In this document: in pieces, positions 1-64,000 of the stretch
Position numbering within the stretch: the first letter of the stretch is position 1
How the letters are laid out: every line of letters starts with the position of its first letter
Assembly: GCA_964393525.1 (NCBI GenBank)
Contig: CAYMTV010000001.1
Span: 1,545-65,544, forward strand
From: an uncultured Gammaproteobacteria bacterium
GTDB taxonomy: Bacteria; Patescibacteriota; Microgenomatia; Daviesbacterales; UBA10151
Reading direction: 5' to 3'
DNA length: 64,000 nucleotides
The notes under the pieces: model-generated
Databases searched by the model: none
Told to the model about the DNA's origin: nothing
Seen by the model: only the letters and a program-made list of their open reading frames with translations
Made by a program: the position numbers and the translations under genes

Positions 1-598
1 GGATTATTTAGACCAACTGGATGAGACTGCGGGTAAAATTGGGGCGGTCAACTCGGTTTTAAATAAAAATGGAATTTTAAAAGGATTTAATACCGACTGG
101 ATTGGTGCGGTAACTGCTCTAAAACATAAAACCGAAATTTCGGGGAAAAAAGTTGCCTTGCTTGGGGCAGGTGGTGCAGCTAAAGCTATTGCTTATGGAG
201 TTACTAAGGAGGGTGGAAAGCTAATAATTTTTAACAGAACCTTGGAAAAAGCCAAAAGTTTAGCAGAACAATTTAATGCAGAATTTTCAAGTAATTATGA
301 TGATCTTAAAGACATGGATATAATTATTAACTCAACTTCGGTTGGGATGAATGATCCTGATGTCAGCCCCGTATCGAAAGGTTTGATTCATAAGGGACAG
401 GTTGTATTTGATATTGTGTACAAACAGCATGAGACAAAACTTTTACAGGATGCTAAGGAAAAGGGAGCTAAAATTGTGTATGGTATAGATATGCTTTTAT
501 TTCAGGGAGTTGCCCAGTTTGAATTATATACTGGTGTGGATGCTCCGATAGAAGAGATGCGGCGGGCACTTGAAAATGAGGTCGGCAATGGAGAGTAA
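1..598 (+). CDS. aroE: Shikimate dehydrogenase, 5'-partial (frame open from nt 2)
   Basis: Frame translates without stops from nt 2. It contains AVNSV and GFNTDWIG substrate motifs and the GAGGAAKAI NADP Rossmann motif, and ends with the stop at 598. Confidence 0.85.
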   Translation, partial: DYLDQLDETAGKIGAVNSVLNKNGILKGFNTDWIGAVTALKHKTEISGKKVALLGAGGAAKAIAYGVTKEGGKLIIFNRTLEKAKSLAEQFNAEFSSNYDDLKDMDIIINSTSVGMNDPDVSPVSKGLIHKGQVVFDIVYKQHETKLLQDAKEKGAKIVYGIDMLLFQGVAQFELYTGVDAPIEEMRRALENEVGNGE

Positions 599-1271
599 TT
601 ATTGTTTGCCTATTATTGCCGGGACAAAAGAGACAGTGATTCAAAAGATCAGTGATCATTTTTCGGACTACTCATATTTTGAAATATGGTTGGACTATAT
701 TTCTGATTTGGATACGGATTTTATTGATTACCTAATTTCCAACTATGAAGAAAGGATTATATTTCTATTTCGCAGACAAAATCTGGAAGATATTAAAATG
801 AGTCTGGATCAAAGAGAAAAAATTATGTGGCAGGTTGCCAACTCAAAAGCTTTTTTAGATCTGGATTTCCTAACCCAAAAAGATGAACTAAGTTACTTAA
901 AAGAGAAAAACCTTAAACTAAATTTGATTTTGTCATTTCATGATTATGAAAAGACCCCTGGTTTTCCACAAATGATTGATATAGTGAGGGAAATGGAGGA
1001 TTACCATCCAAGCATATACAAATTTTCTTGCTTTTGTAATGATGATAAAGATGGTTTAAAATTACTTAATTTGTTAATGACTCTTAAAGAGGATGGAAAA
1101 AAATATATTGTTTTAGGGATGGGGCAAAGAGGAACTTTAACAAGGGTTGCGGGAGCACTTTGGGGCAATCAAATGAATTTTGTGCCAATTAGAAAAGATG
1201 AAGTATCTGCACCAGGACAATTAACAAAAGAAGAATTGGAGGAGGTTTTAAAAATTTTAGGTGGCAGGTAA
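570..1271 (+). CDS. aroD: 3-dehydroquinate dehydratase, type I
   Basis: SFHDYEKTP-type motif and ~230 aa length typical of type I DHQase. The gene sits between aroE and aroC. The true start may be the ATG at 588, which overlaps the aroE stop. Confidence 0.7.
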
Positions 1272-2343
1272 CTCTTTTGGTGAAATTTTTAGAATAACAA
1301 CTTTTGGGGAATCCCATGGAGGGTGTGTGGGAGTAGTGGTTGATGGATGTCCTCCGGGGATAGAAATTTCGGAAGGTGAAATCCAAAAAGAGCTGGATAG
1401 AAGAAGACCCGGACAGTCTCGCATCACAACTCCCAGGAAAGAGGAAGATGAGGTTAAAATCATGTCTGGGTATTTTGAAGGAAAAACTACAGGGACTCCA
1501 ATTTTACTTTTGGCATATAACAAAGATATAAGGCCGGAGGATTATCAGGAAATGAAAAATTTATTCAGACCGGGGCATGCCGATTACACTTACATTAAAA
1601 AATATGGATTCAGGGATTGGCATGGGTCCGGTAGAGCCTCTGCTAGGGAAACCTTGGCTCGTGTTGCAGCAGGTGCTATTGCTAAAAAATATTTAAAAGA
1701 GAAATTAGGGATAGAATTTGTTAGTTATGTTGAACAAGTCGGAGATATAAAAACCGAGGTTGATTTTAATGATGTAACTTCCGAACAAGTAGAATCAAAT
1801 ATTGTTAGGTGTCCGGACATGCCAATTGCGGCCAAAATGATTGAATTAATTGAAAAAGTTAAATCAGATGGAGACTCAATTGGGGGGGTAATAAGAGGGC
1901 TAATTAAAAATGTCCCTGCAGGATTAGGTGAGCCGGTTTTTGATAAACTTCCTGCAGATTTGGGAAAAGCCATGCTTTCTATAAATGCTGTTAAGGGTTT
2001 TGAGATTGGTTCTGGATTTGAGGGAGTCAAGATGAGGGGATCAGAACATAATGATGTATTTGAAAATGTGAACGGCAAAATAAAAACCAAAACCAATTAT
2101 GCCGGAGGGACTTTAGGAGGAATTTCTAATGGAGAAACAATTCACTTTAGGGTAGCTTTTAAACCTGTTTCAACAATTTCCAAAATGCAAAATACGCTAG
2201 ATTTAGAGGGAAATGAAACAACTCTAGAAGCAGCCGGCAGACATGATCCTTGCGTTTTACCGCGGGCAGTCCCGATTGTTGAAGCCATGGCCGCTCTCGT
2301 AATAATGGATCACTACCTCCGCCACAAAGCCCAAAATTTATAA
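1261..2343 (+). CDS. aroC: Chorismate synthase
   Basis: N-terminal [31 protein letters not shown] and the GRHDPCV motif, 360 aa. GTG start. Confidence 0.9.
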
Positions 2344-3122
2344 TGGATGAAAAAGTATTTGACATCCCATTCGGCAACCTTCAACTAAAAATCTCAGCAT
2401 TTATAAAAGACAATCCGGGTGAATGGATTTTGTTTTTGCATGGAATTCAATCAAATAAAAAGCTTTTCAATGAATTAATTGGGCAAGATTTTCTACAAAA
2501 ATATTCTATTCTTATAATTGATTTTGTTGGTTTTGGTAATTCCTCTAAACCAGAAGATTTTTCATATGATATTGCAGATCAGACTAAAGTTTGTAAAAAA
2601 ATTATTGAGCAGTTAGGAATTAAAAAGTTACATCTTATTGGACATAGCCTGGGAGGAATAGTAGGAACATTACTTTTAGAGTTATTAAAAGATAAGGTGA
2701 TTTCTTTTATCAATTTAGAGGGCAATCTAGTTTATGAGGATGCTGGTTTGAGTAGAGAAGTAGCAGAATACAGTTTTGAGGAATTTAATAATAAATATGA
2801 ACAAATAAAAAATGATATTAGAAATTCTAGTCAATCAAGTGCAGAGAAAAGAGGTGAATGGTTACAACAAATTCCTGATTATGTTTTTTATAAGACTTGT
2901 AGATCCATAATTGAATGGTCAAAGAAAGAGATTTTGTTCAAAACTTTTGTAGAATCAAAGGTAAAAAAACTTTTTGTCTATGGAGATCAAAATAAAGAAA
3001 AAGCAGATAAGTTACCTGATTCGATAGAAAAAGCCGAAATCCCAAATTCAGGCCATTTTATGCTACTAGATAACCCAACTATTTGCTCTCAACTTATAAG
3101 GAAATTTTTATCAAATCAATAA
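2343..3122 (+). CDS. Alpha/beta-fold hydrolase
   Basis: GHSLGG nucleophile elbow, a C-terminal GHF motif, ~260 aa. Confidence 0.7.
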   Translation: MDEKVFDIPFGNLQLKISAFIKDNPGEWILFLHGIQSNKKLFNELIGQDFLQKYSILIIDFVGFGNSSKPEDFSYDIADQTKVCKKIIEQLGIKKLHLIGHSLGGIVGTLLLELLKDKVISFINLEGNLVYEDAGLSREVAEYSFEEFNNKYEQIKNDIRNSSQSSAEKRGEWLQQIPDYVFYKTCRSIIEWSKKEILFKTFVESKVKKLFVYGDQNKEKADKLPDSIEKAEIPNSGHFMLLDNPTICSQLIRKFLSNQ

Positions 3123-3359
3123 ATCTTTGTACCAAAAATACGCAATAGCGTAAAAATGGTATAAATTTCAATAAATATCACACCTCGGAGGTGTGATAAA
3201 ATCCCAACTTGTCAACCTACTTCCAACTCGGAGTTGTCAAGCTAAAGAGGCTAAAAACTTTGGTACCAAAAGTTCACAGGTGTGAATAAATGGTACCAGT
3301 TTATTCTAATAGCTTTGTTATTGTATGCTTAGCTTCAGTTTGGTATCATCAACTCCATT

Positions 3360-4724
3360 ATGCAAAGAACTTTGGTTTTGGAATGTATCAACAAAATAGG
3401 GGAGACAGTAACTATTGCGGGATTTGTGCAAGTTAGAAGAGACCATGGGAAAATTGGCTTCATTGATGTTTCCGATAGGAGTGGGGTAGTGCAAGTCGTG
3501 GTTAACAGTGAGACTAAAGTAGAAGGTGTCAAGCTAAACCACCCGGAGGGTGTACTAGATTTGCATCCTCAGGATGTTGTTAGAGTTACTGGAAAAGTTT
3601 CAAAAAGACCTGAGAAGTTAGTAAATCCAAATTTAGAAACCGGAAAAATTGAACTTCAAGCGGAAAAGATAGAAATTTTATCCAAAGCGCAAGAACTTCC
3701 TTTTGATATGGGAGGGAAAGAGTTGGACTTACAACTGCCTACCCTGTTAGATTATAGAAGCCTTACTTTAAGACACCCAAAAGTCAAAGCAATTTTTAAG
3801 GTGCAAGCTGCAATTTTGAAAGGCTTCAGAAAAGCTGCAAAAGAGTTAGATTGTACAGAAATAGTTGTTCCGGAAATTGCAGCATCCTCAACCGAAGGCG
3901 GAGCAGAGGTTTTCAAGGTTGATTATTATGGCCATCAAGCTTTTATGACCCAGTCACCCCAACTTTATAAACAGATGCTGGTGCCGGTATTTGAACGGGT
4001 GTTTACTATTGCTCATGCATACCGGGCAGAGCCATCAGTTACAACCAGACACTTATCAGTTGCTACTCAACTTGATTGTGAATTGGGGTTTGTAGATTTT
4101 GAAGAACTTCTAAATCTTTTAGAGCAGGTAGCTGTGGAAACTTTAAAACATGTCCAGGATACTTGTTCGGATATTTTTAAAGAATGGAACTTAAGAGAAA
4201 TTGCCTTTGGTAAGATTCCCCGACTGACCTTAAGAGAAGCTCAGGAAATTATTTTTAAAGAATTTGGTAGGGACAATAGGAAGGAAAAAGACTTAACACC
4301 CCAGGATGAAATAGATATTTGCAAATGGGCGCAGGAAAAACATCAAAGTGATTTTGTAACAATTACTAAATTTCCTATGGCAGCTAAACCCTTTTATACC
4401 ATGCCCGATCCAGAGAATTCTGAATATAGCTTAAGTTATGATTTATTATTCCGTGGTTTAGAAATTTTAAGCGGCAGTCAAAGACAACATGATTATCAAA
4501 AATTAGTCGATGCAATAAAAGCCAAAGGGATGGATCCTAAAAGTTTTGAGATGTATTTGCAGGCTTTTAAATATGGTATGCCCCCTGAGGGAGGTTTTTC
4601 GTTTGGTTTAGAAAGAATGACTATGCATGTTTTGGAGCTAAAGAATGTTAGGGAAGGAAGCCTTTTCCCCAGGGATATGGAAAGGGTAGATGTTAGACTT
4701 TCCAAATTAGAAGAAGATTCGTAA
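3360..4724 (+). CDS. aspS: Aspartyl-tRNA synthetase, archaeal/eukaryal-type class IIb (possibly non-discriminating)
   Basis: N-terminal OB fold, QSPQLYKQ motif 2 region, and C-terminal GLERMTM motif 3. Its ~450 aa length fits the archaeal-type AspRS/AsnRS family. Confidence 0.75.
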   Translation: MQRTLVLECINKIGETVTIAGFVQVRRDHGKIGFIDVSDRSGVVQVVVNSETKVEGVKLNHPEGVLDLHPQDVVRVTGKVSKRPEKLVNPNLETGKIELQAEKIEILSKAQELPFDMGGKELDLQLPTLLDYRSLTLRHPKVKAIFKVQAAILKGFRKAAKELDCTEIVVPEIAASSTEGGAEVFKVDYYGHQAFMTQSPQLYKQMLVPVFERVFTIAHAYRAEPSVTTRHLSVATQLDCELGFVDFEELLNLLEQVAVETLKHVQDTCSDIFKEWNLREIAFGKIPRLTLREAQEIIFKEFGRDNRKEKDLTPQDEIDICKWAQEKHQSDFVTITKFPMAAKPFYTMPDPENSEYSLSYDLLFRGLEILSGSQRQHDYQKLVDAIKAKGMDPKSFEMYLQAFKYGMPPEGGFSFGLERMTMHVLELKNVREGSLFPRDMERVDVRLSKLEEDS

Positions 4725-4743
4725 CCACTCTAATCTGTCCAGT

Positions 4744-5712
4744 ATGAAAATCAAAAAGGAAAAATTTCAAAAACTAATTCTTATAGTCTATCTTTTGAGC
4801 GCTTTTTTGCTTTCGACAGGCTTTTTAATTGCAACTTCTAAAGCCTCAAATATCATTGAAGGAAAAATTACTTTTTTAGGAAACCAAAAGCAGGATAAAG
4901 TCAAACCTATTATTTCAAATGTTGCAGGTGCTGAAAACGAAGAGGTGGTCAACATTGTAGATAAAAAATTACCACACCCCAAGATTAGTGCGAGAGCGGC
5001 TTTAGTTGAAGATTTTGAAAGCGGGACAATACTTTATCAAAAGAATATTTTTGACCCGCTCCCTCCTGCTTCAACAACAAAAATAATGACAGCGCTTATT
5101 GCCAGTGAACACTTTAAACCCGGGGATGTATTAACTGTTCCGTCGGAGGCATTGGTTGGCGGTTCCTCAATGGGTGCTGTGGCAGGGGAAAGGTTATCTT
5201 TTAGAAGTTTACTTTACGGAATGATGTTAAACTCGGGTAATGATGCGGCTTATACTATTGCTTGGAATTTCCCTGGTGGTGTCGGGGCATTCATAGATAG
5301 AATGAATCAAAAAGCATCCGAATTGGGACTTAAAAACACCCATTTTGAAAACCCGGCAGGTTTTGATAGTTCAAATCATTTTTCTTCAGCTTCCGATTTG
5401 GCCAAGCTTGCAAAAATTGTTGCAGAAGACTATCAGATGGCAAAAGTTGTTTCTACCAAGGAAACATCGGTTGCTTCATGGGATAAAACAAACCAGCATA
5501 TATTAAAAAATTTAAACAAACTCCTGGAAGAAGATGGGGTAGTGGGAATAAAAACCGGCTATACTGAAAACGCCAAGGAAAACTTAGTTGGTCTTATTGA
5601 GAGGGATGGACATAAAATACTGACAGTTATCTTAAACAGCGATGACAGATTTGGGGAAACCAAAACTTTGATTGACTGGGTTGAGCAAAATTACAGCTGG
5701 GTAAAAAATTAA
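4744..5712 (+). CDS. D-alanyl-D-alanine carboxypeptidase (S11, PBP5/6 family), membrane-anchored
   Basis: SASTTK (SxxK), LNSGND (SxN) and KTG motifs, with an N-terminal TM helix. Confidence 0.8.
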   Translation: MKIKKEKFQKLILIVYLLSAFLLSTGFLIATSKASNIIEGKITFLGNQKQDKVKPIISNVAGAENEEVVNIVDKKLPHPKISARAALVEDFESGTILYQKNIFDPLPPASTTKIMTALIASEHFKPGDVLTVPSEALVGGSSMGAVAGERLSFRSLLYGMMLNSGNDAAYTIAWNFPGGVGAFIDRMNQKASELGLKNTHFENPAGFDSSNHFSSASDLAKLAKIVAEDYQMAKVVSTKETSVASWDKTNQHILKNLNKLLEEDGVVGIKTGYTENAKENLVGLIERDGHKILTVILNSDDRFGETKTLIDWVEQNYSWVKN

Positions 5713-6758
5713 TTTGTGGCCTCTTCTTTGGCAAAATACTCATCCTGGATTGCAGGAACTAAAGCCACAAACCCGTCTCCCTCAAAAACATAAATAGGTT
5801 GCAGATATTTAGTGTATTTATCTGAGAGCAAGTAAGCCAGATAGATAGAAGACAGGTCAATTTTTCTGCCGGGCGGACTCACTACAACTACCCCTTTGCC
5901 TTCTTGCAGCTCATTAAACGCAGTTTCGGCATTTTTAATAGGGTAGGTAGCAAGATTCGTTTGATCAATTGACCAATAGGTGTAATTTAATTTTAAATAC
6001 TTGTTCCTTTCTTCAGTATATTTTGTCACTGTTGCTTTAATTAACCCTTGGGTAAATTCTTTAGTAATTATCGGGTAGCGGATTTCGTCGTCAACTAAAT
6101 CACTTTGCCAAAGGGTTACTTCTGCCTGATCACTTTCCTGTTGGGTTGCTCCATTATAGAAAACCTTGGACCCCCCTCCTCTAAGATCTTCCGGAAGTAA
6201 GCCCAGAGTGCCTAAGAAAGATTTAAATTCACTAACAATCTTTCCCTGATCGCCCACAATTTCATCCTGGAAGGTTGCACTTTCGGTAGAGATTGTTCTG
6301 GTAAACTCAAAGTTACCGGTATCCAAATCTACCCTCATCTCTCCGCCCAAATTATCAGTAAATCTGTAAAGAGTTGGGTTGATAATTTCGGGAACAGAGT
6401 CAAACTCCAGCTTTTGTGCCAAACCTTTTGCCCTATCTGATGAAAGAAGCGTAGTTCCAAGCTTTGATATAAAATAAACCTTCATCAGTGTTGGAGTATT
6501 TGACGGGAGGTTGCCGGTTTCAGTAACAAGCTCATATGTATAATCCGATGATGGAGATTGTCCCTGACCCAAATCAGGTCTTGGCAGGAGGTTGAATTTT
6601 GTATCGGCTTTTTCCTGAGGCGGTGGTATTTTAGAGCGCTGATAATTAATGTACCAGTTGAGTCCTATCCAGGCAGAACCCAGCAGCACAATTACAATTA
6701 AGCCAATAACGAACCCTTTTTTGGTAAGGGCGGCAGTTTGAGTTAGAGTTAGCGCCAT
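5709..6758 (-). CDS. Hypothetical membrane-anchored protein
   Basis: 349-aa ORF with one N-terminal TM helix and no recognisable motifs. Convergent with the dac gene. Confidence 0.5.
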   Translation of the reverse strand: MALTLTQTAALTKKGFVIGLIVIVLLGSAWIGLNWYINYQRSKIPPPQEKADTKFNLLPRPDLGQGQSPSSDYTYELVTETGNLPSNTPTLMKVYFISKLGTTLLSSDRAKGLAQKLEFDSVPEIINPTLYRFTDNLGGEMRVDLDTGNFEFTRTISTESATFQDEIVGDQGKIVSEFKSFLGTLGLLPEDLRGGGSKVFYNGATQQESDQAEVTLWQSDLVDDEIRYPIITKEFTQGLIKATVTKYTEERNKYLKLNYTYWSIDQTNLATYPIKNAETAFNELQEGKGVVVVSPPGRKIDLSSIYLAYLLSDKYTKYLQPIYVFEGDGFVALVPAIQDEYFAKEEATN

Positions 6759-6804
6759 AAAGAATCTTTCTGTGTTCTGAAAGTAATTATCTCAGTATAA
6801 TAGC

Positions 6805-8277
6805 TTGAGTATGAGTGTTCGGACAAGAATGGCACCATCACCAACCGGTAATCTTCATTTGGGAACTGCTTATGCAACATTGTGGCCATATATATTTGCC
6901 CGCAAAAATGAGCGAAGCTCTTCTTCGAATAATGGGGCATTTATCTTAAGAATTGAAGACACAGACAGAGAAAGATCAACCAAGGAATTTGAAGCAAATA
7001 TTATTGAGGGTCTAGGTTGGTTGGGTTTTTCTTGGGATGAGGGACCATTCCATCAGATGGATAGGTTAGACCTGTACAAAAAGCATGTTGATGAGCTGAT
7101 AGCTTCCAATCAGGCTTACTTTTGCTTTTGCACTAAAGAAGAGTTAGAGGAGGAAAAAAAGAAACAAGCAGAAGCGCACCTGCCGCAGACTTACTCTGGA
7201 AAGTGCCGAAGATTAACAAAAGCAGAAGTTGATCAAAAGAAAAAAGATGGAGTGCCGTATGTGATCCGTTTTAAACTTGCCGAAGAAAGGGGAGTAATAG
7301 AATATCAAGATTTAATCCATGGGAAAATCTCATTTGATTCAAAACTGATTGGTGATACCGTGATCATGCGTCAAAACGGGATTCCTTTATATAACTTCGC
7401 AGTAGTAGTTGATGATATTGATATGGGGATCACCCATGTTATCCGCGGCGATGATCATATCTCAAATACACCAAAACAGATTTTACTCTGGGAAGCATTT
7501 AAAAAGGAACTTCCAAAGTTTGGTCACTATCCGGTGCTACTCAATCAGGATAGATCAGGAAAACTTTCCAAAAGGACCGGATCAGTTTCACTGGATTGGT
7601 ATAAGCATGAAGGATATTTACCGGAAGCGGTTATAAATTATCTGGCCCTTTTAGGATGGACTCCGCCAAATAATAAAGAAATTTTGAACCTAGATCAGAT
7701 AATCGAGCTTTTTGATATTTCGGATATGAACAAAGCAGCAGCTGCCTGGAATGAGCAAAAACTTGATTGGATTAATGGGGAATATATTAGAAAGATGAGC
7801 GATGAAGAGTTAACAAAAAGATTACAAGAGTATTTGGTAGACCATCCGGCTCAAGAAAAAATAGCAATGGTTGTGCCGCTTATTAAAGAACGGATCAAGA
7901 AGCTTTCGGATTTTGTACCCTTGGCAAACTTTTTATTTCAGAAACCCGAATATGACAAACAAGTTTTTGATAAGGTTAAGATTGAAAGCGTGAAAAATGT
8001 CTTAAATAGGGTAGTGGAGGAGCTTCAGAAGATGGAAAAACCTTGGACCTCGGAGAATTTTGAGAATACATTTAAGAAACTGGCAGAAGAATTAAAAATT
8101 TCAAATTTGGATATGTTTCAATTAATCCGTTTAGCTGTCTCTGGACAACTTGTCAGCCCTCCCCTATTTGAATCTATCCAGATTTTGGGTGAAGAGGAAA
8201 CTTTAGAGAGAATTAAATATGTCATAGAAACTTATCCTAATTTCCCCTATCAAAAACCAGTAGCTGATCGATTTTAG
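6805..8277 (+). CDS. gltX: Glutamyl-tRNA synthetase (possibly non-discriminating)
   Basis: HLGT (HIGH) motif, KLSKR (KMSKS) motif, and a CxC...C zinc-binding segment. 490 aa, followed directly by tRNA-Gln. Confidence 0.9.
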   Translation: MSMSVRTRMAPSPTGNLHLGTAYATLWPYIFARKNERSSSSNNGAFILRIEDTDRERSTKEFEANIIEGLGWLGFSWDEGPFHQMDRLDLYKKHVDELIASNQAYFCFCTKEELEEEKKKQAEAHLPQTYSGKCRRLTKAEVDQKKKDGVPYVIRFKLAEERGVIEYQDLIHGKISFDSKLIGDTVIMRQNGIPLYNFAVVVDDIDMGITHVIRGDDHISNTPKQILLWEAFKKELPKFGHYPVLLNQDRSGKLSKRTGSVSLDWYKHEGYLPEAVINYLALLGWTPPNNKEILNLDQIIELFDISDMNKAAAAWNEQKLDWINGEYIRKMSDEELTKRLQEYLVDHPAQEKIAMVVPLIKERIKKLSDFVPLANFLFQKPEYDKQVFDKVKIESVKNVLNRVVEELQKMEKPWTSENFENTFKKLAEELKISNLDMFQLIRLAVSGQLVSPPLFESIQILGEEETLERIKYVIETYPNFPYQKPVADRF

Positions 8278-8596
8278 CAGCCATGATGAAATCATTTTCG
8301 TGAAGTCCTTTGATAAAGTGAGTGGCCAAAGTAATAGTAACTTTGTTATAAACAATTGTGATATTTGGATGGTGGCCTTCTTCTTCTGCAAGATCAGCAA
8401 CTTTATTTACAAAATCAATAGCCGCTCTAAAAGTTTTGAATTCAAATTTTTTCTTTATTTTTAAATTATCCTCTGTAACCCACCCCCCTACTTGTTTTAA
8501 CATTTTCTGTACTCCCCCCGGTTCCATAGGAGGAACCCATGTCTCACAAGGGATACATTTTTTAGAAGCAAGGTCAGACATAGTCTGATTATACAC
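8237..8596 (-). CDS. Pterin-4a-carbinolamine dehydratase (PCD/DCoH family)
   Basis: EEGHHP motif and ~100-aa core. Overlaps the gltX 3' end on the opposite strand. The true start is probably the internal MSDLASKK. Confidence 0.65.
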   Translation of the reverse strand: MYNQTMSDLASKKCIPCETWVPPMEPGGVQKMLKQVGGWVTEDNLKIKKKFEFKTFRAAIDFVNKVADLAEEEGHHPNITIVYNKVTITLATHFIKGLHENDFIMAAKIDQLLVFDRGN

Positions 8597-8625
8597 TTAT
8601 CTTGTGGTAAAATTTACAAGTTCAA

Positions 8626-8697
8626 TGCGGGATCGTCTAACGGCAGGACGATAGCCTCTGGAGCTATCTATCTTGGTTCGAATCCAAGTCCCGCAGC
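8626..8697 (+). tRNA. tRNA-Gln (anticodon CUG)
   Basis: Hand-folded cloverleaf. Acceptor TGCGGGA/TCCCGCA with U1-A72, D stem GTCT/GGAC, anticodon stem ATAGC/GCTAT, loop CUCUGGA, T arm CTTGG-TTCGAAT-CCAAG, discriminator G. No encoded CCA. Confidence 0.6.
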
Positions 8698-8708
8698 TTT
8701 GAAAATAA

Positions 8709-8725
8709 ACCACCTATAAAGGGTG
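8709..8725 (+). terminator. Hairpin CCACC-N6-GGGTGG downstream of tRNA-Gln
   Basis: Perfect 5-6 bp inverted repeat followed by an A/T-rich tract. Confidence 0.3.
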
Positions 8726-8814
8726 GTCAATTTTCAAATACGGGATATTTGGATTCTAACCCGCGATTTGCAAAAAAAGTTAGGATAGTTAAATTTCTAT
8801 TTTTACAACTAAAG

Positions 8815-8945
8815 CTTAAGTTTTACTGAAGGAAGCGGGTTCGGCCCTGAGCGAACCTGTGGTGAGCGTAGTCGTACTTCGAGTTCCCTCAGTATGACCC
8901 TGAGTGTTAATCGAATGGGTCGAACCAGTCGAAGGGGGTGTGTTA
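8815..8945. repeat. Structured repeat element, copy A (inverted homolog at 44470-44525)
   Basis: Contains the GGTTCG...CGAACC hairpin, a duplicated CCCTGAG motif, and TCGAATGGGTCGAACC. About 70% identical to the reverse complement of the lon-upstream segment. Confidence 0.5.
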
Positions 8946-8961
8946 TCCAAGTCCCGCAGTT
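8945..8961 (+). repeat. Direct repeat of the tRNA-Gln 3' end (att-like scar)
   Basis: ATCCAAGTCCCGCAG is identical to the last 15 nt of tRNA-Gln and lies 248 bp downstream of it. No T arm or acceptor partner precedes it. Confidence 0.5.
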
Positions 8962-9138
8962 AATTTGTAATATTTCAGCTACAAGCTTGTGTTAATGGCC
9001 CAAAGCTGGTAAAATTAGTTTACTTATTAATGCTAAGAATTTAAGATATAAAAAGCTAAAGCCTTCTGCTTTACTTCTTTTTCTTCCTAAAGTACTTTCA
9101 TTAAAGAATTTAAAAAAGAAAGGCGGTGAAAACTAAAA

Positions 9139-9495
9139 ATGACCAAATTATTTGTTGGGGGTATACCCTATTCACTAACAAATCAAAAGTTGGAAGAAAT
9201 GTTTGCAAAGTTTGGAACGGTAAGTTCAGCGCAGATCATAATGGATAAGTTTACTAACCAAAGCAAAGGGTTCGCTTTTGTAGAAATGCAAAATGACGAT
9301 GAAGCCCAAGCAGCTATCAAAGAACTTGATGGTTACGGTTTGGAAGGGCGCAAAATTGGCGTATCCGTTGCCAGACCCAGAGAAGATCATCAAGGCAATA
9401 GGCAAGGCTTTTCTTCGAATAATAGAAACAACTTTCGGCGTGATAACTTTAGAAAAGGAGGCAGTAGCTTCCTTAGAGGTAGTCACAGAAGATAA
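9139..9495 (+). CDS. RNA-binding protein, single RRM with Gly/Arg-rich tail
   Basis: RNP-2 LFVGGI and RNP-1 KGFAFVEM motifs, with a C-terminal RGG-like tail. Confidence 0.8.
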   Translation: MTKLFVGGIPYSLTNQKLEEMFAKFGTVSSAQIIMDKFTNQSKGFAFVEMQNDDEAQAAIKELDGYGLEGRKIGVSVARPREDHQGNRQGFSSNNRNNFRRDNFRKGGSSFLRGSHRR

Positions 9496-9512
9496 ACCAA
9501 GAAAGATAATTT

Positions 9513-9800
9513 TTGAAAATACCAATAAGATCTATTCGTCCTAATATTAGGTTGGCCAATCAAGAAAAAACCGAAGAGCGGGAAATTTGGCATAAACTTG
9601 TTGTAAAAATAATAAGCTGGAAGAGCGGTTTACTTGAAGGCGGCCTGATTAAGGCAACAGATAAAATTACCCCAAAAGAATGGAATACCTACCATAAAGG
9701 TAGAGTAAAAATTAGCTCTGATTTCGGCAAGGACAAGGTGAGGTCCAGTTTAAAAGAGATTAAGGCTTTTATTAAAAAACAGGGCGGGTTTGCGGAGTAA
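9513..9800 (+). CDS. Hypothetical small protein
   Basis: 95-aa basic ORF with no motif. Confidence 0.3.
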   Translation: MKIPIRSIRPNIRLANQEKTEEREIWHKLVVKIISWKSGLLEGGLIKATDKITPKEWNTYHKGRVKISSDFGKDKVRSSLKEIKAFIKKQGGFAE

Positions 9801-10614
9801 TTTTTGGACGGCTTACTTGAAATGGTTTGATATTATAGTAGGGATGGATTTAGAGCCATTTCATAGAAGCGTCTATCAGCTGATACTGACTATTGTTGCA
9901 GCAGTCAGCACAACTTTCACTTCTCCATCGGATCTACAAATCAACCTGCAAAATCCCGGGGTAATTACAGCATATAATATTCTAGAAGAAAGTCTCAATA
10001 TTGATGAATCAGAAAGCATTCAGCTGGACACTGAAGATAAGATTAATCAGGATACGAGTAAGGTAGAAAAGATAAAATTAGTGATTAAAGAGTCTGATTC
10101 GACACCCACTCCAACACCAAGCCCTATTCCATCACCGGTAAAAAAAGCTACTCCAATTCCTAAAGAAACCACCGAACCTAAACAAACGAATGATATTGCC
10201 CTAAATTCAGAAGCAAATAAAGAAACAAAAACTGGTATAGAGCTGGTTAATCAAAATTTATCCGGTTCTGAACTGCTTTTCCAAATGGCCAATCAACACC
10301 GTGCAAAACTTGGTTTAGGAGTTTTTGAAAAAGATGAGAAGATTTGTCAAATTGCCCAACAAAGAGCTCCTCAAGTCTATGGAGAGGTTTTTACGGCTGG
10401 CCCAATGCATAAAGGGTTTTATGCACTTAATTTACCTTATTGGGCAGCAGAAAATATTGCCTCTTATCAGACAATAGAAGAAAATTTTAATTTTTGGATT
10501 GCCGATTATATCCACAGGAAGGCAATAGAAGGGGATTATAAATACAGCTGCGTTGCCTGCTTTGGGAATTCCTGCTCCCAAATATTTACAAGTTACATAC
10601 CAAAGAAGAATTGA
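9790..10614 (+). CDS. Secreted protein with PT-rich linker and possible CAP/SCP-like C-terminal domain
   Basis: N-terminal hydrophobic segment, a TPTPTPSPIPSP linker, and C-terminal NQHRAKLG / AAENIA / CVAC segments that resemble CAP motifs. Confidence 0.35.
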   Translation: MRSNFWTAYLKWFDIIVGMDLEPFHRSVYQLILTIVAAVSTTFTSPSDLQINLQNPGVITAYNILEESLNIDESESIQLDTEDKINQDTSKVEKIKLVIKESDSTPTPTPSPIPSPVKKATPIPKETTEPKQTNDIALNSEANKETKTGIELVNQNLSGSELLFQMANQHRAKLGLGVFEKDEKICQIAQQRAPQVYGEVFTAGPMHKGFYALNLPYWAAENIASYQTIEENFNFWIADYIHRKAIEGDYKYSCVACFGNSCSQIFTSYIPKKN

Positions 10615-10647
10615 TCTTTAGAAATATATACATGCTATCATTAATAT

Positions 10648-11922
10648 TTGAAACATATGTTTAAATTTCTAATACTGATTGGCTTAGTCTTAATTTTAGT
10701 TTTTTCGGCTTTAAATCAAGAAAGTGATACAATAATTAAAAACACTACCCTAAAAGATTTAAATATATCTAAAACTGCCGTAGATTATTCGGAAGATTTT
10801 AAGACGCTTGGTTTTAGTGGACAAAAAAAGTTGGTAGAAGATTCTCAGGGCAATGTTTATATTGCCTACAGAAAAAAAGTAAATAGTTACTATGAAATTT
10901 TTGTCTCCAAACTTAGCAAAAATGCCGACAATAATTTTCAAACAATCTATTCTGAAAATGTTTCCAGGTTTAGTAATAAAGTAAACCAAAGGGTACCCTC
11001 AATCTCAATTGATTCCAAAGACAATATTTATCTAGTCTGGTATGGAACAGATTCGGCAAAAGAGGAGAATAATAGACAAATCAAATATTCTAGCTCTCAA
11101 GATGGAGGAAAAACCTGGTCTAAGCTTGTCAATGTTTCCTTTGTTGAGGGATTTAAAAAACAAAACCTTTGGCAGGAACACCCGGACATTTTAGTAGGAA
11201 AAAATGATAAACTTTTTGTCGTGTGGGAAGGAAAGGATAAAGAAAATAATAATCAACAAATCAAATTTGCAAAGTCTAAAGATGGCTCAAGTTGGACAAA
11301 TTGGAAGAATATTCAGCCGGGAGCAGGCTCCCAATCCAGACCTACTATCCTGCAAGATAAAGACGGATTAATCTATGTTTTTATGTATTCAAGAAAGGGC
11401 CAAAAAGAGCATCAAATTTGGTACTCAACCTCCAATGACGAAGGCGAAACTTGGAGCAAATGGGAAAATATTTCAAAGTCAAATAATGATTCAAGGCATT
11501 TAGCGGCAGTAGTTGATAATCAAAATGTAATTCATATTGTCTGGAGGGAGTATAACCCGGAAAATAAGAGGACCCAAATCAGATATTCACAACTAAACGG
11601 TAGACAGTGGTCAAGTTCCAAAATTATTTCCAAATCGGGTACTTATCAGTATTTTCCTCAAATAGGGTTAGATAAGAACAATAAGGTTTATGTAGTCTGG
11701 TGGGAAACATCAAAGAGATACGAATATCCGGAAGAAGACCCACAAGAAGGTAACCTCTACTTGAGCATATTGCAAGATCAAAATTTTTCACCAACGCAAC
11801 TTATTTCCACCAAAGCCTATTTTCCTAATATTATCCAGAAATCGGCTATCGATGGAAGCTATATAATTTACTCCACCAAGGGTAAAAACTTCTCTATAAA
11901 TTTTACAGAAATCAAACTTTAA
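10648..11922 (+). CDS. Secreted BNR/Asp-box repeat protein (sialidase-like beta-propeller)
   Basis: Signal peptide and repeated SxDxGxTW motifs (SSQDGGKTWS, SKDGSSWT, STSNDEGETWS). Confidence 0.7.
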   Translation: MKHMFKFLILIGLVLILVFSALNQESDTIIKNTTLKDLNISKTAVDYSEDFKTLGFSGQKKLVEDSQGNVYIAYRKKVNSYYEIFVSKLSKNADNNFQTIYSENVSRFSNKVNQRVPSISIDSKDNIYLVWYGTDSAKEENNRQIKYSSSQDGGKTWSKLVNVSFVEGFKKQNLWQEHPDILVGKNDKLFVVWEGKDKENNNQQIKFAKSKDGSSWTNWKNIQPGAGSQSRPTILQDKDGLIYVFMYSRKGQKEHQIWYSTSNDEGETWSKWENISKSNNDSRHLAAVVDNQNVIHIVWREYNPENKRTQIRYSQLNGRQWSSSKIISKSGTYQYFPQIGLDKNNKVYVVWWETSKRYEYPEEDPQEGNLYLSILQDQNFSPTQLISTKAYFPNIIQKSAIDGSYIIYSTKGKNFSINFTEIKL

Positions 11923-11930
11923 GCCCTCTG

Positions 11931-11959
11931 TTGACATTTTAAGTGTAACGTTGTAGAAT
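11931..11959 (+). promoter_or_regulatory. Sigma70-like promoter TTGACA-N17-TAGAAT
   Basis: Canonical -35/-10 hexamers with 17-bp spacing upstream of the EPS genes. A second TTGACA...TATAAT (12017-12034) ends 8 nt before the ATG. Confidence 0.45.
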
Positions 11960-12042
11960 ATCCTGTAATAATTACTACTAGCTATAAATCAGCTTTGTAG
12001 TAATATTTTTTTTGAGTTGACAATTACCTATAATAAAAATAT

Positions 12043-12960
12043 ATGGGGAAAAGTAAAATAAAATTATCAATCATCGGTTCCGGTATAGTAGGTCAGGCAA
12101 CGGGCAAGGGTTTTATCGAAAAAGGGTTTGATGTAACCTTTATTGATGTTAATCCAAGCATTATTGAAAAATTAAACAGCCAAGGTTGCAGGGCTTATCT
12201 CGCAAGCGATAGGGAAAATATTCCCTATACCGACATTTCCATATTCACAGTTCCTACCCCCACTATTGGTGACGAAATCGAGCTAAAGTTTCTAAAAGCA
12301 GCTGCTAAAGATCTGGGAAAAAGAATCGGGAAGATGAAAAGAGATCACTTAGGAGTAGTCAGAAGTACTGTTGGCCCCGGAAGCACAGAGATTATGCTTA
12401 AAATTTTAGAAAAATACTCAGGTAAGAAAGCCGGCAAAGACTTTGGGGTTTGTATGAATCCAGAGTATCTAAGAGAAGTATCAGCCTTGGAAGATTTTGC
12501 TAATCCCTGGATTGTAGTAATAGGAGAATTTGATAAAAGATCAGGAGATTTATTAGAAAAAGTTTATAAAAGATTTAAAGCTCCGATCCACAGAGTTTCT
12601 TTGAAAGAAGCTGAAATGCAAAAATATGTTCACAATTTATACAACGCCTATAAAATCACTTTCTTTAATGAAATGAGAAGGATTGCTCAGGCTTTAAAAA
12701 TTGATGCCGAGAATATGTTTGAGATGACTGTCAAAAGCTGCGAGGGGATCTGGAATCACAGTTATGGGACCCGTAACTTTGGACCATTCTCCGGAAGCTG
12801 TCTGCCAAAAGATACTCAGGCATTTCTAGCTTGGGCACAGAAAAAAGGTTATGAAGCGGACTTGCTTGAAACTACGATTGAGGTTAATAAAACTTTTATT
12901 TCAAGAAAAGTAGATACAACCAGAATCCTCCCAACACGCTACTCAGAATTACCACTTTAG
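12043..12960 (+). CDS. UDP-glucose/GDP-mannose 6-dehydrogenase family protein, C-terminally short
   Basis: GSGIVGQATG NAD-binding motif, NPEYLREVSALEDF segment, and catalytic Cys in SCLPKD. It is 305 aa against the usual ~400-440, so the C-terminal nucleotide-sugar domain appears absent. Confidence 0.7.
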   Translation: MGKSKIKLSIIGSGIVGQATGKGFIEKGFDVTFIDVNPSIIEKLNSQGCRAYLASDRENIPYTDISIFTVPTPTIGDEIELKFLKAAAKDLGKRIGKMKRDHLGVVRSTVGPGSTEIMLKILEKYSGKKAGKDFGVCMNPEYLREVSALEDFANPWIVVIGEFDKRSGDLLEKVYKRFKAPIHRVSLKEAEMQKYVHNLYNAYKITFFNEMRRIAQALKIDAENMFEMTVKSCEGIWNHSYGTRNFGPFSGSCLPKDTQAFLAWAQKKGYEADLLETTIEVNKTFISRKVDTTRILPTRYSELPL

Positions 12961-12963
12961 GTT

Positions 12964-15885
12964 TTGGTAATAAATATTATGGATAATTTACTAGCCCAAA
13001 CACAAAATTACCTATCAATCATTGCTTTTTATCTTCCAATTGGAATCATTGGAGTTTGGCGTTGGCTGGTATGGCTTTTTAAAAAAGCTGTTGGATTGTA
13101 CTACAAGCCAAAAAGGAATAACTATAAAGCATCTGTTTCTATAATTACTCCAGTTTATAATGAAGATCCAGCTATTTTAAAAAAAGCACTTTTTTCCTGG
13201 AAGGAAAATGATCCTTTTGAAATCATTGCAGTCATAGATTATACCGATAAACAATCGATTGGAATTTTTAAAAAATTCAGCAAAACTTTTTCTCGGGCAA
13301 AACTGATTATTACTAAAAAGCCTGGAAAAAGATCAGCTCTGGCTGATGGTATAAAAAAGGCAAAAGGAGAAATTGTTGCATTAGTTGATTCGGATACTTT
13401 ATGGACAGAAACAGTTATTATAAACTGTCTCCCGCCCTTTAAAGACCCTAAAGTTGCCGGAGCAACAACCAGGCAAAATGTTTTAAATACTAACTCTTTA
13501 GCCCAGAAATTATTTGATATCCAATTGGATCTTAGGTATTTTGACGAATTTCCGTTTTTAGCAGCAGCTGGTGATGCACTGGTCTGTTTGTCTGGTAGAA
13601 CCGCTTTTTATCGCAGAAAAGTAGTACTTCCTATGTGTGAAGATTTAGTCAATGAGACATTTTTGGGTAAACCTGTCATCTCAGGTGATGATAAAAGACT
13701 TACCTACCTTGTTTTGGCAGCCGGATGGAAAGTAGCTTATCAAAAAAATGCCAGAGTGTTTACGCCGGGAATGGTTGATCTAAAAAGCTACTTAAAACAA
13801 CGCTTAAGATGGACTAGAAATAGCTTAAGGGCTGATATAAAAGCGATAATTCAAGGTTGGCCCTTTAGACACCCAGGCTTAGTATTTTTCCAAATAGATA
13901 AGATTGTCCAATCATTTGCCATAGTCTTAAGTCCAATCTATTTTTTTGTATCACTATATTTAGGGCTTTACTTAGGCGCATTCTTAATCTTTGCTTGGTG
14001 GTTTATCTCAAGGGCAATTAAAATCTATCCTCATATAAAAAGAAGGCCACAAGATATATCCCTTTTGCCATTTTATGTTCTATACACCTTTATCTCAGCC
14101 GTTTTAAAGATCTACGCCCTATTTACCTTAAACACCCAGAGCTGGATCACCAGATGGGATCAAAGCAGGCTTCCTCAATTTAAATTTATCCAATATCTTC
14201 CAGCCTATGCCATGACAGTCATTTTACTTGCTTTTTTGACTTTTGGAGTTTATTCCCAAAAACAGGGAATTATGCTTTTAGAACCAGTGGAATTAAAACA
14301 AACTCCAGTTCAGGTAGAGAACTTAATATTAAAACCAGATGTGGAAGTGGCCCAAGCTAAGGAAGATCTCGATTCAACATATGTTAACGAAAAAGGTACA
14401 TTGGTTCAAAAATATGTAGTGAAGCCAGGCGATACACTCTCGCAAATTGCCTATAACTTTAACACTGACACCGAGGATGTTTTAGAGGCTAATATAAATA
14501 TTTTACCTAACTGGAATGTAATTGAACCGGGGACAATTTTAAGCATCCCGTATCAAAATTTCAGTCTTGAATCTCCTCGCACTAAATCTTTTACAATTAA
14601 GAATTTGCCAAAACTGGATATAACTTATGATAAGGAAGATAATACAATTCATCTCTTTGGAAGAGGTAACCCAATCACTCTTAAGACCTTACAAGAAAAG
14701 CTCGGTAATGATCGGATTGAAGAGATTGCTCCTAAGCAATGGCTATTAAAATCTAATCTCAAACTCGAAAATGGTGTTTCCTTAACTTTAAATAAAAATG
14801 AGGTTGAATGGCTTAAATTAAAAAGCGAACCAGGTAGTTTTGTTACTTTAAGAACTTGGGGTGGAAATATTCATATTGATGGTGTAAAGGTCTCTTCTTG
14901 GGATACAACCAAAAATGATTATGATAAAAACGAGAAAGATGGTAGAAGCTTTATCATGGTCAAATATAACTCAAGGATGGATATAATAAACTCAGATTTG
15001 GGTTACCTGGGCTTTTATCCCCGTTCTGCATCTGATGGCTCATCTTATGGAGTTTCCTGGAAGTTGCCCGATGGGACATATAGGAAATACTTCGTTACAG
15101 GTGAGGTTTTAAACTCAAAGTTTCATCATAACTATTTTGGCGCTTATACTTATGGTGCAACCGGGATGGTCTGGAGAGGAAATGATTTTTATAACAACAT
15201 TCAATATGGATTAGATCCTCATGATGATTCAAATGGATTTTTGGTTGAGAATAATACATCACATGATAATGGAAACCATGGGATAATTTTTTCTAAAAGA
15301 TGTGTTAATAACATCATCAGAAACAATATCTCCTATAATAATAGATTGCATGGGATAATGTTGGATAGAAATTCTGATAATAATATCGTGGAGAATAACT
15401 CTGTTTTTGGAAATAAAGACGGTATTGCCCTTTATGATTCAAGTAATAATATCGTTAGAAATAATAAGATTGAGAGGAATAAAAGAGGTCTGAGGGCGAA
15501 TACTAAGTCTCAAAATAATACTGTTTTAAATAACAACTTTAACAGTAATTCTCAGTATGGAGTATACCTTTATGGTCAGGCCAACAGCACTATAATCTCT
15601 AAAAATAGCTTTAATCAAAACAATGTGGCACTGTATGTTAAGACAAATACCAATCAAATAAATGATAATAATATTACCAATAATAAAACTGGTGTTTATT
15701 TTGTGGATAGGGCATCTGATAATAAGGTTACTAAAAACGTTATTACAGATAATAAAAAATATGGTATTTTTACCAAGACCTTTAAGGGAACTAAAAATAT
15801 TGTAGGAGATAATGTGCTTTCTAATAATGGCCAAGATATCTTTACAGCCTCTTTAAAAGATCCAGCACTTTCCCAAGCAAGATGA
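12964..15885 (+). CDS. Processive GT2 polysaccharide synthase fused to LysM and a C-terminal parallel beta-helix (PbH1) domain
   Basis: GT2 motifs VDSDT, GDD and QRLRWTRN (QxxRW), followed by multiple TM helices. A LysM domain (YVVKPGDTLSQIAYNF) lies near residue 485. At least 10 NNxIxxN beta-helix repeats make up the last ~280 aa. Confidence 0.8.
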   Translation: MVINIMDNLLAQTQNYLSIIAFYLPIGIIGVWRWLVWLFKKAVGLYYKPKRNNYKASVSIITPVYNEDPAILKKALFSWKENDPFEIIAVIDYTDKQSIGIFKKFSKTFSRAKLIITKKPGKRSALADGIKKAKGEIVALVDSDTLWTETVIINCLPPFKDPKVAGATTRQNVLNTNSLAQKLFDIQLDLRYFDEFPFLAAAGDALVCLSGRTAFYRRKVVLPMCEDLVNETFLGKPVISGDDKRLTYLVLAAGWKVAYQKNARVFTPGMVDLKSYLKQRLRWTRNSLRADIKAIIQGWPFRHPGLVFFQIDKIVQSFAIVLSPIYFFVSLYLGLYLGAFLIFAWWFISRAIKIYPHIKRRPQDISLLPFYVLYTFISAVLKIYALFTLNTQSWITRWDQSRLPQFKFIQYLPAYAMTVILLAFLTFGVYSQKQGIMLLEPVELKQTPVQVENLILKPDVEVAQAKEDLDSTYVNEKGTLVQKYVVKPGDTLSQIAYNFNTDTEDVLEANINILPNWNVIEPGTILSIPYQNFSLESPRTKSFTIKNLPKLDITYDKEDNTIHLFGRGNPITLKTLQEKLGNDRIEEIAPKQWLLKSNLKLENGVSLTLNKNEVEWLKLKSEPGSFVTLRTWGGNIHIDGVKVSSWDTTKNDYDKNEKDGRSFIMVKYNSRMDIINSDLGYLGFYPRSASDGSSYGVSWKLPDGTYRKYFVTGEVLNSKFHHNYFGAYTYGATGMVWRGNDFYNNIQYGLDPHDDSNGFLVENNTSHDNGNHGIIFSKRCVNNIIRNNISYNNRLHGIMLDRNSDNNIVENNSVFGNKDGIALYDSSNNIVRNNKIERNKRGLRANTKSQNNTVLNNNFNSNSQYGVYLYGQANSTIISKNSFNQNNVALYVKTNTNQINDNNITNNKTGVYFVDRASDNKVTKNVITDNKKYGIFTKTFKGTKNIVGDNVLSNNGQDIFTASLKDPALSQAR

Positions 15886-15911
15886 AGCAAGCTTGCTTCT
15901 TTACCTTTCAA

Positions 15912-17093
15912 TCAATCTTTCATTTTTTTTAATGGTAACTCAACCGTAAAAGTTGAGCCCTGTCCCTCTTTACTGTCAACGGAAATTTTTCCGCCATGGG
16001 CTTTGATAACCTGATTTGTAATGTAAAGACCAACACCCAGCCCTTTATAGTGATTATCGTGGACTGCTCTTTCAAAAAGTTCAAAGATCTTAGCTTTTTC
16101 CCTGGAAGGTATTCCAATGCCATGATCCTTTACTATAATCTTTCCCGTTGCATTTTGTTTAAAGACCCTCACCTCGATAGGTTTTCCTTGCCCATACTTT
16201 AGTGCATTGGAGATTAAGTTCATCAAAACCTGCTCGATTCTTAAGGGATCAAACTTCCCCTTAACCACGCCGTTAGTATCGATCCTAATCTCGATATTTT
16301 CCTTTTCCGACTTTTCGGCAAAGCGCTTAATTACGTCTTTTGTTAACTGGCTTAAATCTGATTCCTCAAGATCCAGACTCATTCTGCCTGTTGTGATTAA
16401 TGAAACATTTAAAAGGTCGTTGATCATTCTAGAAAGACGTTGGGTTTGTTGTTCAGCACTCTCCAGCATATCCAATAGGTTTTGAACGGAAAAGGAGGCT
16501 AATGAAACATTTCTGATATTATGCAAAGCAGTTTGAAGTTTAAGTAGAGTAGTGGTAAGAGGAGTTTTTAGCTCATGAGAGGCAATTGATAAGAATTCAT
16601 CCCTGACCTTAATTTCTTTTTTGGCTTTCAAGTTCTCTCCCTCCAGGTTTTTTATGCGATTTTGGGATGCTTTCTCAAGTTTATTAAACTCCGATAGTAA
16701 ACTCAGTTGTTTTAACCTGGCTGTAATGTAGCTTATGGTAACCCCCAGTAAAATAAAAATACTTATTTCTAAAACTGAAAAAAGATTTAATGGAAACTTA
16801 AGGGGATAAAATAGAAATATTATTGAAACAGTGCCGAAAATAATAGTAATTAGGGATGTTTTTAAATCACCGGTCAAAGCAGTTAAAAAAATTGCTAAGG
16901 AAAAGAGTAAATATGAGACTGTTTTTCCGTTACTTGGGTCTAAAGTCAGGCTTATTTGAAGTGATAATAAGCAGAAAAGAACCACAGCCCCATACCTGAA
17001 TGTATAGCTTTGCAGGTTTTCTTTAGGAAACTTTGATTGCCTTATCAAGTCCCGATACAAACCTTTTACTAATGCAAATTTCATAGTTTGCAA
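15912..17093 (-). CDS. Sensor histidine kinase (multi-TM sensor, HisKA + HATPase)
   Basis: H-box ASHELKTPLT, N-box LISNALKYG, G-boxes DHGIGIP and GLGVGLYI, and about 5 N-terminal TM helices. Confidence 0.85.
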   Translation of the reverse strand: MQTMKFALVKGLYRDLIRQSKFPKENLQSYTFRYGAVVLFCLLSLQISLTLDPSNGKTVSYLLFSLAIFLTALTGDLKTSLITIIFGTVSIIFLFYPLKFPLNLFSVLEISIFILLGVTISYITARLKQLSLLSEFNKLEKASQNRIKNLEGENLKAKKEIKVRDEFLSIASHELKTPLTTTLLKLQTALHNIRNVSLASFSVQNLLDMLESAEQQTQRLSRMINDLLNVSLITTGRMSLDLEESDLSQLTKDVIKRFAEKSEKENIEIRIDTNGVVKGKFDPLRIEQVLMNLISNALKYGQGKPIEVRVFKQNATGKIIVKDHGIGIPSREKAKIFELFERAVHDNHYKGLGVGLYITNQVIKAHGGKISVDSKEGQGSTFTVELPLKKMKD

Positions 17094-17155
17094 AGTATAT
17101 TAATAATTTACTCTAAGATCAAATCAGGTTAATGCAGTAAAAGTGGATGGAAGTA

Positions 17156-17716
17156 TTAATCTTGTTTTCCGTGGATTAGTGCATCAATAACATCGTGAGG
17201 CAAAGTTGCTGCATTAAGTAAGGCTTTTCTGACAATATTTCCGGCTTCGGAACCAATCTCATCGGCTGCTCTCAAAGATCCAATGACCGCATCTTTTGCA
17301 AGTTCCGCGGCATCTCCTCCAATATCATTGGCGGCCTTAATCGCTCCTTCTACCGCGGAAACCGCTGCTCCACCAAGGTCCTGACCTACTGAGTTTGCTC
17401 CCTTTATCGCTCCAGAGGCAGAATCAACAGTTGCAGTGCCGATATCCTGACCGACGTCTTTGGCCCCTTCAATTGCACCACTAACAAGCCCCACGATTGC
17501 ATCTGTGACCGATACTCCGGTTTCCGAAGCTGCCTTGACCCCGTCTGAAGCAACGCCTGTAACAAAATCCAAAGAAGTGGTAGCGACATTCCCCCCTGCT
17601 TGAATTGTATTTACAACATTATCTTTAACTACATCCCTGGTGGTATTTACAACATCTCCGGCTCCGGAAACGATTGAAGAAAGGGAGTTTTTCAGATCAT
17701 CTACGATATTACCCAT
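17156..17716 (-). CDS. Repetitive Ala/Gly/Val-rich protein with 11-residue periodicity
   Basis: Tandem 11-mers such as VSGAIEGAKDV / GQDIGTATVDS / ASGAIKGANSV / GQDLGGAAVSA, similar in composition to LEA or synuclein-type amphipathic repeats. Confidence 0.5.
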   Translation of the reverse strand: MGNIVDDLKNSLSSIVSGAGDVVNTTRDVVKDNVVNTIQAGGNVATTSLDFVTGVASDGVKAASETGVSVTDAIVGLVSGAIEGAKDVGQDIGTATVDSASGAIKGANSVGQDLGGAAVSAVEGAIKAANDIGGDAAELAKDAVIGSLRAADEIGSEAGNIVRKALLNAATLPHDVIDALIHGKQD

Positions 17717-17808
17717 TGGTTAAATAAAAACATATTTTTTAGTATCTGTCAACCTCCTCAATTTTCATGGTTTACTTTTCTAATTAAAAATATGATACTT
17801 CTTTCGCA

Positions 17809-19017
17809 ATGATCAGCGTTTCAAAAAGATTAACCGATCTTCCGGTATCATCCGTCCGTAAGCTCTCTCCTTATGCCGCTGAGGCTAAAAATAAAGGTGT
17901 GAAAATTTACCACTTAAACATCGGTGATCCGGATATTAAAACCCCTAAAGTTATGATCGATGTTTTGCGAAACTGGAGTATTAATCCTATCCGCTATGCT
18001 AATTCATCCGGAGAGTCCGAGTTTATTCAGGCCCTAAGAAGCTACTACAACGGTCTAGGTTTTACTCAAATTAAAGAATCCGATATTTTGGCAACCGTTG
18101 GAGGTTCAGAGGCGGTAGTGATGGCAATGTATGCAACCTGCGGACCTGGGGATGAAATCTTAGTTTTTGAGCCTTTTTATTCAAATTATGCCACCTGTGC
18201 TAAATTCTGCGATATTAAGCTTGTTCCGGTTGAAACTACAATAAAAAACGGTTTTCACCTGCCCGACAGAAAAGTAATTGAAGAAAAAATTACCAGGAAA
18301 GCGAAGGCTATTTTAGTCTGTTCGCCAAATAATCCAACTGGCGCTATTTATACGAGGAAAGAATATAAAATACTTGTAGAAATTGCCAAGGAAAAAAATC
18401 TGTTTCTAATATCCGATGAAGTTTACAGAGAATATATCTTTGGAAATATTAAGCACACCTCGGTTCTGGAATTTTTAAATGAAATTCCGGAGCAGATAAT
18501 TCTTTTGGACAGCCTTTCCAAAAGGTACAGTTTATGCGGGGCGAGGCTTGGAATTTTAATGAGTTTAAATCAGGAAGTAATAAAGGGTACACTTAAGCTT
18601 GCCCAGGGCAGGTTATCTGGCGGGATTATCGACCAGATGGTTGGCGCTAAACTGACCCGCGTCCCCAAAAGTTATATTGAGAAAGTAAGACAAGAATATG
18701 AGAAAAGACGGGATGTCTTATATGAAGGTTTGTCAAAAATTAAAGGAGTTTTTCTTACAAAACCGGAAGGAGCTTTTTATACTATGGTAAGCCTACCGGT
18801 TGAGAATGCGGAGGATTTTTCAATATATCTTTTAAAAGATTTTAGAGATAAAAATGAAACAGTCATGCTTGCGCCGGGGGAGGGATTTTACGGCACAAAA
18901 AATCAGGGCTTAAATCAGGTCAGAATTGCCTATGTATTAAACACTCGTGATTTAAAAAGGTGCATTGAAATAATTGATAAAGCACTGCAAAAATACAATA
19001 TTGAAAAGTTCCCTTAA
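17809..19017 (+). CDS. Class I/II PLP-dependent aminotransferase (aspartate/aromatic type)
   Basis: SLSKRYSLCGARLG (PLP lysine), 402 aa, fold type I. Confidence 0.85.
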   Translation: MISVSKRLTDLPVSSVRKLSPYAAEAKNKGVKIYHLNIGDPDIKTPKVMIDVLRNWSINPIRYANSSGESEFIQALRSYYNGLGFTQIKESDILATVGGSEAVVMAMYATCGPGDEILVFEPFYSNYATCAKFCDIKLVPVETTIKNGFHLPDRKVIEEKITRKAKAILVCSPNNPTGAIYTRKEYKILVEIAKEKNLFLISDEVYREYIFGNIKHTSVLEFLNEIPEQIILLDSLSKRYSLCGARLGILMSLNQEVIKGTLKLAQGRLSGGIIDQMVGAKLTRVPKSYIEKVRQEYEKRRDVLYEGLSKIKGVFLTKPEGAFYTMVSLPVENAEDFSIYLLKDFRDKNETVMLAPGEGFYGTKNQGLNQVRIAYVLNTRDLKRCIEIIDKALQKYNIEKFP

Positions 19018-19183
19018 AACACTGGATAGTTTGAGTTTGAAAGATAGGAACTTTTCAATCAGCTTTGCTGTAGATCGTAAGTATTGAACAAATATTGCTC
19101 TCTGATGCATTTCTTACCCAATTTTTCACCCACTCTTAAACCCATTGCTTAACATAATAGATTCTTCAAATTGAAGACAGGAG

Positions 19184-19447
19184 GTGAGCTTCCTAATGAA
19201 TATATTAGCTTGGATTGTATTTGGGCTTGTTGCCGGAAGTATCGCGAATCTCTTGGATCCTAATCCGTCATCCGGCGGGTTTTTGGGATCGATAGTTTTA
19301 GGGATACTAGGAGCATTGGCTGGAGGATTTTTGGCAAACTTATTATTCGGGCTTGAGCTTACAGGTTTTAACTTTACGTCTTTTGTAATCGCGGTACTTG
19401 GGTCATTATTACTCTTATTCTTAGGCAGAGCTGCAAGACGAGCTTGA
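19184..19447 (+). CDS. GlsB/YeaQ/YmgE family small membrane protein
   Basis: 87 aa with two Gly-rich TM helices. Strong SD AGGAGGTGA 8 nt upstream. Confidence 0.7.
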   Translation: MSFLMNILAWIVFGLVAGSIANLLDPNPSSGGFLGSIVLGILGALAGGFLANLLFGLELTGFNFTSFVIAVLGSLLLLFLGRAARRA

Positions 19448-19486
19448 TAAGATTTCTATATTTCTGGTAGTATCAAACCTCTGTCT

Positions 19487-20935
19487 ATGCTACCTAAAAA
19501 AATTGCCTTTGTTGATGTGGAAACAACCGGTGCAAGATGGTCTGACAGAATAATTGAAATTGGTATTGTCAGAGTTGAAGAGAATAAGGTGGTTCGGACA
19601 TATGAAACACTTATAAATCCAGGTTGTTATGTTCCAGAAGAAATACTGACCTTAACCGGCATTAACCCTGCTGAACTGGAGAATTCCCCAAGCTTCGGGC
19701 AAATAAAGCGAGAGATATTAGAGATTTTAGATGACAGCGTTTTTGTAGCTCACAACGTTCGTTTTGATTATTCTTTTATCAGGAATGAGTTTAAAAGAGA
19801 AGAAATCACCTTTAAACATAAGCATTTCTGCACGGTAAAACTCTCCCGGGCGCTTTTCCCAGAGCTTCCTCGTCACAATTTGGATAGCATAATTGAGTGT
19901 TTTGGATTCAAATGCCAAAGACGCCATCGGGCTTTAGATGATGCCAAAGTTTTGTACCAGTTTTGGGAGCATATTCAAAAGAAATTTTCTCAGGAGGAAA
20001 TTTTACTAAGCTTAAACAAAGCCCTCAAAAGACCCGCAATTCCAATAAAAATCTCCCAGGATGATTTGGACAACTTACCGGAAGCCCCCGGTGTATATAT
20101 CTTTTACGGAGAAAACGGGATGCCTTTATACGTCGGTAAATCTGTCAATATCAGGGATCGCATACTATCCCATTTTTCATCAGACCATCTTTCTTCAACC
20201 GAAATGAGAATCAGCCAGCAGATTCAAAGCATAGAGACAATTATTACGGCAGGGGAACTGGGAGCTTTGATCAAAGAAGCCAGTTTAATCAAACAAATGC
20301 AACCTTTATATAACAGAAAGCTTAGGCATTCAAGGCTAATGACAGTATTGAAAAGTAAGCAGACTGAAGATGGTTATCTAACGATTGAGATGGATACAGC
20401 AGGCAACATAGATATTAATCAACTGGATAGTGTTTTGGGAGTCTTCAGGAATAAAAAAAGTTGCAAAGATTTTTTAGTAAGCATAGCCAAAGAGTACGAG
20501 CTTTGCGAGCGGCTTTTAGGGGTGGATACGACTTTAAAATCCTGTTTTGGATATAGGTTAGGCAGATGCAAAGGAGCCTGTTTAGGAAAAGAGAAGTTCC
20601 CTAAATATAATATTAGGTTTATTGAAGCTTTCTCAAAAACTAAAATAGTCCCCTGGCCATTTGACGGACCGGCTGTGATTATGGAAAAAAATTCTGATGC
20701 TGATTTGCAAGAAGGGTTTGTTATAGATAAGTGGTGCTACTTGGGAAGCATTAAAGGTGCAGCTAGTGACAGCCTGGAAAAACTGGAAAAGGACTTGTGC
20801 TTTGACCTTGATACCTACAAGATATTACTTCAATATTTAGCATCGGGTAAAACTTTGAAAAACGTAAAATTGTTAAAGTCCGGTAGTTTTTACCCACGAA
20901 AAACCCCGCACGTAGCGGGGATTCTCGAGAACTAA
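19487..20935 (+). CDS. DnaQ-like 3'-5' exonuclease fused to GIY-YIG nuclease domain (Cho-like)
   Basis: DEDDh motifs FVDVETTG, HNVRFDYSF and HRALDDA, then a GIY-YIG segment GVYIFYGENGMPLYVGKS...R...H. Confidence 0.75.
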   Translation: MLPKKIAFVDVETTGARWSDRIIEIGIVRVEENKVVRTYETLINPGCYVPEEILTLTGINPAELENSPSFGQIKREILEILDDSVFVAHNVRFDYSFIRNEFKREEITFKHKHFCTVKLSRALFPELPRHNLDSIIECFGFKCQRRHRALDDAKVLYQFWEHIQKKFSQEEILLSLNKALKRPAIPIKISQDDLDNLPEAPGVYIFYGENGMPLYVGKSVNIRDRILSHFSSDHLSSTEMRISQQIQSIETIITAGELGALIKEASLIKQMQPLYNRKLRHSRLMTVLKSKQTEDGYLTIEMDTAGNIDINQLDSVLGVFRNKKSCKDFLVSIAKEYELCERLLGVDTTLKSCFGYRLGRCKGACLGKEKFPKYNIRFIEAFSKTKIVPWPFDGPAVIMEKNSDADLQEGFVIDKWCYLGSIKGAASDSLEKLEKDLCFDLDTYKILLQYLASGKTLKNVKLLKSGSFYPRKTPHVAGILEN

Positions 20936-21044
20936 CAAGGTTGTTAGCTTTGTATTTATAGCAAAATTACCCTTTTTCCGTCAACTGGAACAAAGTATAA
21001 CAAAGGGTACAGAGAAAAGCGTTCAGCGTACAGTTGATTTTTTC

Positions 21045-21070
21045 AACTATACGCTATACGCTATACGCTG
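21045..21070 (+). promoter_or_regulatory. Conserved upstream motif TTTTTCAACTATACGCTATACGCTA (copy 1), tandem TATACGC x3
   Basis: 25 nt identical to 31441-31465, immediately upstream of the rpiB ATG. Confidence 0.45.
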
Positions 21071-21580
21071 ATGAGAATCTACTTAGCCACTGACCACGCA
21101 GGATTTGAATTTAAAGAAAAAATTAAAGATTTTCTGAAAAAGGAAGGTTTTGAGCTAGAAGATTGCGGAGCTTATGAATATGATAAAGATGATGATTATC
21201 CGGACTTTATCTCCAAGGCGGCAGAAGCTGTCTCAAAAGACCCAGAAAATAGTATGGCAATAGTTTTAGGAGGATCCGGCCAGGGTGAGGCGATTGTCGC
21301 AAATAAGTTCAAAAATGTGAGATGTTCTATTTTTTATGGCCCATTGGTACCAGCTGAAGCCTCAGATATAAGCGGCAGAATCAGTGAGGATCCATTCGAA
21401 ATACTCAGACTTACAAGAGCACATAATAATTCAAACGCTTTATCTTTGGGTGCCAGATTTTTAACTGAAGACCAAGCACTAAAGGCTGTAAAATTTTTTT
21501 TGGAAACGCCATATACCGGTGAAGAAAGACACAAAAGAAGAATAAATAAGGTTAAAGAGATTGAAAAGAATATTTTATGA
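21071..21580 (+). CDS. rpiB: Ribose-5-phosphate isomerase B
   Basis: RpiB/LacAB family. MRIYLATDHAGFEFK, GGSGQGEAIVANK, 169 aa. Confidence 0.85.
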   Translation: MRIYLATDHAGFEFKEKIKDFLKKEGFELEDCGAYEYDKDDDYPDFISKAAEAVSKDPENSMAIVLGGSGQGEAIVANKFKNVRCSIFYGPLVPAEASDISGRISEDPFEILRLTRAHNNSNALSLGARFLTEDQALKAVKFFLETPYTGEERHKRRINKVKEIEKNIL

Positions 21581-22236
21581 TTCCGATCATTCCAGCTATT
21601 CTTTCGACTAGAGAAGAAGATTACTCAAGAGATATCAATCGTTATCAAAGTAATAACGTATTCAATAAAGGTTGGGTACATATTGATTTCATGGACAATA
21701 AATTTGTTCCAAATCAAAGTATTGAACCGAAAGTTATTGGAAAATATCCAATAAGTATGAAAAAAGAGGCCCATTTAATGGTGAAAGATTTTGATAGTTG
21801 GATACAGGAATTAGAAAAGGTTAATTTTGAAAGAATAATTATTCACTTTGAGGCTAGTGATGAGAGTCGGATTCGGGATGGGATACTATATTTGAAGAAT
21901 CATGGAATTGAATCCGGTTTAGCTTTTAACCCATCAACCGGTATCGAAAAAGTGACACCATTTTTAAGTGATTTGGATCTGGTTTTAATTATGGGGGTTG
22001 AACCAGGATTTCAAGGAAGCCCGTTTGTTGAAAATACTTATGATCGAGTGAAAAAAATGATTAAGCTTAAAAAAGGTAATACTTTACCAAAAATTGTTGT
22101 TGATGGTGGAGTTAGAGATTCTAATGCTAAACAATTAGTAGCGTCTGGTGTAGACTATTTAATAGTAGGCTCTTTTTTGCTAAAAGGAAATATAGATGAA
22201 AATTTTGAAAAACTTAAGAAAACGATTGACGGTTAA
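21577..22236 (+). CDS. rpe: Ribulose-phosphate 3-epimerase
   Basis: HIDFMDNKFVPN (HxDxMDG-type) and MGVEPGFQGS motifs, 219 aa. Confidence 0.85.
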   Translation: MIPIIPAILSTREEDYSRDINRYQSNNVFNKGWVHIDFMDNKFVPNQSIEPKVIGKYPISMKKEAHLMVKDFDSWIQELEKVNFERIIIHFEASDESRIRDGILYLKNHGIESGLAFNPSTGIEKVTPFLSDLDLVLIMGVEPGFQGSPFVENTYDRVKKMIKLKKGNTLPKIVVDGGVRDSNAKQLVASGVDYLIVGSFLLKGNIDENFEKLKKTIDG

Positions 22237-22888
22237 ACCACCTTTCTTCAAAGAAAAAGGTAAACCCCACAAAGCCCAAACCATCCAGGACATTGCAATT
22301 TTTGGCTATGCGGACACAGATGAAAATGATAGGCTTTATCAAAGTGTCTATAAAGTGGCAAAGGAGCTAGCGAAGGCCGGTTATACAGTCGTTAATGGTG
22401 GAGGCCCGGGAGTCATGCTAGCTGCAACTTTAGGGGCCAAAGCAGGAGGTGGAAAAGTGATCGGGGTAACGCTTTACCCAAAAGATATGAAAGAATTTGA
22501 AGGTAAAGACCCGGAAAATATGCTGGATGTGGAGATAAAAACCAACAGTTATATTGAAAGAACGTTAACTTTAATGAAGGAAGGGCAGGTATATGTTGTA
22601 TTTAAGGGAGGGACAGGAACGATCTCTGAGTTTGGCATGGCCTGGGGACTGGCAAGACTCTATTTTGGTCACCACAAACCCTTAATTTTATACGGGAAAT
22701 TCTGGAAAAAAATCATTGCAGCTTTTAAAGAAAATATGGCTTTGAGGCCGGAGGAACTCAAAGTATTTAAAATTGTTGATGAGCCTGAAGAAGTTTTGGA
22801 AGCAATTGAGGAGTTTGAGAAAGAAATTGAGAGAGGCGAGCATAACCACCGTATACGTGCTTCCAAAGGCGGAGATTTTAGTCTCTAA
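22196..22888 (+). CDS. LOG family protein (cytokinin riboside 5'-monophosphate phosphoribohydrolase-like)
   Basis: GGGPGVM and GGTGTISE (PGGxGTxxE) motifs. The 5' end overlaps rpe, so the start is uncertain. Confidence 0.7.
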   Translation: MKILKNLRKRLTVKPPFFKEKGKPHKAQTIQDIAIFGYADTDENDRLYQSVYKVAKELAKAGYTVVNGGGPGVMLAATLGAKAGGGKVIGVTLYPKDMKEFEGKDPENMLDVEIKTNSYIERTLTLMKEGQVYVVFKGGTGTISEFGMAWGLARLYFGHHKPLILYGKFWKKIIAAFKENMALRPEELKVFKIVDEPEEVLEAIEEFEKEIERGEHNHRIRASKGGDFSL

Positions 22889-22894
22889 CATAAA

Positions 22895-23752
22895 ATGTTA
22901 CTGTCCGACGAAAAAATCCAACAGCTTGAGTTAAAGGCAAATCAAATCCGTCAGGATATCATTAAGATGTTACTTGAGGCAGGTTCAGGGCATTCCGCAG
23001 GGCCATTGGGAATGGCGGATATCTTCACTGCTTTATACTTTCATATTTTAAATCATGACCCCAAAAACCCTAAATGGGAAGAACGGGATAGGCTGGTTTT
23101 ATCAAATGGCCATATCTGTCCGGTTTTATATGCTACTTTAGCCCACGCCCACTACTTTACTATTCACGAGCTTAAAACTTTAAGGATGCTTGGAACCAGG
23201 TTGCAGGGTCATCCTCATAGAGTTGCTCTACCCGGTTTGGAAACTACCTCAGGGCCTTTGGGTTCCGGACTGTCACAAGCTGCAGGGATGGCCTATGTTG
23301 CCAAAATGGATGATTTACCCTGGAGGGTTTATTGCATAACTTCTGATGGGGAACATGATGAAGGAAATACTTGGGAAGGGATCATGTTTGCCGGCAAATA
23401 TAAATTAAATAAATTAACTGTAATTTTGGATAGAAATAATATCCAAATAGATGGATTCACAGAAGATGTTATGCCCTTGGAGAACTTGCGGGCAAAGTAT
23501 GAAGCTTTTAACTGGCATGTTACAGAAATAGACGGGCATAATACTAGGGAAATTATTGATGCCTGCGAAGAAGCCAAAGCGATTTATGAAAAACCTACTT
23601 TAATTATTGCACATACTATTCCTGGCAAGGGTGTGGATTTTATGGAGAATGATTTTACCTGGCACGGCAAACCGCCTGATAAAGAGCAGGCAAAGAAAGC
23701 ATTAAAAGAATTAAGAACTTTACAGGGAAAGATAAGGAGTGAGCATGAGTAA
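22895..23752 (+). CDS. tkt: Transketolase, N-terminal subunit (split tkt)
   Basis: TPP-binding HSAGPLGMADIF and GDG...N motifs, 285 aa. Confidence 0.85.
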   Translation: MLLSDEKIQQLELKANQIRQDIIKMLLEAGSGHSAGPLGMADIFTALYFHILNHDPKNPKWEERDRLVLSNGHICPVLYATLAHAHYFTIHELKTLRMLGTRLQGHPHRVALPGLETTSGPLGSGLSQAAGMAYVAKMDDLPWRVYCITSDGEHDEGNTWEGIMFAGKYKLNKLTVILDRNNIQIDGFTEDVMPLENLRAKYEAFNWHVTEIDGHNTREIIDACEEAKAIYEKPTLIIAHTIPGKGVDFMENDFTWHGKPPDKEQAKKALKELRTLQGKIRSEHE

Positions 23753-23960
23753 TCGAAATATAATAGGTGCTGTTTTCGTAGTGGCTGGGACACTTTCTTT
23801 AAAAGATTACTTTAAAGGGGGAGGTATTAATTTCAAAAGAAAAGGTTTTGATGCGCTTAATGCTTTTTACGGGGACGAAGTTAAAAGGAGTGATAGGATC
23901 AGGTTATTATCACTCGGACTTTTTAGTTTAATTTCAGGTTTAGTTTTGATTTTCCTTTAG
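23739..23960 (+). CDS. Small 2-TM membrane protein between the transketolase halves
   Basis: 73-aa ORF that exactly fills the gap. Its start overlaps the tktN stop (ATGA), with two hydrophobic helices. Confidence 0.35.
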   Translation: MSMSNRNIIGAVFVVAGTLSLKDYFKGGGINFKRKGFDALNAFYGDEVKRSDRIRLLSLGLFSLISGLVLIFL

Positions 23961-23968
23961 AGTTAAAA

Positions 23969-25003
23969 ATGATTCACCAAAAAGCCTATCTAAATCCAAA
24001 ACTGTTTGATAAAGATATAGAACAAATTCCTTCCAGGAAAGGGTTTGGGGAAGGGTTGGTTTTAGCAGGGGAAGAGAATAAAAATGTTGTAGGGCTTTGT
24101 GCGGATTTAACGGAAAGCACAAAGATGGATAAGTTTAAGGAAAAATTTCCTGATCGCTTTATCGAAGTTGGGGTAGCTGAGCAAAATTTGGTAACAGTTG
24201 CCTCAGGCATGGCAGCAGCCGGAAAAATTCCTTTTGTTTCCTCCTATGCAACTTTTTCTCCGGGAAGAAACTGGGAACAAATAAGAACTACTATTTGTTA
24301 CAATGACCGGCCTGTCAAGATAGTGGGTTCCCATGCAGGAATATCGGTTGGTCCAGATGGAGCAACCCATCAGGCCTTAGAGGATATTGCGTTAATGCGG
24401 GTACTGCCAAATATGGTGGTGATAGTCCCAGCAGATGCAATTGAAGCTAGAAAAGCCACAGTGGCTATGGCCCATGACCCAAAACCTAATTATTTAAGAT
24501 TATCCCGGGCTGATGTTTCTGTTATCACCACAGAACAAACTCCTTTTGAAATTGGTAAAGCCGAAGTTTTCCATGAAGGTAATCCTTCGACTCCCTCTGG
24601 TCGCTCAGGACGCTTCGCGCATGTAACAGTAATCGCTTGTGGGCAGATGGTTTATCAAGCTTTGCTGGCTGCACATGAATTACAAAAGGCTGAAAGAGGT
24701 AAAATTAGTGTTCGAGTAATAAATTGCCACACAATCAAACCTTTGGATAAAAAAACAATCCTAAAAGCTGCCGAAGAAACCGGTGCAATTGTTACGGCAG
24801 AAGAACATCAAGTTCATGGAGGATTTGGATCTGCTATTGCTGAACTTGTTTCACAACACTACCCGATCCCCATAAAAATGGTAGGAATAGAGGACCACTT
24901 TGGCGAGTCAGGCGAGCCACATGAATTATTAGAAAAGTTTGGACTTTTAAAAAAGGATATTATTAAAGCTATAACTCAAGTATTAAGACTAAAGAACAAA
25001 TGA
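23969..25003 (+). CDS. tkt: Transketolase, C-terminal subunit (split tkt)
   Basis: Pyrimidine-binding and C-terminal domains (FIEVGVAEQN, GSHAGISVGPDGATHQ), 344 aa. Confidence 0.85.
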   Translation: MIHQKAYLNPKLFDKDIEQIPSRKGFGEGLVLAGEENKNVVGLCADLTESTKMDKFKEKFPDRFIEVGVAEQNLVTVASGMAAAGKIPFVSSYATFSPGRNWEQIRTTICYNDRPVKIVGSHAGISVGPDGATHQALEDIALMRVLPNMVVIVPADAIEARKATVAMAHDPKPNYLRLSRADVSVITTEQTPFEIGKAEVFHEGNPSTPSGRSGRFAHVTVIACGQMVYQALLAAHELQKAERGKISVRVINCHTIKPLDKKTILKAAEETGAIVTAEEHQVHGGFGSAIAELVSQHYPIPIKMVGIEDHFGESGEPHELLEKFGLLKKDIIKAITQVLRLKNK

Positions 25004-25087
25004 ACTATCGCGGACAATACACCCAATTTGCTTTGCAAATTGCAAAAGTCCGCGGTATCCTCAAGAAAGTTCTTTTCAGCGGCTTCA

Positions 25088-25114
25088 TCCGGGTTCTGAG
25101 AGAACCCGGTTTTC
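25088..25114 (+). terminator. Rho-independent terminator after tkt
   Basis: CCGGGTTCT-GAG-AGAACCCGG 9-bp stem followed by TTTTCG. Confidence 0.5.
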
Positions 25115-25224
25115 GCACGCTGAAAATACATTCTTAGGTGTCTAGCCATCCCACACCGGGCGTGTGTATGTGAGTTTATTATTAGAGCTGGTTATGAATT
25201 ATTAAAGTTTGATAAGATGGAACT

Positions 25225-25386
25225 ATGGAGTGTGCAGTTTGTAATGGAATAACCGCAGCGGTTCAAGTAATATTTTTATCTATTTTTTACCTTTTTGTAA
25301 TGATTGTAAACTTAGGTATAGCTATAATCGATTGGGTTATTCATACCCTTACTAAAGAGTCTTCTCCAAAAAATTCCGGCACTTGA
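25225..25386 (+). CDS. Possible small membrane protein with N-terminal CxxC
   Basis: 53-aa ORF MECAVCNG plus one TM helix. Below the ORF-track length cutoff. It lies in the leader of the copper island and has no homology support. Confidence 0.2.
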   Translation: MECAVCNGITAAVQVIFLSIFYLFVMIVNLGIAIIDWVIHTLTKESSPKNSGT

Positions 25387-25409
25387 TTTAAAAGATTTTT
25401 AGTTTTATT

Positions 25410-25430
25410 ATATCCCCAGAGGGGGGATAT
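25410..25430 (+). promoter_or_regulatory. CsoR-type operator palindrome ATATCCCC-N-GGGGATAT
   Basis: GC-core inverted repeat abutting the csoR start codon, resembling known CsoR boxes. Confidence 0.45.
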
Positions 25431-25431
25431 T

Positions 25432-25704
25432 ATGACTTTTAAACCAAGAGATATCCATGAGCGCATTTTACATAGGTTAAAAATCACCAAAGGTCATCTA
25501 AATAAGGTGATTAAAATGAATGAGGATGGGGAGTATTGCATTAATGTTCTTCACCAATCTCAGGCAGTTCAAAAAGCCCTAAAAGAAATTGATAACTTAA
25601 TTTTAGAAAACCATCTGAAAACTTGTGCTGCCCATGCAATAAAACAAGGCAATAGTGAAGAAGCAATCTCTGAGGTGATGAGTGTTTTCAGAAAAAAGAC
25701 TTAA
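25432..25704 (+). CDS. csoR: CsoR/RcnR family metal-sensing repressor
   Basis: 90-aa all-helical protein with the C...H...C signature (YCINVLHQ, HLKTCAAH). Confidence 0.75.
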   Translation: MTFKPRDIHERILHRLKITKGHLNKVIKMNEDGEYCINVLHQSQAVQKALKEIDNLILENHLKTCAAHAIKQGNSEEAISEVMSVFRKKT

Positions 25705-25733
25705 CCCAAAATATTGAACGATCGTTTAAGTTT

Positions 25734-26105
25734 TTGGAAAAAAATATGAAAATAGATCAGATTTTAGTTATTATTTTTGGGATTTTAGGGATTGGATTTG
25801 TTTACTGGTTTTTCCTGATGAGGAAAGAAAAGACAGTTGAGGCTTCGGATTCAATCGATATTACCGTTGAAGGAGGCTATAAGCCGGAAGTAATTAAAGT
25901 CCAAAATAACATAACTACAAAATTAAATTTTATTCGCAAAGACCCTTCAACCTGCCTAGAAGAGGTTGTACTGAGTGATTTTAAAATCAAAAAATACCTG
26001 CCGTTAAATCAAAAAACCACCATAGAAATTACTCCAAAAAAAGTAGGCGAGTTCCCTTTTTCCTGCGGGATGAATATGTTCCATGGGAAGCTAATTGTTG
26101 AGTGA
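25734..26105 (+). CDS. Membrane-anchored cupredoxin-like copper-binding protein
   Basis: N-terminal TM helix. The C-terminal KLNFIRKD...[14 protein letters not shown] is paralogous to the C-terminus of the 29209 ORF, with conserved Cys/Met/His. Confidence 0.45.
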
Positions 26106-28336
26106 GTATGAAAAGAACATTCCCAATCAAAGGCATGCACTGTGCTAGCTGTGTTCGGGTAACTGAAAAGGCTTTATCAAAAATCCCCGGAATAGCTTTA
26201 GCAAACGTTAATCTGGCAACAGAGAAAGCCACTATAGAATATGATTCGGCCTCGGTAGATGATGAAAAGATCAAATCAGCTATTTCAAGCGTGGGGTATG
26301 AAGCAATGCTTAATGAGGAAGTTGAAACAGAAGACAAGAATAAAATAGAGAAACAAAAAGAATTAGACAGGCTTAAGCTACAGGTTTTTGTAAGTTTATC
26401 GATTGGAGTGTTAATAGTTCTTGAATTGCTTCCATTTGCCAAGCCCCTACATCACCTGCTTTTTCCCAATGAGTTTATTACTCTTTTGGCAGCATCATTA
26501 GTGCAATTTTGGCCTGGACTTCAGTTTTACAGGGCAGCGATACCTGCGCTAAAAAACCGGCTGGCCAACATGGATACTCTGGTAATGATCGGTACGAGCG
26601 CAGCTTATCTTTATTCGGCAACTGCTGTTTTATTCCCTCAAATCTTTGAACTAGCCGGAATAGAACCCGAGCCTTATTTTGATGTTGCGGTTATTATAAT
26701 TGGATTGATTCTTTTGGGAAGGTATTTTGAGGCAAGGGCAAAAATGGGTACTTCTGAGGCAATTAAAAAATTAATCGGGTTACAGGCTAAAACCGCCAGA
26801 GTTTTGAGACTAGGGAAGGAAGTCGACATTCCAATTACCGAGGTAGTAAAAGGAGATATCATCCGGGTACGACCTGGAGAGAAAATTCCGGTTGACGGTG
26901 TAATTACCGAAGGTCAGTCAAGTGTTGATGAATCAATGGTGACAGGTGAGAGTATTCCGGTCGATAAAGCTAAGGGAGATACAGTAATTGGTGCAACAAT
27001 TAATAAATCCGGAACTTTTACTTTTAAAGCGACCAAGGTTGGAAAAGATACTATGCTTGCCCAGATTATTAAATTGGTTGAAGAAGCCCAAGGCAGTAAG
27101 GCTCCTATTCAACGGATTGCCGATTTAATTTCTTCTTATTTCGTACCAATTGTGATCATGCTTGCTGTAGCCACTTTTGTTGTCTGGTATATTTTTGGTC
27201 CACAACCTGCTTTTTTGTATGCGGTATTAAACACAGTGGCTGTATTAATAATTGCCTGTCCTTGTGCAATGGGATTGGCTACTCCGACCGCGATAATGGT
27301 GGGAACCGGCAAAGGGGCGGAACACGGCATATTAATTAAGGACGCCGAAAGCCTGGAGATTGCCCATAAAGTAAGTACCATAATCTTTGACAAAACCGGG
27401 ACCTTAACCAAGGGCCAACCTGAGGTTACAGACATTGTAGTAAATAACAAGATACAAGCGACGAGAGATAAGTTATTACAGATTGCAGCATCAATTGAAA
27501 AGGGATCCGAACATTCACTGGCCGAGGCAATAGTTAAAAAAGCTGAAGAAGAAAAACTTAATTTAAGCAAAGTTGAAAGATTTAAAGCCATTGCCGGGCA
27601 AGGGGTTGAGGGCTATATCAATAATCGAAAAGTTGCATTAGGTAACAGAAAATTAATGGACAGTGAGAAAATTAATTACTCAAAATTAATTGATGAAGTA
27701 GAAAAATTGGAAAATCAGGGCAAGACAGTAATGTTTCTTGCTCAAAATGGTAGTCTCGCCGGACTTATTGCAGTAGCAGATACATTAAAAGACACTGCGA
27801 AAGAGGCGGTAAGTGCTTTAGAAAAGCAAGGCATTGAAACCATAATGATTACCGGAGATAACCAAAGAACAGCCCAGGCAATTGCTAAACAAACCGGTGT
27901 TAAAAGGTTTATTGCCGAAGTTTTGCCAGACCAAAAGGAAACCGAAGTGAGAAAAATCCAGAAGGAAGGTAAGGTTGTGGCAATGGTGGGGGATGGAATT
28001 AATGATGCTCCGGCTTTGGCTCAAGCCGATATCGGGATTGCCATGGGTACTGGGACAGATGTAGCAATGGAGTCGGCAGATATAACCTTAATAAATAAAG
28101 ACTTAAGGTCGATCGTTTCTACAATCAAGCTTTCCAAGCAAACCATGCGGGTCATAAAGCTGAATCTTTTCTGGGCTTTTGGCTATAACGTTATTTTGAT
28201 TCCTGTGGCAATGGGACTTTTATATCCTTTCTTTGGGATTTTACTAAACCCGATTCTAGCATCAGCTGCAATGGCTATGTCTTCAATTTCGGTTGTTGGC
28301 AACTCCTTACTTTTGAAAAAAGCTAATTTGACATAA
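26102..28336 (+). CDS. copA: Copper-translocating P1B-type ATPase
   Basis: HMA domain GMHCASC, CPC motif, [15 protein letters not shown], 744 aa. Confidence 0.9.
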
Positions 28337-28358
28337 CTTAACCATTAATATTAAACTG

Positions 28359-29135
28359 ATGGTCAAATTCAACATGGAAAAAGGATCAACATTTCTTTCG
28401 GTTCCCACCTCAATCCTGATTGGATCGGTCATAATTGCCGTAGCCATTTTAATAAGCGGCGGGGTAATCAAGTTTAAAGGTGCAATCCAAAAAATCGCTG
28501 ATAATACCGGAATAGTTCAAGCAACTCCAGTGCCTGAGCCGCAGGAGGAAGATACAGGGCCGGTTAAGGTATCTTTAGATGATGATCCTGTTTTAGGTAA
28601 TAAGAACGCTCCTGTGACTATAGTCGAATTCTCTGATTATGAGTGCCCATTTTGTAAAAGATATTTTGACCAGACACTGCCACAAATTAAAAAAGATTAT
28701 ATAGATACCGGTAAGGTAAAAGTTGTATACAGAGATTTACCGCTTTCGTTTCATGACCCAATGGCTACAACCGAAGCAATTGCTGCAAATTGCGCCAGAG
28801 AACAGGGTGGGGATGAAACATATTTCAAATTCCATGATGAGATGTTTAAAAGAACAACCTCAAACGGAAATGGTTTATCAAAAGATGATTTGACCCAGAT
28901 TGCCCAGGATTTGGGTTTAAACTCGGCTAATTTAAAAGCATGCGTAGATACCGAGAAATATAAGGTTGAAGTCTCCAAAGACTTAGCCGATGCGGAAGGC
29001 TATGGTGCATCCGGGACGCCTACCTTCTTCATTGGAAAATCGGAATCGGGTAAAGAAATAGCAGGTACAATGTTAGTCGGAGCCCAACCATATAATGCTT
29101 TCAAGACTTTGATTGACCAAGAACTTACGAGATAA
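28359..29135 (+). CDS. DsbA-like thiol:disulfide oxidoreductase, membrane-anchored
   Basis: CPFC active site within a thioredoxin fold, with an N-terminal TM helix. Confidence 0.75.
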   Translation: MVKFNMEKGSTFLSVPTSILIGSVIIAVAILISGGVIKFKGAIQKIADNTGIVQATPVPEPQEEDTGPVKVSLDDDPVLGNKNAPVTIVEFSDYECPFCKRYFDQTLPQIKKDYIDTGKVKVVYRDLPLSFHDPMATTEAIAANCAREQGGDETYFKFHDEMFKRTTSNGNGLSKDDLTQIAQDLGLNSANLKACVDTEKYKVEVSKDLADAEGYGASGTPTFFIGKSESGKEIAGTMLVGAQPYNAFKTLIDQELTR

Positions 29136-29208
29136 AAAAAACATTTTTAAAAGATAGAAGTTTTTGCTGGACTTTTCGGCACTTCTGACTATTTGATCAA
29201 TTTTAAGG

Positions 29209-30276
29209 TTGTCCGAAAATGTCCAAATTAATATGGATTTATGGCTGATTTTTATTACCGGTTTAACAGTAGGAGGTTTAACTTGTTTAGTAGTTCAAGG
29301 CGGACTGCTGGCTTCGGTCATAGCTTCCCGGGAAAAGGATGATTTAGAGGTTAAAAAAGATAACCATCATCCGATCTGGGAAGTTACCTCGTTTGTTATT
29401 GCAAAATTCATAGCCTACACTTTGTTAGGGTTTTTCTTGGGAATTTTTGGCCAGTCAATTGCACTTTCGGATTCAACCCGGGCAACGATCCAAATTTTTG
29501 CCGGAATCTATATGATTTTAGTTGCGTTTAACCTCTTTAATTTGCACCCAATTTTTAGATATGTTATCCCCCAGCCGCCAAAATTTATCTACCTACTAAT
29601 AAGAAATAAGTCCAAAAGTGAAGACCTTTTTGCTCCGGCCCTTTTGGGGGTTTTTACCATTTTTATACCATGCGGTACAACTTTGGCAATGGAGGCTTTG
29701 GCAATCAGCAGCGCAAATCCTCTTACCGGTGCAATGATCATGGGGGTATTTACCTTGGCAACTACACCATTTTTCCTGGGACTTGGGATTTTAACCCAGA
29801 AAATGGGTGAAGTTTTTAAGGTCAGGTTTTTAAAGTTGGCAGCCATTGTAGTAACTTATTTAGGGTTATCCTCGGTAAATGGGGGGTTAATAATTTTAAA
29901 TTCCCCGGTAACTTTACAAAGTATTGCCGCCGCGTCTCCTGTCCAGATCGATTTCTCCGGAGGGGAGGAATCGACCCAAGGCAATAATTTAAGCGGTGGG
30001 TTGATAGATGGAGTGAGGTCGGTAGATATCAACATTAAGTCGGGAGGTTATTCACCTTCCTATATCAGGGTACAAAAAGATGAGCCGGTTAAGTTAAATC
30101 TGATTAGTCAGGGAGCATTCAGCTGTGCGTTGGCATTTAGGATACCGGCCTTAGGTATAGCCAAGAATTTAAAACCAACGGGTAGGGATTCAGTGGAATT
30201 TACCCCTACTCGAAGCGGCAGAATAACTTATGCTTGTTCAATGGGTATGTATACAGGCACGATAGAAGTGATTTAA
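29209..30276 (+). CDS. CcdA/DsbD_2-like membrane protein fused to C-terminal cupredoxin-like domain
   Basis: About 6 TM helices with Cys in TM1 (LTCLV) and TM4 (IPCGT). The C-terminal KLNLI...FSCALAF...YACSMGMYTGTIEV is homologous to the 25734 ORF. Confidence 0.45.
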   Translation: MSENVQINMDLWLIFITGLTVGGLTCLVVQGGLLASVIASREKDDLEVKKDNHHPIWEVTSFVIAKFIAYTLLGFFLGIFGQSIALSDSTRATIQIFAGIYMILVAFNLFNLHPIFRYVIPQPPKFIYLLIRNKSKSEDLFAPALLGVFTIFIPCGTTLAMEALAISSANPLTGAMIMGVFTLATTPFFLGLGILTQKMGEVFKVRFLKLAAIVVTYLGLSSVNGGLIILNSPVTLQSIAAASPVQIDFSGGEESTQGNNLSGGLIDGVRSVDINIKSGGYSPSYIRVQKDEPVKLNLISQGAFSCALAFRIPALGIAKNLKPTGRDSVEFTPTRSGRITYACSMGMYTGTIEVI

Positions 30277-30280
30277 AAAT

Positions 30281-30493
30281 ATGGCAAAAAAGAAGTTCAA
30301 AATTGATGGGATGCATTGCAACTCATGCGCCATGTCAATAGACATGGATCTGGAGGATTTGGATGGAGTTAAGCAATCTAACACAAGCTATGCAAAATCG
30401 GAAACAGAAGTTGAATTCGACCAGTCAACAGTTGATGAAAAGCAAATTTTGGACTCTATTAAAAAAACCGGATATGAGGCTAAAATTATCTAA
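30281..30493 (+). CDS. copZ: Copper chaperone (HMA domain)
   Basis: GMHCNSC metal-binding motif, 70 aa. Confidence 0.8.
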   Translation: MAKKKFKIDGMHCNSCAMSIDMDLEDLDGVKQSNTSYAKSETEVEFDQSTVDEKQILDSIKKTGYEAKII

Positions 30494-31432
30494 GTGACTT
30501 CCATAAATTTTGATCCAGATAAAGAATTTTCCATCTTCCGGGCCGTTTTGGAGAAGCGCCCGGAGATAAACCCCAAGCAACTTAAAAAAGATTTAGAAAT
30601 TTATTATCTTCCTTACTTAAACAAGTTAATCGATTTAAAAAAACAAAAAGATGATCCCCGGGAGGGTCTAATTATTGGTGTTTCTGCGATTCAAGGAACA
30701 GGCAAAACCACCCAGGGGGAGATTTTAGAGATATTGCTTAAGCATTTAGGTTTTTCCTCGGTTAGCCTGTCAATTGACGATCATTACCTGACCCATGAGC
30801 AATTAAATGAGCTTAGAGAGTTTGATCCCAGATATATCAGAAGAGGAGTAACTCACGATATCTATCTGGCAATGGAAAATCTGAAAGCACTTAAAGAAAT
30901 GAAAGATGGTGAAGAAGTAAAGGTTCCAATTTACGATAAGGGTGCAGAAGGGGGTGATGGTGACTGGGTTGGTTGGAAGACGGTTACGAAAAAACCTGAT
31001 TTTATCTTTTATGACGGCTGGATGCTTGGAGCAAGAAGAGTTGAAGATGAATCCATTTTTGCAAGTGGCTTGCCTGGACTGGATAGCCCTGAACATATTC
31101 AGTTTGCCAAAGATATAAATAAAAAGCTGGATGAGTATTTGCCACTTTGGGATTTAATTGAATTTATGAATGTGTTATATGTCCCAAATTATGAGTGGAG
31201 TTTAAAATGGAGGGATCAGGCAGAGGATGTTTTAAGAGCCCAGGGAAAAGGCATGTCTCATGAGGAAATTAGGGAATTTATCTATTATTTTTGGCGCTCT
31301 GTCCATCCCGGAATTCAGATTAAAAATCTGGCTCAAGACAAAGAACATACAGATCAGGTGGTAATAATAAATGAGGATCATTCAACCAAAGAAGTATTAA
31401 CCCCAGAAGAAGTAAAAATTAAGTATCCTTAA
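30494..31432 (+). CDS. P-loop kinase of the PRK/uridine kinase/glycerate kinase-like family
   Basis: Walker A GVSAIQGTGKTT near the N-terminus and a 312-aa kinase-like fold. The substrate is unclear. Confidence 0.5.
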   Translation: MTSINFDPDKEFSIFRAVLEKRPEINPKQLKKDLEIYYLPYLNKLIDLKKQKDDPREGLIIGVSAIQGTGKTTQGEILEILLKHLGFSSVSLSIDDHYLTHEQLNELREFDPRYIRRGVTHDIYLAMENLKALKEMKDGEEVKVPIYDKGAEGGDGDWVGWKTVTKKPDFIFYDGWMLGARRVEDESIFASGLPGLDSPEHIQFAKDINKKLDEYLPLWDLIEFMNVLYVPNYEWSLKWRDQAEDVLRAQGKGMSHEEIREFIYYFWRSVHPGIQIKNLAQDKEHTDQVVIINEDHSTKEVLTPEEVKIKYP

Positions 31433-31440
31433 TTGTTTTT

Positions 31441-31465
31441 TTCAACTATACGCTATACGCTATTA
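31441..31465 (+). promoter_or_regulatory. Conserved upstream motif TTTTTCAACTATACGCTATACGCTA (copy 2)
   Basis: Identical 25-mer to 21045-21069, about 15 nt upstream of the PfkB kinase ATG. Confidence 0.45.
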
Positions 31466-31480
31466 TCTATACACTAATCT

Positions 31481-32461
31481 ATGTTTGACCTAATTTCCAT
31501 TGGTGATGTGGTAATTGATACTTTTGTCCACCTGACAGAGGCGGAAATTATTAGTAAGGATGGGGAAAATTTACTTGCCCTGCCTTTTGGCAGGAAAATT
31601 CCGATTAAACCTGAAAGCCAGTCATTGGTTGGAGGCAATGCAGCCAATAACGCGGTTGGGGCTTCAAGGCTTGGGTTAAAAACCGCCATTTATACCAATG
31701 TTGGCAGTAAAGACGATGATTTTGCAGATGATAGGATTATCGCAAAACTTAAAAAAGAAGGAGTAGATATAAGATATGTTGTTGAAAATCACGATCTCCC
31801 TTCAAATCACAATATAATTTTAGAGTTTGAGGAAGAACGGACGATCCTTATTAACCATCAACCCTGGAAATTTAACCTTCCGGACTTAGATCGCGCAAAG
31901 TGGGTTTATTTAACCTCACTTGGGCCAACATTTATTGAGTCAAACTTTACTGAGCAAGTAATAAACTATATTCAAAGATCAGGCGCGAAATTAGCTTATC
32001 AACCTGGTACTCATCAGATTAAATTAGGGGTTAAAAAGAATGCCAAGCTTTTGTCCTTGGCAGATTTCTTTATAGTTAACCTGGACGAAGCAAAGCATAT
32101 CTTGGGACACGCTAATGGATCAGTAAAAAAGCTTTTGAAGGGTTTAGCAGATTTAGGGCCAAGAAAAGTAGTAATTACAGACGGCAGAAGCGGTTCGTAT
32201 GGGTTCGATGGAGAAAGATATTACCAGTTGGATTGTTTTCCAGCCAAACTTCTTCAGATGACAGGGGCAGGAGATGCATATGCCTCAGGTACTGTTGCCG
32301 GGCTTATTCATGGAGAAACCTTAGCGAAGGCAATGCGTTGGGGTGCTGCCAATAGCGCCTCAGTAGTTGAACAAATGGGTCCACAAAATGGATTACTAAC
32401 TTATCACAAAATGCAGGAGAAGATAAAAGAAAATTCAAAAATCGTTGCTAAGGAAATCTAA
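31481..32461 (+). CDS. PfkB-family carbohydrate kinase (ribokinase-like)
   Basis: TGAGDAYASG (PfkB signature 2) and an N-terminal GG motif, 326 aa. Confidence 0.8.
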   Translation: MFDLISIGDVVIDTFVHLTEAEIISKDGENLLALPFGRKIPIKPESQSLVGGNAANNAVGASRLGLKTAIYTNVGSKDDDFADDRIIAKLKKEGVDIRYVVENHDLPSNHNIILEFEEERTILINHQPWKFNLPDLDRAKWVYLTSLGPTFIESNFTEQVINYIQRSGAKLAYQPGTHQIKLGVKKNAKLLSLADFFIVNLDEAKHILGHANGSVKKLLKGLADLGPRKVVITDGRSGSYGFDGERYYQLDCFPAKLLQMTGAGDAYASGTVAGLIHGETLAKAMRWGAANSASVVEQMGPQNGLLTYHKMQEKIKENSKIVAKEI

Positions 32462-33225
32462 GGTGAAGAAGAGGGCGTAGGGGATGGAGCTGGCGATGAA
32501 GAAGGGGAAGGTGTGGGAGCTGGTGGAGTCGAAGTCTCTGTAACACTCACTTTTCCGGTACAAACCCCGGATTCTATACCGGAAACGTTAGCTTTAAGTT
32601 GCATCCTGACTGTGTATTCCCCTGTTTGATTATAAGTATGACTTACATGTTGGCTTGAAGTGTCATAAGGCGTGTCCCAAACATTATTTCCGTCAAAATC
32701 CCATTGGATTTCTTTTACATAAATGTCCATCCCCGCAGAATTGTAAAAACTGGCGGCATAAACAAATTCAATATTTAAAGGAGCCGGGCCGCTATTTTTA
32801 TTGTCTTTGTAGGAAACTTCACATTCGACCCTCGGTCCAGAACTTGCTTGGGTTGATGGTGAAGCGGTGGGATTTGAGGTAGGGGTTGGTGTGCTTTGAG
32901 GGGTAGAGGTTGCAGTGGGCGTTGGCAAAGTTACTACTGAAGCCTTAACAACTTTTTTAAATGGTTTTTCTGTAGGTTTTGAGGTTGGAGTAGGTGATGG
33001 AGTGGTGGTTGGAGATGGAGTTGGGCTTGGGGTAGGAGTTATCTCGATTGTTACAGATTTTACCTCGCCTTTTCTCAAGCCTTGAATGTAAAATCCACCG
33101 CTGGTTAAAGTTGCAGCTGAAATTACTACTAATACTAGTGCTAATGGGTTAGGGATTAGCTTGTCCAAAATCTCTTTCATTTTCGCAAGAAAAGAAGCCG
33201 ACTCATAAATGTCAGGAAACCTCAT
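32458..33225 (-). CDS. Surface protein with PT-rich linker and PKD domain
   Basis: N-terminal TM helix, a TPTPSPTPSPTTTPSP linker, and a PKD core with WDFDGNN...HTY...GEYTV. Confidence 0.6.
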   Translation of the reverse strand: MRFPDIYESASFLAKMKEILDKLIPNPLALVLVVISAATLTSGGFYIQGLRKGEVKSVTIEITPTPSPTPSPTTTPSPTPTSKPTEKPFKKVVKASVVTLPTPTATSTPQSTPTPTSNPTASPSTQASSGPRVECEVSYKDNKNSGPAPLNIEFVYAASFYNSAGMDIYVKEIQWDFDGNNVWDTPYDTSSQHVSHTYNQTGEYTVRMQLKANVSGIESGVCTGKVSVTETSTPPAPTPSPSSSPAPSPTPSSSP

Positions 33226-33290
33226 TCTTCCGTGGATGAGGAGGCTTCATTTTTGGATATTAGTTTTTAAAAATGTGAATGTCAATATTT

Positions 33291-33309
33291 TTAGGCTTGA
33301 CAAAAAGCC
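33291..33309 (+). promoter_or_regulatory. Palindrome GACAAAAAG-C-CTTTTTGTC overlapping a TTGACA -35 box
   Basis: Perfect 9-bp arms in the divergent promoter region between the PKD and protease genes. Confidence 0.3.
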
Positions 33310-33332
33310 TTTTTGTCTTGTAGTCTTACGCT

Positions 33333-34397
33333 ATGGCAAGGGGCAGGAAAAGAAAAAATCAAAAAGAGCAAAGTGATTTTAACCAGGACGAATTTGAAGA
33401 AATAACTCTTCCAACAGAAGTTCCCTCAACCGATGAAACCGATATAGATCTTTTTGCTGCCAAAGAGAAATTGGAGCAGCAACTAATCCTAAATGTTACC
33501 GAGCAGGCTCTATCTGCCCAAAGCGGAACAGAAGCTTATGGTTTTGAAAATATCGTTGGGGTTGGCATCTCGGAAAAAATAACCGGACGAAGGTACACCG
33601 GCGAAAAATGTATCGCAGTTTATGTTGTCTCAAAAGAACCCGAAGATGAGATAGATCAGGCAGCCTTAGTCCCCAAAGAAATAGATGGTGTACCAACCGA
33701 TGTTGTAGAAACAGGCGAGCTTCAGGCTTTTCCTCACCGTGGCAGATACAGACCTGCCCCGGGCGGTGTGTCCATTGGACATTTTAAGATTACAGCCGGA
33801 ACTTTAGGCTGTCTGGTTAAAAGAGGAAATCAGTTGTTCATTTTGAGTAATAATCATGTTCTGGCAAATTCCAATCAGGCTAAGATTGGGGATCTGATAA
33901 TGCAGCCCGGCCCATTTGATGGAGGGGTTTCCGCGGGAAACATTATAGGCAGGCTGTCGGAATTTGTTCCGATCAATTTTTCCGGAGGAGTAAACTTGGT
34001 TGATGCAGCTATTGCCCAGACAAACTCAAACTTAGTAGTCCCGGAAAGTAAATGCTTCGGCAAAATCAGCTCCAATGTACAAAACTGCCAGATGTGGATG
34101 GTTGTTAAAAAATGCGGCCGTACGACCCAAACTACCCGAGGCATAATTATAGATTGCAATGCTACGTTGAGGGTAGGTTACGGCACGCAAGGCACGGCAA
34201 TATTTCAAAACCAGATTATCGTTGTCGGAGTTCCCGGAATTGCCCCGTTCAGCCAACCTGGAGATTCCGGTTCCCTGGTTATCTCCCAGTTTGGCAACAG
34301 ACCGGTGGGGCTTCTTTTTGCCGGCAGCTCAATTGTTACAATTGCCAGTCCAATTCAAGCTGTGCTGTCTTCATTTAATATAAGTATAGTAAGTTAA
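33333..34397 (+). CDS. S1 (chymotrypsin-fold) serine peptidase with N-terminal propeptide
   Basis: Catalytic triad in canonical order: SNNHVLA (His), LVDAAIA (Asp), GDSGS (Ser). An N-terminal region of about 130 aa is acidic and propeptide-like. Confidence 0.7.
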   Translation: MARGRKRKNQKEQSDFNQDEFEEITLPTEVPSTDETDIDLFAAKEKLEQQLILNVTEQALSAQSGTEAYGFENIVGVGISEKITGRRYTGEKCIAVYVVSKEPEDEIDQAALVPKEIDGVPTDVVETGELQAFPHRGRYRPAPGGVSIGHFKITAGTLGCLVKRGNQLFILSNNHVLANSNQAKIGDLIMQPGPFDGGVSAGNIIGRLSEFVPINFSGGVNLVDAAIAQTNSNLVVPESKCFGKISSNVQNCQMWMVVKKCGRTTQTTRGIIIDCNATLRVGYGTQGTAIFQNQIIVVGVPGIAPFSQPGDSGSLVISQFGNRPVGLLFAGSSIVTIASPIQAVLSSFNISIVS

Positions 34398-34457
34398 GCT
34401 TTCAATCTGTTAGGAATATTTATTTAAGAAAGCCAATCTAACGCAACTTGTATGCAC

Positions 34458-34490
34458 ATGCATATAGTTTGCTCAATTAAACAATTATGT
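34458..34490 (+). promoter_or_regulatory. Palindromic motif GCAACT-TGTATGCACATGCATATA-GTTTGCTCAAT (copy 1)
   Basis: Near-identical element at 55996-56029. The core ATGCACRTGCAT is palindromic. Confidence 0.4.
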
Positions 34491-34521
34491 ATAGACTTGA
34501 GTCTTTTAGTAAAATTTATCT

Positions 34522-34734
34522 ATGAATAAGATCCAGCAGATAAAGGAAAAATATGAAATGGAGTGGATGAAAATTCCAGGGGTGGAAGGAGTAGGAATCA
34601 CACGGGAGAATAATGAACATGTCATTATTGTTTACTCTTCCAAGGACCTCAAAAAAATAAAAAACCAAATCCCCTCTGAAGTTGAAGGCCATAAGATAAT
34701 CTTCAAACAAACCGGTGAATTTCAGGCATTTTGA
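34522..34734 (+). CDS. Small protein paralogous to the protease propeptide
   Basis: 70-aa sequence that aligns to protease residues ~75-133 (GVxGVGI..VY..SK...IP.E.G). It ends with TGEFQAF, against TGELQAF at the protease pro/mature junction. Confidence 0.5.
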   Translation: MNKIQQIKEKYEMEWMKIPGVEGVGITRENNEHVIIVYSSKDLKKIKNQIPSEVEGHKIIFKQTGEFQAF

Positions 34735-34750
34735 GTGTTAAGATTAATTA

Positions 34751-35578
34751 ATGGATCTTTCCCAATTTACCAGAAACGGTAAATTTTTGATGCTGGCACT
34801 GGATCATAGAGGAAGTTTTAAGAAATTAATAAGCCCCAGTGATCCGGATTCAGTGCTTGATGAAGAGGTGATTAACCTAAAATCCAAAATTATAAATTCA
34901 GTTGAAAGCGAGTTAAGTGGTATTTTAATAGATGAAGTGTTTGGACTCAAGGCTTACCCGCAAAGATCAAAGCCTTTTTTACTGCCGGTTGAAGAAACAG
35001 GTTACACCGAAGAAAAAGGCGAGAGGCTGACAAAGCTTGAATATACAATCGATCAGCTAAAGGAATGCGGTGCATCAGGTGCAAAACTGCTTTTATACTT
35101 TAACCCTTTTTTAGAAAGTAAGGAAAAGCAACTGGAAACTGCCAAAAAAGTGATAGATGAGTGCAGGCAAAAAGATTATCCGGTTTTTTTGGAAATTGTG
35201 ACCTACGAGCCGGATCATGATGTAACTGGAGAGGAAAGGGAAAGATTGGTTATTGAGTCATTAAAGCTTTTTAAATCAAGGAATATTCTGCCGGATGTAT
35301 TTAAAATTGAGTATCCGGGAAGCTCTGTTGCCTGTTTTACGGTAACAGCAATCCTAGAAGATCTTCCGTGGATTCTGCTTACCCGAGGTGTAAATTTTGA
35401 GGAATTTAAGTTTCAGCTTGAAGAAGCATCTGTTCGGGGAGTAAAGGGGTTTTTAGCAGGAAGAGCTCTTTGGCAGGAAGTTTGTACCATACAAAGTGAA
35501 GATAAGGACAAATTTTTAAAAGAAACTTTGCCAAACCGTTTTAAAATAATTTCTGATATTTGTACTAAAAATGAATAA
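34751..35578 (+). CDS. Class I aldolase of the LacD/DhnA family (tagatose- or fructose-bisphosphate aldolase-like)
   Basis: N-terminal FLMLALDHRGSFKK resembles the LacD ALAFDQRGAL motif. TIM-barrel length of 275 aa. Confidence 0.55.
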   Translation: MDLSQFTRNGKFLMLALDHRGSFKKLISPSDPDSVLDEEVINLKSKIINSVESELSGILIDEVFGLKAYPQRSKPFLLPVEETGYTEEKGERLTKLEYTIDQLKECGASGAKLLLYFNPFLESKEKQLETAKKVIDECRQKDYPVFLEIVTYEPDHDVTGEERERLVIESLKLFKSRNILPDVFKIEYPGSSVACFTVTAILEDLPWILLTRGVNFEEFKFQLEEASVRGVKGFLAGRALWQEVCTIQSEDKDKFLKETLPNRFKIISDICTKNE

Positions 35579-35629
35579 GAAATTAAGAAATCTTCTAGGT
35601 TGGTATGGGGTTGCAGCGATTCTTTGAGC

Positions 35630-36184
35630 CTATTTTTTTATAGGTGCCGAAGGTGGAGGCTGCTTCGCACGTTGTTCCCTCAGGGATTGGTTTTTGCCTA
35701 AGCGCATTATTCTTTGAAATTTGCGATTTACAGTTCTATCATTAGGTTTTCGGGGATCTTCAACTACACTGAGACCATTTATAGGTACAGCTATGCGAGG
35801 ATCTGCCGTATAACCCGCATCTCTTACAGCATCTATATTTTCCTGAGATGCAAATCCTCCTACAATGCTTCCTTCAGGAGTAATATAAACTAAACCACCA
35901 CTATTAGAGTAGTATTTTCCTTTTAGATCGGGTTGTCTCAATCTCCCGCCTGGTCTATAAGGTGCCGTATCATTTATATCTCCAATTTCCCCAAAAGCAG
36001 ATTGTCTATGTGAATGTTCTGGAGGTAGGTGCTTGACTCGATCATAAGATTCTTTATCTAAATAAACCCTTAAGCCATCTAGAGTCATGAAATAGCCTCG
36101 TTGGACTGGTTTAATTTCTCTCTGCGGAGGTCCCATCACTTCTGCTAGAGATGGTCCTGAGTCCATTCGGGGTTCTTGGCTCAT
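35630..36184 (-). CDS. Hypothetical protein
   Basis: 184 aa, basic and Pro-rich, no motif. Local composition looks GC-richer than its neighbours, by eye. Confidence 0.4.
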   Translation of the reverse strand: MSQEPRMDSGPSLAEVMGPPQREIKPVQRGYFMTLDGLRVYLDKESYDRVKHLPPEHSHRQSAFGEIGDINDTAPYRPGGRLRQPDLKGKYYSNSGGLVYITPEGSIVGGFASQENIDAVRDAGYTADPRIAVPINGLSVVEDPRKPNDRTVNRKFQRIMRLGKNQSLREQRAKQPPPSAPIKK

Positions 36185-36266
36185 GGATTAAATATATATT
36201 GAAAGCTAACAAAAGTCAAAGTTAACTGGAGTTAGGATGAATTTAGAACTTAAACGGATTGAAACT

Positions 36267-37007
36267 TTAATGAACGAAGACTTTAGTTCCAGGGTTTTCG
36301 GCAGTTGCTCGGATAGCATTTGTCCCCTCTGAGACAACAGGTCCTGCCCAGTTAAAAATCTCGGCGGCATTGGCTAAAGGCTCATTAACACAGCCATGGC
36401 TCATTGGCTGGCCAAAGTTATTGTGCCAGTAAGCACCGTGCAGCGCGTAGCCCTTGTGAAAAAACATATTATGCGGAACATTAGGAAGATAATAATAAGT
36501 TCCCAATTCTTTTGATCCGCCTGACATTAACTGACTTCTGGTTTTATACCAGATATAAAAAGTCCCTGTTGGGGTTGGAGCCCATTTGCCTGAAGAAACG
36601 GGAAATTCCATCACAATTTTTTCTCCCTCCCAGGCTCTGACTTTTTGCTCCTCAAGCGATACCTCAACCCACTTTTCTTCGCCCTTTTCATTTACGGTTC
36701 CTAAAACATTCTTATCTTGGGTACTTGGGGCAATGTTATTATAAGCCAAAGAAGTTTTTGGGTAATCAATTACCTGATTATTAAATATAGCCACACTTGC
36801 CGCTTCATCAAACTCTCCGCTAGACTTTAGGATTTCTTTTTCATCACAACAGGATGTTGTTTGGTCCCCGGACACCCCCAGTTTATAAACGATTTCCCTT
36901 CTTAAAGGCGTATAAAAAAACGCACTAATTAAAAATACCACCAAAATTAACAGGGGCAGCAGGCGGTACATATTTATATTGTGGAGTGTGCTAAGATAAT
37001 AAGTCAA
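36267..37007 (-). CDS. L,D-transpeptidase (YkuD domain), membrane-anchored
   Basis: Catalytic HGxxW...SHGCVN motif (YALHGAYWHNNFGQPMSHGCVNEP) and an N-terminal TM helix. Confidence 0.75.
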   Translation of the reverse strand: MTYYLSTLHNINMYRLLPLLILVVFLISAFFYTPLRREIVYKLGVSGDQTTSCCDEKEILKSSGEFDEAASVAIFNNQVIDYPKTSLAYNNIAPSTQDKNVLGTVNEKGEEKWVEVSLEEQKVRAWEGEKIVMEFPVSSGKWAPTPTGTFYIWYKTRSQLMSGGSKELGTYYYLPNVPHNMFFHKGYALHGAYWHNNFGQPMSHGCVNEPLANAAEIFNWAGPVVSEGTNAIRATAENPGTKVFVH

Positions 37008-37018
37008 TAATTAACTTC

Positions 37019-38107
37019 ATGCATTGGTTTTTTAAGCTGGTCCTTTTTTTAATCCCGCCTTTATTTTTCTGGGTTGTTTTTGCGCTGGTATTACCGAAGG
37101 TGTTACCCACAGAATATCGTTCAAATACCGAAGTTTCAGGCTGGTTAATCAGAAACCAGGTATGGGAAGGAACAATCAGAATCAGCGGTGATTTGATTAC
37201 CTCGCAGGCAACAACTATAACCCTCAAACCCGGGACAATTGTTTTGGTTTCATCGGGCAATGATAATTTCAATTTTGATTTATTGCCATGGCACCTTAAA
37301 GAGGGTATCAATACCTCTATAGAAAACCATGGAGTAAAACCTGGAGAGCCTTTTTGGGATGAGGCAGACAAAGTTCAGCTTCATATCGGCCGGATAATAG
37401 CGCTTGGTACCAAAGAACAACCCATTATCATAAAATCCGACACTTCGATGGGGAGTCCCTACGACGTTAATGTTATAAATATAAAAAGTGGAATCCTGTC
37501 AAATGTTAACCTCTCAAACTATAGAAGGCTTGAAATCGGGGACAAAATTACAATAAGGGATTCAGGTTTTAGAGATATTGGAGAATGTGCGGTATGCATA
37601 AGTCGCGGATCACCGGTAATCTTGAATAATAAATTTGAAAAAATACTAAGGGAGGCAGTTTGGGTTCAGGGTGCGTCGCCTCAAATCAAAAATAATCTTT
37701 TTATTAATTTATCCGGAGCCGGCATCAGAGTTGATCCGCAAAGATTTGGGGATTTGGCTATATTAAACAATAGCTTTGAAATGCCCAACCAGGTTGCCTT
37801 AGATATTTTAGGTGGGGATGAAGAGGATCCCGGGACTATTGCCTTAAACCTCTTTTCCGGCAATAGTCTTATTAAGATGCCCTGCGACTCTAAGATTAGA
37901 TTTATTCAAAATAACATGGGAGGTTTGATTTCATTTTATAAAGGGGGTTGCAGCGGATCTTATATTTTTGGAGGGAATTACTGGGGGGGTGCTGACGCTA
38001 AAACAGTTTTGGCGGAGAAAATCATGAACAAAGAGAAGGGTTTTAGTATTACAATCCCATTTATATTGAGAGAGCCTGTTAAAAATGCCGGAAGGAAAGA
38101 TGACTGA
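37019..38107 (+). CDS. Secreted right-handed beta-helix (PbH1) repeat protein
   Basis: N-terminal TM/signal and repeated NNxF..N / ISRGSPVILNN-type beta-helix turns. Confidence 0.5.
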   Translation: MHWFFKLVLFLIPPLFFWVVFALVLPKVLPTEYRSNTEVSGWLIRNQVWEGTIRISGDLITSQATTITLKPGTIVLVSSGNDNFNFDLLPWHLKEGINTSIENHGVKPGEPFWDEADKVQLHIGRIIALGTKEQPIIIKSDTSMGSPYDVNVINIKSGILSNVNLSNYRRLEIGDKITIRDSGFRDIGECAVCISRGSPVILNNKFEKILREAVWVQGASPQIKNNLFINLSGAGIRVDPQRFGDLAILNNSFEMPNQVALDILGGDEEDPGTIALNLFSGNSLIKMPCDSKIRFIQNNMGGLISFYKGGCSGSYIFGGNYWGGADAKTVLAEKIMNKEKGFSITIPFILREPVKNAGRKDD

Positions 38108-39036
38108 TGAAGTACGGCAATTACTTTGGGGCATCTTTTGTGATTCTTGTTTTAGGTTGGGGATTTTATTTGTTCAATAATCAAAAAACCTTTTTAGTCT
38201 CCCCTGTTTTGGGTGAAAGCAAAATTGCCTTTTCCGACAATGTCTGGTTTCCGAAGGAGTCAACCGAGAGCGCAAAAGTAGAAGAAATAGACAGGAAGCT
38301 TACCGCCAAAGCGGCTTTTTTCGTTGAGACTCAAACCGGCCAGGTTTTGTATCAGAAAAATCCACAGGAGAGATTACCGATTGCTTCTTTAAATAAAATC
38401 ATGACCGCAATTATTAGCATGGAGAACAGACAGATGGAAGATAAAATTTCCATATCTCAAAAAGCAGCCGAAATGGAGCCTGACAAAATGTTTTTAATTG
38501 CAGGAGAAAAATTAACCGTCAGGGAGCTTCTCGAGGGAGTTTTTTTAATCTCGGCAAACGATGCTTCGGAAGCATTGGCGGAAGGAGTGACTGGCAGGAG
38601 AGAAGAATTCATCAATTTAATGAATTCCAAAGCTGCCCAATTAGGGATGTACAATACCCGTTTTGTTAATCCCTCGGGTTTGGAAGAAGAAGGCAGGCAG
38701 CAATACTCAACGGTTTATGAGGTTGCCATAATGAGCCGTTATGCAATTAAAAAATGGCCCCAGCTAATTGATATTTCTTCCAGTGAGCATATATTTATTC
38801 CGGTGACATCAACACATCAAGATTATGACCTTTACTCCGGTATCAATCTTCTGACTACTTACCCGGGGGTTGTCGGTTTTAAAACCGGCTTTACTCCCGA
38901 AGCCGGACTGACTCTGGTTACGGTAGCCAGAAGAGGTGGAAAGGAAGTATTGGGTGTCCTCTTAGGAGCAGTAAACAGGCGGGATGACGCCAAACTTTTA
39001 TTGGACTACTCTTTTAAAAAGCTGGGAGTAATCTAA
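38107..39036 (+). CDS. D-alanyl-D-alanine carboxypeptidase (S11), second paralog
   Basis: ASLNK (SxxK), SAND (SxN), KTG, and an N-terminal TM helix. Confidence 0.8.
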   Translation: MKYGNYFGASFVILVLGWGFYLFNNQKTFLVSPVLGESKIAFSDNVWFPKESTESAKVEEIDRKLTAKAAFFVETQTGQVLYQKNPQERLPIASLNKIMTAIISMENRQMEDKISISQKAAEMEPDKMFLIAGEKLTVRELLEGVFLISANDASEALAEGVTGRREEFINLMNSKAAQLGMYNTRFVNPSGLEEEGRQQYSTVYEVAIMSRYAIKKWPQLIDISSSEHIFIPVTSTHQDYDLYSGINLLTTYPGVVGFKTGFTPEAGLTLVTVARRGGKEVLGVLLGAVNRRDDAKLLLDYSFKKLGVI

Positions 39037-39597
39037 ATGGCGTTTTTGGCTCTTGCATTTTTATACATCCTGTTTTTTATTTTTGGTATTTTGTTACCAT
39101 TGTTCCTTGTTTCTTTTGTTATCTTTGGGATTTTCTCTGAAATTAAAGGCGCGCCTTTTGTCCCGACTTCAAATCAATATTTAAAAGATATTTTGGAAAA
39201 AGCCAAATTAAAAAAGGACCAGACCTTTATTGAGCTTGGTAGCGGGGATGGAAGGGTAACCCGGTTTGCAGTAAAAAATTTTGAAGTAAGAGGTGTGGGG
39301 ATTGATATACACCCGATTTTAGTTTGGTATTCAATCTTAATCTCAAAGCTGCAAAAGCTGAAAAACATTCAATTTTTAAAAAATGATTTTTTTAAGTATA
39401 ACCTGCAAAAAGCAGACATTTTATTTTTATTTCTTTTACCCAAAACTTTAAAAAAGCTCGCACCGAAGTTTTTGAAAGAATGCAAAAAAGGATCTTTAGT
39501 CATATCCCATGGATTTAAAATTCCGGGATTTGAGAATTATTTAACTGACTCTACGCCTAGAAAAGACTTCCCGACCTATTACTACAAAATCACTTGA
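39037..39597 (+). CDS. Class I SAM-dependent methyltransferase, membrane-anchored
   Basis: Motif I IELGSGDGRVT and an N-terminal TM helix. Confidence 0.65.
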   Translation: MAFLALAFLYILFFIFGILLPLFLVSFVIFGIFSEIKGAPFVPTSNQYLKDILEKAKLKKDQTFIELGSGDGRVTRFAVKNFEVRGVGIDIHPILVWYSILISKLQKLKNIQFLKNDFFKYNLQKADILFLFLLPKTLKKLAPKFLKECKKGSLVISHGFKIPGFENYLTDSTPRKDFPTYYYKIT

Positions 39598-39629
39598 CAG
39601 AGGCTATAGTTTTAAAGTATTAAGCATCT

Positions 39630-40334
39630 GTGGAAGAAACTTTAATAAGCAAAAAAGCTTTTTTAGTTTTGTTTGCAATATTGCTAGTTATTGGATTAGG
39701 GGTGGCATTGGTATCAAACTTTAATCAGACAAGTAAGCCTGTTCAGTCCCCCTCGCCCTCTCCTCAAGACCTATTATTTAATGATCAAAATCAAAGCCAA
39801 ACCAGACAAAACCAACAACAAGCTCAGAATCTCCGGCCTCCACAGGAGCCGCAAAAACAACCAAAACAATACCCAAAATTCCCAGGAGTTTTACCGGAGA
39901 CAGAATTGAATGACAAAAAAGCTGTGATAAAGACTAAAAAAGGTCTAATAGAGTTTGTAATAGATCCTTCCGCGCCTAAGGCAGCTTCAAATTTCATTTT
40001 TCTTACTAAAGAAGGTTTTTATGATGGGTTGACTTTTCATCGGGTTGTACCGGGGTTTGTAATTCAAGGTGGGGATCCTACAGGAACCGGCAGCGGAGGA
40101 CCGGGATACAGATTTGAAGATGAGAAGGTTTTGAAAAAATATCTAAAAGGAGTAGTAGCTATGGCTAATGCCGGACCGAATACCAATGGTTCGCAATTTT
40201 TCATAGTTCTGGAAGACCAAACGGATCTCCCCCCAAACTACACAATCTTTGGAGCTGTGATAGAAGGTATGGATGTTGTAGAGCAAATTAAAAAAGGTGA
40301 TGTAATGGAAAAGGTGACAATCGAAGAAATTTAA
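39630..40334 (+). CDS. ppiB: Cyclophilin-type peptidyl-prolyl isomerase, anchored, with Q-rich linker
   Basis: FHRVVPGFVIQGGDPTGTGSGGPGY cyclophilin signature, N-terminal TM, and a QNQQQAQN linker. Confidence 0.85.
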   Translation: MEETLISKKAFLVLFAILLVIGLGVALVSNFNQTSKPVQSPSPSPQDLLFNDQNQSQTRQNQQQAQNLRPPQEPQKQPKQYPKFPGVLPETELNDKKAVIKTKKGLIEFVIDPSAPKAASNFIFLTKEGFYDGLTFHRVVPGFVIQGGDPTGTGSGGPGYRFEDEKVLKKYLKGVVAMANAGPNTNGSQFFIVLEDQTDLPPNYTIFGAVIEGMDVVEQIKKGDVMEKVTIEEI

Positions 40335-40342
40335 CACCCATC

Positions 40343-40447
40343 TATCCAATATCTTGTGTATTGACAGCTCTTCTATTCAATATGCTAACTTAAATATACC
40401 AGCAAAGATGTTGAATACCTGGTAGGCGTAGGGTACAATATCTTGTA
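40343..40447 (+). promoter_or_regulatory. Candidate NrdR boxes upstream of nrdR
   Basis: CCAATATCTTGTGT and TACAATATCTTGTA resemble the NrdR box consensus (acaCwAtATaTwGtgt). Confidence 0.35.
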
Positions 40448-40893
40448 TGAGGTGTATATTTTGCGGTAGCGAACAAAGCTCGGTAATAGACAAAAGAGGA
40501 GTAAGATCCACCGGAGAAATCAGAAGACGCAGGGAATGTTTGAAATGCCATGAGCGTTTCACAACTTATGAGAGGGTAAGCGCTTTTGAGCTTAATGTTT
40601 TAAAGCGGGATGGCTCAAAAGAAGCTTTCGATAAAAATAAAATAAGATCAGGTTTGGCTAAAGCTTTGGAAAAACGCCCTCAGTTTGAAAATTTGGAAGA
40701 GATTGTTGAAAAAGTTATTGCCCGTTTGAAACTAAAGGGTAAAAAAGAGATAGAAAGCAAGGCAATAGGCAGGGCCGTTCTAAACGAGCTGAAAAAAAGA
40801 GACCAGGTGGCATATTTGCGCTTTGCTTCGGTCTATAGAGATTTTAAGCACCTGGAAGACTTTGAAAAAGAACTAAAAAGCCTTAACGTTTGA
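40447..40893 (+). CDS. nrdR: Transcriptional repressor NrdR
   Basis: N-terminal Zn ribbon CxxC...CxxC and an ATP-cone domain, 148 aa. Confidence 0.9.
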   Translation: MRCIFCGSEQSSVIDKRGVRSTGEIRRRRECLKCHERFTTYERVSAFELNVLKRDGSKEAFDKNKIRSGLAKALEKRPQFENLEEIVEKVIARLKLKGKKEIESKAIGRAVLNELKKRDQVAYLRFASVYRDFKHLEDFEKELKSLNV

Positions 40894-40894
40894 T

Positions 40895-40960
40895 ATACAA
40901 TATATTGTATAGAATTTGATATCTTGTCAAGTTATTACACAATATATATGATATTCTTTA
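40895..40960 (+). promoter_or_regulatory. NrdR boxes upstream of nrdJ
   Basis: Perfect palindrome TACAATATATTGTA, plus GATATCTTGTC and ACACAATATATATG repeats. Confidence 0.5.
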
Positions 40961-43549
40961 TTGATTAAACTAGCATTAAATGTTATGCAAAATCTAACCA
41001 AAAAACCTAGAAAAATTCAAGACCAAACAACCTCTTTGGAGGTCACTGTCCCCAAAACTTATGGTAAAGCCAAGAAAACAAACGGTCATGTCAAAACCAA
41101 TGGTCATGCAAATGGCTCGGCCAAAAAACAACTTGATCCGGCAGCGGTTGAAGCTGCAGCAAGAAGTTTAGTCCCAAACATTGATGCAAAAACTGAATTG
41201 GAGGGTATCAGGCAAAAAGTTTTTCTGGACAGGTATTCCCTAAAAGATATAGATGGTAAACCCGTAGAGGCTACAGTTGAACAGATGTGGCAAAGAGTCG
41301 CAGGAGGTATAGCCATGGAGGAGAAAACTCCTGCTTTGCAAAGGCAGTGGGCACAAAAGTTTTATCAGGCAATGACTGACTTTAAGTTTGTCCCGGCAGG
41401 ACGAATTTTATCCGGCGCAGGAACGGGTTATGAGGTAACTTTTTTTAACTGCTATGTCATCCCATCCCCGAAAGACTCAAGAGGGGGGATTATGGAGAAT
41501 ATTACCCATACTGTTGAGATCCAAGCTAGGGGCGGAGGTGTGGGGATTAACTTGGCATCTTTAAGGCCTTCTGGCGCAAGGGTTCGCAAGGTTAACGGTA
41601 CTTCTTCCGGCCCTGTTTCCTGGGCTAAACTGTATTCTGCAGCCAACCATGATGTTATTCAACAGGGTGGCTCAAGAAGAGGAGCTTTGATGTTGATGCT
41701 GCATGATTGGCATCCGGATATAGTGGAATTTATTCATGCCAAAGAGGACGGGCAGTCTATCCCCGGCGCTAATTTATCGGTTTGTATCTCGGATAAATTT
41801 ATGGAGGCTTTAGAAAATGATGGTGATTGGACAACTCGTTTTCCCGATACAACCGATCCTGAATATGACGCGTTTTGGGATGGGGATATTGAGAAATGGG
41901 AAGCTTTGGGCAAACCCGTAAAAATTTATGAAACCTACAAAGCCCGCGATATCTGGGATCAGATCTGCACCTCAGCCTGGGCTTCGGCTGAACCTGGGTT
42001 GCACTTTTTAGAAAGGTCCAATAAATGGAGCAATACATATTATTTTGAGAAACTTTTGAGTACAAATCCATGCGGGGAACAGCCCCTGGGTGAATGGGCA
42101 GTTTGTAATTTGGGAGCAATGAATCTGTCGGCATTTGTCAAAGAGGATGGAAGTTTTGATTATAAACTTTTGGATGAAACGGTCAGGATTGCCATGCGGT
42201 TTATGGATAATGTAGTTGATGCCAACCACTACTTTTTTGAGGAGAATGAGAAAAAAGCTAAAGAAATAAGAAGAACCGGAATTGGCACAATGGGCTTGGG
42301 AGATACCCTGATCAAACTGAAATTAAGGTACGGATCAGAGGAAGCAATGCCGATTATTGAAAAAATCTACAAAACTATCCGGGATGCAGCATATGAAACT
42401 TCGGCAGAGCTTGCCAAAGAAAAAGGTTCTTTTCCTAAATTTGATAAAGAGAAATATTTAGAGGGTCATTTTATTAAACAACTTCCCGATGATATTCAGA
42501 CAAAGATTGGCAGTGACGGAATCCGTAATGCGGTTATTTTAACCCAGGCTCCAACCGGGACAACCTCTCTTTTGGCAGGTGTATCCTCAGGGATTGAACC
42601 TGTTTTTGATTTTAAATTCATAAGACGGGATAGAATTGGTGAGCATGTTATATATCATCCGCTTTTCCAAAAGTGGCAGGCGGAAAACCCGGAAGTGGAG
42701 TATGAGAATAGACCTGAATATTTTGTGGGAGCAAATGACATGACTCCTCTAGACCACGTTAAAGTCCAGGCTTTAGTCCAAAAATACACCGATTCCTCGA
42801 TTTCAAAAACAGCTAATGCGCCGCACGAGTTTACAATAGATCAGGTAAAAGAGCTTTACATGCAAGCCTATAAACTTGGCTGCAAAGGAGTAACATTTTT
42901 CAGAGATGGTTCAAGAGGTGGGGTTTTATATCATGATGATGGTAAAAAAGAGGAAAAGATTGAGGAAGCAGTGGTTCCGGTACCGGAAGAAGAACCAAGA
43001 GAACACAGGCCGATGATTCTTCGGGGTCGGACTTATGAGGTTGTAACTCCGGTTGGAAAAGCCTTCATCACAGTTAACAGAGACGAGAAAGAACAGCCGT
43101 TTGAGGTATTTATCACAGTTGGTAAAGGTGGAATGCATACCCAGGCAGATGCGGAAGCAATTGGAAGGCTGACCTCAATTTCTCTTAGAATTGCCAAAGG
43201 CAACAGGCGCGAAATTGCCCAGAAAATAGTTTCCCAACTTTCAGGAATTGGTGGTTCAACCCATGTTGGGTTTGGTAAAAACCGGGTGATGTCTTTGGCA
43301 GACGCAGTCTCCAAGGTTTTAGCAGAGGATCTGGCATTATCTGAAACCGTTGAGGAACCAGCTGAACAGGTACCGCTAAGTATGCCTGCGGAAGCCGAAA
43401 GTAAAGCAGATGATGTCGCCCCTGCTGCAGGTCAACTTGATCTGGCGATCAACAAAGGTGCAGACCTTTGCCCGGAATGTGGAGAAGTAACCTTTGTTCG
43501 GGAAGACGGTTGTGAGAAATGCTACTCCTGCGGCTACTCTAAGTGCTGA
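40961..43549 (+). CDS. nrdJ: Ribonucleotide reductase, class II (adenosylcobalamin-dependent), with C-terminal Zn ribbon
   Basis: NPCGEQPL active-site motif and a C-terminal CPECGE...CEKCYSCGYSKC, 862 aa. Confidence 0.8.
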   Translation: MIKLALNVMQNLTKKPRKIQDQTTSLEVTVPKTYGKAKKTNGHVKTNGHANGSAKKQLDPAAVEAAARSLVPNIDAKTELEGIRQKVFLDRYSLKDIDGKPVEATVEQMWQRVAGGIAMEEKTPALQRQWAQKFYQAMTDFKFVPAGRILSGAGTGYEVTFFNCYVIPSPKDSRGGIMENITHTVEIQARGGGVGINLASLRPSGARVRKVNGTSSGPVSWAKLYSAANHDVIQQGGSRRGALMLMLHDWHPDIVEFIHAKEDGQSIPGANLSVCISDKFMEALENDGDWTTRFPDTTDPEYDAFWDGDIEKWEALGKPVKIYETYKARDIWDQICTSAWASAEPGLHFLERSNKWSNTYYFEKLLSTNPCGEQPLGEWAVCNLGAMNLSAFVKEDGSFDYKLLDETVRIAMRFMDNVVDANHYFFEENEKKAKEIRRTGIGTMGLGDTLIKLKLRYGSEEAMPIIEKIYKTIRDAAYETSAELAKEKGSFPKFDKEKYLEGHFIKQLPDDIQTKIGSDGIRNAVILTQAPTGTTSLLAGVSSGIEPVFDFKFIRRDRIGEHVIYHPLFQKWQAENPEVEYENRPEYFVGANDMTPLDHVKVQALVQKYTDSSISKTANAPHEFTIDQVKELYMQAYKLGCKGVTFFRDGSRGGVLYHDDGKKEEKIEEAVVPVPEEEPREHRPMILRGRTYEVVTPVGKAFITVNRDEKEQPFEVFITVGKGGMHTQADAEAIGRLTSISLRIAKGNRREIAQKIVSQLSGIGGSTHVGFGKNRVMSLADAVSKVLAEDLALSETVEEPAEQVPLSMPAEAESKADDVAPAAGQLDLAINKGADLCPECGEVTFVREDGCEKCYSCGYSKC

Positions 43550-43756
43550 CTAAGCTGCTTTATTAAAGACGATTTCGCCTCTTACAGGAACAGGAAATGC
43601 AGGAACATCCTTAAGAGGTTTTCTAGGAGCATTTCTTCTGTAAATTCTCATCGGCTTTCTTGGTAAAACTAGAGGTCTAAACCATCTTATATCTCTTTGA
43701 GGAGGGAAAGGAGCATGTTCAACTGGGCTAACCAATCTTAATTCCAGTCGATTCAT
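43550..43756 (-). CDS. Possible small Arg/Pro-rich basic protein
   Basis: 68-aa ORF that exactly fills the nrdJ-btuR gap, with AAGGA just upstream. No homology evidence, so it may be spurious. Confidence 0.2.
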   Translation of the reverse strand: MNRLELRLVSPVEHAPFPPQRDIRWFRPLVLPRKPMRIYRRNAPRKPLKDVPAFPVPVRGEIVFNKAA

Positions 43757-43814
43757 GTCCTTATGCTATTGAATTTGATGTGTTATCATCTGTAACTAAG
43801 ATTACAGAATTATT

Positions 43815-44366
43815 ATGGGCTCCAAAAAATTTAAGGAAACTAAAAATGGATTGGTGATTGTTTATACCGGAGAAGGTAAGGGGAAGACTACTGCAGCTTT
43901 GGGTTTGGTTTTAAGAGCTGTGGGGTATAAAAAAAAAGTTTTGATTGTCCAATTTTCCAAAGTTTGGTTTACGGGTGAGGTAGAAGCAGTTAAAAAATTA
44001 GCTCCCTACGTAAAATTGGTCCAGGGGGGTTTGGGGTTTGTCAAAATCCTGGATGATAATGCCAAGCTTTCAGAACATAAAAAAGCTGCCAGTAAGCTTT
44101 ATGAATATTTATATAAGGAAATTACATCGGGCAAATGGGATGTGGTGATAGCAGATGAGATAGTAGGGGCTGTTGCCGGGAATGTTTTAAAACAAACCCA
44201 AGTTAATAAGCTCATTAAAGACAAGCCGGAAAAGCTTGATTTAGTCTTAACAGGACATTACGCTAAGGAAAGCTTAATGAGAAAAGCAGATCTGGTTACA
44301 GAAATGGTCCCGGTCAAACATCCATTTGAAAAAGGCTTTTTAGCCAAAGAGGGCATTGATTATTAA
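43815..44366 (+). CDS. btuR: Cob(I)alamin adenosyltransferase (CobA/BtuR/CobO family)
   Basis: P-loop GEGKGKTTAALGLVLRAVGYKKKVLIVQFSK, 183 aa. Confidence 0.8.
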   Translation: MGSKKFKETKNGLVIVYTGEGKGKTTAALGLVLRAVGYKKKVLIVQFSKVWFTGEVEAVKKLAPYVKLVQGGLGFVKILDDNAKLSEHKKAASKLYEYLYKEITSGKWDVVIADEIVGAVAGNVLKQTQVNKLIKDKPEKLDLVLTGHYAKESLMRKADLVTEMVPVKHPFEKGFLAKEGIDY

Positions 44367-44469
44367 TTATCCTGTAACAATCTTCTTGATCTATTTTTAT
44401 CTAATTATTACAGCAAACTTCTAATATAAGGTATAATGTATTATGAATTACTTTCCAAAATATTAGTAG

Positions 44470-44525
44470 TTGACCCATTCGACTTCGCTCAGGGTTAATA
44501 CTGAGTGAAATTGAAGTATTGACAT
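44470..44525. repeat. Structured repeat element, copy B (inverted relative to 8815-8945)
   Basis: The reverse complement reads CAGTATTAACCCTGAGCGAAGTCGAATGGGTC, matching copy A blocks ACCCTGAG and TCGAATGGGTC. Confidence 0.5.
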
Positions 44526-44555
44526 GACTTAGCACTCATGTTAGGATACTGCTAA
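44519..44555 (+). promoter_or_regulatory. TTGACA-N17-TAGGAT promoter overlapped by CIRCE-like inverted repeat TTAGCACTC-N9-TACTGCTAA
   Basis: The left half matches the CIRCE consensus 9/9 and the right half 7/9. The element ends 5 nt before the lon ATG. Confidence 0.4.
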
Positions 44556-44560
44556 ATTAT

Positions 44561-46966
44561 ATGGCACTTGATCCACTGTCCCAACCATTAAAGTTAACCA
44601 AGACAATGCCGGTAGGCCCCTTAAGAGGCACAGTCATCTTTCCCGGAAATACTGTTCCTATAATTTCAGGCAGAGCCAAATCTAAAGCTGCATTGGATGC
44701 CGCCTGGGCAACCAACAGATTGATAGTTTTTGTCACCCAAAAAAATGAAAGAATTGATGACCCCGAGCCCAAAGATTTATACCAGGTAGGCACAGTCTGC
44801 TTAATCAAAAGAATCCTAAAAGTTGATGGTGAATACCAGATGTCCGCTGAAGGACTGGTTAGAGTTTTCCTCAAAAAATTTATCCAGACAACTCCATATT
44901 TTGAAGCTGAAATTGAAGAGATCCCTGAACTTTATGAAAAAACCGAAGAAACGGAAGCCTTAATTCGGACTGTTAAAGATCAGTTAAGAAGGTACCTTGA
45001 GCTTGGCGGCAATGCCTTATTTGACCCTTCTGGTCTCTCAAGCTGGTCATTTTTAACCCAAAATGAAGACCCAAACCATCTGGTAAATTCCATCTGCCAG
45101 ATGATCGAGTTTAAAACAATCGACAAGCAGCAGATTTTAGAGATGGTCTCCGCCTTAGATAAGCTCCAGCGGGTTTCCGAGCTTTTAGCAAAAGAAGTCA
45201 GGATCTTGGAAATTTCCCAAAAAATTTCAACTCATACCCAGGAAAGAGTCTCAAGAATGACCAAAGAAGCAATCCTTAGGGAGCAGATGAAAAGCATAGA
45301 GGAAGAGCTTGGGGAAACCGGCGAAAGTCAGGAGATTAGGGAGTTTGAACTAAAAATCAGGAAAGCCGGAATGCCCAAAGAAGTCCGGGAAAAAGCCAAT
45401 AAAGAGCTTTCAAGATTAGCTAAGATGTCTTCCTATAACCCCGAAGCTGCCTACATCAGAAACTACCTGGAGTGGCTGACTGACCTTCCCTGGAAAACAA
45501 CTTCAAGAATGAAGATAGATATGAAGAAAGCTCAGGAGATTTTGGATGCAGAACATTATGGTCTGAAGAAAGTCAAAGAGAGAGTTTTGGAATACCTGGC
45601 TGTCTTTAAGCTCGCTGGCAAACTAAATGGGCCTATTCTTTGTTTTGCAGGACCCCCGGGAACAGGTAAAACTTCAATTGGCAAGTCGATAGCCAAAGCC
45701 TTAGGTAGAAAATTTGTCAAAGTTTCTCTGGGAGGAATCAGAGATGAAGCTGAAATCAGGGGTCATAGAAGAACTTACGTTGGATCAATGCCCGGAAGAG
45801 TAATTCAGTCGATTAAACAAGCAGGAACCACCAACCCGGTATTTATGCTTGATGAAATTGACAAAATCGGGGCCGATTATAGGGGTGATCCTTCAGCAGC
45901 GCTTTTGGAGGCATTAGACCCTGAACAAAACCACGCATTTTCTGACCATTACTTGGAAGTATCTTATGACCTTTCAAACGTCATGTTTATTACAACTGCC
46001 AATGTTTTGGATACAATCCCCCCGGCTTTAAGAGACAGGTTGGAGGTTATTCCCTATCCCGGATATACTCAAGATGAAAAATTCCACATTGCCAAAAACT
46101 TTTTAGTCCCAAAAATTATGCAGTCTCATGGCATGAAAGGGAAAAAGATCGAATTTGAAGATGGTGCAATCAGGCAGGTTATTGAAGGTTACACCAGAGA
46201 AGCAGGAGTTAGGAGCCTGGAAAGGGAGTTATCGGCGATAGTTAGAAAAATCGCCAGGAAATTTGCCGAAGGTGAGAAAAAAGACACCTTTATGGTTTCC
46301 GCCGAAGAAGTAAGAAAGCTTTTAGGTCCGGTCAAATTCCTGCCTCAGCTGGCTGAGATGGAAGATATGATCGGTGCCTCAACAGGATTGGCTGTGACAG
46401 AAGCAGGAGGAGATGTACTGTTTATTGAGGTGACTTTAATGCCGGGCAAAGGATCTTTGCAGCTTACAGGACAATTAGGTGAGATTATGAAAGAATCCGG
46501 GCAGGCTGCAATGAGTTATGTTAGGTCTCACTGGGCCAAACTCGGGTTGCCGGAGAAATTCTTCCATAAAGTAGATGTCCATGTTCACGTACCAGAAGGT
46601 GCGGTTCCCAAAGACGGACCTTCTGCCGGAATTGCCCTAACAACTGCTATTGTCTCGGCATTTACTAAGATTCCTGTCAGAAAAGATGTGGCGATGACCG
46701 GAGAGGTAACGCTTCGGGGAAGGGTTTTGGAAATTGGCGGACTGAAAGAAAAAGTTTTGGCAGCTCACAGGGCTGGAATTAAAAAGCTAATTGCTCCAGA
46801 TCATAACAGAAAAGATCTAGAGGATATTCCTCAATATGTATTGGATGATATTGAGTTTCATTTTGTCAAACATATGGACGATGTCTTAAGAGTAGCTTTA
46901 ACTCGGGAACCGGGTGCAACATCTCACAAAAGACTCCCAATCTCCCCTCGGCCTGCCCTAGCCTAA
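44561..46966 (+). CDS. lon: ATP-dependent Lon protease
   Basis: LON N-domain, Walker [10 protein letters not shown], catalytic [10 protein letters not shown] (Ser) and K in the MTGE...GGLKEK region, 801 aa. Confidence 0.9.
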
Positions 46967-47008
46967 GTAAATATTGACTTTGAAAATATATCTTGTTAGA
47001 TTGATTTT

Positions 47009-47785
47009 GTGAATAAGGCGTTGGGTTTAATTATTATCCTTCTGCTGCTTGGAGTAGCAGGCTTTGTTTTGATCAATACCCAGTCTAAACCAGAGGTAGA
47101 AAAAGAAGAGGCAAAAACGGTTCCTAAACTGGAAACCTCGGCGCCAGATACAAGCTCTCAGTTTACCTTTCAGACCCCTAAAAAAAGCGCCCACTTTGAA
47201 AGCAATACCCCAGAGCATGGAGCAGTTTTTGCGGGAGTTCCCATTAATGTTGTGATTAACTTCAACTTTGATTTGGCAGAGCCCTCGGATATTTCGATCA
47301 CTGGTTCAGATAATAAGGAATATGGCGTAGGGGAAACGATTATTGATCAAAACAAACTAGTGCTGAGAAAGGTGATGGATCAAAGCTCTCCTGATGGTAA
47401 ATATAAGGTGACTTACAATGCCTGCTGGCCAGATAAAAACTGTCATGATGGGTATTTTGAGTTTGCTGTAGATAGATCTAAACAGAAAAGCTTTATCAAT
47501 TTAAAAAACCGAAAAGAATTAACCATTGATATGAAAGATATTAAATTTCAGCCCGAAAATATTTTAATAAGCCCGGGGACAAAAATAACCTGGATTAACA
47601 TCGATAATGTGGATCATTTTATAAATACCGAGTCACATCCTGCTCATACCTACTATCCCGAGCAAAACTCAAGAGCCTTAAAAAAAGGAGATAAATATAC
47701 GCTCACTTTTAATAAGCCCGGGATATATCTTTACCACTGCAGTGCCCACGAAGCCTATATGAAGGGCGCAGTAGTCGTAGATTAA
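47009..47785 (+). CDS. Membrane-anchored CopC-like domain fused to type-1 (blue) copper cupredoxin domain
   Basis: N-terminal TM. The middle domain GKYKVTYNACWPDKNCHDGYFEFAV resembles CopC. The C-terminal HCSAHEAYM has C-x2-H-x3-M ligand spacing, with an upstream His in VDHF. Confidence 0.55.
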   Translation: MNKALGLIIILLLLGVAGFVLINTQSKPEVEKEEAKTVPKLETSAPDTSSQFTFQTPKKSAHFESNTPEHGAVFAGVPINVVINFNFDLAEPSDISITGSDNKEYGVGETIIDQNKLVLRKVMDQSSPDGKYKVTYNACWPDKNCHDGYFEFAVDRSKQKSFINLKNRKELTIDMKDIKFQPENILISPGTKITWINIDNVDHFINTESHPAHTYYPEQNSRALKKGDKYTLTFNKPGIYLYHCSAHEAYMKGAVVVD

Positions 47786-47828
47786 AGCTTGACTAAATTA
47801 AACTCATAGTGTAAATTTGATCATAATG

Positions 47829-47850
47829 TCCCGCACGATGCGGGATTTTT
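47829..47850 (+). terminator. Rho-independent terminator
   Basis: TCCCGCA-CGA-TGCGGGA 7-bp stem plus TTTTT. Confidence 0.55.
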
Positions 47851-47895
47851 CAGACCTAGACAAAAACTGAGTCGGTTTGTTAGTGTATTAATACC

Positions 47896-49908
47896 ATGGA
47901 TTTCATACTCAACAATTTGGCAAATACTTTAATATGGGGTGGGGCGCTTGCCGCAACAATTTATGGTTTATTTTTAGGCGGGTGGATCCTAAAGCAGCCC
48001 AGGGGTGATGAAAAGATGAATGAAATTGCATCTGCCATTCAACAAGGGGCAGCAGCTTACCTTACAAGGCAATATACAGTTGTCGGCGTAGTGGCCTTAG
48101 TTTTAGCCGCATTGATATTTCAATTCTTCGGTTTAAACAGCGCTTTAGGGTTTATCGTAGGTAGCGTCTCTTCGGCATTTGCCGGATTGATCGGTATGCT
48201 GGTGGCTGTTCGGGCCAACGTCCGTTGTGCAGAAGCTGCCAAAAAAGGCTTGCCTCAGGCTTTTGAAGTAGCTTTTAAGGGCGGAACTGTTACCGGGTTT
48301 CTGGTTGTGGGACTTGCTTTGGCTGCAGTTTACGGATTTTATCAATACAGCCAGGATTTGCCTTCACTGATATCCTTGGGTTTTGGAGCTTCGCTTATTT
48401 CGGTTTTTGCCAGGCTTGGAGGAGGGATTTATACCAAGGGTGCTGATGTTGGAACGGATATGGTGGGAAAAGTCGAAGCCGGAATCCCCGAGGATGACCC
48501 AAGAAACCCGGGGGTAATTGCCGATCTGGTTGGAGATAATGTTGGAGATGATGCCGGAATGGCAGCAGATGTTTTTGAAACTTATGTTGTTACGGCAATT
48601 GCTGCCATACTTTTGGGTAACTTACTTTTTCCAAGCAGTGGAGTTCCGGTTTTGTCATCAATTGTAAATTATCCTTTGAGCTTAATGGCTGTGGCTATTT
48701 TTGCCTCAATCATAGGTAGTCTTTTTGTTCGTCTTCAGGGCAAAAAAATTATGGGCACCCTTTATCTCGGGTTAATTATTACCGTAGGGCTCTCGGCAGT
48801 TTTTTTCTTTCTTGTCACAAATTATTTTGCCGGAGGATTCATAGGTGTTGAGCCCATGAACTTGTTTATTTCCACTTTGATCGGATTGGCTGTTACCGGC
48901 GGTATGGTTTATATTACCGAGTACTATACCGGGACCCAATATAATCCGGTCAAGCACATCGCCGAAGCTTCCAAAACCGGCCACGGAGCTAATATAATAG
49001 TTGGTTTAGCTATATCGCTTAAGTCAACTTTTGCACCAATTGTTTTAATCTCAATGGCAATCCTGTTTGCTTTTTCTCTGGCCGGGTTATATGGTATCGC
49101 CCTGGCTGCAGTAGCGATGCTTTCTTTGGCAGGGATAGTTGTGGCAATTGATGCATTCGGCCCGATTACCGACAATGCGGGAGGGATTGCCGAAATGTCT
49201 TCTCTTCCCACAAAGGTAAGAAATGTAACCGATCCTTTGGATGCTGTCGGAAATACCACCAAGGCCGTGACCAAAGGATATGCTATTGCTTCAGCCGGGC
49301 TGGCAGCACTGGTTTTGTTTGCAGCGTACGCCCAGGAGCTTGGTGAGGGTGTAGAATTTTCCTTGTCCAATCCAAACGTTTTAATCGGACTTTTTATTGG
49401 TGGAGCGCTGCCGTACCTTTTTGCTTCCTTTGCAATGGAAGCTGTCGGAAAGGCCGGAGCTGCTGTGGTGGTTGAGGTAAGAAGACAGTTTAAGACCATT
49501 AAGGGGATTATGGAGGGGAAAGCCAAACCGGATTATGCAGCTTGTGTTTCAATAGTTACTGCCACCGCTCAAAGAGAAATGATTATACCAACCTTAATAC
49601 CAATAGTGATTCCTGTACTATTAGCTTTGCTTTTAGGTCCTGAAGCTTTAGGGGGATTACTTATGGGAGTAATTGTCACCGGGCTTTTTGTGGCACTGTC
49701 CATGACTACCGGTGGTGCAGCCTGGGATAATGCCAAAAAATATATTGAATCAGGCCATTTTGGAGGCAAAGGATCTTTTGCCCACCAGTCCGCAGTAACA
49801 GGGGATACAGTAGGGGATCCATACAAGGACACAGCAGGGCCTGCGATAAATCCCATGATTAAAGTTGCAAATATTGTTGCACTACTACTAGTACCCTTTT
49901 TAAGATAA
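47896..49908 (+). CDS. hppA: Membrane-bound proton/sodium-translocating pyrophosphatase
   Basis: [31 protein letters not shown] and [19 protein letters not shown] signatures, ~15 TM helices, 670 aa. Confidence 0.9.
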
Positions 49909-49909
49909 A

Positions 49910-50281
49910 TTAGGGGTTTTCCAGAAATTCCTCGATTCTATTTACTAAATCTTGAGGTGTTAACCTCTCCTTTAACAAGAAACCCTTGGCGCCCTGCTTT
50001 AAGACCTCAGTAATCAGTTTCTCCTGATCGCTTGATGCTAAAATAACCACCGGGATATTTTGAGTTTGGGGGTTTTGTTTCAATTGCTCTACAAGATTTG
50101 TGCTATTTGCTCGGATAGCCATAATATCTATTAGAATAATGCTGGGATTTGTTAGAGAAAACTGCAAAAGTTCCTCCTCATTTTTAGCAGTAACTACCTC
50201 AAAATTGGCATTGTTTAGAGCCTGCATATAAATTTCAAGCAAAAAAGGCGAGTCTTCAAATAGCAAAATTTTTCTTCGCAT
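49910..50281 (-). CDS. Single-domain response regulator (CheY-like receiver)
   Basis: Trimmed to the internal MRRKILLFEDS start. The ORF-track version overlaps the kinase by 266 nt. The receiver domain has an LIDIM phospho-Asp region. Confidence 0.7.
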   Translation of the reverse strand: MRRKILLFEDSPFLLEIYMQALNNANFEVVTAKNEEELLQFSLTNPSIILIDIMAIRANSTNLVEQLKQNPQTQNIPVVILASSDQEKLITEVLKQGAKGFLLKERLTPQDLVNRIEEFLENP

Positions 50282-50285
50282 ATTT

Positions 50286-51845
50286 TTAAGAGTGTAAATT
50301 AATTGCGTTTTGGTCAGATAATTGCCTGGTTTGGATTGCAACAGGTAGACTAAAGCTAAAGGTAGAGCCCCGCCCGAGTTCTGATTGGACCCAAATCCTG
50401 CCTTTATGAAGTTCAACAATTGCTTTAGAAATATAAAGCCCCAAGCCTGTTCCAACAACGTTTTGCTCCAGTTTTCCGGAGGCCCTAAAGAATTTAGTGA
50501 AAAGATGCGGGATTGCATCTTTGGCGATTCCCTGACCTGTGTCCGTGACATGAGTTATGACATCATTGCTAATGTGCTCAAGCCAGACCTGGATTTGTCC
50601 TCCTGAGGGAGTATAATTTATGGCATTGGCGATTAAGTTATTTACGACCTCGCTAATTCTCATCTGGTCGGCTTGAATGAAAGGAATAGGGGTGGCGGGT
50701 TTAATAAATGACAGGGTAATTCTTTTATCAGATGCCCGAATTATAAAGTCGTGGACTGTCTGGTCAACAAAAGCGACCCAATCCAAAGGCTGGGCTGAAA
50801 TTGTTATCGCTCCCCGTTCGATTCTGGAGACGTTTAGAAGATTTTCAACTAAAGCCGACAACTTCTGGGCGGAGATGCCGATTCTATCCAGAAGCATTTT
50901 TTGATCGGTATTAAATCCTTTACCGTATTCTTCAATAAAAACCTGAAGGTAGCCCTTAATAGAGGTTAATGGGGTTCTTAGTTCATGTGCCGCGACAGAT
51001 ACAAAGTCAACCTTCATCTTATCCAGCTGCTTATTTTCCGAAACATCATGCAAGTTTATGATATGACCGATATCATTCCCTCTGCTATCTTGCATAATAA
51101 AAGAGGCAAGATCGACAAATATCTCCTTTCTTTTTTCGCTGTTTTTTAAATCATCCAAGGTTGGGTAGTCCTGAAAGGGTTTTGTAGGTTTAACGTGTTC
51201 ATGAAGCAAGTCCCGGTCTAAAAGTTTAACCCCTTTTCTAAAAAAAGCGGTTTGATTTAAATTGGTTCCAGGGCAATATATTGAGGGGTCTATATCCAAA
51301 CTGTTTTCTATAAACCGGATCACTTCATTGATTGGCTTTCCGATAACTTCTCCGGTTGACCAACCGGTTAATTTTTCCGCAGCTTTATTAAAAACCATTA
51401 CTTGACGGTTTAGGTTAAGAGCGATGATCGGGTCTATCGCATAGTCCAAAGAGAAAGCCAGGATGTTCCTTTCCGAGAAGATCCGGTTTTGGTTTTGAGC
51501 AGTATTTTGTAGCTTTTTATTTACAGTATCAATTAAGTTATTGATGGAATTTGCCAAATCTTCCAGCTCGTCCTGGGTTTTAAGATTAATTTTGTAGTCA
51601 AAGTGGCCCTTTGATAATAGATCTGCGCCCTCAGCCAAATTTCTAATAGGACTTATGAAAATAGTTACCAGACCAACACCGGTAAGTAAAACAACTGTTA
51701 GAATTATCAATATATCCAAAGTAGCAATCCCGGTTAGGTTAAAATTTGCCAAAATCAGAGTAACTATTGAGATCAAAAGAAACAAAACCAAAAGTTTGAT
51801 CTTTAGGCTGAAAAAGTGTTTGGCTTTTTTGAGGTTTGGGTCCAC
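50286..51845 (-). CDS. Sensor histidine kinase (TM-HAMP-PAS-HisKA-HATPase)
   Basis: AAHELRTPLTSIKGY H-box, NLIANAINYT N-box, DTGQGI and GTGLGLYISK G-boxes, a PAS segment, and 2 N-terminal TM helices. Confidence 0.85.
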   Translation of the reverse strand: MDPNLKKAKHFFSLKIKLLVLFLLISIVTLILANFNLTGIATLDILIILTVVLLTGVGLVTIFISPIRNLAEGADLLSKGHFDYKINLKTQDELEDLANSINNLIDTVNKKLQNTAQNQNRIFSERNILAFSLDYAIDPIIALNLNRQVMVFNKAAEKLTGWSTGEVIGKPINEVIRFIENSLDIDPSIYCPGTNLNQTAFFRKGVKLLDRDLLHEHVKPTKPFQDYPTLDDLKNSEKRKEIFVDLASFIMQDSRGNDIGHIINLHDVSENKQLDKMKVDFVSVAAHELRTPLTSIKGYLQVFIEEYGKGFNTDQKMLLDRIGISAQKLSALVENLLNVSRIERGAITISAQPLDWVAFVDQTVHDFIIRASDKRITLSFIKPATPIPFIQADQMRISEVVNNLIANAINYTPSGGQIQVWLEHISNDVITHVTDTGQGIAKDAIPHLFTKFFRASGKLEQNVVGTGLGLYISKAIVELHKGRIWVQSELGRGSTFSFSLPVAIQTRQLSDQNAINLHS

Positions 51846-51893
51846 AATTTGATTTTAACAGGCATGAAATTTAACAACAAGACAGCGGAAGGA

Positions 51894-52376
51894 TCAAGTA
51901 GGTTGATTTTGAGGTTTTTGAGGCTCCAGGGCTTTTTTAACTTCTGCCAGGACCTGATCCGGGGTATACGCTGCTTTAATTAGGTAACCCTGGGCTCCAA
52001 GCTGAAACCCCTCTTTTATAACAGTATCCTGCCCTAAGTTTGTTAAAAGCAAGACAACCATAGAGGAATTCGGGTTTTTGACTTTCCATTGTCTTAGTAC
52101 CTCAAGCCCGTTTATACCAGGTAGCATGATATCCAAAAGCAGAAGGTCAAATTGTTCTTCGGAAAGAGTCTGCAGTCCGGCGGTTCCGTCGTTAACAGTT
52201 TTTACCAGATAACCTGCTTTGGTTAGTTGTCTGGCGTATAAATCAGCAATAAAAATCTCATCCTCAATTATTAGTATCTTCCTTTGAGCTTGGGGGGGTG
52301 GAACTGTTGGGGTTTGGGGCGGAGCATCAGGTGGCATAGTACTATTCAAGGTAGTAAGTTTTAGCCTATTTGTCAA
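51894..52376 (-). CDS. Single-domain response regulator with Pro/Thr-rich N-terminus
   Basis: ILIIEDE...LLLLDIMLPGINGLEV receiver motifs, with no output domain. Confidence 0.75.
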   Translation of the reverse strand: MTNRLKLTTLNSTMPPDAPPQTPTVPPPQAQRKILIIEDEIFIADLYARQLTKAGYLVKTVNDGTAGLQTLSEEQFDLLLLDIMLPGINGLEVLRQWKVKNPNSSMVVLLLTNLGQDTVIKEGFQLGAQGYLIKAAYTPDQVLAEVKKALEPQKPQNQPT

Positions 52377-52432
52377 CCCAAGGTTTTAATAGAATCCTAT
52401 AGTTTGAAGAATTATTTGTTTAGGTATATAAT

Positions 52433-52454
52433 TGTTCACAATTAATTGTGAACA
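52433..52454 (+). promoter_or_regulatory. Perfect 22-bp palindrome TGTTCACAATTAATTGTGAACA (operator candidate)
   Basis: 11-bp perfect arms. A TATAAT box 17 nt downstream ends 7 nt before the ATG at 52484. An extra half-site TTTCACAAT follows. Confidence 0.45.
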
Positions 52455-53140
52455 GATTTATTGTTTCACAATATAATTTGGATATGAGTATAGAGATAAA
52501 AATCAGACCGGGGATTACGGAAATTGCTGCTGGGGTAAAAGCCAAAGTAGGACTTCTTAGGCGAAAATTGAGAGATGCGAGCGAAACTGCTCTTCATGAA
52601 ACAGAACACCTCCTAACATTATTACTAAGAAGAAAGGGATTTAGAAGAGCTACAATTAATCCCGGGCCAGGATATCTTGGAATGGTTGAGCCATACGAGT
52701 ATGATGCGCCTTCCTTTGCAGCGCCTGCTGCAAGGTGCCGAGGTGGCGTAGGGCATGATTTGGCTGTTGTTGCAGCTATGGGAGATGATATTGGTATTGC
52801 AAAGTCAGTAGCCAACAGCACCTTAGCTGGAAACGAAAGAAAATTGCTTGTTGTCGCTTCCAGACTAGAGGAAGAAGGTGAAATTACCCAAACTGATGCA
52901 GAGAGAGCTATAGATGATGATGCAAACCCCTTTGCTCGAATTGAGATATTAGGACCTAATGTAAATAGGAAATTTGAACAAAAAACTTGGGAACAGGAAG
53001 GGCATTTAGTAAGTATTGAGTTAGCGGATTTTGAATTAGATAGCCATCCATTGGCAGAAAAAGTGAACGGAAATATATTAACCTTCAGACCGAGAACCGG
53101 TGTTCATCGTTGGCAAGAACCGGAACTGAAAGTTGGCTAG
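52448..53140 (+). CDS. Hypothetical protein with HExxH motif (possible metallopeptidase-like); likely true start ATG 52484
   Basis: ALHETEHLL contains HExxH. There is no other recognisable family signature. GC content looks higher than the neighbours by eye. Ends 1 nt from tRNA-Glu. Confidence 0.45.
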   Translation: MNRFIVSQYNLDMSIEIKIRPGITEIAAGVKAKVGLLRRKLRDASETALHETEHLLTLLLRRKGFRRATINPGPGYLGMVEPYEYDAPSFAAPAARCRGGVGHDLAVVAAMGDDIGIAKSVANSTLAGNERKLLVVASRLEEEGEITQTDAERAIDDDANPFARIEILGPNVNRKFEQKTWEQEGHLVSIELADFELDSHPLAEKVNGNILTFRPRTGVHRWQEPELKVG

Positions 53141-53214
53141 TACCGCGTACGGGAGTCGAACCCGTGATTTCATGGATGAGAACCATGTGTCCTAGGCCAC
53201 TAGACGAACGCGGC
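53141..53214 (-). tRNA. tRNA-Glu (anticodon CUC)
   Basis: Reverse complement GCCGCGTTCGTCTAGTGGCCTAGGACACATGGTTCTCATCCATGAAATCACGGGTTCGACTCCCGTACGCGGTA gives a canonical cloverleaf and is close to E. coli tRNA-Glu. Confidence 0.85.
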
Positions 53215-53270
53215 AAGTCAAACTTGCCAGCCGAGTTTGACTCGGCGGCGTAGAGTAAATTTTAACAAAT
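53213..53270 (-). repeat. ~60-bp hairpin-containing repeat upstream of tRNA-Glu (copy 1)
   Basis: GCAAGTCAAACTTGCCAGCCGAGTTTGACTCGGCGGC...AATTTTAACAAAT. The 36-nt core is identical to 54153-54190. Confidence 0.5.
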
Positions 53271-53293
53271 TTCTTGGTTTTATTCTAATAGAG

Positions 53294-54040
53294 TTAATAT
53301 TTTAAAGGTGGGGTTTTTGGAAATGGTCTTCTATTTTCTGGAAGGAGATCAGCGATACTTGTTTGAATTAATAAAGCAGGCTGGGATAATTGCTTTAAAT
53401 ATTCTTCTTCTGAAAGAGATCTTCTTTGTTTTCTTAAATCATGCCATGGACTTAAATCTAAGTTTGGTCCAGTTTTGACAATAATTTTTTCTGGTTTAGG
53501 TAATATAGCTCCTGGAGGTAAAGCTTCATATGTTCCAATTTGGACTAAGGGAAATGATGGTGTGCCTTGTCTGGAAGCTTCAATAGCGAGTAACACTAGA
53601 GTCTGATTCATGGAGCCTAATCTTCCGCTCCTGCTTCTAGTACCTTCGGGTGCTATACATATAGTTCTCCCGTGTCTTAATTCATCCAAGATCCTTCTCA
53701 CGGCGGCTAGATCCTGGCCATTTCTATTAACATAAATGGCACCCCATTGATTTAACATCCAGCCAACAACTGGAATTTTTCCCATAGATTCTTTTACAAC
53801 CATGGTTGTGGTGGGGTTGTGATAGGGATCAGCTACCATTGAGGCAATTGTATCAAGTAAGCTAAAATGAGAGGTAAGAGCAATAGCCGGGCCTTTCTTT
53901 GGTAAACTGGGATCAAAGTCAACTTCCAGTTTATGGTAAAAGCTCATATAAGCTCCCAAGACTCCTTTCATTATTTTTTGGGCTGGTTTGTCTAAATTTG
54001 GATTTGGTTGTTTGGAAGTTGGATTTAGTCTTTCACCCAT
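53294..54040 (-). CDS. plsC: 1-acyl-sn-glycerol-3-phosphate acyltransferase
   Basis: HFSLLD (HX4D) and IAPEGTRS motifs, 248 aa. Confidence 0.8.
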   Translation of the reverse strand: MGERLNPTSKQPNPNLDKPAQKIMKGVLGAYMSFYHKLEVDFDPSLPKKGPAIALTSHFSLLDTIASMVADPYHNPTTTMVVKESMGKIPVVGWMLNQWGAIYVNRNGQDLAAVRRILDELRHGRTICIAPEGTRSRSGRLGSMNQTLVLLAIEASRQGTPSFPLVQIGTYEALPPGAILPKPEKIIVKTGPNLDLSPWHDLRKQRRSLSEEEYLKQLSQPALLIQTSIADLLPENRRPFPKTPPLKY

Positions 54041-54074
54041 AATGACTTAAGGCAATTTTGAAATTGTAACATAG

Positions 54075-54152
54075 TATCTCCACCCTCGGGGTGAATTAGG
54101 TTCACACTCGGGATCCTCGATCCCGACTGTGTCGTGGATCGGGAACGAACCA
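54075..54152 (-). ncRNA. Highly structured 5' leader or small RNA between repeat copy 2 and plsC
   Basis: Three consecutive perfect hairpins (CACCC-TCG-GGGTG, GTGAA-N5-TTCAC, CGGGATC-CTC-GATCCCG). It does not fold as a tRNA. Confidence 0.25.
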
Positions 54153-54213
54153 GCAAGTCAAACTTGCCAGCCGAGTTTGACTCGGCGGCTTGAGAGAACA
54201 ATTTTAACAAATC
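54153..54213 (-). repeat. ~60-bp hairpin-containing repeat (copy 2)
   Basis: Same 36-nt core and AATTTTAACAAAT tail as 53213-53270. Confidence 0.5.
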
Positions 54214-54258
54214 TGAGCGTATCTTTCATCTTAGCTTCAAAAAATATATACTTTAGCA

Positions 54259-55995
54259 ATGTATTGGGCGGATAAAGTTGCACAGGAAATAATTAGTTCT
54301 GGAAAATACAAACCCTACTGGGTGGATGATATGAAAACCCCATCCGGGCAAATTCATGTGGGGTCTTTACGTGGAGTTTTAGTGCATGATTTTATATATA
54401 AGTCATTAATTCATGAGGGTATAGATGCAAAATTTACTTATGTTTTTGAGGACCATGACCCCCTAGATGAAATTTCACACAATTTGGACAGAAAAGAATG
54501 GGAGAAATATTTAGGACAACCTTTATTTACCGTCCCTTCTCCTGATGGAGATAAAGAAAAAAACTTTGCCCAGCATTTTTCTTTAGAATTTAAAGATGTC
54601 TTTAACTCCGCCGGAGCTAATCCTGAAATTATTTGGGTAAGTGATTTGTATAAGTCTGGCAGAATGAATGATGGGATAAAAAAATGTTTGGATAATGCTG
54701 ACATCATAAGGAGCATTTATGAAGAGCTTTACAAAAAACCATTACCCAAAAATTGGTACCCGTTTAAAATGGTTTGTCCTCAGTGCGGAAAAGAAGCAAC
54801 AACCGATGTAACAAATTGGGATGGTCAGGAAGTTACTTTTAGCTGTGAGATTGAAGGAATTTCCTGGACTAATGGATGTGGTTTTTCCGGTAAAGCCTCT
54901 CCTTTTTCAGGCGATGGAAAATATGTGGGAAAACTTCCCTGGAAAGTTGAATGGCCAGTTAAATGGCAGGTCATTGGTGTCACAATTGAGGGAGCTGGAA
55001 AAGATCATATGAGCGCAGGAGGGTCCCATGATGTTGCCAAACTGATTTGTGAAAGAGTTTTGGATTATTCTGTGCCCTTTCCGTTAGCTTACGAATTTTT
55101 CTTAATTGGTGGAAAAAAGATGTCTTCCTCTAAAGGGCTTGGAACTCCGGCAATTGAGATTGCAAAGATACTTCCAAATTACCTGGTGAGATTTTTATTT
55201 GCCAGAACCGATTACAGACAGGCAATAGAGTTTAATCCGCAAGGGACTATGGCAATTCCGGATCTATTTGATGAATACGACAGATGTTATAACCGCTTCA
55301 CCAAAACCCCGGACTTTAGTCTGGGCGATGCAGGCGAAGCAAAGGTTAAAGCTTCCGCGGCCAATAAGCTGCGAATCGGTTTAAGCTTAAATCATAAGAA
55401 TACCGCAGACTCTAAGCCCGCGGAAGCTTATAAAGCATATATAGATTCATCGGATGAAACTTTAGCCAGAACTTTTGAGATGTCACATATTGGGGAGTTT
55501 CCTCCCAAAGAAAAGACATTTTTACCGCGGTTTAGGGATGTTGTAAATTACTTGCAGCAGCCGACAATTGATTTGTATAAAAAATTTGAAGAGATAAAAG
55601 GTAGGTCCTTAAATGGGACAGAAGAAAAAATATTAAAAGACAGAGAAAAATATGGAAAAATTTGGCTGGAAAATTATGCCCCAATTGAATTTAAAATCCA
55701 ACTTTCAGATAAAATACCGGAGCAAGCTAAAGGTTTATCAGAAGGCCAGAAAAAATACTTAACTAAAGTTATAGATTTAATTGAGGATATTGGAGATGGA
55801 GATGAGCTTCAGCAGGCTTTATATAATCTTTCCAAAGAAATGGGTATTAATACAAAAGAAGCATTTTCGGCGATATATCTTGTAACAATCGGTAAAGAAT
55901 TTGGACCAAAAGCCGGGCATTTTTTACTTCAATACCCCAAAGAAAAAATTATTACAAGGTTTCAAGAAGCTACTGGAGACTTATTTAAGTCGTAG
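54259..55995 (+). CDS. lysS: Lysyl-tRNA synthetase, class I (archaeal-type LysRS-I)
   Basis: Class I fold with a HVGS (HIGH-like) motif and GGKKMSSSKG (KMSKS). Zn-binding Cys in the CPQCGK...C segment, 578 aa. Confidence 0.85.
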   Translation: MYWADKVAQEIISSGKYKPYWVDDMKTPSGQIHVGSLRGVLVHDFIYKSLIHEGIDAKFTYVFEDHDPLDEISHNLDRKEWEKYLGQPLFTVPSPDGDKEKNFAQHFSLEFKDVFNSAGANPEIIWVSDLYKSGRMNDGIKKCLDNADIIRSIYEELYKKPLPKNWYPFKMVCPQCGKEATTDVTNWDGQEVTFSCEIEGISWTNGCGFSGKASPFSGDGKYVGKLPWKVEWPVKWQVIGVTIEGAGKDHMSAGGSHDVAKLICERVLDYSVPFPLAYEFFLIGGKKMSSSKGLGTPAIEIAKILPNYLVRFLFARTDYRQAIEFNPQGTMAIPDLFDEYDRCYNRFTKTPDFSLGDAGEAKVKASAANKLRIGLSLNHKNTADSKPAEAYKAYIDSSDETLARTFEMSHIGEFPPKEKTFLPRFRDVVNYLQQPTIDLYKKFEEIKGRSLNGTEEKILKDREKYGKIWLENYAPIEFKIQLSDKIPEQAKGLSEGQKKYLTKVIDLIEDIGDGDELQQALYNLSKEMGINTKEAFSAIYLVTIGKEFGPKAGHFLLQYPKEKIITRFQEATGDLFKS

Positions 55996-56029
55996 CGCAA
56001 CTCTTATGCACGTGCATATTATTTGAGCA
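55996..56029 (+). promoter_or_regulatory. Palindromic motif GCAACTCTTATGCACGTGCATAT-TATTTGAGCAAT (copy 2)
   Basis: Matches 34458-34490. The perfect palindrome is ATGCACGTGCAT. Confidence 0.4.
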
Positions 56030-56643
56030 ATGAAGAAAATTATAAAAGGATTTTTAAGATGAAAAGAGAACAAGCGTACAAGTTACTTAAAGAGATGATT
56101 AAGTATCCTAATTTAATTAAACATGGTTTGGCTGTGGAGGCAATCATGAGAGAGCTATGTAATTATTTGAAACCCCAACATCCCGAACAACCCCAAAGTG
56201 AGTTTATAGAAGAAGAATGGGCAGTTGTTGGACTTTTGCATGATGCGGATTATGAACTGGTGGAAAAGGATCCGACAAAACACACCTTGGTGACCGAAGA
56301 AAAGTTAAAACCTATGGGTGTTTCGGATAGGATTATTAATGGGATAAAAGCTCATCATGATGGGATTAAAGATAGTAGGGATAATTTTTTAGAAAAAGCA
56401 GTATATGCGGCTGATGATATAACCGGGTTAATAACTGCTGTTACTCTGGTACGCCCCGATAAGAAACTTTCCTCTGTAACTGTAGATTCGGTAATGAAAA
56501 AATTTGACCAAAAAGCTTTTGCTGCAGGCGCAAAAAGGGAACAGATAAAAAAGGGGTGTGAGGAACTTGGAATTCCGTTGGAAGAATTTATAGGAATTTC
56601 CCTAAAAGCTATGCAGGGGATTGCAATAGAATTAGGATTGTAA
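56023..56643 (+). CDS. HD-domain phosphohydrolase (YqeK-like); likely start ATG ~56050
   Basis: H...VGLLHDADYE...HHDG metal-binding motifs. The track start is TTG, and a downstream ATG has an AAAGGA SD. Confidence 0.6.
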   Translation: MSNEENYKRIFKMKREQAYKLLKEMIKYPNLIKHGLAVEAIMRELCNYLKPQHPEQPQSEFIEEEWAVVGLLHDADYELVEKDPTKHTLVTEEKLKPMGVSDRIINGIKAHHDGIKDSRDNFLEKAVYAADDITGLITAVTLVRPDKKLSSVTVDSVMKKFDQKAFAAGAKREQIKKGCEELGIPLEEFIGISLKAMQGIAIELGL

Positions 56644-56657
56644 TAAATTCTTCAGAG

Positions 56658-57137
56658 ATGAAACCTTTTGAACTAATGGTTAGACCTATTAGAGCAATAA
56701 GAGACTTTCAAAGAGAAAGACGAGAGGGTCAAGCACAATTCAGGCGATTTGAAAGAGAATTCTATGACCTATATTGGCGAGATCCCAGTGACTATGCAAT
56801 TGTCGATAGATGTGTAAGCATTCTTATAAATGGAGAATATCCTCTAATAGATCGGGAAAGTATTGCATACAAAGCAATGAAGAGGCTTTATAATTTAAGA
56901 GAACATGCGGGATTGTCTTCTGATCAAATACTCGATAATTTAGCTCAAAAGAGAGGTGGACGTATCCCTCCAGTTGCAAGGTTTTTAACGGAAAGATTAG
57001 ATGAAGTATTAGAAATTCCTAGAATTCCTGGAGTTAATCCTTTACATTATGCTTTAGATATGGGATTTGGTTTTAGACTTGAAGCCTTTTTAGCCGGAAA
57101 ACCAGATCCAATACTATTACTAGATGTTGCCAGTTAA
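56658..57137 (+). CDS. Hypothetical protein
   Basis: 159 aa with no motif. The 3' end overlaps the rdgB start. Confidence 0.4.
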   Translation: MKPFELMVRPIRAIRDFQRERREGQAQFRRFEREFYDLYWRDPSDYAIVDRCVSILINGEYPLIDRESIAYKAMKRLYNLREHAGLSSDQILDNLAQKRGGRIPPVARFLTERLDEVLEIPRIPGVNPLHYALDMGFGFRLEAFLAGKPDPILLLDVAS

Positions 57138-57750
57138 AGTCACTAAACTTCTGATAGGTTCCACAAATCCCGCTAAAATTGAAGAGTGGACTAAGTTTTT
57201 TAAGGATACTTTTGAGATACTTCATTTAAAAAATTTTCCAAATATAGATGATTTAGAGGAAACTGGGGAGACTTTTGCGGAGAATGCCAGAAATAAAGCT
57301 TCTCATTATGCAAAATTAACCAATGAATATACCTTTGCAGAAGACGGCGGATTTGAAATAGATGCGTTAGGGGGGGCTCCCGGAGTTCACTCAAGAAGAA
57401 TATTTCCTGGGAAAAAAGAAGCGACTGATGAAGAAATTGTTGAATATGTCCTAAAAAAGCTGGAAGGTCTTCCTAAAGAAAAAAGAACTTCCAGACTTAA
57501 GGTTGCAGTAGCGATTTCCGATCCTAATGGAAAAATAATCTTTGAGGATTTTGGGTCAATTGGCGGATATGTTTTAGAAAAAAGAGATGATTCACCAATC
57601 ATCCCGGGTTATCCTTATAGAAACCTTTTGTATATTCCGGAGCTTAATAAAACTTATGCCCAGGCTTCCGATGAGGACCATAGGAGAATTAATCATAAAA
57701 AGATTATTGCTAACAAATTGAAACAATTTTTGCTAAACTACGAGGGATAG
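57124..57750 (+). CDS. rdgB: Non-canonical purine NTP pyrophosphatase (Ham1/RdgB)
   Basis: GSTNPAKIEE, FAEDGGFEIDALGGAPGVHSRR, 208 aa. Confidence 0.85.
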   Translation: MLPVKVTKLLIGSTNPAKIEEWTKFFKDTFEILHLKNFPNIDDLEETGETFAENARNKASHYAKLTNEYTFAEDGGFEIDALGGAPGVHSRRIFPGKKEATDEEIVEYVLKKLEGLPKEKRTSRLKVAVAISDPNGKIIFEDFGSIGGYVLEKRDDSPIIPGYPYRNLLYIPELNKTYAQASDEDHRRINHKKIIANKLKQFLLNYEG

Positions 57751-57751
57751 T

Positions 57752-59029
57752 ATGGTAGACATTAATTTTATCCGAGATAATTTAGATATTGTAAAAAAGG
57801 CCGCTCAAGATAAGGGTCTGGAGATAGATTTGGACAAATTATTGGAGCTTGATCAAAAGAGAAGGGATTTAATTGTTGAGGTTGAGAATCTTCGGCAAAA
57901 AAGAAACCAGACGGCAAAAGACAGGAATGTTGAAGAAGGTAAGAAAATAAAAGAACAGTTGGATGGGTTGGAGGCAAATTTAAGGACTGAGGAAGAACGC
58001 TTTAACCATATGATGCTTTTTGTGCCGGGTATTCCTTCATCTGATTCACCGGTTGGTCCTGATGCCACATATAATAAAGAAGTTACTAAATGGGGTGAGA
58101 TTCCAAAGTTTGATTTTGAAGCAAAAGACCATGTAGAAATTGGAAAAGCACTGGATATTATAGACTTTGAAGCCGGAACGAAAGTCTCGGGGTTTAGGGG
58201 GTACTTTTTAAAAAATGAAGGTGCGATTTTACATTGGGCAGTTTTAAGTTATGCTTTTAACAAAATAGTTGCCAAAGGATTTAAACCAATGGTTCCGCCC
58301 ACCCTAGTCCATGAGCCGGTTTTAGTAGGCAGCGGACATTTTCCTTTTGGTAAAGAAAATGTTTATCAGATTGCCAACCCGGGTAAACTTGCAACCGGCG
58401 AAGATATTAAAAACCCGCTTTTTTTGACAGGCACCTCCGAGCCGTCGCTTTTGGCTTATTTTATGGATGAAACCTTAAAAGAAGAAGATCTGCCAATTAA
58501 AATTTGTGCCCTTACTCACTGTTATAGATCGGAAGTAGGTGATTATGGAAAAGATACCAGAGGGCTTTTCAGACTGCATGAATTTGATAAAGTAGAGCAA
58601 GTTGTGATCTGTAAAAATAGTTTGGAAGAATCGGAAAACTTGTTTCTGGAAATGCAAAAATTCTCCGAAGAAATCCTTCAGGAGCTGGGAATTCCCTATC
58701 ATATAATTGCTACCTCTACTGGAGACATGGGTGCAGGCAAATACCGGATGAATGATATTGAGTGTTGGATGCCTGGACGGGATAAGTACGGGGAAACTCA
58801 CTCAAATTCCAATTTAACAGATTGGCAGGCCAGAAGATTAAATTTAAAATTTAAGGCCAAAGATGGGAAAAATTATTATTGTTATACCTTAAACAATACG
58901 GTTATAGCCTCACCCAGGATTCTAATTGCCATTTTGGAAAACTTTCAGCAAAAAGACGGTTCGGTAAAAATTCCTAAACCTTTACAAGAATATGCTGGTT
59001 TTTCGGAAATCACTCCTAAAAAGAAGTAA
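57752..59029 (+). CDS. serS: Seryl-tRNA synthetase
   Basis: N-terminal coiled coil and class II motifs (FRLHEFDKVEQ, GAGKYRMNDIE), 425 aa. Confidence 0.9.
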   Translation: MVDINFIRDNLDIVKKAAQDKGLEIDLDKLLELDQKRRDLIVEVENLRQKRNQTAKDRNVEEGKKIKEQLDGLEANLRTEEERFNHMMLFVPGIPSSDSPVGPDATYNKEVTKWGEIPKFDFEAKDHVEIGKALDIIDFEAGTKVSGFRGYFLKNEGAILHWAVLSYAFNKIVAKGFKPMVPPTLVHEPVLVGSGHFPFGKENVYQIANPGKLATGEDIKNPLFLTGTSEPSLLAYFMDETLKEEDLPIKICALTHCYRSEVGDYGKDTRGLFRLHEFDKVEQVVICKNSLEESENLFLEMQKFSEEILQELGIPYHIIATSTGDMGAGKYRMNDIECWMPGRDKYGETHSNSNLTDWQARRLNLKFKAKDGKNYYCYTLNNTVIASPRILIAILENFQQKDGSVKIPKPLQEYAGFSEITPKKK

Positions 59030-59038
59030 TACCGGTTT

Positions 59039-60256
59039 TTAATTTTCTCCGGTTTCCTGTCTTTGTCTTAGCCTTTCAATAGCAGATGTTGGTTCGCCTT
59101 CCGTGGTTGCTTCCGGGCTAGCACCTGCTAGCTGACCTAAAGTAGTTGGCTCGGTTTCTGCCGAAGAGGTTGCAACAGGTATTGGAGTAGGCTCGGCAGT
59201 TGCCACCACCTGCTGTGGAGGGTTAGTTAAAGGTTGTTGTTCGGCTTGAGGCGAAGGAGAGGGGGCTGATTTACCAATCCCTAAAAAGAAATAAGCCGAA
59301 GCTGCAGTTACCAAAAGTACAACAACTATTCCTCCGCCAATTAAAAGCATAGGCATTTTTGAGCCTTGTCCGGCAATTTTTACGGGTTCAGGACCAGCAG
59401 CAGTTGTCGGCGGGACGACTAAATTTTCCGGAGTAGCGACCGGCGGGTTATAGACATTTTCCGGGGGGGGTTGGTCAATGTTTCCGGTGAGTTGGGACAA
59501 ATCAGTTGGAGCCGGTTCTTGAGCATTTGGAGGTTGATAATTGTCCTGGTTAGACCCAGGGGTTTCTGCCCAGGAGGGTACACCTCCTGCTCCGTTTGTC
59601 TGAGTATCAGCAGTTGGTTGCTGCGGAGTGCCTTGGGGACCTGGACTGGGAGTTTGTGCCGGGGGTTGGATGCCAGCAGGAGAAGCATTTGTGTTTTCCG
59701 GCAAAGGAAAGGTTGGAACAGGGGTCTGGCTCAAATTGGAGTCCTGAGGAGTTCCAATATTAGATTGCACTGCCGGATCTTGCGGCATAGCCGGGATGGG
59801 GTTGTTGGTTGGGGGATTTGAGACAGAGGTTTGCAAGGGATTATTTGCAATAGGCGTCTCCGGAGATGGAGCCGCAGTAGTTGGGTCCGGGGGTAAAGAA
59901 GTTGAGTTAGCAAAAGGATTTGGTGGTGCCGAGAGATCATTACCCAAGGCTGCAGGAGGCGGCTGGTTTAGGCCTGCATCAAATGAGGAAGCTACCGGAG
60001 GAGGTTGAGGTGGGGCATAGCTGTTAGTATCCCACGGTGAAGGAGCTGGGTTTAGTGGAGGGGGCGCAGGAGTAGAAGTTGCTGTGGTATTAGGGTTCAT
60101 TGGATTGCTAAAAGATGCCGCAGGAGGAGTCTGATTAAGAGAATTGTCTTGGGGTGGACCGACTGAAAAACTAGGATTTGAGTCCTGCGGGTTTGGCGGA
60201 AAACCGGAAGGAGGGGTTGATCCTGGAGGGTTATTGTTAGGTATCTGGTTATCCAT
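59039..60256 (-). CDS. Proline-rich low-complexity protein with a C-terminal-proximal TM helix
   Basis: About 35% Pro/Thr/Ser/Asn/Gln composition and one TM helix (LLIGGGIVVVLLVTAASAYFFLGI). Confidence 0.45.
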   Translation of the reverse strand: MDNQIPNNNPPGSTPPSGFPPNPQDSNPSFSVGPPQDNSLNQTPPAASFSNPMNPNTTATSTPAPPPLNPAPSPWDTNSYAPPQPPPVASSFDAGLNQPPPAALGNDLSAPPNPFANSTSLPPDPTTAAPSPETPIANNPLQTSVSNPPTNNPIPAMPQDPAVQSNIGTPQDSNLSQTPVPTFPLPENTNASPAGIQPPAQTPSPGPQGTPQQPTADTQTNGAGGVPSWAETPGSNQDNYQPPNAQEPAPTDLSQLTGNIDQPPPENVYNPPVATPENLVVPPTTAAGPEPVKIAGQGSKMPMLLIGGGIVVVLLVTAASAYFFLGIGKSAPSPSPQAEQQPLTNPPQQVVATAEPTPIPVATSSAETEPTTLGQLAGASPEATTEGEPTSAIERLRQRQETGEN

Positions 60257-60481
60257 GGCAGTTTTTATTTGGACGTTTCTTAGCTTCGTTAAGCATAGTT
60301 CCTTTCAGTGGAACTATGAGCGGACGACCTACTGTTGTTCTATATAGTTTATACTACCGAAAAGTCCAGTACAAGCTGGTTCTACTTAATACCGATTTAA
60401 TTTTAAGATATTTTAATTTGCAATGTCCATACTTAATGAACTTGCTTGTTATAGTCTGAAGCGAATATAATATGCTGCAAT

Positions 60482-63418
60482 ATGTTTAACATTTTCTCCA
60501 AACTAATTGATGCTAATGCCCGGGAGATAAACCGGCTTTCTCAAATCGTCAAGACTGTTAATGAACAGGAAGCCAAGCTTAAAAGGGTTTCGGATAAGGG
60601 ATTAAGAGAACGGGCAGATGCTCTAAGGAAAAAATTCCAGAAAGAGGGAGATCTGGATGCATTACTCCCTGAGGCTTTCGCGCTGGTTCGGGAAGCCTCT
60701 TTAAGAACCAATAAACAAAGGCATTTTGATGTCCAGCTGATGGCAGCAGCAGCTTTGCATCAGGGTAAAATTGCTGAGCAAAAAACCGGAGAGGGAAAAA
60801 CTTTATCGGCCACTCCGGCCGTTTTTCTAAATTCGTTAACCGGCAAGGGTGTTCATCTGGTGACGGTAAACGATTATTTGGCAAGACGAGATGCCGGTTG
60901 GATGGGTCCTATTTATCATATGCTTGGAGCATCGGTTGCGGTAATAGTTCATGAAGCCGCATTCATCTATGATCCAAAATATTCCGATAAGCAGGCTAAA
61001 GATAAAAGGCTGAAGCATCTAAAGCCCATCACCCGCAAAGAGGCTTACGGGGCCGACGTAACCTATGGAACTAATAATGAGTTCGGGTTTGATTATTTGC
61101 GTAACAACATGGCCCTGTCTTTGGAAAATCAGGTCCAAAGAGGTCACTATTTTGCAATTGTTGATGAGGTCGACTCTATTTTGATTGATGAGGCAAGGAC
61201 TCCGCTTATTATCTCAGCACCTGCTCAGGAGCCCACCGAAAAATACATTAAGTTCTTCCAGATTGTCGAAAAACTCTCTAAAGATACAGATTTTGTGATC
61301 GACGAAAAGCTTAGGACTGTGCATCTGACTGAGCATGGTACTATTAAGGTAGAAAAAATTCTCGGGACTGATAATCTATATGAAAAAGATTTTTCTTCAC
61401 TTCATCACCTTGAAGAGGCTTTAAAAGCCAAAACCCTGTTTCATAAAGACAAGGATTATGTCGTAAAAGACGGGGAAGTTGTAATAGTTGATGAGTTTAC
61501 AGGTAGGCTAATGCCGGGCAGAAGATATTCGGAAGGATTGCATCAGGCAATTGAAGCCAAAGAAGGAGTGCCAATCCAGCAGGAATCTCAAACTTTAGCC
61601 ACCATCTCCTTTCAAAATTACTTCAGGATGTATGAGAAACTGGCCGGTATGACAGGTACAGCTGCAACAGAGGCTGAGGAATTTCATAAAATTTACAAAC
61701 TTGATGTAGTGGTTATCCCGACCAATAATCCAATGGTGAGACGTGACCTCTCTGATGCAATCTATAAAACCCAAACAGCCAAATATACCGCGGTTGCCAA
61801 TGCAGTTGAGGAGATCTACAAAAGCGGGAGGCCGGTATTAGTTGGAACTACCTCGATCGATAAAAATGAATTCTTATCCGAACTTCTCAAAAGAAAAGGT
61901 ATATCGCACGCGCTTTTAAATGCCAAAAACCACGAAAGGGAGGCAGAGATTATCGCCGAAGCCGGTCAAAAAGGGGCTGTAACAGTTGCTACAAACATGG
62001 CGGGAAGAGGAGTGGATATTACTTTAGGCAAAGGAGTCCAGGATCTGGGTGGGCTGTATGTTATTGGTACCGAGCGTCATGAATCAAGAAGAATTGATAA
62101 CCAGCTTAGGGGAAGATCCGGACGACAGGGAGACCCCGGAGAAACCAAGTTTTTTGTTTCGCTTGAGGATGATTTGATGAGGATTTTTGGAGGCGAGCAA
62201 GTTGCAAATGTCATGAATTTTTTAAAAATGCCTGAGGATGTACCGATAGAAAACGCGCTTGTTTCAAAAGCAATAGAGGGAGCACAAAAGAAAGTTGAGG
62301 GTCACAATTTTGATATTAGAAAACACACTGTTGAATATGACGATGTCATGAACCAGCAGCGCCAGATAATTTATGGTGTTAGAAAACAAGTACTCGAGGC
62401 TGCAGCGAGTAAAGAAAAAGCACTTGAGTTAAGAGAAGAGATTTTAGGAAAAGTTGAAGGGGAGATCGGAAATATTGTTTTGGTAAACAGTGAAGAGGTA
62501 ACTGATCTGCCCGACCGGCAGGCCCCGCTTGCGGGGCAGGCGGGTTTAGAAAAAATTGTCGGTGATTTCTCAACCATCATTCCATTTGATGAAGGAAGTA
62601 AAGATGGTTTGCTTGAGCAACTTAAACAGCTTGAGTCAACGGATCAGGTTAAGGATTTTTTGAGCAAGCTTGCCAGGGATTTGTATGAGATGAAAGAAAA
62701 ACAGGTCTCGCAAGACATCTCCCGCCAGATGGAAAGCTTTGTTTACTTAAATACAATTGATACCCTTTGGATTGAGCACTTGGATACAATGGATGATTTG
62801 CGGGCAGGTATTGGACTTCGCGGTTATGCCCAGAGAGACCCTTTAATTGAATATAAAAAGGAAGGGTTTAATTTATTTGAGAGACTTATAGCCAACGTTG
62901 ATTCAGAAGTGGTTCATCGTATATATAAGGTAGCTGTGGAGGGACAACAACCAATTACTGTAGAACCACCAGTTGATTTATCCAAAGCGGTTGAGGTCCA
63001 TCAGGAAGCTTTAGATGAGAAAGAATTATTAGAAGAAGTAGGTCAGTTAATGCCTTCTGTTCCAGAAGTCAGGCCGTCTAAAGATACAAGGGTTAGAGTA
63101 GATAGAGGTTTAGAAGTAAAAGACACTCCATTTGATGGAATTGATCATACAGCCGGCACTAAAGTGATCGTTGAAGGATCCAGCAATGATACGCTTTACT
63201 CTACACCTACAGTTTCGGAACCAGTCATTGAATCGCAGCCTCAAATTCAGAGTTATCAAGAGGGTGCCACAAAAGTAATGATCGAACGGGGCGGGGAAGT
63301 TGTCTCAACTCAAACTTATGATTCAGGCGGGGCCTTAAGAAGAAACAAAATTGGCAGAAACGACCCTTGCTGGTGTAGAAGTGGGAAAAAATGGAAGCGC
63401 TGCCACTATCCTAATTAA
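60482..63418 (+). CDS. secA: Preprotein translocase ATPase SecA
   Basis: DEAD-like motor motifs, preprotein cross-linking and wing domains, and a C-terminal Zn finger CWCRSGKKWKRCH. 978 aa. Confidence 0.95.
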   Translation: MFNIFSKLIDANAREINRLSQIVKTVNEQEAKLKRVSDKGLRERADALRKKFQKEGDLDALLPEAFALVREASLRTNKQRHFDVQLMAAAALHQGKIAEQKTGEGKTLSATPAVFLNSLTGKGVHLVTVNDYLARRDAGWMGPIYHMLGASVAVIVHEAAFIYDPKYSDKQAKDKRLKHLKPITRKEAYGADVTYGTNNEFGFDYLRNNMALSLENQVQRGHYFAIVDEVDSILIDEARTPLIISAPAQEPTEKYIKFFQIVEKLSKDTDFVIDEKLRTVHLTEHGTIKVEKILGTDNLYEKDFSSLHHLEEALKAKTLFHKDKDYVVKDGEVVIVDEFTGRLMPGRRYSEGLHQAIEAKEGVPIQQESQTLATISFQNYFRMYEKLAGMTGTAATEAEEFHKIYKLDVVVIPTNNPMVRRDLSDAIYKTQTAKYTAVANAVEEIYKSGRPVLVGTTSIDKNEFLSELLKRKGISHALLNAKNHEREAEIIAEAGQKGAVTVATNMAGRGVDITLGKGVQDLGGLYVIGTERHESRRIDNQLRGRSGRQGDPGETKFFVSLEDDLMRIFGGEQVANVMNFLKMPEDVPIENALVSKAIEGAQKKVEGHNFDIRKHTVEYDDVMNQQRQIIYGVRKQVLEAAASKEKALELREEILGKVEGEIGNIVLVNSEEVTDLPDRQAPLAGQAGLEKIVGDFSTIIPFDEGSKDGLLEQLKQLESTDQVKDFLSKLARDLYEMKEKQVSQDISRQMESFVYLNTIDTLWIEHLDTMDDLRAGIGLRGYAQRDPLIEYKKEGFNLFERLIANVDSEVVHRIYKVAVEGQQPITVEPPVDLSKAVEVHQEALDEKELLEEVGQLMPSVPEVRPSKDTRVRVDRGLEVKDTPFDGIDHTAGTKVIVEGSSNDTLYSTPTVSEPVIESQPQIQSYQEGATKVMIERGGEVVSTQTYDSGGALRRNKIGRNDPCWCRSGKKWKRCHYPN

Positions 63419-63427
63419 GTCTCTATT

Positions 63428-63525
63428 TATTTCCGAAGGAAAGAGGCCGAATGGACTCATTTCCAAAGGAAAGAACTTGTTCATTTCCGAAGGAAAGAGG
63501 CCGAATGGACTCATTTCCGAAGGAA
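63428..63525 (+). repeat. Tandem direct repeats (30-bp unit x2 plus degenerate copies; 4x ATTTCCRAAGGAAA core)
   Basis: ATTTCCGAAGGAAAGAGGCCGAATGGACTC occurs at 63428 and 63482. The core 13-mer recurs at 63458 and 63512. Confidence 0.55.
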
Positions 63526-63571
63526 AAAAGCTGTGCTTTATTTCTCGGGGATTTTTTATTATTGTTTGTTA

Positions 63572-64000
63572 ATGCGAAGCTTTTTTAGTAAATATTTAGC
63601 TGAGACTTGTTACTTATTAGTTATTATAACCACTCCTTTAAGCTGGAAGATTCTCAGTACCAATTTAGTTATTTTTATTCTTGCCGTTGCTGCAGGATTT
63701 ATTATATTAAGAAATTATCCTGCCAAATATCAACCTAGAAATTATCTAGTTTTAATTACAATAATCTTAACCCTTCTTTTTATCCAATTTAAGAATGTTA
63801 ACTTACAACATCAATACTCTTTAAATGATTATCAAAAACAAGTTATACAAAGAAGAGTAGCCCTTTACCCTAAGGGGTTTAAAAAACTTGGTAATATTTT
63901 TGAATCAAATAAAGAAATTAATGTTTTAAGAAAAATCAAATCCAATTTTTTTGAGATATTCGAGTTAAAGTTTCTATTCTGGGGAAATTTTTTAATTCTT
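63572..64000 (+). CDS. Hypothetical polytopic membrane protein, 3'-partial
   Basis: ATG at 63572 followed by a 143-codon open frame with at least 3 hydrophobic helices, running to the window end. Not in the ORF track because no stop codon falls inside the window. Confidence 0.35.
   Translation, partial: MRSFFSKYLAETCYLLVIITTPLSWKILSTNLVIFILAVAAGFIILRNYPAKYQPRNYLVLITIILTLLFIQFKNVNLQHQYSLNDYQKQVIQRRVALYPKGFKKLGNIFESNKEINVLRKIKSNFFEIFELKFLFWGNFLIL

Follow-up and report, generated by a model that had tools for sequence, protein, structure and literature searches.

Introduction

The closest described system to the locus reported here is the free-standing GIY-YIG homing endonuclease SegB of phage T4. 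Its gene, segB, lies in the phage tRNA gene cluster and is described as transferred non-reciprocally together with flanking sequence (PMC2330249). The cassettes considered below share with segB the placement of a small GIY-YIG gene among or beside tRNA genes, and the conversion tracts that we observed at the loci labelled L131/L134 and L042 resemble segB transfer. They differ from segB in that the Seg proteins are larger and have DNA-binding domains, whereas the cassette protein has ~85-90 aa and consists of the catalytic domain only; in that the hosts are cellular CPR genomes, not phage; and in that duplicated tRNA ends delimit the cassettes, which also contain hairpin blocks, while the copy at the locus under study has no nuclease gene. 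The literature that we searched does not describe tRNA-linked small GIY-YIG cassettes, or their hairpin blocks, in CPR bacteria, and the cassette family linked to GIY-YIG genes is apparently undescribed so far.

Genes of tRNAs are textbook landing sites for integrases. Like integrative elements that target tRNA genes, the cassettes show a direct repeat of the 3' end starting from the T-loop, a regenerated tRNA, and empty sites in relatives. Unlike such elements, they come with no integrase that we could find, span 0.1-0.5 kb, have mirror-image counterparts that duplicate the tRNA 5' end, and show recombinational co-conversion. The hairpin blocks carried as cargo are similar to the palindromic elements that Ogata et al. 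reportedly described in Rickettsia in 2000, as well as to REP and MITE-like repeats: they are short hairpins with covarying closing stems, present in several copies, both between genes and in frame in the gene of a conserved enzyme. However, the blocks belong to a different sequence family (X-GAGYG..RNTCGA-X') that is associated with GIY-YIG genes, and the likeness covers the blocks, not the tRNA-end duplication. In the atp6 gene of Allomyces, Paquin et al. are said to have found, in 1994, a mobile endonuclease ORF carrying a replacement 3' end of its host gene. As with such fungal mitochondrial ORFs, the insertions described here bring a substitute 3' end and leave the displaced original end downstream, and the same is seen for the GIY-YIG C-terminus in L090 and L136; in contrast to the fungal case, the target is a bacterial tRNA gene, the repeat has 15-22 nt, and miniatures with no ORF are common.

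A tRNA-Gln gene followed by a second copy of its 3' end

The DNA analysed, referred to as the window, is a 64-kb stretch with G+C content of 39%. By its GltX homologues the host is Candidatus Daviesbacteria (CPR/Microgenomates); the nearest GltX relative in the database is only 77% identical. The locus contains, in this order, gltX (6805-8277, plus strand), the gene of pterin-4a-carbinolamine dehydratase, PCD (8237-8596, minus strand), tRNA-Gln, a gap of 440 nt, and an RRM gene coding for an RNA-binding protein (9139-9495, plus strand). An exact-protein look-up of the RRM gene returned the same strain alone. On the contig of a relative with 76% GltX identity, compared by gene order only, gltX and PCD are in the same order as in the window and are followed, after a 90-nt gap, by a GIY-YIG gene (90 aa).

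The features of the tRNA-Gln locus, along with two related hairpin blocks elsewhere in the window, are as follows.

8626-8697, plus strand: tRNA-Gln(CTG), intact, no encoded CCA (ARAGORN; Rfam RF00005, 57.9 bits over 8626-8696)
8682-8696, plus strand: DR1, ATCCAAGTCCCGCAG (exact-match search)
8698-8740, plus strand: trailer; terminator-like hairpin (stem 8708-8728) between TTTGAAAAT and ATTTTCAAA (terminator-like site prediction)
8741-8761, plus strand: IR, an inverted, slightly diverged copy of the last ~21 nt of the tRNA, CGGGATATTTGGATTCTAACC (local alignment score 12.5, z 5.2)
8762-8830, plus strand: AT-rich spacer with no recognised feature (no promoter-like site on the plus strand)
8831-8843, plus strand: GGAAGCGGGTTCG, resembling the 5' half of a T-arm (comparison with L050 and L080)
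8844-8944, plus strand: cargo X', one long-form nested hairpin block and a 6-nt linker (nhmmer, BLAST)
8945-8959, plus strand: DR2, or relic, the second copy of the tRNA-Gln 3' end, with no CCA after it (exact-match search)
24581-24616, minus strand: canonical short-form block CCTGAGCGACCAGAGGGAGTCGAAGG, 36 nt (nhmmer, E=3.9e-8)
44472-44518, minus strand: related block copy, intergenic between a cobA-like gene and lon (BLAST; weak in nhmmer, E 0.26-0.38)

The initial annotation had stated that the last 15 nt of tRNA-Gln recur 248 bp downstream, that chance was an unlikely cause, and that no cloverleaf accompanies the second copy. All of this was borne out. The 15-mer ATCCAAGTCCCGCAG is identical in 15/15 nt at 8682-8696 and 8945-8959, with a spacer of 248 nt (8697-8944); 0.07 matches were expected in the window, two copies were reached in 0/100 dinucleotide shuffles, and a search of both strands of the 64-kb window with up to two mismatches gave no third match. 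The whole unit of 263 bp (8697-8959) is single-copy within the window. ARAGORN, and Rfam at E<=10, found no tRNA signal in 8698-8959. We also considered a decayed tandem duplicate of tRNA-Gln (a pseudo-tRNA) and rejected it, as there is no 5' half or cloverleaf and only the T-arm-like GGTTCG and the last 15 nt remain. The identical stretch is present in two independent Logan assemblies from other runs (L001 and L002), which rules out an assembly chimera or artefact.

DR1 opens with the two final nucleotides of the T-loop and takes in the 3' strands of both the T-stem and the acceptor stem, along with the discriminator base. The upstream copy completes the functional tRNA, which is followed by the terminator-like hairpin of the insert itself; the downstream copy is a relic. 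The junction of an empty site would be ...CCCGCAG joined straight to TTAATTTGTAATATT.

Anatomy and folding of the insert

The insert in the window has no ORF, in agreement with the earlier description of the enclosed segment as integrase-free. The terminator hairpin is the centre of an imperfect palindrome of 87 nt (8675-8761; self inverted match of 74%, E 3e-6) whose right arm is IR. This arm pairs with DR2 or, alternatively, with DR1. An attempt to read 8741-8765 as a direct, though diverged, repeat of the tRNA 5' end was abandoned, since the alignment to the inverted 3' end was much better (19/22). The cargo is ~100 nt long, richer in G+C, and has the layout CCCTGAGCGA..GTGGTGAG..inner block (8875-8921)..TCGAACCAGTCGAAGGGGG; it is positioned inside the would-be T-loop of the relic.

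Folding of the single strand 8736-8962 gave -69.1 kcal/mol (z = -2.64), with 1/200 shuffles folding as well. The predicted minimum free energy structure is closed by a terminal stem of 12 bp, in which 8741-8746 and 8749-8754 pair with 8945-8956. Since IR pairs with the relic, the insert closes into a stem-loop. Viewed as an inverted repeat, this stem has the duplicated target itself as one arm, the duplication being 15 nt of tRNA. Given this terminal stem and the complementarity of 8758-8764 to 8835-8841, the relic is best seen as a copy of ~22 nt of the tRNA 3' end (GGTTCG...ATCCAAGTCCCGCAG) with its T-loop split by the cargo. For the shorter interval 8815-8965, the fold on either strand was no better than that of shuffled sequences (z -0.6). 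Thus, the assertion that the enclosed DNA is highly structured is borne out only in part, by 8736-8962 with its 12-bp stem and not by 8815-8965.

Rfam searches of the insert (at the gathering threshold and at E<=10) and of seven cassette loci (at E<=0.1) returned tRNAs alone; no Rfam family was found for the hairpin blocks, the leaders or the mini-inserts.

Recurrence at tRNA genes of related species

A survey in which each species was represented by one genome, and in which the 5' half of the window tRNA-Gln was the query, produced 88 tRNA-Gln loci from CPR bins; ~78 of them had enough downstream sequence. A second copy was counted where the final 15 nt of the tRNA at a locus recurred with two mismatches or fewer. 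Such a copy was observed in 10-11 of the ~78 loci, always within 450 nt, compared to a chance expectation of ~0.25 in total. The periods were 125 nt (L033), 127 nt (L040, same as L058), 128 nt (L076), 136 nt (L064, a tandem array), 153 nt (L061), 155 nt (L050), 211 nt (L080), 263 nt (the window), 376 nt (L004, same as L005) and 392 nt (L035). A further case is L042, where the relic differs from the live copy. The repeat follows the T-stem variant of each host and always starts at the last nucleotide of the T-loop.

The remaining ~67 of the 78 loci have no second copy. The architecture recurs, with some related species having it and others lacking it. The suggested comparison with relatives for an empty site at tRNA-Gln gave a positive answer: five loci without a second copy (L007, L023, L053, L078 and L087) have the identical 15-mer. 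None of the loci without a second copy is a close orthologue of the window locus, and BLAST searches with the flanks following the relics gave no empty-site homologues. Of the contigs from the closest GltX relatives, those with sequence on record stop shortly past gltX.

The same arrangement was seen at tRNA-Gly (L011, L050) and at tRNA-Phe (L050). Upstream copies of a tRNA's own 3' end were absent, except for two neighbouring tRNA-Leu paralogues. In L051, two further relic-like copies (..CCTGTCCCGCAG), each after a complementary CGGGAC, are situated downstream of a tRNA-Gln ending in CCAGGTCCCGCAG; these were left out of the 10-11 cases.

The short inserts follow the plan of the window insert: a terminator hairpin, an inverted copy of the tRNA end in various degrees of decay, a GGTTCG-type motif, a variable cargo and the relic. 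A terminator design with a CTTGTG loop follows the tRNA in L033, L040, L050 and L080. The window and L050 have the motif GGAAGCGGGTTCG in identical form, and L080 has it in nearly identical form; as it is kept while the T-stems of the three hosts differ, it belongs to the insert and not to the host. The terminal stem between IR and the relic is predicted in the window, L061, L064 (z = -8.2), L040 and L033. A strict search for the inverted copy (at most four edits) detected it in L061 and L077 only, while scored local alignment detected the others.

Hairpin blocks of the cargo and their other copies

We built an HMM from six blocks situated beside GIY-YIG genes in other metagenomes. Its best match in the window, near full length, is the cargo at 8846-8935 (nhmmer E=1.8e-4), part of a long nested hairpin block that spans 8843-8937. 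BLAST also ties the window cargo to the GIY-YIG leaders of L090 and L065. By sequence similarity, the cargo belongs with the nested hairpin repeats found on the flanks of small GIY-YIG genes and is homologous to the cargo of GIY-YIG cassettes. The 205 distinct block instances conform to X-GAGYG...RNTCGA-X', where X and X' pair at 2.34 of 4 positions compared to 1.79 +/- 0.06 in permuted controls, and covary (for example, TCCT/AGGA, CCAT/ATGG, TCCC/GGGA, CCCT/AGGG and TGGT/ACCA). Hammerhead and k-turn readings of the blocks were a poor fit by inspection.

A relation of the enclosed DNA to a second locus, proposed earlier, was confirmed: 8875-8921 aligns to 44518-44472 on the minus strand with 81% identity over 48 nt. 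The canonical block at 24581-24616 is inserted in frame in the gene of the transketolase C-terminal subunit (ORF 23969-25003, plus strand), and lengthens the protein by 12 residues (NPSTPSGRSGRF) that the solved homologue PDB 6yaj lacks. It belongs to the same repeat family and lies outside the tRNA-Gln insert. The blocks, with copies at 8846-8935, 24581-24616 and 44472-44518, are short, ORF-less, hairpin-forming and multi-copy.

Two side observations concern sequences of this kind. In L090 (2700-2860) and in L136 a hairpin block is inserted at the 3' end of a GIY-YIG gene; the gene now has a substitute C-terminus, with the displaced original C-terminal piece just downstream; this is the same logic of a replacement end plus a relic as at the tRNA. 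Separately, a 16-nt sequence of the window spacer, AAGCTTAAGTTTTACT (8813-8828), also occurs in L104 at ~1318-1333, just upstream of a cassette with a tRNA fragment and a GIY-YIG gene; it may be shared by chance or may be a common piece of cassettes.

Association with small GIY-YIG nuclease genes

The larger cassettes at the same position in relatives carry a GIY-YIG gene. The GIY-YIG ORF between the repeats is frameshifted in L004/L005 and intact in L035 (Pfam PF01541, E ~1e-17), and L131/L134 have an intact ORF of this type between repeats with a period of 467 nt. The order in L131/L134 is a tRNA ending in ATCCTTGTCCCGCAG, a leader, the GIY-YIG gene, a block, the relic ATCCTAGCCCCGCAG and CCA. 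The enclosed nuclease is a single-domain protein of ~85-90 aa. In L065 and L090 the GIY-YIG gene directly follows tRNA-Gln.

A metagenome scan with the GIY-YIG proteins of the cassettes produced 80 loci. In 20 of the 80 a tRNA was present within 700 nt of the GIY-YIG gene; it was tRNA-Gln in 20/20, and in 19 of these it was located upstream and on the same strand. About 54 of the 80 loci of this GIY-YIG clade had no tRNA within 2.5 kb. In the species-representative set (L006-L093), more divergent small GIY-YIG genes were found within 700 nt of 17/87 tRNA-Gln genes and 6/57 other tRNAs. Many of the divergent genes are situated just upstream of a tRNA, behind a 5' relic of that same tRNA (L014, L070, L088, L059 and L041); these relics are interrupted in the D-loop, the anticodon loop or the T-loop.

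When eight diverse small GIY-YIG proteins were used as tblastn queries, the 64-kb window yielded no small GIY-YIG gene; the link to the nuclease therefore rests on the relatives and on the shared repeats. The sole GIY-YIG domain detected by Pfam in the 40 largest ORFs of the window is in a 482-aa fusion with a DnaQ-type exonuclease (19487-20935, plus strand), which is probably a housekeeping repair enzyme and not a cassette nuclease.

Signs of movement and duplications of tRNA 5' ends

The host tRNA-Gln of L122 has a different 3' end; downstream of it come a foreign fragment, AATCCAAGTCCCGCAGCC (the 15-mer of the window), and then a GIY-YIG leader. In L104 a 3' fragment of tRNA-Gln, with no complete tRNA, precedes the cassette. 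From these two loci, cassettes appear to travel with pieces of tRNA.

The near-identical strains L131 and L134 differ by an extra ORF-less cassette of 100 nt in the tRNA D-arm of L134, which has a 15-nt repeat (ATTGCGGGATCGTCT) at its ends. The tRNA just downstream of this cassette carries 13 substitutions, and both outer flanks are identical between the strains. Such a pattern would be expected of recombinational repair off a foreign donor, unlike site-specific integration; gene transfer followed by ordinary homologous recombination could also account for the difference. At L042 a new T-arm is found in the live tRNA and the canonical Daviesbacteria end in the relic, which suggests co-conversion of flanking sequence. 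At the window locus DR1 and DR2 are identical.

A mirror-image arrangement was observed in the window at tRNA-Glu(CTC) (53140-54215, minus strand). The promoter-like leader of this tRNA has a second copy ~940 nt upstream, in which 37 nt match exactly (53213-53249 = 54153-54189). Beyond the leader, this second copy runs on into a diverged 5' half of tRNA-Glu with a block-like hairpin (gtcgggatcgaggatcccgagtg) near the anticodon arm, and is followed by a PlsC-type acyltransferase gene (53294-54040). This locus is a 5'-type tRNA-end duplication with a metabolic gene as cargo. Similarly, L037, L055, L059 and L066 have a tRNA-Gln 5' part that stops past the D-arm or partway through the anticodon arm, with a complete tRNA-Gln located further downstream; in L059 a GIY-YIG gene lies between the fragment and the full gene. 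These fragments are 5' relics, not introns.

Interpretation of the locus

With about even confidence, we interpret the 263-bp unit at 8697-8959 as a nuclease-less miniature, or fossil, of the CPR cassettes that duplicate tRNA ends and whose fuller members encode a single-domain GIY-YIG nuclease. The way the cassettes move we infer from comparisons of sequences. In autonomous copies, the nuclease of ~85-90 aa would cut tRNA genes that lack a cassette, at a loop or close to one. A copy with a cassette would then be the template for repair and, in the manner of homing, the cassette would be passed on along with a replacement tRNA end and part of the flanking tRNA sequence. The window copy would descend from, or be moved by, such a nuclease; it would be mobile only with a nuclease supplied from elsewhere in the genome, or else immobile.

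The main rival explanation, which we hold to be unlikely, is a scar of local repair or replication: two hairpins, the terminator and the T-arm, would have been sites of fold-back or template switching, by which the tRNA 3' end was triplicated in place in direct-inverted-direct order, no mobile cassette would ever have been involved, and blocks would have colonised the relic later. Such an origin agrees with DR1, IR and DR2 all being derived from the host's own tRNA (with IR near-perfect in L061 and L064), with the centring of the palindrome 8675-8761 on the terminator hairpin, with the tandem array of the unit in L064, and with the independent insertion of blocks elsewhere. Being present at other places in the window, even in a coding gene, the blocks may indeed have colonised the relic independently of the cassette. 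It is harder to reconcile with the parts not derived from tRNA that are kept between different hosts (GGAAGCGGGTTCG and the CTTGTG-loop terminator design), with the foreign tRNA fragments that accompany cassettes (L122, L104 and the relic of L131/L134), and with the GIY-YIG genes that occupy the same DR-bounded position. The local scar and the cassette are not fully exclusive, because repair of nuclease breaks could leave such scars. Less likely than the local scar are an integrase element and a selected RNA module. The repeats had been taken in the initial annotation for the classic attL/attR signature of site-specific integration, and the enclosed DNA for either a decayed integrative element or a non-autonomous miniature one. 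Two marks of an integrase scar, the bounding direct repeat and the empty sites in relatives, are present. Integrases targeting the T-loop yield a direct repeat of the tRNA 3' segment starting in this loop, as the window repeat does, and the joined ends of the insert (..GGTTCG + AATCC..) would rebuild a T-loop, like an attP core. However, a recombinase gene is absent from the 40 largest ORFs of the window: the Pfam scan of this set found no integrase, recombinase or transposase family, and the recommended search for integrases targeting tRNA-Gln was negative to that extent. The 10-11 independent tRNA-Gln inserts have 99-392 nt, none being longer, which is too small for an integrase; the genes that are enclosed code for GIY-YIG nucleases; L131/L134 show a conversion tract; and duplications of tRNA 5' ends at D-loop and anticodon-loop positions are left unexplained by integrase decay. 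The attL/attR interpretation is not supported, and of the two types of element proposed the non-autonomous miniature fits best. That the copies are attL and attR of a tyrosine or serine integrase element that lost nearly all of its DNA seems to us highly improbable.

We regard it as very unlikely, too, that the insert is a selected RNA module in which IR and the relic form, on a read-through transcript, a 12-bp mimic of the tRNA acceptor/T-arm helix; the mimic would be recognised by RNase P, RNase Z or the CCA-adding enzyme as a signal for processing or for the 3' end, or would insulate the tRNA from the RRM gene. In favour of such a module, the terminal stem is predicted in 5/6 mini-inserts, CCA often follows the relic but not the live copy (in L050 at tRNA-Gly and tRNA-Phe, and in L061), and the insert is on the same strand as the downstream RRM gene. 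Yet ~85% of tRNA-Gln loci do without the insert, including some with the same tRNA; the cargo varies widely in sequence and in length (27-100 nt); the window relic has no CCA; no Rfam family matches; and the folding z-scores, except for L064, are modest.

Significance for CPR bacteria

Beyond the cassette interpretation of the single locus, we tentatively propose, as a possibility that we consider more doubtful, that a class of mobile cassettes not yet described exists in CPR bacteria. Its members would land in the T-, D- and anticodon loops of tRNA genes, and the tRNA would stay functional because they duplicate or carry the 3' or the 5' end of the gene. This class would have autonomous forms, with a GIY-YIG nuclease made of the catalytic domain only, and miniature forms composed of X-GAGYG..RNTCGA-X' hairpin blocks, and the blocks would also enter coding genes in frame. 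The GIY-YIG nuclease may recognise the structure of the tRNA gene. If such a class exists, the window holds three traces of it, namely the tRNA-Gln mini-cassette, the 5'-type duplication at tRNA-Glu and the transketolase block.

As a single case the window locus is modest; it led to a recurrent and apparently undescribed system. A footprint of the integrase type appears to arise here without an integrase, in the CPR/Patescibacteria, whose mobile elements are poorly known. There is a practical side as well, since such repeats break short-read assemblies at tRNA genes, and several Logan contigs end at the locus. If the GIY-YIG link holds, the cassettes present a testable case of a minimal nuclease targeting tRNA genes and a way for mobile elements to enter an essential single-copy tRNA without killing it; they would also explain many of the odd 'hypothetical' peptides and in-frame insertions in CPR annotations.

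Follow-up and report, generated by a model that had tools for sequence, protein, structure and literature searches.

Two short sequences in a Candidatus Daviesbacteria (CPR) genome, here called copy A and copy B, are probably copies of a very small, non-autonomous, palindromic mobile hairpin element of the REPIN/MITE/RPE-like kind, that is, selfish DNA with no dedicated host function at either site. Both lie in the 64-kb stretch of DNA that was analysed, referred to below as the window: A is found downstream of tRNA-Gln and B, inverted, upstream of lon (Table 1). An earlier note, made from the sequence alone, had offered two readings of this pair, as dispersed repeats of the MITE or REP type or as a shared small-RNA or regulatory module. 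The first is borne out by copies in many genomes and by the fact that B is an insertion flanked by duplicated TTGAC, while the second fares poorly, as discussed below.

Table 1. Features around copies A and B (window coordinates)
Feature	Position	Strand	Basis
tRNA-Gln (anticodon CTG), intact	8626..8697	+	ARAGORN; Rfam tRNA 57.9 bits
15-nt direct repeat ATCCAAGTCCCGCAG, first copy; 3' end of tRNA-Gln	8682..8696	+	sequence
Degenerate hairpin unit GGTTCG-GCCCTGAG-CGAACC; generic-unit head, loop truncated	8838..8857	+	sequence; predicted stem; comparison with generic units
Older generic hairpin unit, left part GGTGAGCGTAGTCG; resumes at 8923-8926 (AACC)	8861..8874	+	sequence
Copy A, 48-nt inverted doublet	8875..8922	-	blastn, nhmmer, profile HMM E = 8e-15, family pattern
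Split outer unit, right part (AACC, 8923-8926), then partial unit AGTCGAAGGGGG	8923..8938	+	sequence
15-nt tRNA-Gln 3'-end repeat, second copy; attR-like right end	8945..8959	+	sequence, 15/15 identical
Duplicated target TTGAC, left copy	44470..44474	+	alignment with insertion-free relatives
Copy B, 49-nt insertion	44475..44523	+	absent in relatives; profile HMM E = 2e-14
lon promoter TTGACA, 17 nt, TAGGAT (TG-extended)	44519..44547	+	promoter scan 10/12 matches; layout kept in relatives
CIRCE-like operator TTAGCACTC-N9-TACTGCTAA	44529..44555	+	sequence; conserved in L124, L308, L315
lon protease gene, 801 aa	44561..46966	+	ORF list; Lon Pfam domains on L124 orthologue

Similarity between the two copies

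The likeness of the two copies, previously put at about 55 nt and roughly 70% identity, is slightly better than that, at ~81% across 48-53 nt. A Smith-Waterman alignment of 8700-8960 with the reverse complement of 44380-44560 contains 43 identities in 53 columns and scores 49, compared with 17.9 +/- 2.5 (maximum 28) for 500 shuffles, so that the significance against shuffled controls on which the earlier note had staked the likeness is kept. When 8815-8945 was compared by blastn with both strands of the whole window, the sole non-self match was 44518-44472 (81% over 48 nt, E = 1.2e-5), and all remaining matches had E > 3. Both copies are also recognised by a profile HMM made from 51 family members, all taken from other genomes, and no third copy was found by this profile within the 64 kb. 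The presence of only two copies in 64 kb gives no sign of recent bursts in the Daviesbacteria genome.

The blocks said to be identical in A and B, ACCCTGAG and TCGAATGGGTC, with TACTTC at the flank, are found in the sequence, as is the internal duplication near copy A (GGCCCTGAGCGAACC at 8843-8857, and GACCCTGAG...GGGTCGAACC at 8897-8926). The accompanying claim of stable hairpins stands for the + strand of B, which folds better than shuffles both as RNA (z = -3.15) and as DNA (z = -2.2), but not for region A as a whole (z about -0.5), which folds no better than shuffles. Beyond what had been described, the 48-49 nt unit is made up of two inverted hairpin units of ~24 nt, copy A is nested, and the centre of the element is complementary to its flanks.

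Insertion upstream of lon

In this lineage, copy B entered the -35 box of a CIRCE-controlled lon promoter, at TTGAC; this target was duplicated and the core promoter remained intact. In the relatives L124, L308, L315 and L318/L319 (CobA 72-79% identical) the spacer between cobA and lon is uninterrupted and reads TTGAC(A/T)-N4-TTAGCACTC, and the window has 49 additional nt between two TTGACs. The target-site duplication that was to be looked for is thus present around B, with four relatives lacking the insertion. The copy reads C-CATTCGA-CTTCG-CTCAG-GGTTAATAC-TGAG-TGAAA-TTGAAG-TA-TTGAC, and its final five bases are the right TTGAC, which is also the start of the -35 box. An identical copy B is present in L330, an independent assembly of the same population. 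Because B lies upstream of the -35 box, it is not transcribed from the lon promoter.

The CIRCE or HrcA operator consensus is an inverted repeat, TTAGCACTC-N9-GAGTGCTAA, that occurs at heat-shock promoters. The CIRCE-like operator in front of lon agrees with this consensus at 9/9 positions in the left half and 7/9 in the right half, has a 9-nt spacer and overlaps the -10 region. The placement of one copy in a tRNA-associated scar and of the other in a heat-shock promoter region was therefore correct, given the tRNA 3'-end repeat around A and CIRCE beside B.

Probable insertion downstream of tRNA-Gln

The surroundings of copy A are more complex. A direct repeat of the tRNA-Gln 3' end brackets the DNA here, as it does for integrative elements that target tRNA genes. 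The 248-nt segment between the 15-nt repeats (8697-8944) is gene-free: neither an integrase nor cargo genes lie between them, and the sole ORF is a 44-aa frame that runs across the repeats (8816-8950). The best local alignment of this segment with tRNA-Gln is no better than shuffles, and a degenerate second tRNA-Gln between the repeats was rejected. A GC-rich island extends over 8810-8959, with a GC content of 0.52-0.57 compared with 0.25-0.38 in the flanks.

On the - strand, copy A reads C-CATTCGA-TTAACA-CTCAG-GGTCATAC-TGAG-GGAAC-TCGAAG-TA-CGAC. GTCG adjoins it at 8871-8874 and recurs as its own final four bases (8919-8922). Deletion of 8875-8922 restores GGTGAGCGTAGTCGAACC, and 12 A-type copies from other genomes are nested at the same point (marked by a slash) of CCC-TGAG-N4-GTCG/AA-GGG units. 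We infer that A entered an older hairpin unit, one belonging to the same super-family, at its GTCG(A), in a repeat cluster within the att-like scar of tRNA-Gln. No empty site for A was recovered among the relatives fetched, in which the gene order downstream of gltX differs or the contigs end.

Architecture of the element

The element consists of arm, loop', centre, loop and arm, and is made of two inverted hairpin modules of ~24 nt. Its layout can be written as t / CC-CATTCGA-N4-6-CTCAG / GG-t'-AC / TGAG-N4-5-TCGAAG-T(A) / t, where t is the flanking direct repeat, whose length differs between copies (4-8 nt), and t', at the centre, is its reverse complement. Because t' and t are complementary, the centre can fold back onto one flank in either DNA strand, so that the strand displays one conserved loop. 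The two conserved blocks are in fact a single loop motif (TGAG-N-TCGAAG, with a conserved form TGAG-N4-5-TCGAAG) on opposite strands. As mutual inverted copies, CATTCGA..CTCAG and CTGAG..TCGAAG pair in B and in the A-type copies; their variable inner parts show no covariation. In one sub-lineage, the variable loop segment is swapped for a small CGGCG...CGCCG hairpin.

The covariance analysis that had been proposed for the family shows covariation of the centre with the direct repeats on either side. The centre occurs in 14 variants (13 if L283, a chance match, is left out), and each paired position is occupied by 2-4 types of Watson-Crick pair; at position 5 of the right arm, for example, 58 copies have CG 24, GC 22, AT 10 and TA 2 times, with zero mismatches. 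The mean longest exact complement between centre and flank is 5.8 nt on the left and 6.5 nt on the right, as against 3.6 and 3.7 nt, respectively, for centres matched with flanks taken from other copies. An internal segment complementary to the flanks, as in the guides of the IS200/IS605 type, is therefore present and covaries over the 14 variants, in a position unlike that in IS608.

Two remarks apply to these patterns. Covarying stems with a conserved loop are also expected of a selected RNA or single-stranded DNA hairpin. The evidence fits both an element that carries its own guide and a centre that is copied from the target at insertion.

Distribution and genomic context

One scan of 185,579 species genomes with the family pattern CATTCGA-N4-7-CTCAGGGT-N1-5-ACTGAG returned 60 loci, compared with ~5 expected by chance under uniform base composition. 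The architecture is therefore present at no fewer than 60 loci, at least by pattern; the carriers, roughly 45 species, belong to CPR phyla, Omnitrophota, Planctomycetia, Elusimicrobia and others (taxon labels as in the titles of the MAG records). From the 60 loci, 62 copies were analysed, with L283 counted as a chance match. Every one of the 62 is an inverted doublet of the loop motif, and the size of the element ranges from 48 to 63 nt. The right half that carries the arm lay outside the search pattern; it was located in 58/62 copies as TCGAAGT or a close variant, the exact TCGAAGT occurring in 41. Locus L261 is a tandem array of identical units with a 48-nt period.

Between called ORFs lie 39 of the 62 copies, with 4 at contig ends and 19 overlapping a called ORF, some of these ORFs being spurious. 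Neighbouring genes are arranged in tandem, convergent or divergent fashion, intragenic settings also occur, and every relative orientation is seen. A tRNA or tmRNA gene is present within ~500 nt at only ~6/60 loci, so the tRNA association is no general rule. In viral contigs, the family pattern had no match, and the looser pattern CTCAGGGT-N-TACTGAG had chance matches only. BLAST comparisons of the generic unit with plasmids and of the A-type composite with phages were uninformative at such a short query length. A description of the family was not found in the searchable literature by DNA motif, encoded peptide or keyword; literature matches to the DNA motifs and encoded peptides were primers and unrelated proteins.

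Neither A nor B is intragenic, and some copies elsewhere lie in frame within genes. The prolidase at L272 has 37 additional residues relative to PDB 3q6d, and the PolX at L291 has ~20 relative to 3au2; further in-frame copies are found in RecF, a MacB-like ABC protein, a XerC-like integrase and an intein-containing protein. Where it was counted, the inserted block has a length divisible by three (48 nt in the canonical A-type, 63 nt in the L291 PolX).

Comparison with known systems

The family shares several traits with REPs and REPINs, which RAYT (TnpA-REP) Y1 HUH transposases mobilise and which are short imperfect palindromes, often in inverted doublets able to form a larger hairpin. Both are non-autonomous, dispersed and mainly intergenic, at times in frame within genes, and in REPs an internal 'guide' pairs with the cleavage site (PMC6006769; PMC3733652). 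However, the GT[AG]G or CGTC that defines REPs at the foot of a 20-40 nt hairpin is absent from the family, and REPs tagged with GTAG or CGTC were thereby rejected. GTAG is seen only in some variable loop segments (CGTAG), others being CTTG, CCTG, CAAAG and TGGAA. Furthermore, the family has a conserved loop and a free stem, whereas REPs of one genome keep their stem; there are few copies (2 in 64 kb); and one and the same element is shared between phyla, in contrast to the species-specific REPs. A crude regular expression detected no RAYT gene in 2.6 Mb of partial genomes.

As in IS200/IS605 elements and their palindrome-associated miniature derivatives (PATEs), a short specific target appears to be recognised through base-pairing to a stretch inside the element; pairing of guide and target in IS200/IS605 and REPs, and in-frame REP insertions, have been described (PMC6006769). 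Other likenesses to IS200/IS605 are that hairpins rather than double-stranded ends would be recognised, that a copy-like cleavage site at the 3' end makes occupied sites resemble short direct repeats, and that excision would be precise and would restore the empty site. Unlike IS608, in which the guide lies 5' of each end hairpin, one central segment pairs with both flanks here. At 48 nt, the element is also far smaller than any described member of IS200/IS605, and no TnpA or TnpB gene is associated with it.

The 'REPtron-like' class 3 Y1 elements are known from Planctomycetes, Acidobacteria and Legionella (Quentin et al. 2018, PMC6006769). These Y1-HUH systems have high-copy atypical hairpins with a CnGAG head, such as CTGAGCCGCGACCGTGAGGAAGCGG; the CTGAGC head is common to both and the taxa overlap (PMC6006769). 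Their hairpins differ, however, in having a 4-nt GTnA loop on an 8-bp interrupted stem, compared with a 13-16-nt conserved loop here, and in the remaining sequence; the DNA examined yielded no class 3 gene. Rickettsia palindromic elements (RPEs) are likewise palindromic selfish DNA that is tolerated in frame in conserved proteins, where it adds a short peptide loop, as in prolidase and PolX. RPEs are ~100-150 bp, confined to Rickettsia and of other sequence, and so are set apart by size and hosts; RPE-4 and RPE-6 have been classed as CGTC-tagged REPs (PMC3733652). The Correia, RUP and ERIC MITEs are likewise small and non-coding, with inverted repeats at their ends and short duplications on either side, and they too can land in promoters and alter or supply their elements. 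They differ in size (~100-500 bp), in the fixed length of the duplication, in their IS-related ends and in having no complementarity between centre and duplication.

Several other candidates were considered and rejected. TIGR arrays came into question because of the CPR hosts and the tandem hairpins; they consist of 36-nt units with two variable spacers between UG...CCA boxes, beside a Tas (Nop-domain) gene (PMC12045711). In the present family the period is 48 nt rather than 36, the box motifs are absent, and the L261 units are identical and have no variable spacers. Integron attC sites have the consensus boxes RYYYAAC and GTTRRRY; these R'/R'' boxes do not fit the copies, which were compared by eye. 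By eye as well, neither the K-turn nor the hammerhead consensus fits the loop. A few copies have ComEC and ComEA genes as neighbours, which brought a DNA uptake sequence into question; this was rejected since the copies are discrete 48-nt insertions.

Alternative explanations

The two conserved blocks could be the terminal inverted repeats, and the flanks the ordinary target-site duplication, of a classical MITE derived by deletion from an IS with a DDE transposase. The insertion of B with its 5-bp TTGAC duplication fits this explanation, as do the blocks themselves, which form imperfect inverted repeats of ~15-17 nt and, in B and the A-type copies, one long hairpin. It is nonetheless unlikely. 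In nearly all copies the duplication is complementary to the centre of the element, which is unexpected for a random target, and the flank has no fixed length (4-8 nt across copies). The variable parts of the two putative terminal repeats do not covary with each other (for example in L245), 48 nt is below the usual MITE size, and no related full-length IS or transposase lies beside any of the 60 copies (118 flanking ORFs, 8-kb flanks). In another model, only the loops come from a template (RNA or oligonucleotide), and fold-back or target-primed synthesis makes the stem arms as copies of the target at each site. Such target-templated insertion would account for the very diverse stems of single units and doublets around constant loops, and for centres complementary to host-derived flanks even within conserved coding sequence; variable overlap would be expected of microhomology priming. 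We know of no bacterial precedent, and consider it quite unlikely: one imperfect centre (GGTCATAC, with TCGAC arms) is common to A and L248 despite different outer units, which suggests that the centre was inherited and not re-copied; the flanks cluster around TYRAC and are not arbitrary; and no reverse transcriptase or similar enzyme is encoded among the neighbouring ORFs.

On the regulatory reading, the regions downstream of tRNA-Gln and upstream of lon have in common a structured RNA or cis-regulatory module with a function, be it as a small RNA, as a hairpin bound by protein, as a terminator or as a stabiliser. This would explain the conserved 13-16-nt loop with its covarying stems, the exchange of a loop segment for a CGGCG...CGCCG hairpin, as in RNA families, and the folding of the B + strand. 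We judge it very unlikely, since the four relatives have no element in the same promoter region, B lies upstream of the -35 box of lon, copies occur in every orientation to genes and are translated in frame within conserved proteins, and the fold of region A taken whole is no better than that of shuffles. A two-fold symmetric doublet also permits no strand preference. Rfam gives no match at gathering or lax thresholds: with Rfam 15, only two tRNAs were found in the window at the gathering threshold, and lax thresholds gave otherwise only noise for 8690-9140 and a unit-rich viral locus. Least of all do the data suit the absence of any repeat family, with A and B being GC-rich patches that are alike by chance or att-arm footprints of a lost integrative element. 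The window does hold two copies only, and A lies within a segment bracketed by a 15-nt duplication of the tRNA-Gln 3' end, a classic integrase mark. However, the window-wide E value of 1e-5, the 60 further loci with the same architecture, and the clean 49-nt insertion of B, far from any tRNA or att-like repeat, make this explanation exceedingly improbable, and a chance origin of the likeness between A and B is refuted.

Possible mobilization of the element

If A and B are copies of a REPIN/MITE/RPE-like mobile hairpin, the element may move as single-stranded DNA by a peel-and-paste route like that of IS200/IS605 and REP/RAYT. An enzyme supplied in trans would recognise the conserved loops, and the centre t' would act as a guide by pairing both to the target and to t at the end of the element itself. 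Such pairing would explain an apparent target duplication that is complementary to the middle of the element and variable in length. A circle or tandem junction of the form TCGAAGT(A)-t-CCCATTCGA is predicted. No candidate for the mobilising enzyme was present among the Pfam families of the 118 ORFs beside the copies (8-kb flanks), which are ordinary housekeeping genes, and a crude regular expression for the HUH-W-Y motif had no match in 8,039 ORFs over 2.6 Mb of partial genomes.

A broader reading is advanced tentatively and is, on balance, somewhat doubtful. It may be that these copies represent the smallest known class of bacterial mobile DNA, a 48-nt two-fold symmetric element with a changeable central guide of 4-8 nt that either selects its site or is copied from it. 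This class would have reached very distant phyla (CPR, Omnitrophota, Planctomycetia, Elusimicrobia and others), would depend for its movement on an enzyme still to be connected with it, and would be part of a much larger, undescribed, pan-bacterial hairpin super-family with a conserved loop and a free stem, CCCTGAGC-N3-4-GTCGAAGGG. The same super-family is presumably also behind the spurious PELVEG, LSLSKG and FDKLRA peptides that are ubiquitous in annotations.

Significance

Recognition of the family is of practical use in annotation. It avoids false gene calls such as the 44-aa ORF across copy A, explains some breaks in assembly contigs, and flags peptide insertions in conserved proteins. 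The complementarity between centre and flank is a simple and testable targeting rule and, if a dedicated enzyme is found, the element would amount to a minimal system of DNA insertion guided by nucleic acid. The genomes of CPR bacteria are tiny and are thought to be poor in mobile elements; a 48-nt element in promoters and in conserved reading frames shows that selfish DNA still enters them. That phyla between which gene exchange is rare have this element in common is evidence of horizontal transfer within groundwater and sediment communities.

Two copies of one element in the window

The earlier note had reported a similarity between two intergenic regions, region A downstream of a tRNA-Gln gene and region B upstream of lon, and had read it as either a MITE- or REP-type repeat or a shared small-RNA or regulatory module. 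The similarity itself is confirmed: copy A (48 nt, in region A) and the reverse complement of copy B (49 nt, in region B) share 43 identities in a local alignment of 53 columns, with a score of 49 versus 17.9 ± 2.5 in shuffles. When the whole window is searched on both strands, A matches, apart from itself, only B (81% over 48 nt, E = 1.2e-5), and the reciprocal search from B has the same outcome. A profile HMM built from 51 family copies recovers A at 8e-15 and B at 2e-14, and detects no third copy, whether in the window or at syntenic loci in relatives. The shared blocks that had been named (ACCCTGAG, TCGAATGGGTC and TACTTC) and the internal duplicates described in A are all present in the sequence. 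Because independent Logan assemblies from two sequencing runs (L001, L002 and L330) match regions A and B base for base, the pair is not an assembly artefact. The window comes from a contig of 144.7 kb and is AT-rich (GC 0.39), region A forms a GC-rich island (0.52-0.57 versus 0.25-0.38 in its surroundings), and the nearest matches of the window's proteins are named by their sources as Candidatus Daviesbacteria (CPR/Microgenomates group).

Features of the window (slashes in the copy A sequence mark the element boundaries)
Feature	Position	Strand	Remark
tRNA-Gln(CTG)	8626-8697		left neighbour of region A
15-nt tRNA-Gln 3'-end repeats	8682-8696 and 8945-8959		identical
44-aa ORF (MDNTPPSTGSTHS...)	8816-8950	-	across region A
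Truncated hairpin unit	8838-8857		beside copy A
Copy A	8875-8922	-	GGTTCGAC/C-CATTCGA-TTAACA-CTCAG-GGTCATAC-TGAG-GGAAC-TCGAAG-TA-CGAC/TACGCTCACC
Partial hairpin unit	8927-8938		beside copy A
RRM-type RNA-binding protein gene	9139-9495		right neighbour of region A
gltX and pterin-4a-carbinolamine dehydratase gene			upstream of region A
31-nt repeat, TTG(A/T)TTTTTTCAACTATACGCTATACGCTAT	21034-21064 and 31433-31463		97% identity
Cob(I)alamin adenosyltransferase gene (cobA)	43815-44366		left border of region B spacer
Copy B	44475-44523	+	49 nt
CIRCE-like operator	44529-44555		at lon
lon	44561-46966		right border of region B spacer
tRNA-Glu	53140-53214	-	first 37-nt copy begins at its 5' end
37-nt direct repeat, GCAAGTCAAACTTGCCAGCCGAGTTTGACTCGGCGGC	53213-53249 and 54153-54189		perfect
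248-aa ORF	53294-54040	-	between the 37-nt copies
54-nt tandem duplicate, TTTATTTCCGAAGGAAAGAGGCCGAATGGACTCATTTCC...	63426-63533		units 91% identical

Architecture and covariation

Every copy has the layout t / CC-CATTCGA-N4-6-CTCAG / GG-t'-AC / TGAG-N4-5-TCGAAG-T(A/G) / t, in which the two conserved blocks are one motif, TGAG-N-TCGAA(G/T), on opposite strands. What stands out is the centre, t', which is the reverse complement of the short direct repeat, t, flanking it on either side. Fourteen centre variants occur (13 if the chance match L283 is left out), including GGTCAATAC, GGTTGATAC, GGTTGACAC, GGTCGTAC, GGTCATAC, GGTTGGCAC and GGTTAATAC, and those of family members are each matched by their own flanks. 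The longest exact complement between centre and flank averages 5.8 nt on the left and 6.5 nt on the right, versus 3.6 and 3.7 nt for centres matched against flanks taken from other copies. The centre is thus able to pair with either flank, and the conserved blocks with each other. Paired positions show two to four Watson-Crick pair types each with few mismatches; at right-arm position 5, for example, 58 copies carry CG (24), GC (22), AT (10) or TA (2), with no mismatch. Three alternative folds are predicted, the preferred one differing between copies, and there is exactly one conserved-loop hairpin per strand, which makes the structure two-fold symmetric.

Between copies, the length of the shared flank ranges from 4 to 8 nt, and its sequence clusters around TYRAC (TTGAC, TCAAC, TCGAC, ATGAC, CCAAC or TTAAC). 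One Saccharibacteria locus holds a head-to-tail array with a 48-nt period. In one sub-lineage the variable part of one loop is swapped for a small CGGCG...CGCCG hairpin, and in one copy another unit is nested at this place.

Copy B and the lon promoter

The 194-nt cobA-lon spacer was compared with those of relatives whose CobA is 72-79% identical (L124, L308, L315 and L318/L319). All of these read ...TTGAC(A/T)-N4-TTAGCACTC-N9-T(T/A)CTGCTA(A/G)...ATG, with a -35 box and then a CIRCE-like operator ahead of lon. In the window the sequence is ...TAGTAG-TTGAC-(CCATTCGACTTCGCTCAGGGTTAATACTGAGTGAAATTGAAGTA-TTGAC)-ATGAC-TTAGCACTC..., so that 49 nt have been added and TTGAC now occurs twice; copy B is an insertion. 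In a promoter scan, the promoter-proximal TTGAC completes TTGACA, 17 nt, TAGGAT (10 of 12 matches), and the core lon promoter and operator are therefore intact, with copy B just upstream. The operator overlaps the promoter spacer and -10 region and is conserved in L124, L308 and L315, which suggests that HrcA controls lon in this CPR lineage.

Copy A and the tRNA-Gln scar

Excising copy A in silico restores GGTGAGCGTAGTCGAACC, a complete hairpin unit of a broader type (stem GGT/ACC, loop GAGC-N4-TCGA). Twelve copies elsewhere are nearly identical to A and are nested at the same point of a CCC-TGAG-N4-GTCG/AA-GGG unit (slash, nesting point), in outer units that differ from one another, which indicates that the A sub-lineage, or its composite, targets the TCGAC of the family's own loop. 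The cluster containing copy A forms the right end of a 248-nt segment between exact repeats of the tRNA-Gln 3' end. Such a duplication typically marks the insertion of DNA into a tRNA gene by an integrase. No genes are left inside the segment. A decayed second tRNA was considered there and ruled out, the segment's best alignment to the tRNA being no better than shuffles. The ORF across region A arises from the repeats and is not to be annotated as a gene.

The closest relatives yielded no empty site for copy A; contigs end in some of them, and gene order differs in others. In P0122 (JGI 3300071358), the closest GltX relative with a gene map (76% identity), a gene for a 90-aa GIY-YIG protein follows the pterin dehydratase gene and occupies the place of tRNA-Gln and the scar; the spot thus varies between relatives, and mobile DNA may be hosted there. 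Clusters of these hairpin units begin immediately at a tRNA 3' end in two other Daviesbacteria, at tRNA-Gln in L305 (5540-5640, - strand) and at tRNA-Ala in L292 (3900-4045, - strand). In this lineage the units may land or accumulate preferentially in tRNA 3' flanks; among all 60 family loci, a tRNA neighbour is the exception.

Other repeats occur in the window. The 37-nt pair at tRNA-Glu, whose copies are separated by about 900 nt with an ORF that by eye resembles a PlsC-type acyltransferase, may reflect a further insertion, or a duplication, at a tRNA gene. Each 31-nt copy lies in a short spacer directly upstream of a + strand ORF (starts 21071 and 31481), and from this placement the pair may represent a shared promoter or operator.

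Distribution and insertion sites

Further copies exist in other genomes. The pattern CATTCGA-N4-7-CTCAGGGT-N1-5-ACTGAG, to which A and B both conform, has 60 loci in 185,579 species genomes (one per species), where we estimate about five by chance (21 specified bases, 20 gap combinations, two strands, 596 Gb). By record title, these include CPR taxa (Daviesbacteria, Levybacteria, Curtissbacteria, Woesebacteria, Yanofskybacteria, Saccharibacteria, Paceibacterota and other Patescibacteria) as well as Omnitrophota, uncultured Gammaproteobacteria MAGs, Planctomycetia, Syntrophaceae, Elusimicrobia, Nitrospirota and Verrucomicrobiae; a single Omnitrophota MAG has seven. The right half and its arm, which lie outside the search pattern, were located in 58 of 62 copies, as TCGAAGT in 41 and as close variants in the rest (CCGAAGT, TCGAATGT, TTGAAGT, TCGAAGC and similar). 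IMG/VR viral contigs contain no match to the family pattern.

Thirty-nine of the 62 copies lie between called ORFs (25 tandem, 7 convergent and 7 divergent neighbour pairs) and four at contig ends; the 19 that overlap an ORF in a crude call include the chance match L283 and several short, spurious ORFs made by repeats. Some copies are in frame inside real genes. A prolidase (L272) has 37 residues that are absent from PDB 3q6d, precisely where the repeat cluster lies, PolX of L291 has about 20 extra residues relative to 3au2 at the element, and further copies are found in RecF, a MacB-like ABC protein, a XerC-like recombinase and an intein-containing protein. Where counted, the length of the inserted block is divisible by three (48 nt for the canonical A type, 63 nt in the L291 PolX), and in-gene copies in one orientation take the same frame each time (...STHS...). 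In L253 (Daviesbacteria, 5970-7652), the copy lies in the intein region of an ORF with an intein splicing domain, one mobile element inside another.

Several short-read contigs end in or beside repeats: L002 begins at window position 8898, its first bases exactly CCCTGAG, L001 begins at 8669, and other ends fall about 30 nt before copy B (L331) and about 100 nt after cobA (L123). This suggests that hairpin units break assemblies.

Nature of the element and comparison with known systems

The element is selfish, non-autonomous mobile DNA. The empty sites for B, the dispersal across genomes and phyla, the tolerance of copies in reading frames, the lack of positional conservation and the lack of an RNA family match (the element is not in Rfam 15) all lead to this conclusion; they support the MITE- or REP-type reading and leave the small-RNA or regulatory-module reading unsupported.

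A flanking repeat of variable length that is complementary to the centre is not the outcome of a DDE transposase, and fits single-strand "peel and paste" elements. If the doublet of two inverted hairpin modules moved in this way, a single central guide, t', could serve both element ends, and the strand, once excised, would form a perfect closed dumbbell. In the IS200/IS605 and REP/RAYT systems, a Y1 HUH enzyme binds hairpins, internal guide base-pairing picks the cleavage sites, and one copy of the site is retained at the 3' end (PMC6006769). Single-strand movement is weakened as a model by the lack of a candidate enzyme: the Pfam families of 118 ORFs neighbouring the copies are housekeeping, and a crude regular expression for HUH-W-Y has no match in the 2.6 Mb examined. 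Alternatively, only the loops may be templated, with the centre taken anew from the target whenever the element inserts. The same imperfect centre is shared by window copy A and L248 in different outer units, which mildly favours inheritance of the centre.

The element works like REPINs and IS200/IS605-type miniature elements, and inside genes it behaves like RPEs, yet it departs from the defining features of each. It lacks the GTAG or CGTC tag of REP systems; its duplication varies (4-8 nt) rather than having a fixed length; no parent IS or RAYT was found; it is 48 nt long rather than 100-500 bp; and its distribution crosses phyla rather than being species-specific. In-frame REP insertions have been described, as has a rare "class 3" Y1 family in Planctomycetes, Acidobacteria and Legionella with high-copy hairpins beginning C(n)GAGC (PMC6006769); that head is common to the present loop motif, but the remaining sequence differs.

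A relaxed pattern, CCCTGAG-N3-9-TCGAANGGG, was assessed among the matches listed in viral contigs. Many of these are chance or coding sequence, and a distinct group has GC(C/T)TG or GCG(T/A)AG spacers, frequently arranged in 24-nt tandem units (cctgCCCTGAGCTTGTCGAACGGG) or combined with stems that are long and perfectly complementary but unrelated. Translated, the unit arrays give PALSLSKG, CPELVEG, PLRQAQGR, PFDKLRAG and PSTSSGQA, peptides often seen in spurious "hypothetical proteins" from many phyla. The doublets look like an AT-rich-genome version of this "conserved loop, free stem" hairpin.

Searches by sequence, peptide and keyword found no prior description in the literature searched, the coverage of which is incomplete, and we rate the element as belonging with the small palindromic mobile repeats of bacteria, as an apparently undescribed variant. 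In the window the element is low-copy and probably does not affect the host, because copy B leaves the lon core promoter intact and copy A lies in a gene-free scar. The family to which it belongs is unusual.

Follow-up and report, generated by a model that had tools for sequence, protein, structure and literature searches.

Gene organization of the locus

Within the window, i.e., the whole 64-kb stretch of DNA that was analysed, three open reading frames follow one another on the forward strand in the order given by an earlier note on this DNA, and the immediate adjacency of the dehydrogenase and fusion genes also holds. The fusion is read here from a TTG codon directly 3' of the dehydrogenase stop codon; the public gene call of 968 aa fits an ATG at 12979. 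The features are as follows.

10648–11922, forward: BNR protein, 424 aa; seven-bladed beta-propeller (BNR_2), membrane-anchored or secreted
12043–12960, forward: short sugar 6-dehydrogenase of the AlgD/UGDH family, 305 aa; NAD-binding and central domains only
12793–12813, forward: dehydrogenase catalytic motif GSCLPKD (nucleophile Cys253, Lys256, Asp257), coordinates checked
12964–15885, forward: fusion of GT2 synthase, TM channel, LysM and AlgG-like beta-helix, 973 aa, TTG start
13012–13080, forward: N-terminal TM helix, residues 17–39 (hydropathy)
13135–13854, forward: cytoplasmic GT-A (family 2) catalytic domain (Pfam, NCBIfam, PDB, conservation)
13387–13395, forward: DSD, residues 142–144, verified at nucleotide level
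13684–13698, forward: GDDKR, residues 241–245, verified at nucleotide level
13798–13812, forward: QRLRW, residues 279–283, verified at nucleotide level
13873–14268, forward: membrane channel region
14143–14157, forward: WITRW gating-loop motif, residues 394–398
14407–14550, forward: LysM domain, residues 482–529, extracytoplasmic
14617–15855, forward: right-handed parallel beta-helix, residues 552–964, homologous to the mannuronan C5-epimerase AlgG
15205–15225, forward: epimerase active-site motif YGLDPHD (Tyr748, Asp751, His753, Asp754)
15277–15300, forward: HGIIFSKR with Lys778/Arg779

The window also encodes peptidoglycan enzymes, so a target for the LysM domain exists. tblastn found no PL7 gene in the window, and AlgA is not among its ORFs; AlgK, AlgE, AlgX and AlgI/J/F were found neither among the window ORFs nor among the gene families that recur beside the module at 73 loci with a fusion relative. 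A locus without export, scaffold and acetylation genes is consistent with a monoderm host. No published description of such a module was found, and the databases label these proteins generically.

The short dehydrogenase

As the earlier note had proposed, the dehydrogenase is without the usual C-terminal domain: only PF03721 (E 3e-30) and PF00984 (E 1.5e-19) are matched in Pfam, PF03720, the C-terminal nucleotide-sugar-binding domain, has no match in the protein, and the alignment spans positions 2–303 of the 413-position NDP-sugar dehydrogenase model. The TIGR03026 cut-off is passed (205.6 bits against 189.8), and AglM is the best NCBIfam equivalog match. The N-terminal Rossmann and central helical domains of the AlgD/UGDH family are present, and the catalytic Thr, Glu, Lys, Asn, Cys and Asp are all kept; GSCLPKD aligns with the identical motif of AlgD, and across 62 short orthologues the conservation of C253, K256, D257, T109, E141, K194 and N198 is 97% or higher. 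These orthologues occupy the same operon position, next to the fusion gene, whose strand they share and from which they usually lie −38 to +100 nt away; they are likewise short with a clean domain boundary. The best 120 dehydrogenase homologues all measure 260–341 aa with the same two domains. A separate C-terminal domain, sought by its hallmark motif and by tblastn with the canonical domain, is encoded neither in the window nor beside any short orthologue. Judged by these sequences, the short form is characteristic of the family and conserved, not a sign of damage.

The best PDB match of the dehydrogenase is AlgD 1mfz, a GDP-mannose dehydrogenase (E 1.9e-44), with the archaeal UGDH 3vtf nearly tied (153.8 vs 155.3 bits). 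Because the part of the enzyme that would usually hold the nucleotide handle is absent, the substrate is uncertain.

Synthase and membrane channel of the fusion protein

Residues 58–286 of the fusion match Glyco_tranf_2_3 in Pfam (E 1.4e-28). The NodC model (TIGR04242) is matched over its full length at 118 bits, below its equivalog cut-off of 550, and the PgaC score of 53 bits likewise falls below its cut-off of 422. A PDB sequence search matched the hyaluronan synthase (HAS) structure 7sp7 (E 8.5e-17), and Foldseek matched HAS structures with E 1e-17 to 1e-14 across about 480–500 aligned columns; class I HAS (Chlorella virus HAS, vertebrate HAS1, streptococcal HasA, which is paired with HasB) is thus the best match in sequence and fold, over fusion residues ~50–435. 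The shared motifs are DxD, GDD(K/R), QxxRW and the W-x-T-R gating loop, in which WITR aligns onto WGTR of the Chlorella virus enzyme. The residues of the first three motifs are invariant in 40 homologues and found in 70–73 of the 73 locus copies, and W394, T396, R397 and W398 of the gating loop are invariant in the same 40. By sequence and modelled fold, the GT2 belongs to the hyaluronan-synthase/NodC class; no Alg8 model appears among its NCBIfam matches with E up to 10, and no Alg8 structure among its PDB matches. A PilZ-domain gene (Alg44) is absent from the Pfam tables of three inspected loci (L001, L004, L005), and the PilZ family is absent from the recurrent neighbour families of the 73 loci (about 8 kb per side).

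The AlphaFold2 (AF2) model places a helix at residues 2–44, which covers the N-terminal TM helix (17–39); a strongly basic cytoplasmic loop (residues 40–57, +6) follows that TM helix. The model then has channel helices at 304–332, 336–353 and 362–387 and a last TM helix at 404–435; loop 354–361 carries +3, and the linker 436–481 is acidic (−5). HAS extends further after the WxTR loop, whereas alignment and model both give the fusion a single helix there, so that its C-terminus should be outside; from the charges and the model, helix 404–435 would be the one that takes the chain across the membrane.

LysM domain

Residues 484–529 match the Pfam LysM domain (E 5.6e-10), and the model folds this part as beta-alpha-alpha-beta at a pLDDT of about 90. 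The LysM domain reported earlier is therefore present in this protein but is not universal in the family, since the profile matches 58 of 73 fusions and is weak or absent in the other 15. LysM domains bind GlcNAc glycans, and this one is presumed to anchor the protein to peptidoglycan or to another GlcNAc glycan.

AlgG-like beta-helix

The claim of a beta-helix with at least 10 turns is upheld by Pfam matches to Beta_helix/NosD (E 1e-31 and 1e-25) and by the AF2 model (mean pLDDT 87, mostly >90 across residues 552–964), which has about 11 regular three-strand rungs in 714–964 and about 4–5 upstream of these (~15 in total). The same model rules out generic low-complexity Asn-rich sequence. In a sequence search AlgG (PDB 4nk6) is matched with E 3.1e-34, and when the predicted structure was compared with AlgG and AlgE, 4nk6 was the top Foldseek match (E 1e-19, target-normalised TM-score 0.67), with AlgE4 2pyg at E 7e-9. 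The NCBIfam AlgG model NF038177 is matched at positions 122–419 of 519 (E 4.4e-41) with 141.1 bits, far under its equivalog cut-off of 700 bits, and identity to AlgG is about 22% in the structural alignment; on these scores, the domain is a homologue of AlgG and not an equivalog.

In AlgG/AlgE epimerases, His acts as the base, Tyr holds the donor water and Arg (Arg345 in AlgG) neutralises the carboxylate (PMC4444821). YGLDPHD aligns with AlgG VYGIDPHD, Tyr748 being the equivalent of AlgG Tyr314, and HGIIFSKR aligns with AlgG HGIIISRE. The Arg345 position aligns to Lys778, followed by Arg779, so that a Lys-Arg pair replaces the single Arg and the sequence fits either residue as neutraliser. Y748, G749, D751, H753, D754, K778 and R779 do not vary among 40 homologues whose collection made no use of the motif. 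The right-handed fold, the YG-x-DPHD motif with its His base and Tyr, a basic residue at the Arg345 position and, by inference, action on the polymer are common to periplasmic AlgG, secreted AlgE and the present domain; unlike them, it is joined to a synthase, with a TM helix and LysM as the tether, and unlike AlgE-type enzymes it has no Ca-binding R-modules.

Family distribution and neighbouring genes

More than 100 full-length fusion homologues of ~960–970 aa from independent assemblies share the architecture at 51–76% identity, and 228 reference genomes, mostly Patescibacteria/CPR plus Chloroflexota, contain a fusion relative. At the 73 loci, the neighbours include the short dehydrogenase (66), PL7 (25) and BNR (19). 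The BNR protein, earlier noted only as lying upstream of the dehydrogenase, is thus a conserved module member and not a bystander, and is a candidate polyuronate-acting lyase, hydrolase or binder. The PL7 partners of relatives, whose membership was judged by PF08787 together with the RxExR, QxH and YxKAGxYxQ regions, match PF08787 and are nearest to the polyguluronate lyase 1uai (E 6.6e-60); 25 of 26 carry RxELR and QIH. QIH is associated with polyG/polyMG specificity in PL7, a rule with caveats (PMC8618178). In one of about 73 loci only (L045), an AlgA-type PMI/GDP-mannose pyrophosphorylase adjoins the module, with a PL7 gene on either side of it. Lyase candidates (PL7, BNR and the family labelled c392) accompany the fusion at most loci. 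In three loci (L073, L074, L081), the fused beta-helix is without DPHD and an adjacent standalone beta-helix keeps it, a split that recalls AlgG, whose catalytic and scaffold roles can be separated (PMC4436075).

Proposed pathway and alternative readings

From sequence and model, we favour, with moderate confidence, a minimal pathway that makes an alginate-like polyuronate in a cell with a single membrane (monoderm type). Its first step would be cytoplasmic: the short AlgD-like dehydrogenase, with NAD+ and Cys253, would oxidise an activated hexose at C6 to give the uronic acid, GDP-mannose being the most likely substrate. By homology, the GT2 would polymerise the uronate and export the chain via a channel of its own, in the manner of hyaluronan, cellulose and chitin synthases. 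The extra C-terminal TM helix would place the remaining polypeptide outside the cell, where LysM would hold the fusion at peptidoglycan and the beta-helix would take the emerging chain and flip some residues at C5, from mannuronate to guluronate, by means of Tyr748, His753 and Lys778/Arg779, the conserved catalytic residues. Secreted partners may then shorten the polymer or set it free, the part played by AlgL in Pseudomonas; the candidate in the window is the beta-propeller BNR protein, and the candidates in relatives are a PL7 lyase of the polyG type, a further beta-helix protein, or both. An alginate-like product is favoured over hyaluronan because polyG-type PL7 lyases and one AlgA-type enzyme adjoin the module.

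The same architecture could, with clearly lower probability, make another polymer: glucuronan, or a hyaluronan/heparosan-like GlcA-GlcNAc chain from UDP-sugars, the beta-helix converting GlcA to L-iduronate or making some other modification, and LysM binding the GlcNAc-containing product instead of peptidoglycan. The GT2 is nearest to HAS/NodC, which use UDP-GlcNAc/UDP-GlcA, and LysM binding of GlcNAc glycans fits as well; for the dehydrogenase, an archaeal UGDH is level with AlgD, and AglM is the best equivalog match. Two loci (L053, L064) also have canonical UGDH genes no more than about 5 kb from the module, but on the opposite strand with GT4 and LPG_synthase_TM genes, in what looks like a separate pathway. 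The PL7 family also holds glucuronan lyases (CAZy); the PL7 partners here, however, have QIH and a polyguluronate lyase as their nearest relative, and the GDP-mannose enzyme of L045 likewise speaks against this reading. Furthermore, every known AlgG/AlgE-type beta-helix epimerase acts on mannuronan (PMC4444821).

It is improbable that the beta-helix, instead of epimerising the polymer, mainly serves to release it or to determine its length, whether as a lyase or depolymerase or as a non-catalytic guide. Epimerase and lyase mechanisms do share catalytic residues, carboxylate neutralisation and H-5 abstraction (PMC4444821), AlgE7 runs both reactions from one site (PMC4444821; PMC8824271), and active AlgG reduces the molecular mass of alginate (PMC4436075). 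However, Tyr748 on the proton-donor side is invariant, the lyase candidates at most loci would make a fused lyase redundant, and the apparent G-specificity of the PL7 partners implies that G residues are made; some family members retain the domain without DPHD, but a standalone copy that has the motif then adjoins it. An artefact, in which assembly had joined two genes into the fusion ORF and the dehydrogenase were a truncated pseudogene, can practically be discounted. Nothing was found in its favour; the chimera is refuted by the >100 full-length homologues of the same architecture, and the whole reading is opposed by the 228 relatives in reference genomes, the confident single-chain model and the 62 short dehydrogenases, which keep their catalytic set and belong to a large two-domain short-form family.

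Comparison with known systems and significance

The proposed alginate-like pathway has in common with the Pseudomonas system a 6-dehydrogenase of the AlgD kind, a membrane GT2 of the processive type, a DPHD beta-helix that is homologous to AlgG and predicted to act outside the cytoplasmic membrane, an accompanying lyase and, in one relative, an AlgA-type enzyme. In Pseudomonas, an Alg8-AlgG interaction has been reported (PMC4436075); this non-covalent coupling of polymerase and epimerase would be covalent in the fusion, which would take the place both of that contact and of the scaffold that spans periplasm and outer membrane in Gram-negative producers (Alg44, AlgK, AlgX, AlgE). The Pseudomonas system has 12–13 genes and a PL5 lyase, AlgL, whereas the module has 2–4 genes with PL7, beta-propeller or beta-helix partners, and the inspected loci contain no Alg44/PilZ (c-di-GMP) partner, AlgK/AlgE export genes or acetylation genes. 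The module further differs in its dehydrogenase without the nucleotide-binding C-terminal Rossmann-like domain, in a GT2 that is HAS/NodC-like in the comparisons made, and in its monoderm CPR/Chloroflexota hosts. With class I HAS it shares a synthase that forms its own export channel and a paired sugar 6-dehydrogenase gene, as in hasA/hasB, but it adds LysM and an epimerase domain, and its partner lyases point to a guluronate-containing polymer. The parallel drawn earlier with alginate (AlgD/Alg8/AlgG) and hyaluronan (HasB/HasA), collapsed into a synthase-modifier-anchor chain, is supported and sharpened by the AlgG-like beta-helix, the HAS/NodC-class GT2 and AlgD as the best solved relative of the dehydrogenase.

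The host, a tiny uncultivated (CPR) bacterium, probably carries a two-to-three-gene kit for an alginate-like acidic polymer. If the proposed pathway is true, a few genes would do a job for which Pseudomonas needs about twelve, and polymerase, export channel, wall anchor and epimerase would be one chain.

Gene Organization, Domains, and Fold

The compact exopolysaccharide module with a synthase–LysM–beta-helix fusion, described from the sequence in the earlier note, is confirmed, and the three ORFs named there are all present on the + strand:

10648–11922, +, BNR protein, 424 aa
12043–12960, +, short dehydrogenase, 305 aa
12964–15885, +, fusion ORF, 973 aa, TTG start

The TTG of the fusion directly follows the dehydrogenase stop codon, and the public gene call, 968 aa, is compatible with an ATG at 12979. 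Pfam places GT2 families at fusion residues 58–348, LysM at 484–529, and Beta_helix/NosD in the C-terminal 400 residues. The best NCBIfam matches are AlgG for residues 570–868 (E 4.4e-41, 141 bits) and NodC for residues 51–397, both far under the equivalog cut-off; the GT2 part queried alone covers positions 43–394 of 395 of the NodC model (118 bits). Among solved structures, the C-terminal part matches P. syringae AlgG (4nk6, E 3e-34), followed by AlgE4 and AlgE6, and the N-terminal part matches the Chlorella-virus and Xenopus hyaluronan synthases (E ~1e-16). An AlphaFold2 model with 40 homologues as input is confident (mean pLDDT 87) and runs from an N-terminal TM helix through a GT-A domain, a helical membrane region (304–435), and a LysM beta-alpha-alpha-beta fold (482–528) to about 15 beta-helix rungs (552–964); its two best Foldseek matches are AlgG and hyaluronan synthase, followed by cellulose and chitin synthases. 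Given this model and its fold matches, the C-terminal repeats are a genuine beta-helix, as had been proposed, and Asn-rich low-complexity sequence is excluded. A possible lead is that Alg8, too, carries a catalytic 'DDK' motif and ends in the periplasm. No Alg8 model is among the NCBIfam matches to the GT2 part of the fusion even at E up to 10, and no Alg8 structure is among the PDB sequence or fold matches.

Catalytic Residues and Topology of the Fusion

An alignment of 40 homologues, taken from a word-based search and hence unselected for motifs, shows invariant GT2 residues D142-S-D144, G241/D243/K244, Q279/R282/W283, and W394/T396/R397/W398; the invariant residues of the beta-helix are Y748, G749, D751, H753, D754, D755, H772, G773, S777, K778, and R779. 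In the HMMER alignment, YGLDPHD of the fusion corresponds to YGIDPHD of AlgG and HGIIFSKR to HGIIISRE. In AlgG, the DPHD histidine abstracts H-5, Tyr314 positions water for re-protonation from the other face, and an arginine neutralises the carboxylate (PMC4444821, citing Wolfram et al. 2014). The putative counterparts of all three residues are conserved in the fusion, with Lys778/Arg779 at the arginine position.

WITRW of the fusion falls on the WGTR motif of hyaluronan synthase in the sequence alignment, which in the solved structures lies within the cytosolic gating loop, and PDB titles among the Foldseek matches name a "gating loop inserted state". In the alignment, hyaluronan synthase runs on for about 100 residues past this loop; the fusion has just one helix there. 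The loop after TM1 (residues 40–57) contains six K/R and zero acidic residues, the loop 354–361 contains three K/R, and the linker 436–481 after the last helix contains four basic and nine acidic residues. Because of the positive-inside rule and the cytosolic gating loop, helix 404–435 should lead the chain outward, and the LysM and beta-helix domains would lie outside the membrane, the sole sensible site for both domain types.

The Short Dehydrogenase

The dehydrogenase consists of the NAD-binding and central domains only, and it passes the TIGR03026 subfamily cut-off though it spans model positions 2–303 of 413. Its best solved relative is the GDP-mannose dehydrogenase AlgD (1mfz, 155 bits), in a near-tie with the UDP-glucose dehydrogenase of Pyrobaculum (3vtf, 154 bits); no ordinary bacterial UGDH exceeds 97 bits. 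The truncation is common to relatives: the best 120 homologues are all two-domain proteins of 260–341 aa, and 62 short orthologues adjoining fusion genes end cleanly at the expected start of the third domain. In these 62 orthologues, GxGxxG, T109, E141, K194, N198, C253, K256, and D257 are at least 97% conserved, and the genes share the strand of the fusion, with a typical spacing of −38 to +100 nt. The retained catalytic set, the clean ends, and the operon position argue for a conserved, presumably active enzyme.

A regex for the hallmark motif of the missing C-terminal domain and tblastn with a canonical C-terminal domain, both run over the window and 1.27 Mb of related loci, detected no separate gene for it, either within the window or adjacent to a short copy. 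The search works, since both methods recover this domain, and only inside two canonical UGDHs of Moranbacteria loci:

L053 9844–11178, −, canonical UGDH, ~445 aa, beside GT4 and an LPG_synthase_TM gene
L064 8752–10086, −, canonical UGDH, ~445 aa, beside GT4

These lie on the other strand with GT4 and the LPG_synthase_TM gene and look like part of a separate pathway, apparently unrelated to the module; since canonical UGDHs coexist with the short dehydrogenase there, the short form is not merely the organism's sole, degraded UGDH.

Distribution and Variation of the Fusion Family

The best 120 matches to the fusion are almost all 940–1035 aa long with the same Pfam architecture, and a scan of one genome per species, using two retrieval patterns of which one is the YGxDPHD motif, gave 228 relatives. 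The best 80 of these 228 are spread over Microgenomates (Davies-, Levy-, Ames-, Roizman-, Curtiss-, and Woesebacteria), WWE3, and several lineages of Parcubacteria; Chloroflexota (Caldilineaceae) also have full-length copies, with 41–44% identity. Two copies, frequently arranged in tandem, are present in several genomes. The beta-helix domain alone, as query, retrieves 504 cluster representatives at E ≤ 1e-30, including standalone proteins of 430–700 aa and fusion-length proteins. The closest named homologues of the BNR protein, the dehydrogenase, and the fusion are all from Candidatus Daviesbacteria (Microgenomates group). Many bulk-binned MAG records (L006, L007, L010, L016, L017, and others) are titled 'uncultured Gammaproteobacteria bacterium' or 'Bdellovibrionales'; because their fusion genes are 54–76% identical to Daviesbacteria copies, the Gammaproteobacteria titles were treated as unreliable, and these titles are probably placeholder or wrong taxonomic labels.

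The LysM profile matches 58/73 full-length fusions and is weak or absent in Moranbacteria-type and Chloroflexota fusions, so the anchor is a lineage feature and the universal core of the family is GT2-TM-beta-helix. YGxDPHD is kept in 69/73 fusions, partly by construction since the motif was a retrieval pattern, the unbiased evidence being the 40-homologue alignment. DPHD is lost from the fused beta-helix in three loci (in L073, for example, with HGLNIHNN), and in each of them a standalone beta-helix with intact YGxDPHD adjoins the DPHD-less fusion:

L073 8001–10760, DPHD-less fusion; 10848–13034, standalone beta-helix
L074 8001–10886, DPHD-less fusion; 5356–6756 (−), standalone beta-helix
L081 6957–9326, DPHD-less fusion; 9399–11246, standalone beta-helix

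This loss beside an intact neighbour suggests that the fused beta-helix can be retained without catalysis, in the role of a guide or scaffold. In Pseudomonas, AlgG D324A no longer epimerises and still protects the nascent chain (PMC4436075); the pattern in the three loci fits such separable catalytic and scaffold roles.

Conserved Module and Partner Genes

All ORFs of the 73 loci carrying a fusion homologue were clustered without preselection.

Table. Number of loci in which each recurrent family occurs
Fusion: 73/73
Short dehydrogenase: 66/73
Membrane fn3 protein: 28/73
PL7 lyase: 25/73
c392, a secreted beta-helix protein of ~392 aa: 23/73
BNR propeller of the window's type: 19/73
Sortase: 12/73

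At least one of PL7, BNR, and c392 occurs in nearly every locus with enough flanking DNA, and all three kinds of protein have N-terminal signal or anchor sequences. AlyPG, a polyguluronate lyase (1uai, E 6.6e-60), is the closest match of the PL7 lyases, of which 25 of the 26 contain RxELR and QIH, the latter being associated, with exceptions, with polyG/polyMG specificity (PMC8618178). Guluronate is the product of C5-epimerisation; therefore, the PL7 lyases argue that the fused domain is really an epimerase. In L045, a locus from a Parcubacteria MAG, two PL7 genes beside the module enclose an AlgA-type gene for a bifunctional phosphomannose isomerase/GDP-mannose pyrophosphorylase (NTP_transferase + MannoseP_isomer), the only such gene among the about 73 loci:

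L045 14653–15591, −, PL7 gene
L045 15768–17156, −, AlgA-type gene
L045 17220–18062, −, PL7 gene

Neither a PL7 lyase, an AlgA-type gene, nor a second dehydrogenase was found in the window by tblastn and Pfam scans of ~45 of its ORFs. Against PDB sequences, the BNR protein gives only weak sialidase matches, and c392 gives only meaningless ones, with no close solved relative (Pfam Beta_helix E 6e-7). The c392 genes, one of them at 7123–8301 in L033 and the others in 22 further loci, adjoin the fusion, for the most part in loci that lack PL7, and encode a candidate alternative depolymerase. The fn3 protein (~271 aa; L001 7192–8007 and 27 other loci) combines a signal peptide with a single fn3 domain and a C-terminal region that is hydrophobic; it is absent from the window, its gene directly precedes that of the fusion, in many cases with an overlap, and it could be a co-polymerase or scaffold subunit.

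Proposed Mechanism and Alternative Readings

The following mechanism builds on observed homology, conserved catalytic residues, operon structure, and partner genes. In the cytoplasm, an activated hexose would first be oxidised, the sugar probably being mannuronate; the GT2 channel would then polymerise and export the chain; the tethered, wall-anchored beta-helix would immediately epimerise it at C5 at the polymer level; and lastly, secreted lyase-like partners would trim the polymer. Epimerisation rather than lysis as the outcome, the topology of the fusion, the target of LysM, and the function of the BNR protein are predictions from sequence. The alginate/hyaluronan interpretation of the earlier note is supported by the AlgG-like beta-helix, the HAS/NodC-like GT2, and the AlgD-like dehydrogenase.

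The Pseudomonas pathway takes 13 proteins; Alg44, AlgK, AlgE, and AlgX are among them and extend across periplasm and outer membrane (PMC3815931, PMC4436075). None of these four was seen among the window ORFs or the recurrent neighbours in the related loci. The envelope of CPR bacteria and Chloroflexota has a single membrane. If the hosts indeed have one membrane, the absence makes sense, and for Patescibacteria the title of PMC12102498 points that way.

A polymer based on glucuronate instead of an alginate-like one would agree with the HAS/NodC-like GT2, the LysM domain, and the near-tie of the dehydrogenase with a UGDH, but it is weakened by the polyG-type PL7 lyases and the AlgA-type gene of L045. 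The fused beta-helix could also be a lyase or guide rather than an epimerase, since lyases and epimerases share a common chemistry; however, the evidence speaks against this, as the donor-side Tyr is invariant, dedicated lyases are already present, and an intact standalone beta-helix complements the fused copies that lost DPHD. An assembly chimera, which the earlier note had named as a refuting case, is refuted by full-length homologues and the 228 relatives, orthologue evidence that makes it very unlikely, and the reading of the dehydrogenase as a pseudogene is refuted by the conserved short orthologues.

Within the preferred alginate-like reading, a bolder and rather doubtful possibility is that a two-gene core, overlooked until now, lets single-membrane bacteria (CPR/Patescibacteria and Chloroflexota) produce true alginate, and that the dehydrogenase works in a new way without the nucleotide-binding domain. 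One polypeptide would then polymerise, export, anchor itself to the wall, and epimerise. The dehydrogenase might, for example, dock on the synthase, with the GT domain holding the nucleotide (substrate channelling), or oxidise a sugar that carries no nucleotide.

Other Genes of the Window

The window has a G+C content of ~34–45%, and its other genes are housekeeping genes of the small-CPR-genome type, encoding aminoacyl-tRNA synthetases, shikimate pathway and pentose-phosphate enzymes, Lon, ribonucleotide reductase, peptidoglycan DD-carboxypeptidases, an L,D-transpeptidase, and SecA; the last, a 978-aa ORF at 60482–63418, was considered as a second fusion copy for its similar size. A second, unrelated beta-helix protein is flanked by two peptidoglycan genes:

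36267–37007, −, L,D-transpeptidase
37019–38107, +, beta-helix protein, 362 aa, Pfam Beta_helix E 2.7e-8
38107–39036, DD-carboxypeptidase

It was rejected as a c392 member, having no BLAST similarity to any related-locus ORF, c392 included. Just upstream of the BNR gene, 9790–10614 (+) specifies a membrane-anchored protein of 274 aa that has a Pro/Thr-rich linker, gives no Pfam match, and is not among the recurrent module neighbours in the 73 loci; judged by eye, the product of 9139–9495 (+) resembles an RNA-binding protein of the RRM type whose tail is rich in Arg, Gly, and Asn. A Gly/Ala/Val/Asp-rich protein of 186 aa (17156–17716, −), without a Pfam match and with a loose 'G..D.G....V' repeat, is flanked by a DUF4118 histidine kinase (15912–17093, −) and an ORF at 17809–19017. 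Copper-handling genes at 26102–30276 encode an HMA-containing P-type ATPase, a DsbA-like thioredoxin, and a DsbD_2-cupredoxin fusion, and farther on, 47009–47785 encodes a CopC-plastocyanin fusion protein, also copper-handling. A class I lysyl-tRNA synthetase (PF01921; 54259–55995, +), the rarer type in bacteria, occurs alongside a class II Asp/Asn/Lys-type synthetase (3360–4724, +).

Novelty and Significance

Database labels of the fusion and dehydrogenase homologues are generic, such as "right-handed parallel beta-helix repeat-containing protein", "glycosyltransferase", "hyaluronan synthase", and "UDP-glucose/GDP-mannose dehydrogenase family protein". An exact-sequence cluster look-up of the three window proteins gives neither names nor accessions. 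In the literature covered, most subscription journals lying outside that coverage, neither the fusion nor the short dehydrogenase was found to be described, nor was alginate synthesis by CPR bacteria or Chloroflexota. All parts belong to known families; what is new is the synthase-anchor-epimerase single chain, the domain-deleted dehydrogenase, and the host range. The dehydrogenases pose an enzymological puzzle, being a large 6-dehydrogenase family that keeps all catalytic residues without the domain thought necessary for nucleotide-sugar binding.

To our knowledge, alginate-type polymers are established only for Pseudomonas/Azotobacter and brown algae. If the alginate reading is true, their producers would extend to the huge, mostly uncultivated CPR radiation and Chloroflexota, and no smaller synthase-dependent machinery would be known for a modified exopolysaccharide. 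The fusion would then be direct genetic support for polymerase–epimerase coupling, which in Pseudomonas rests on interaction studies (PMC4436075), and having polymerase and epimerase in a single gene would be attractive where tailored alginates are to be engineered in Gram-positive hosts. Under the bolder possibility of true alginate, the pathway would have no precedent outside Proteobacteria and brown algae, and it could explain some 'alginate-like exopolymers' of sludge granules and groundwater biofilms. The module might also help to identify the makers of the 'alginate-like' polymers of wastewater granules, for which the responsible organisms and proteins remain unknown (PMC4585762). Finally, a wall-anchored, acidic, gel-forming capsule could matter for the attachment of episymbiotic CPR bacteria to their hosts.
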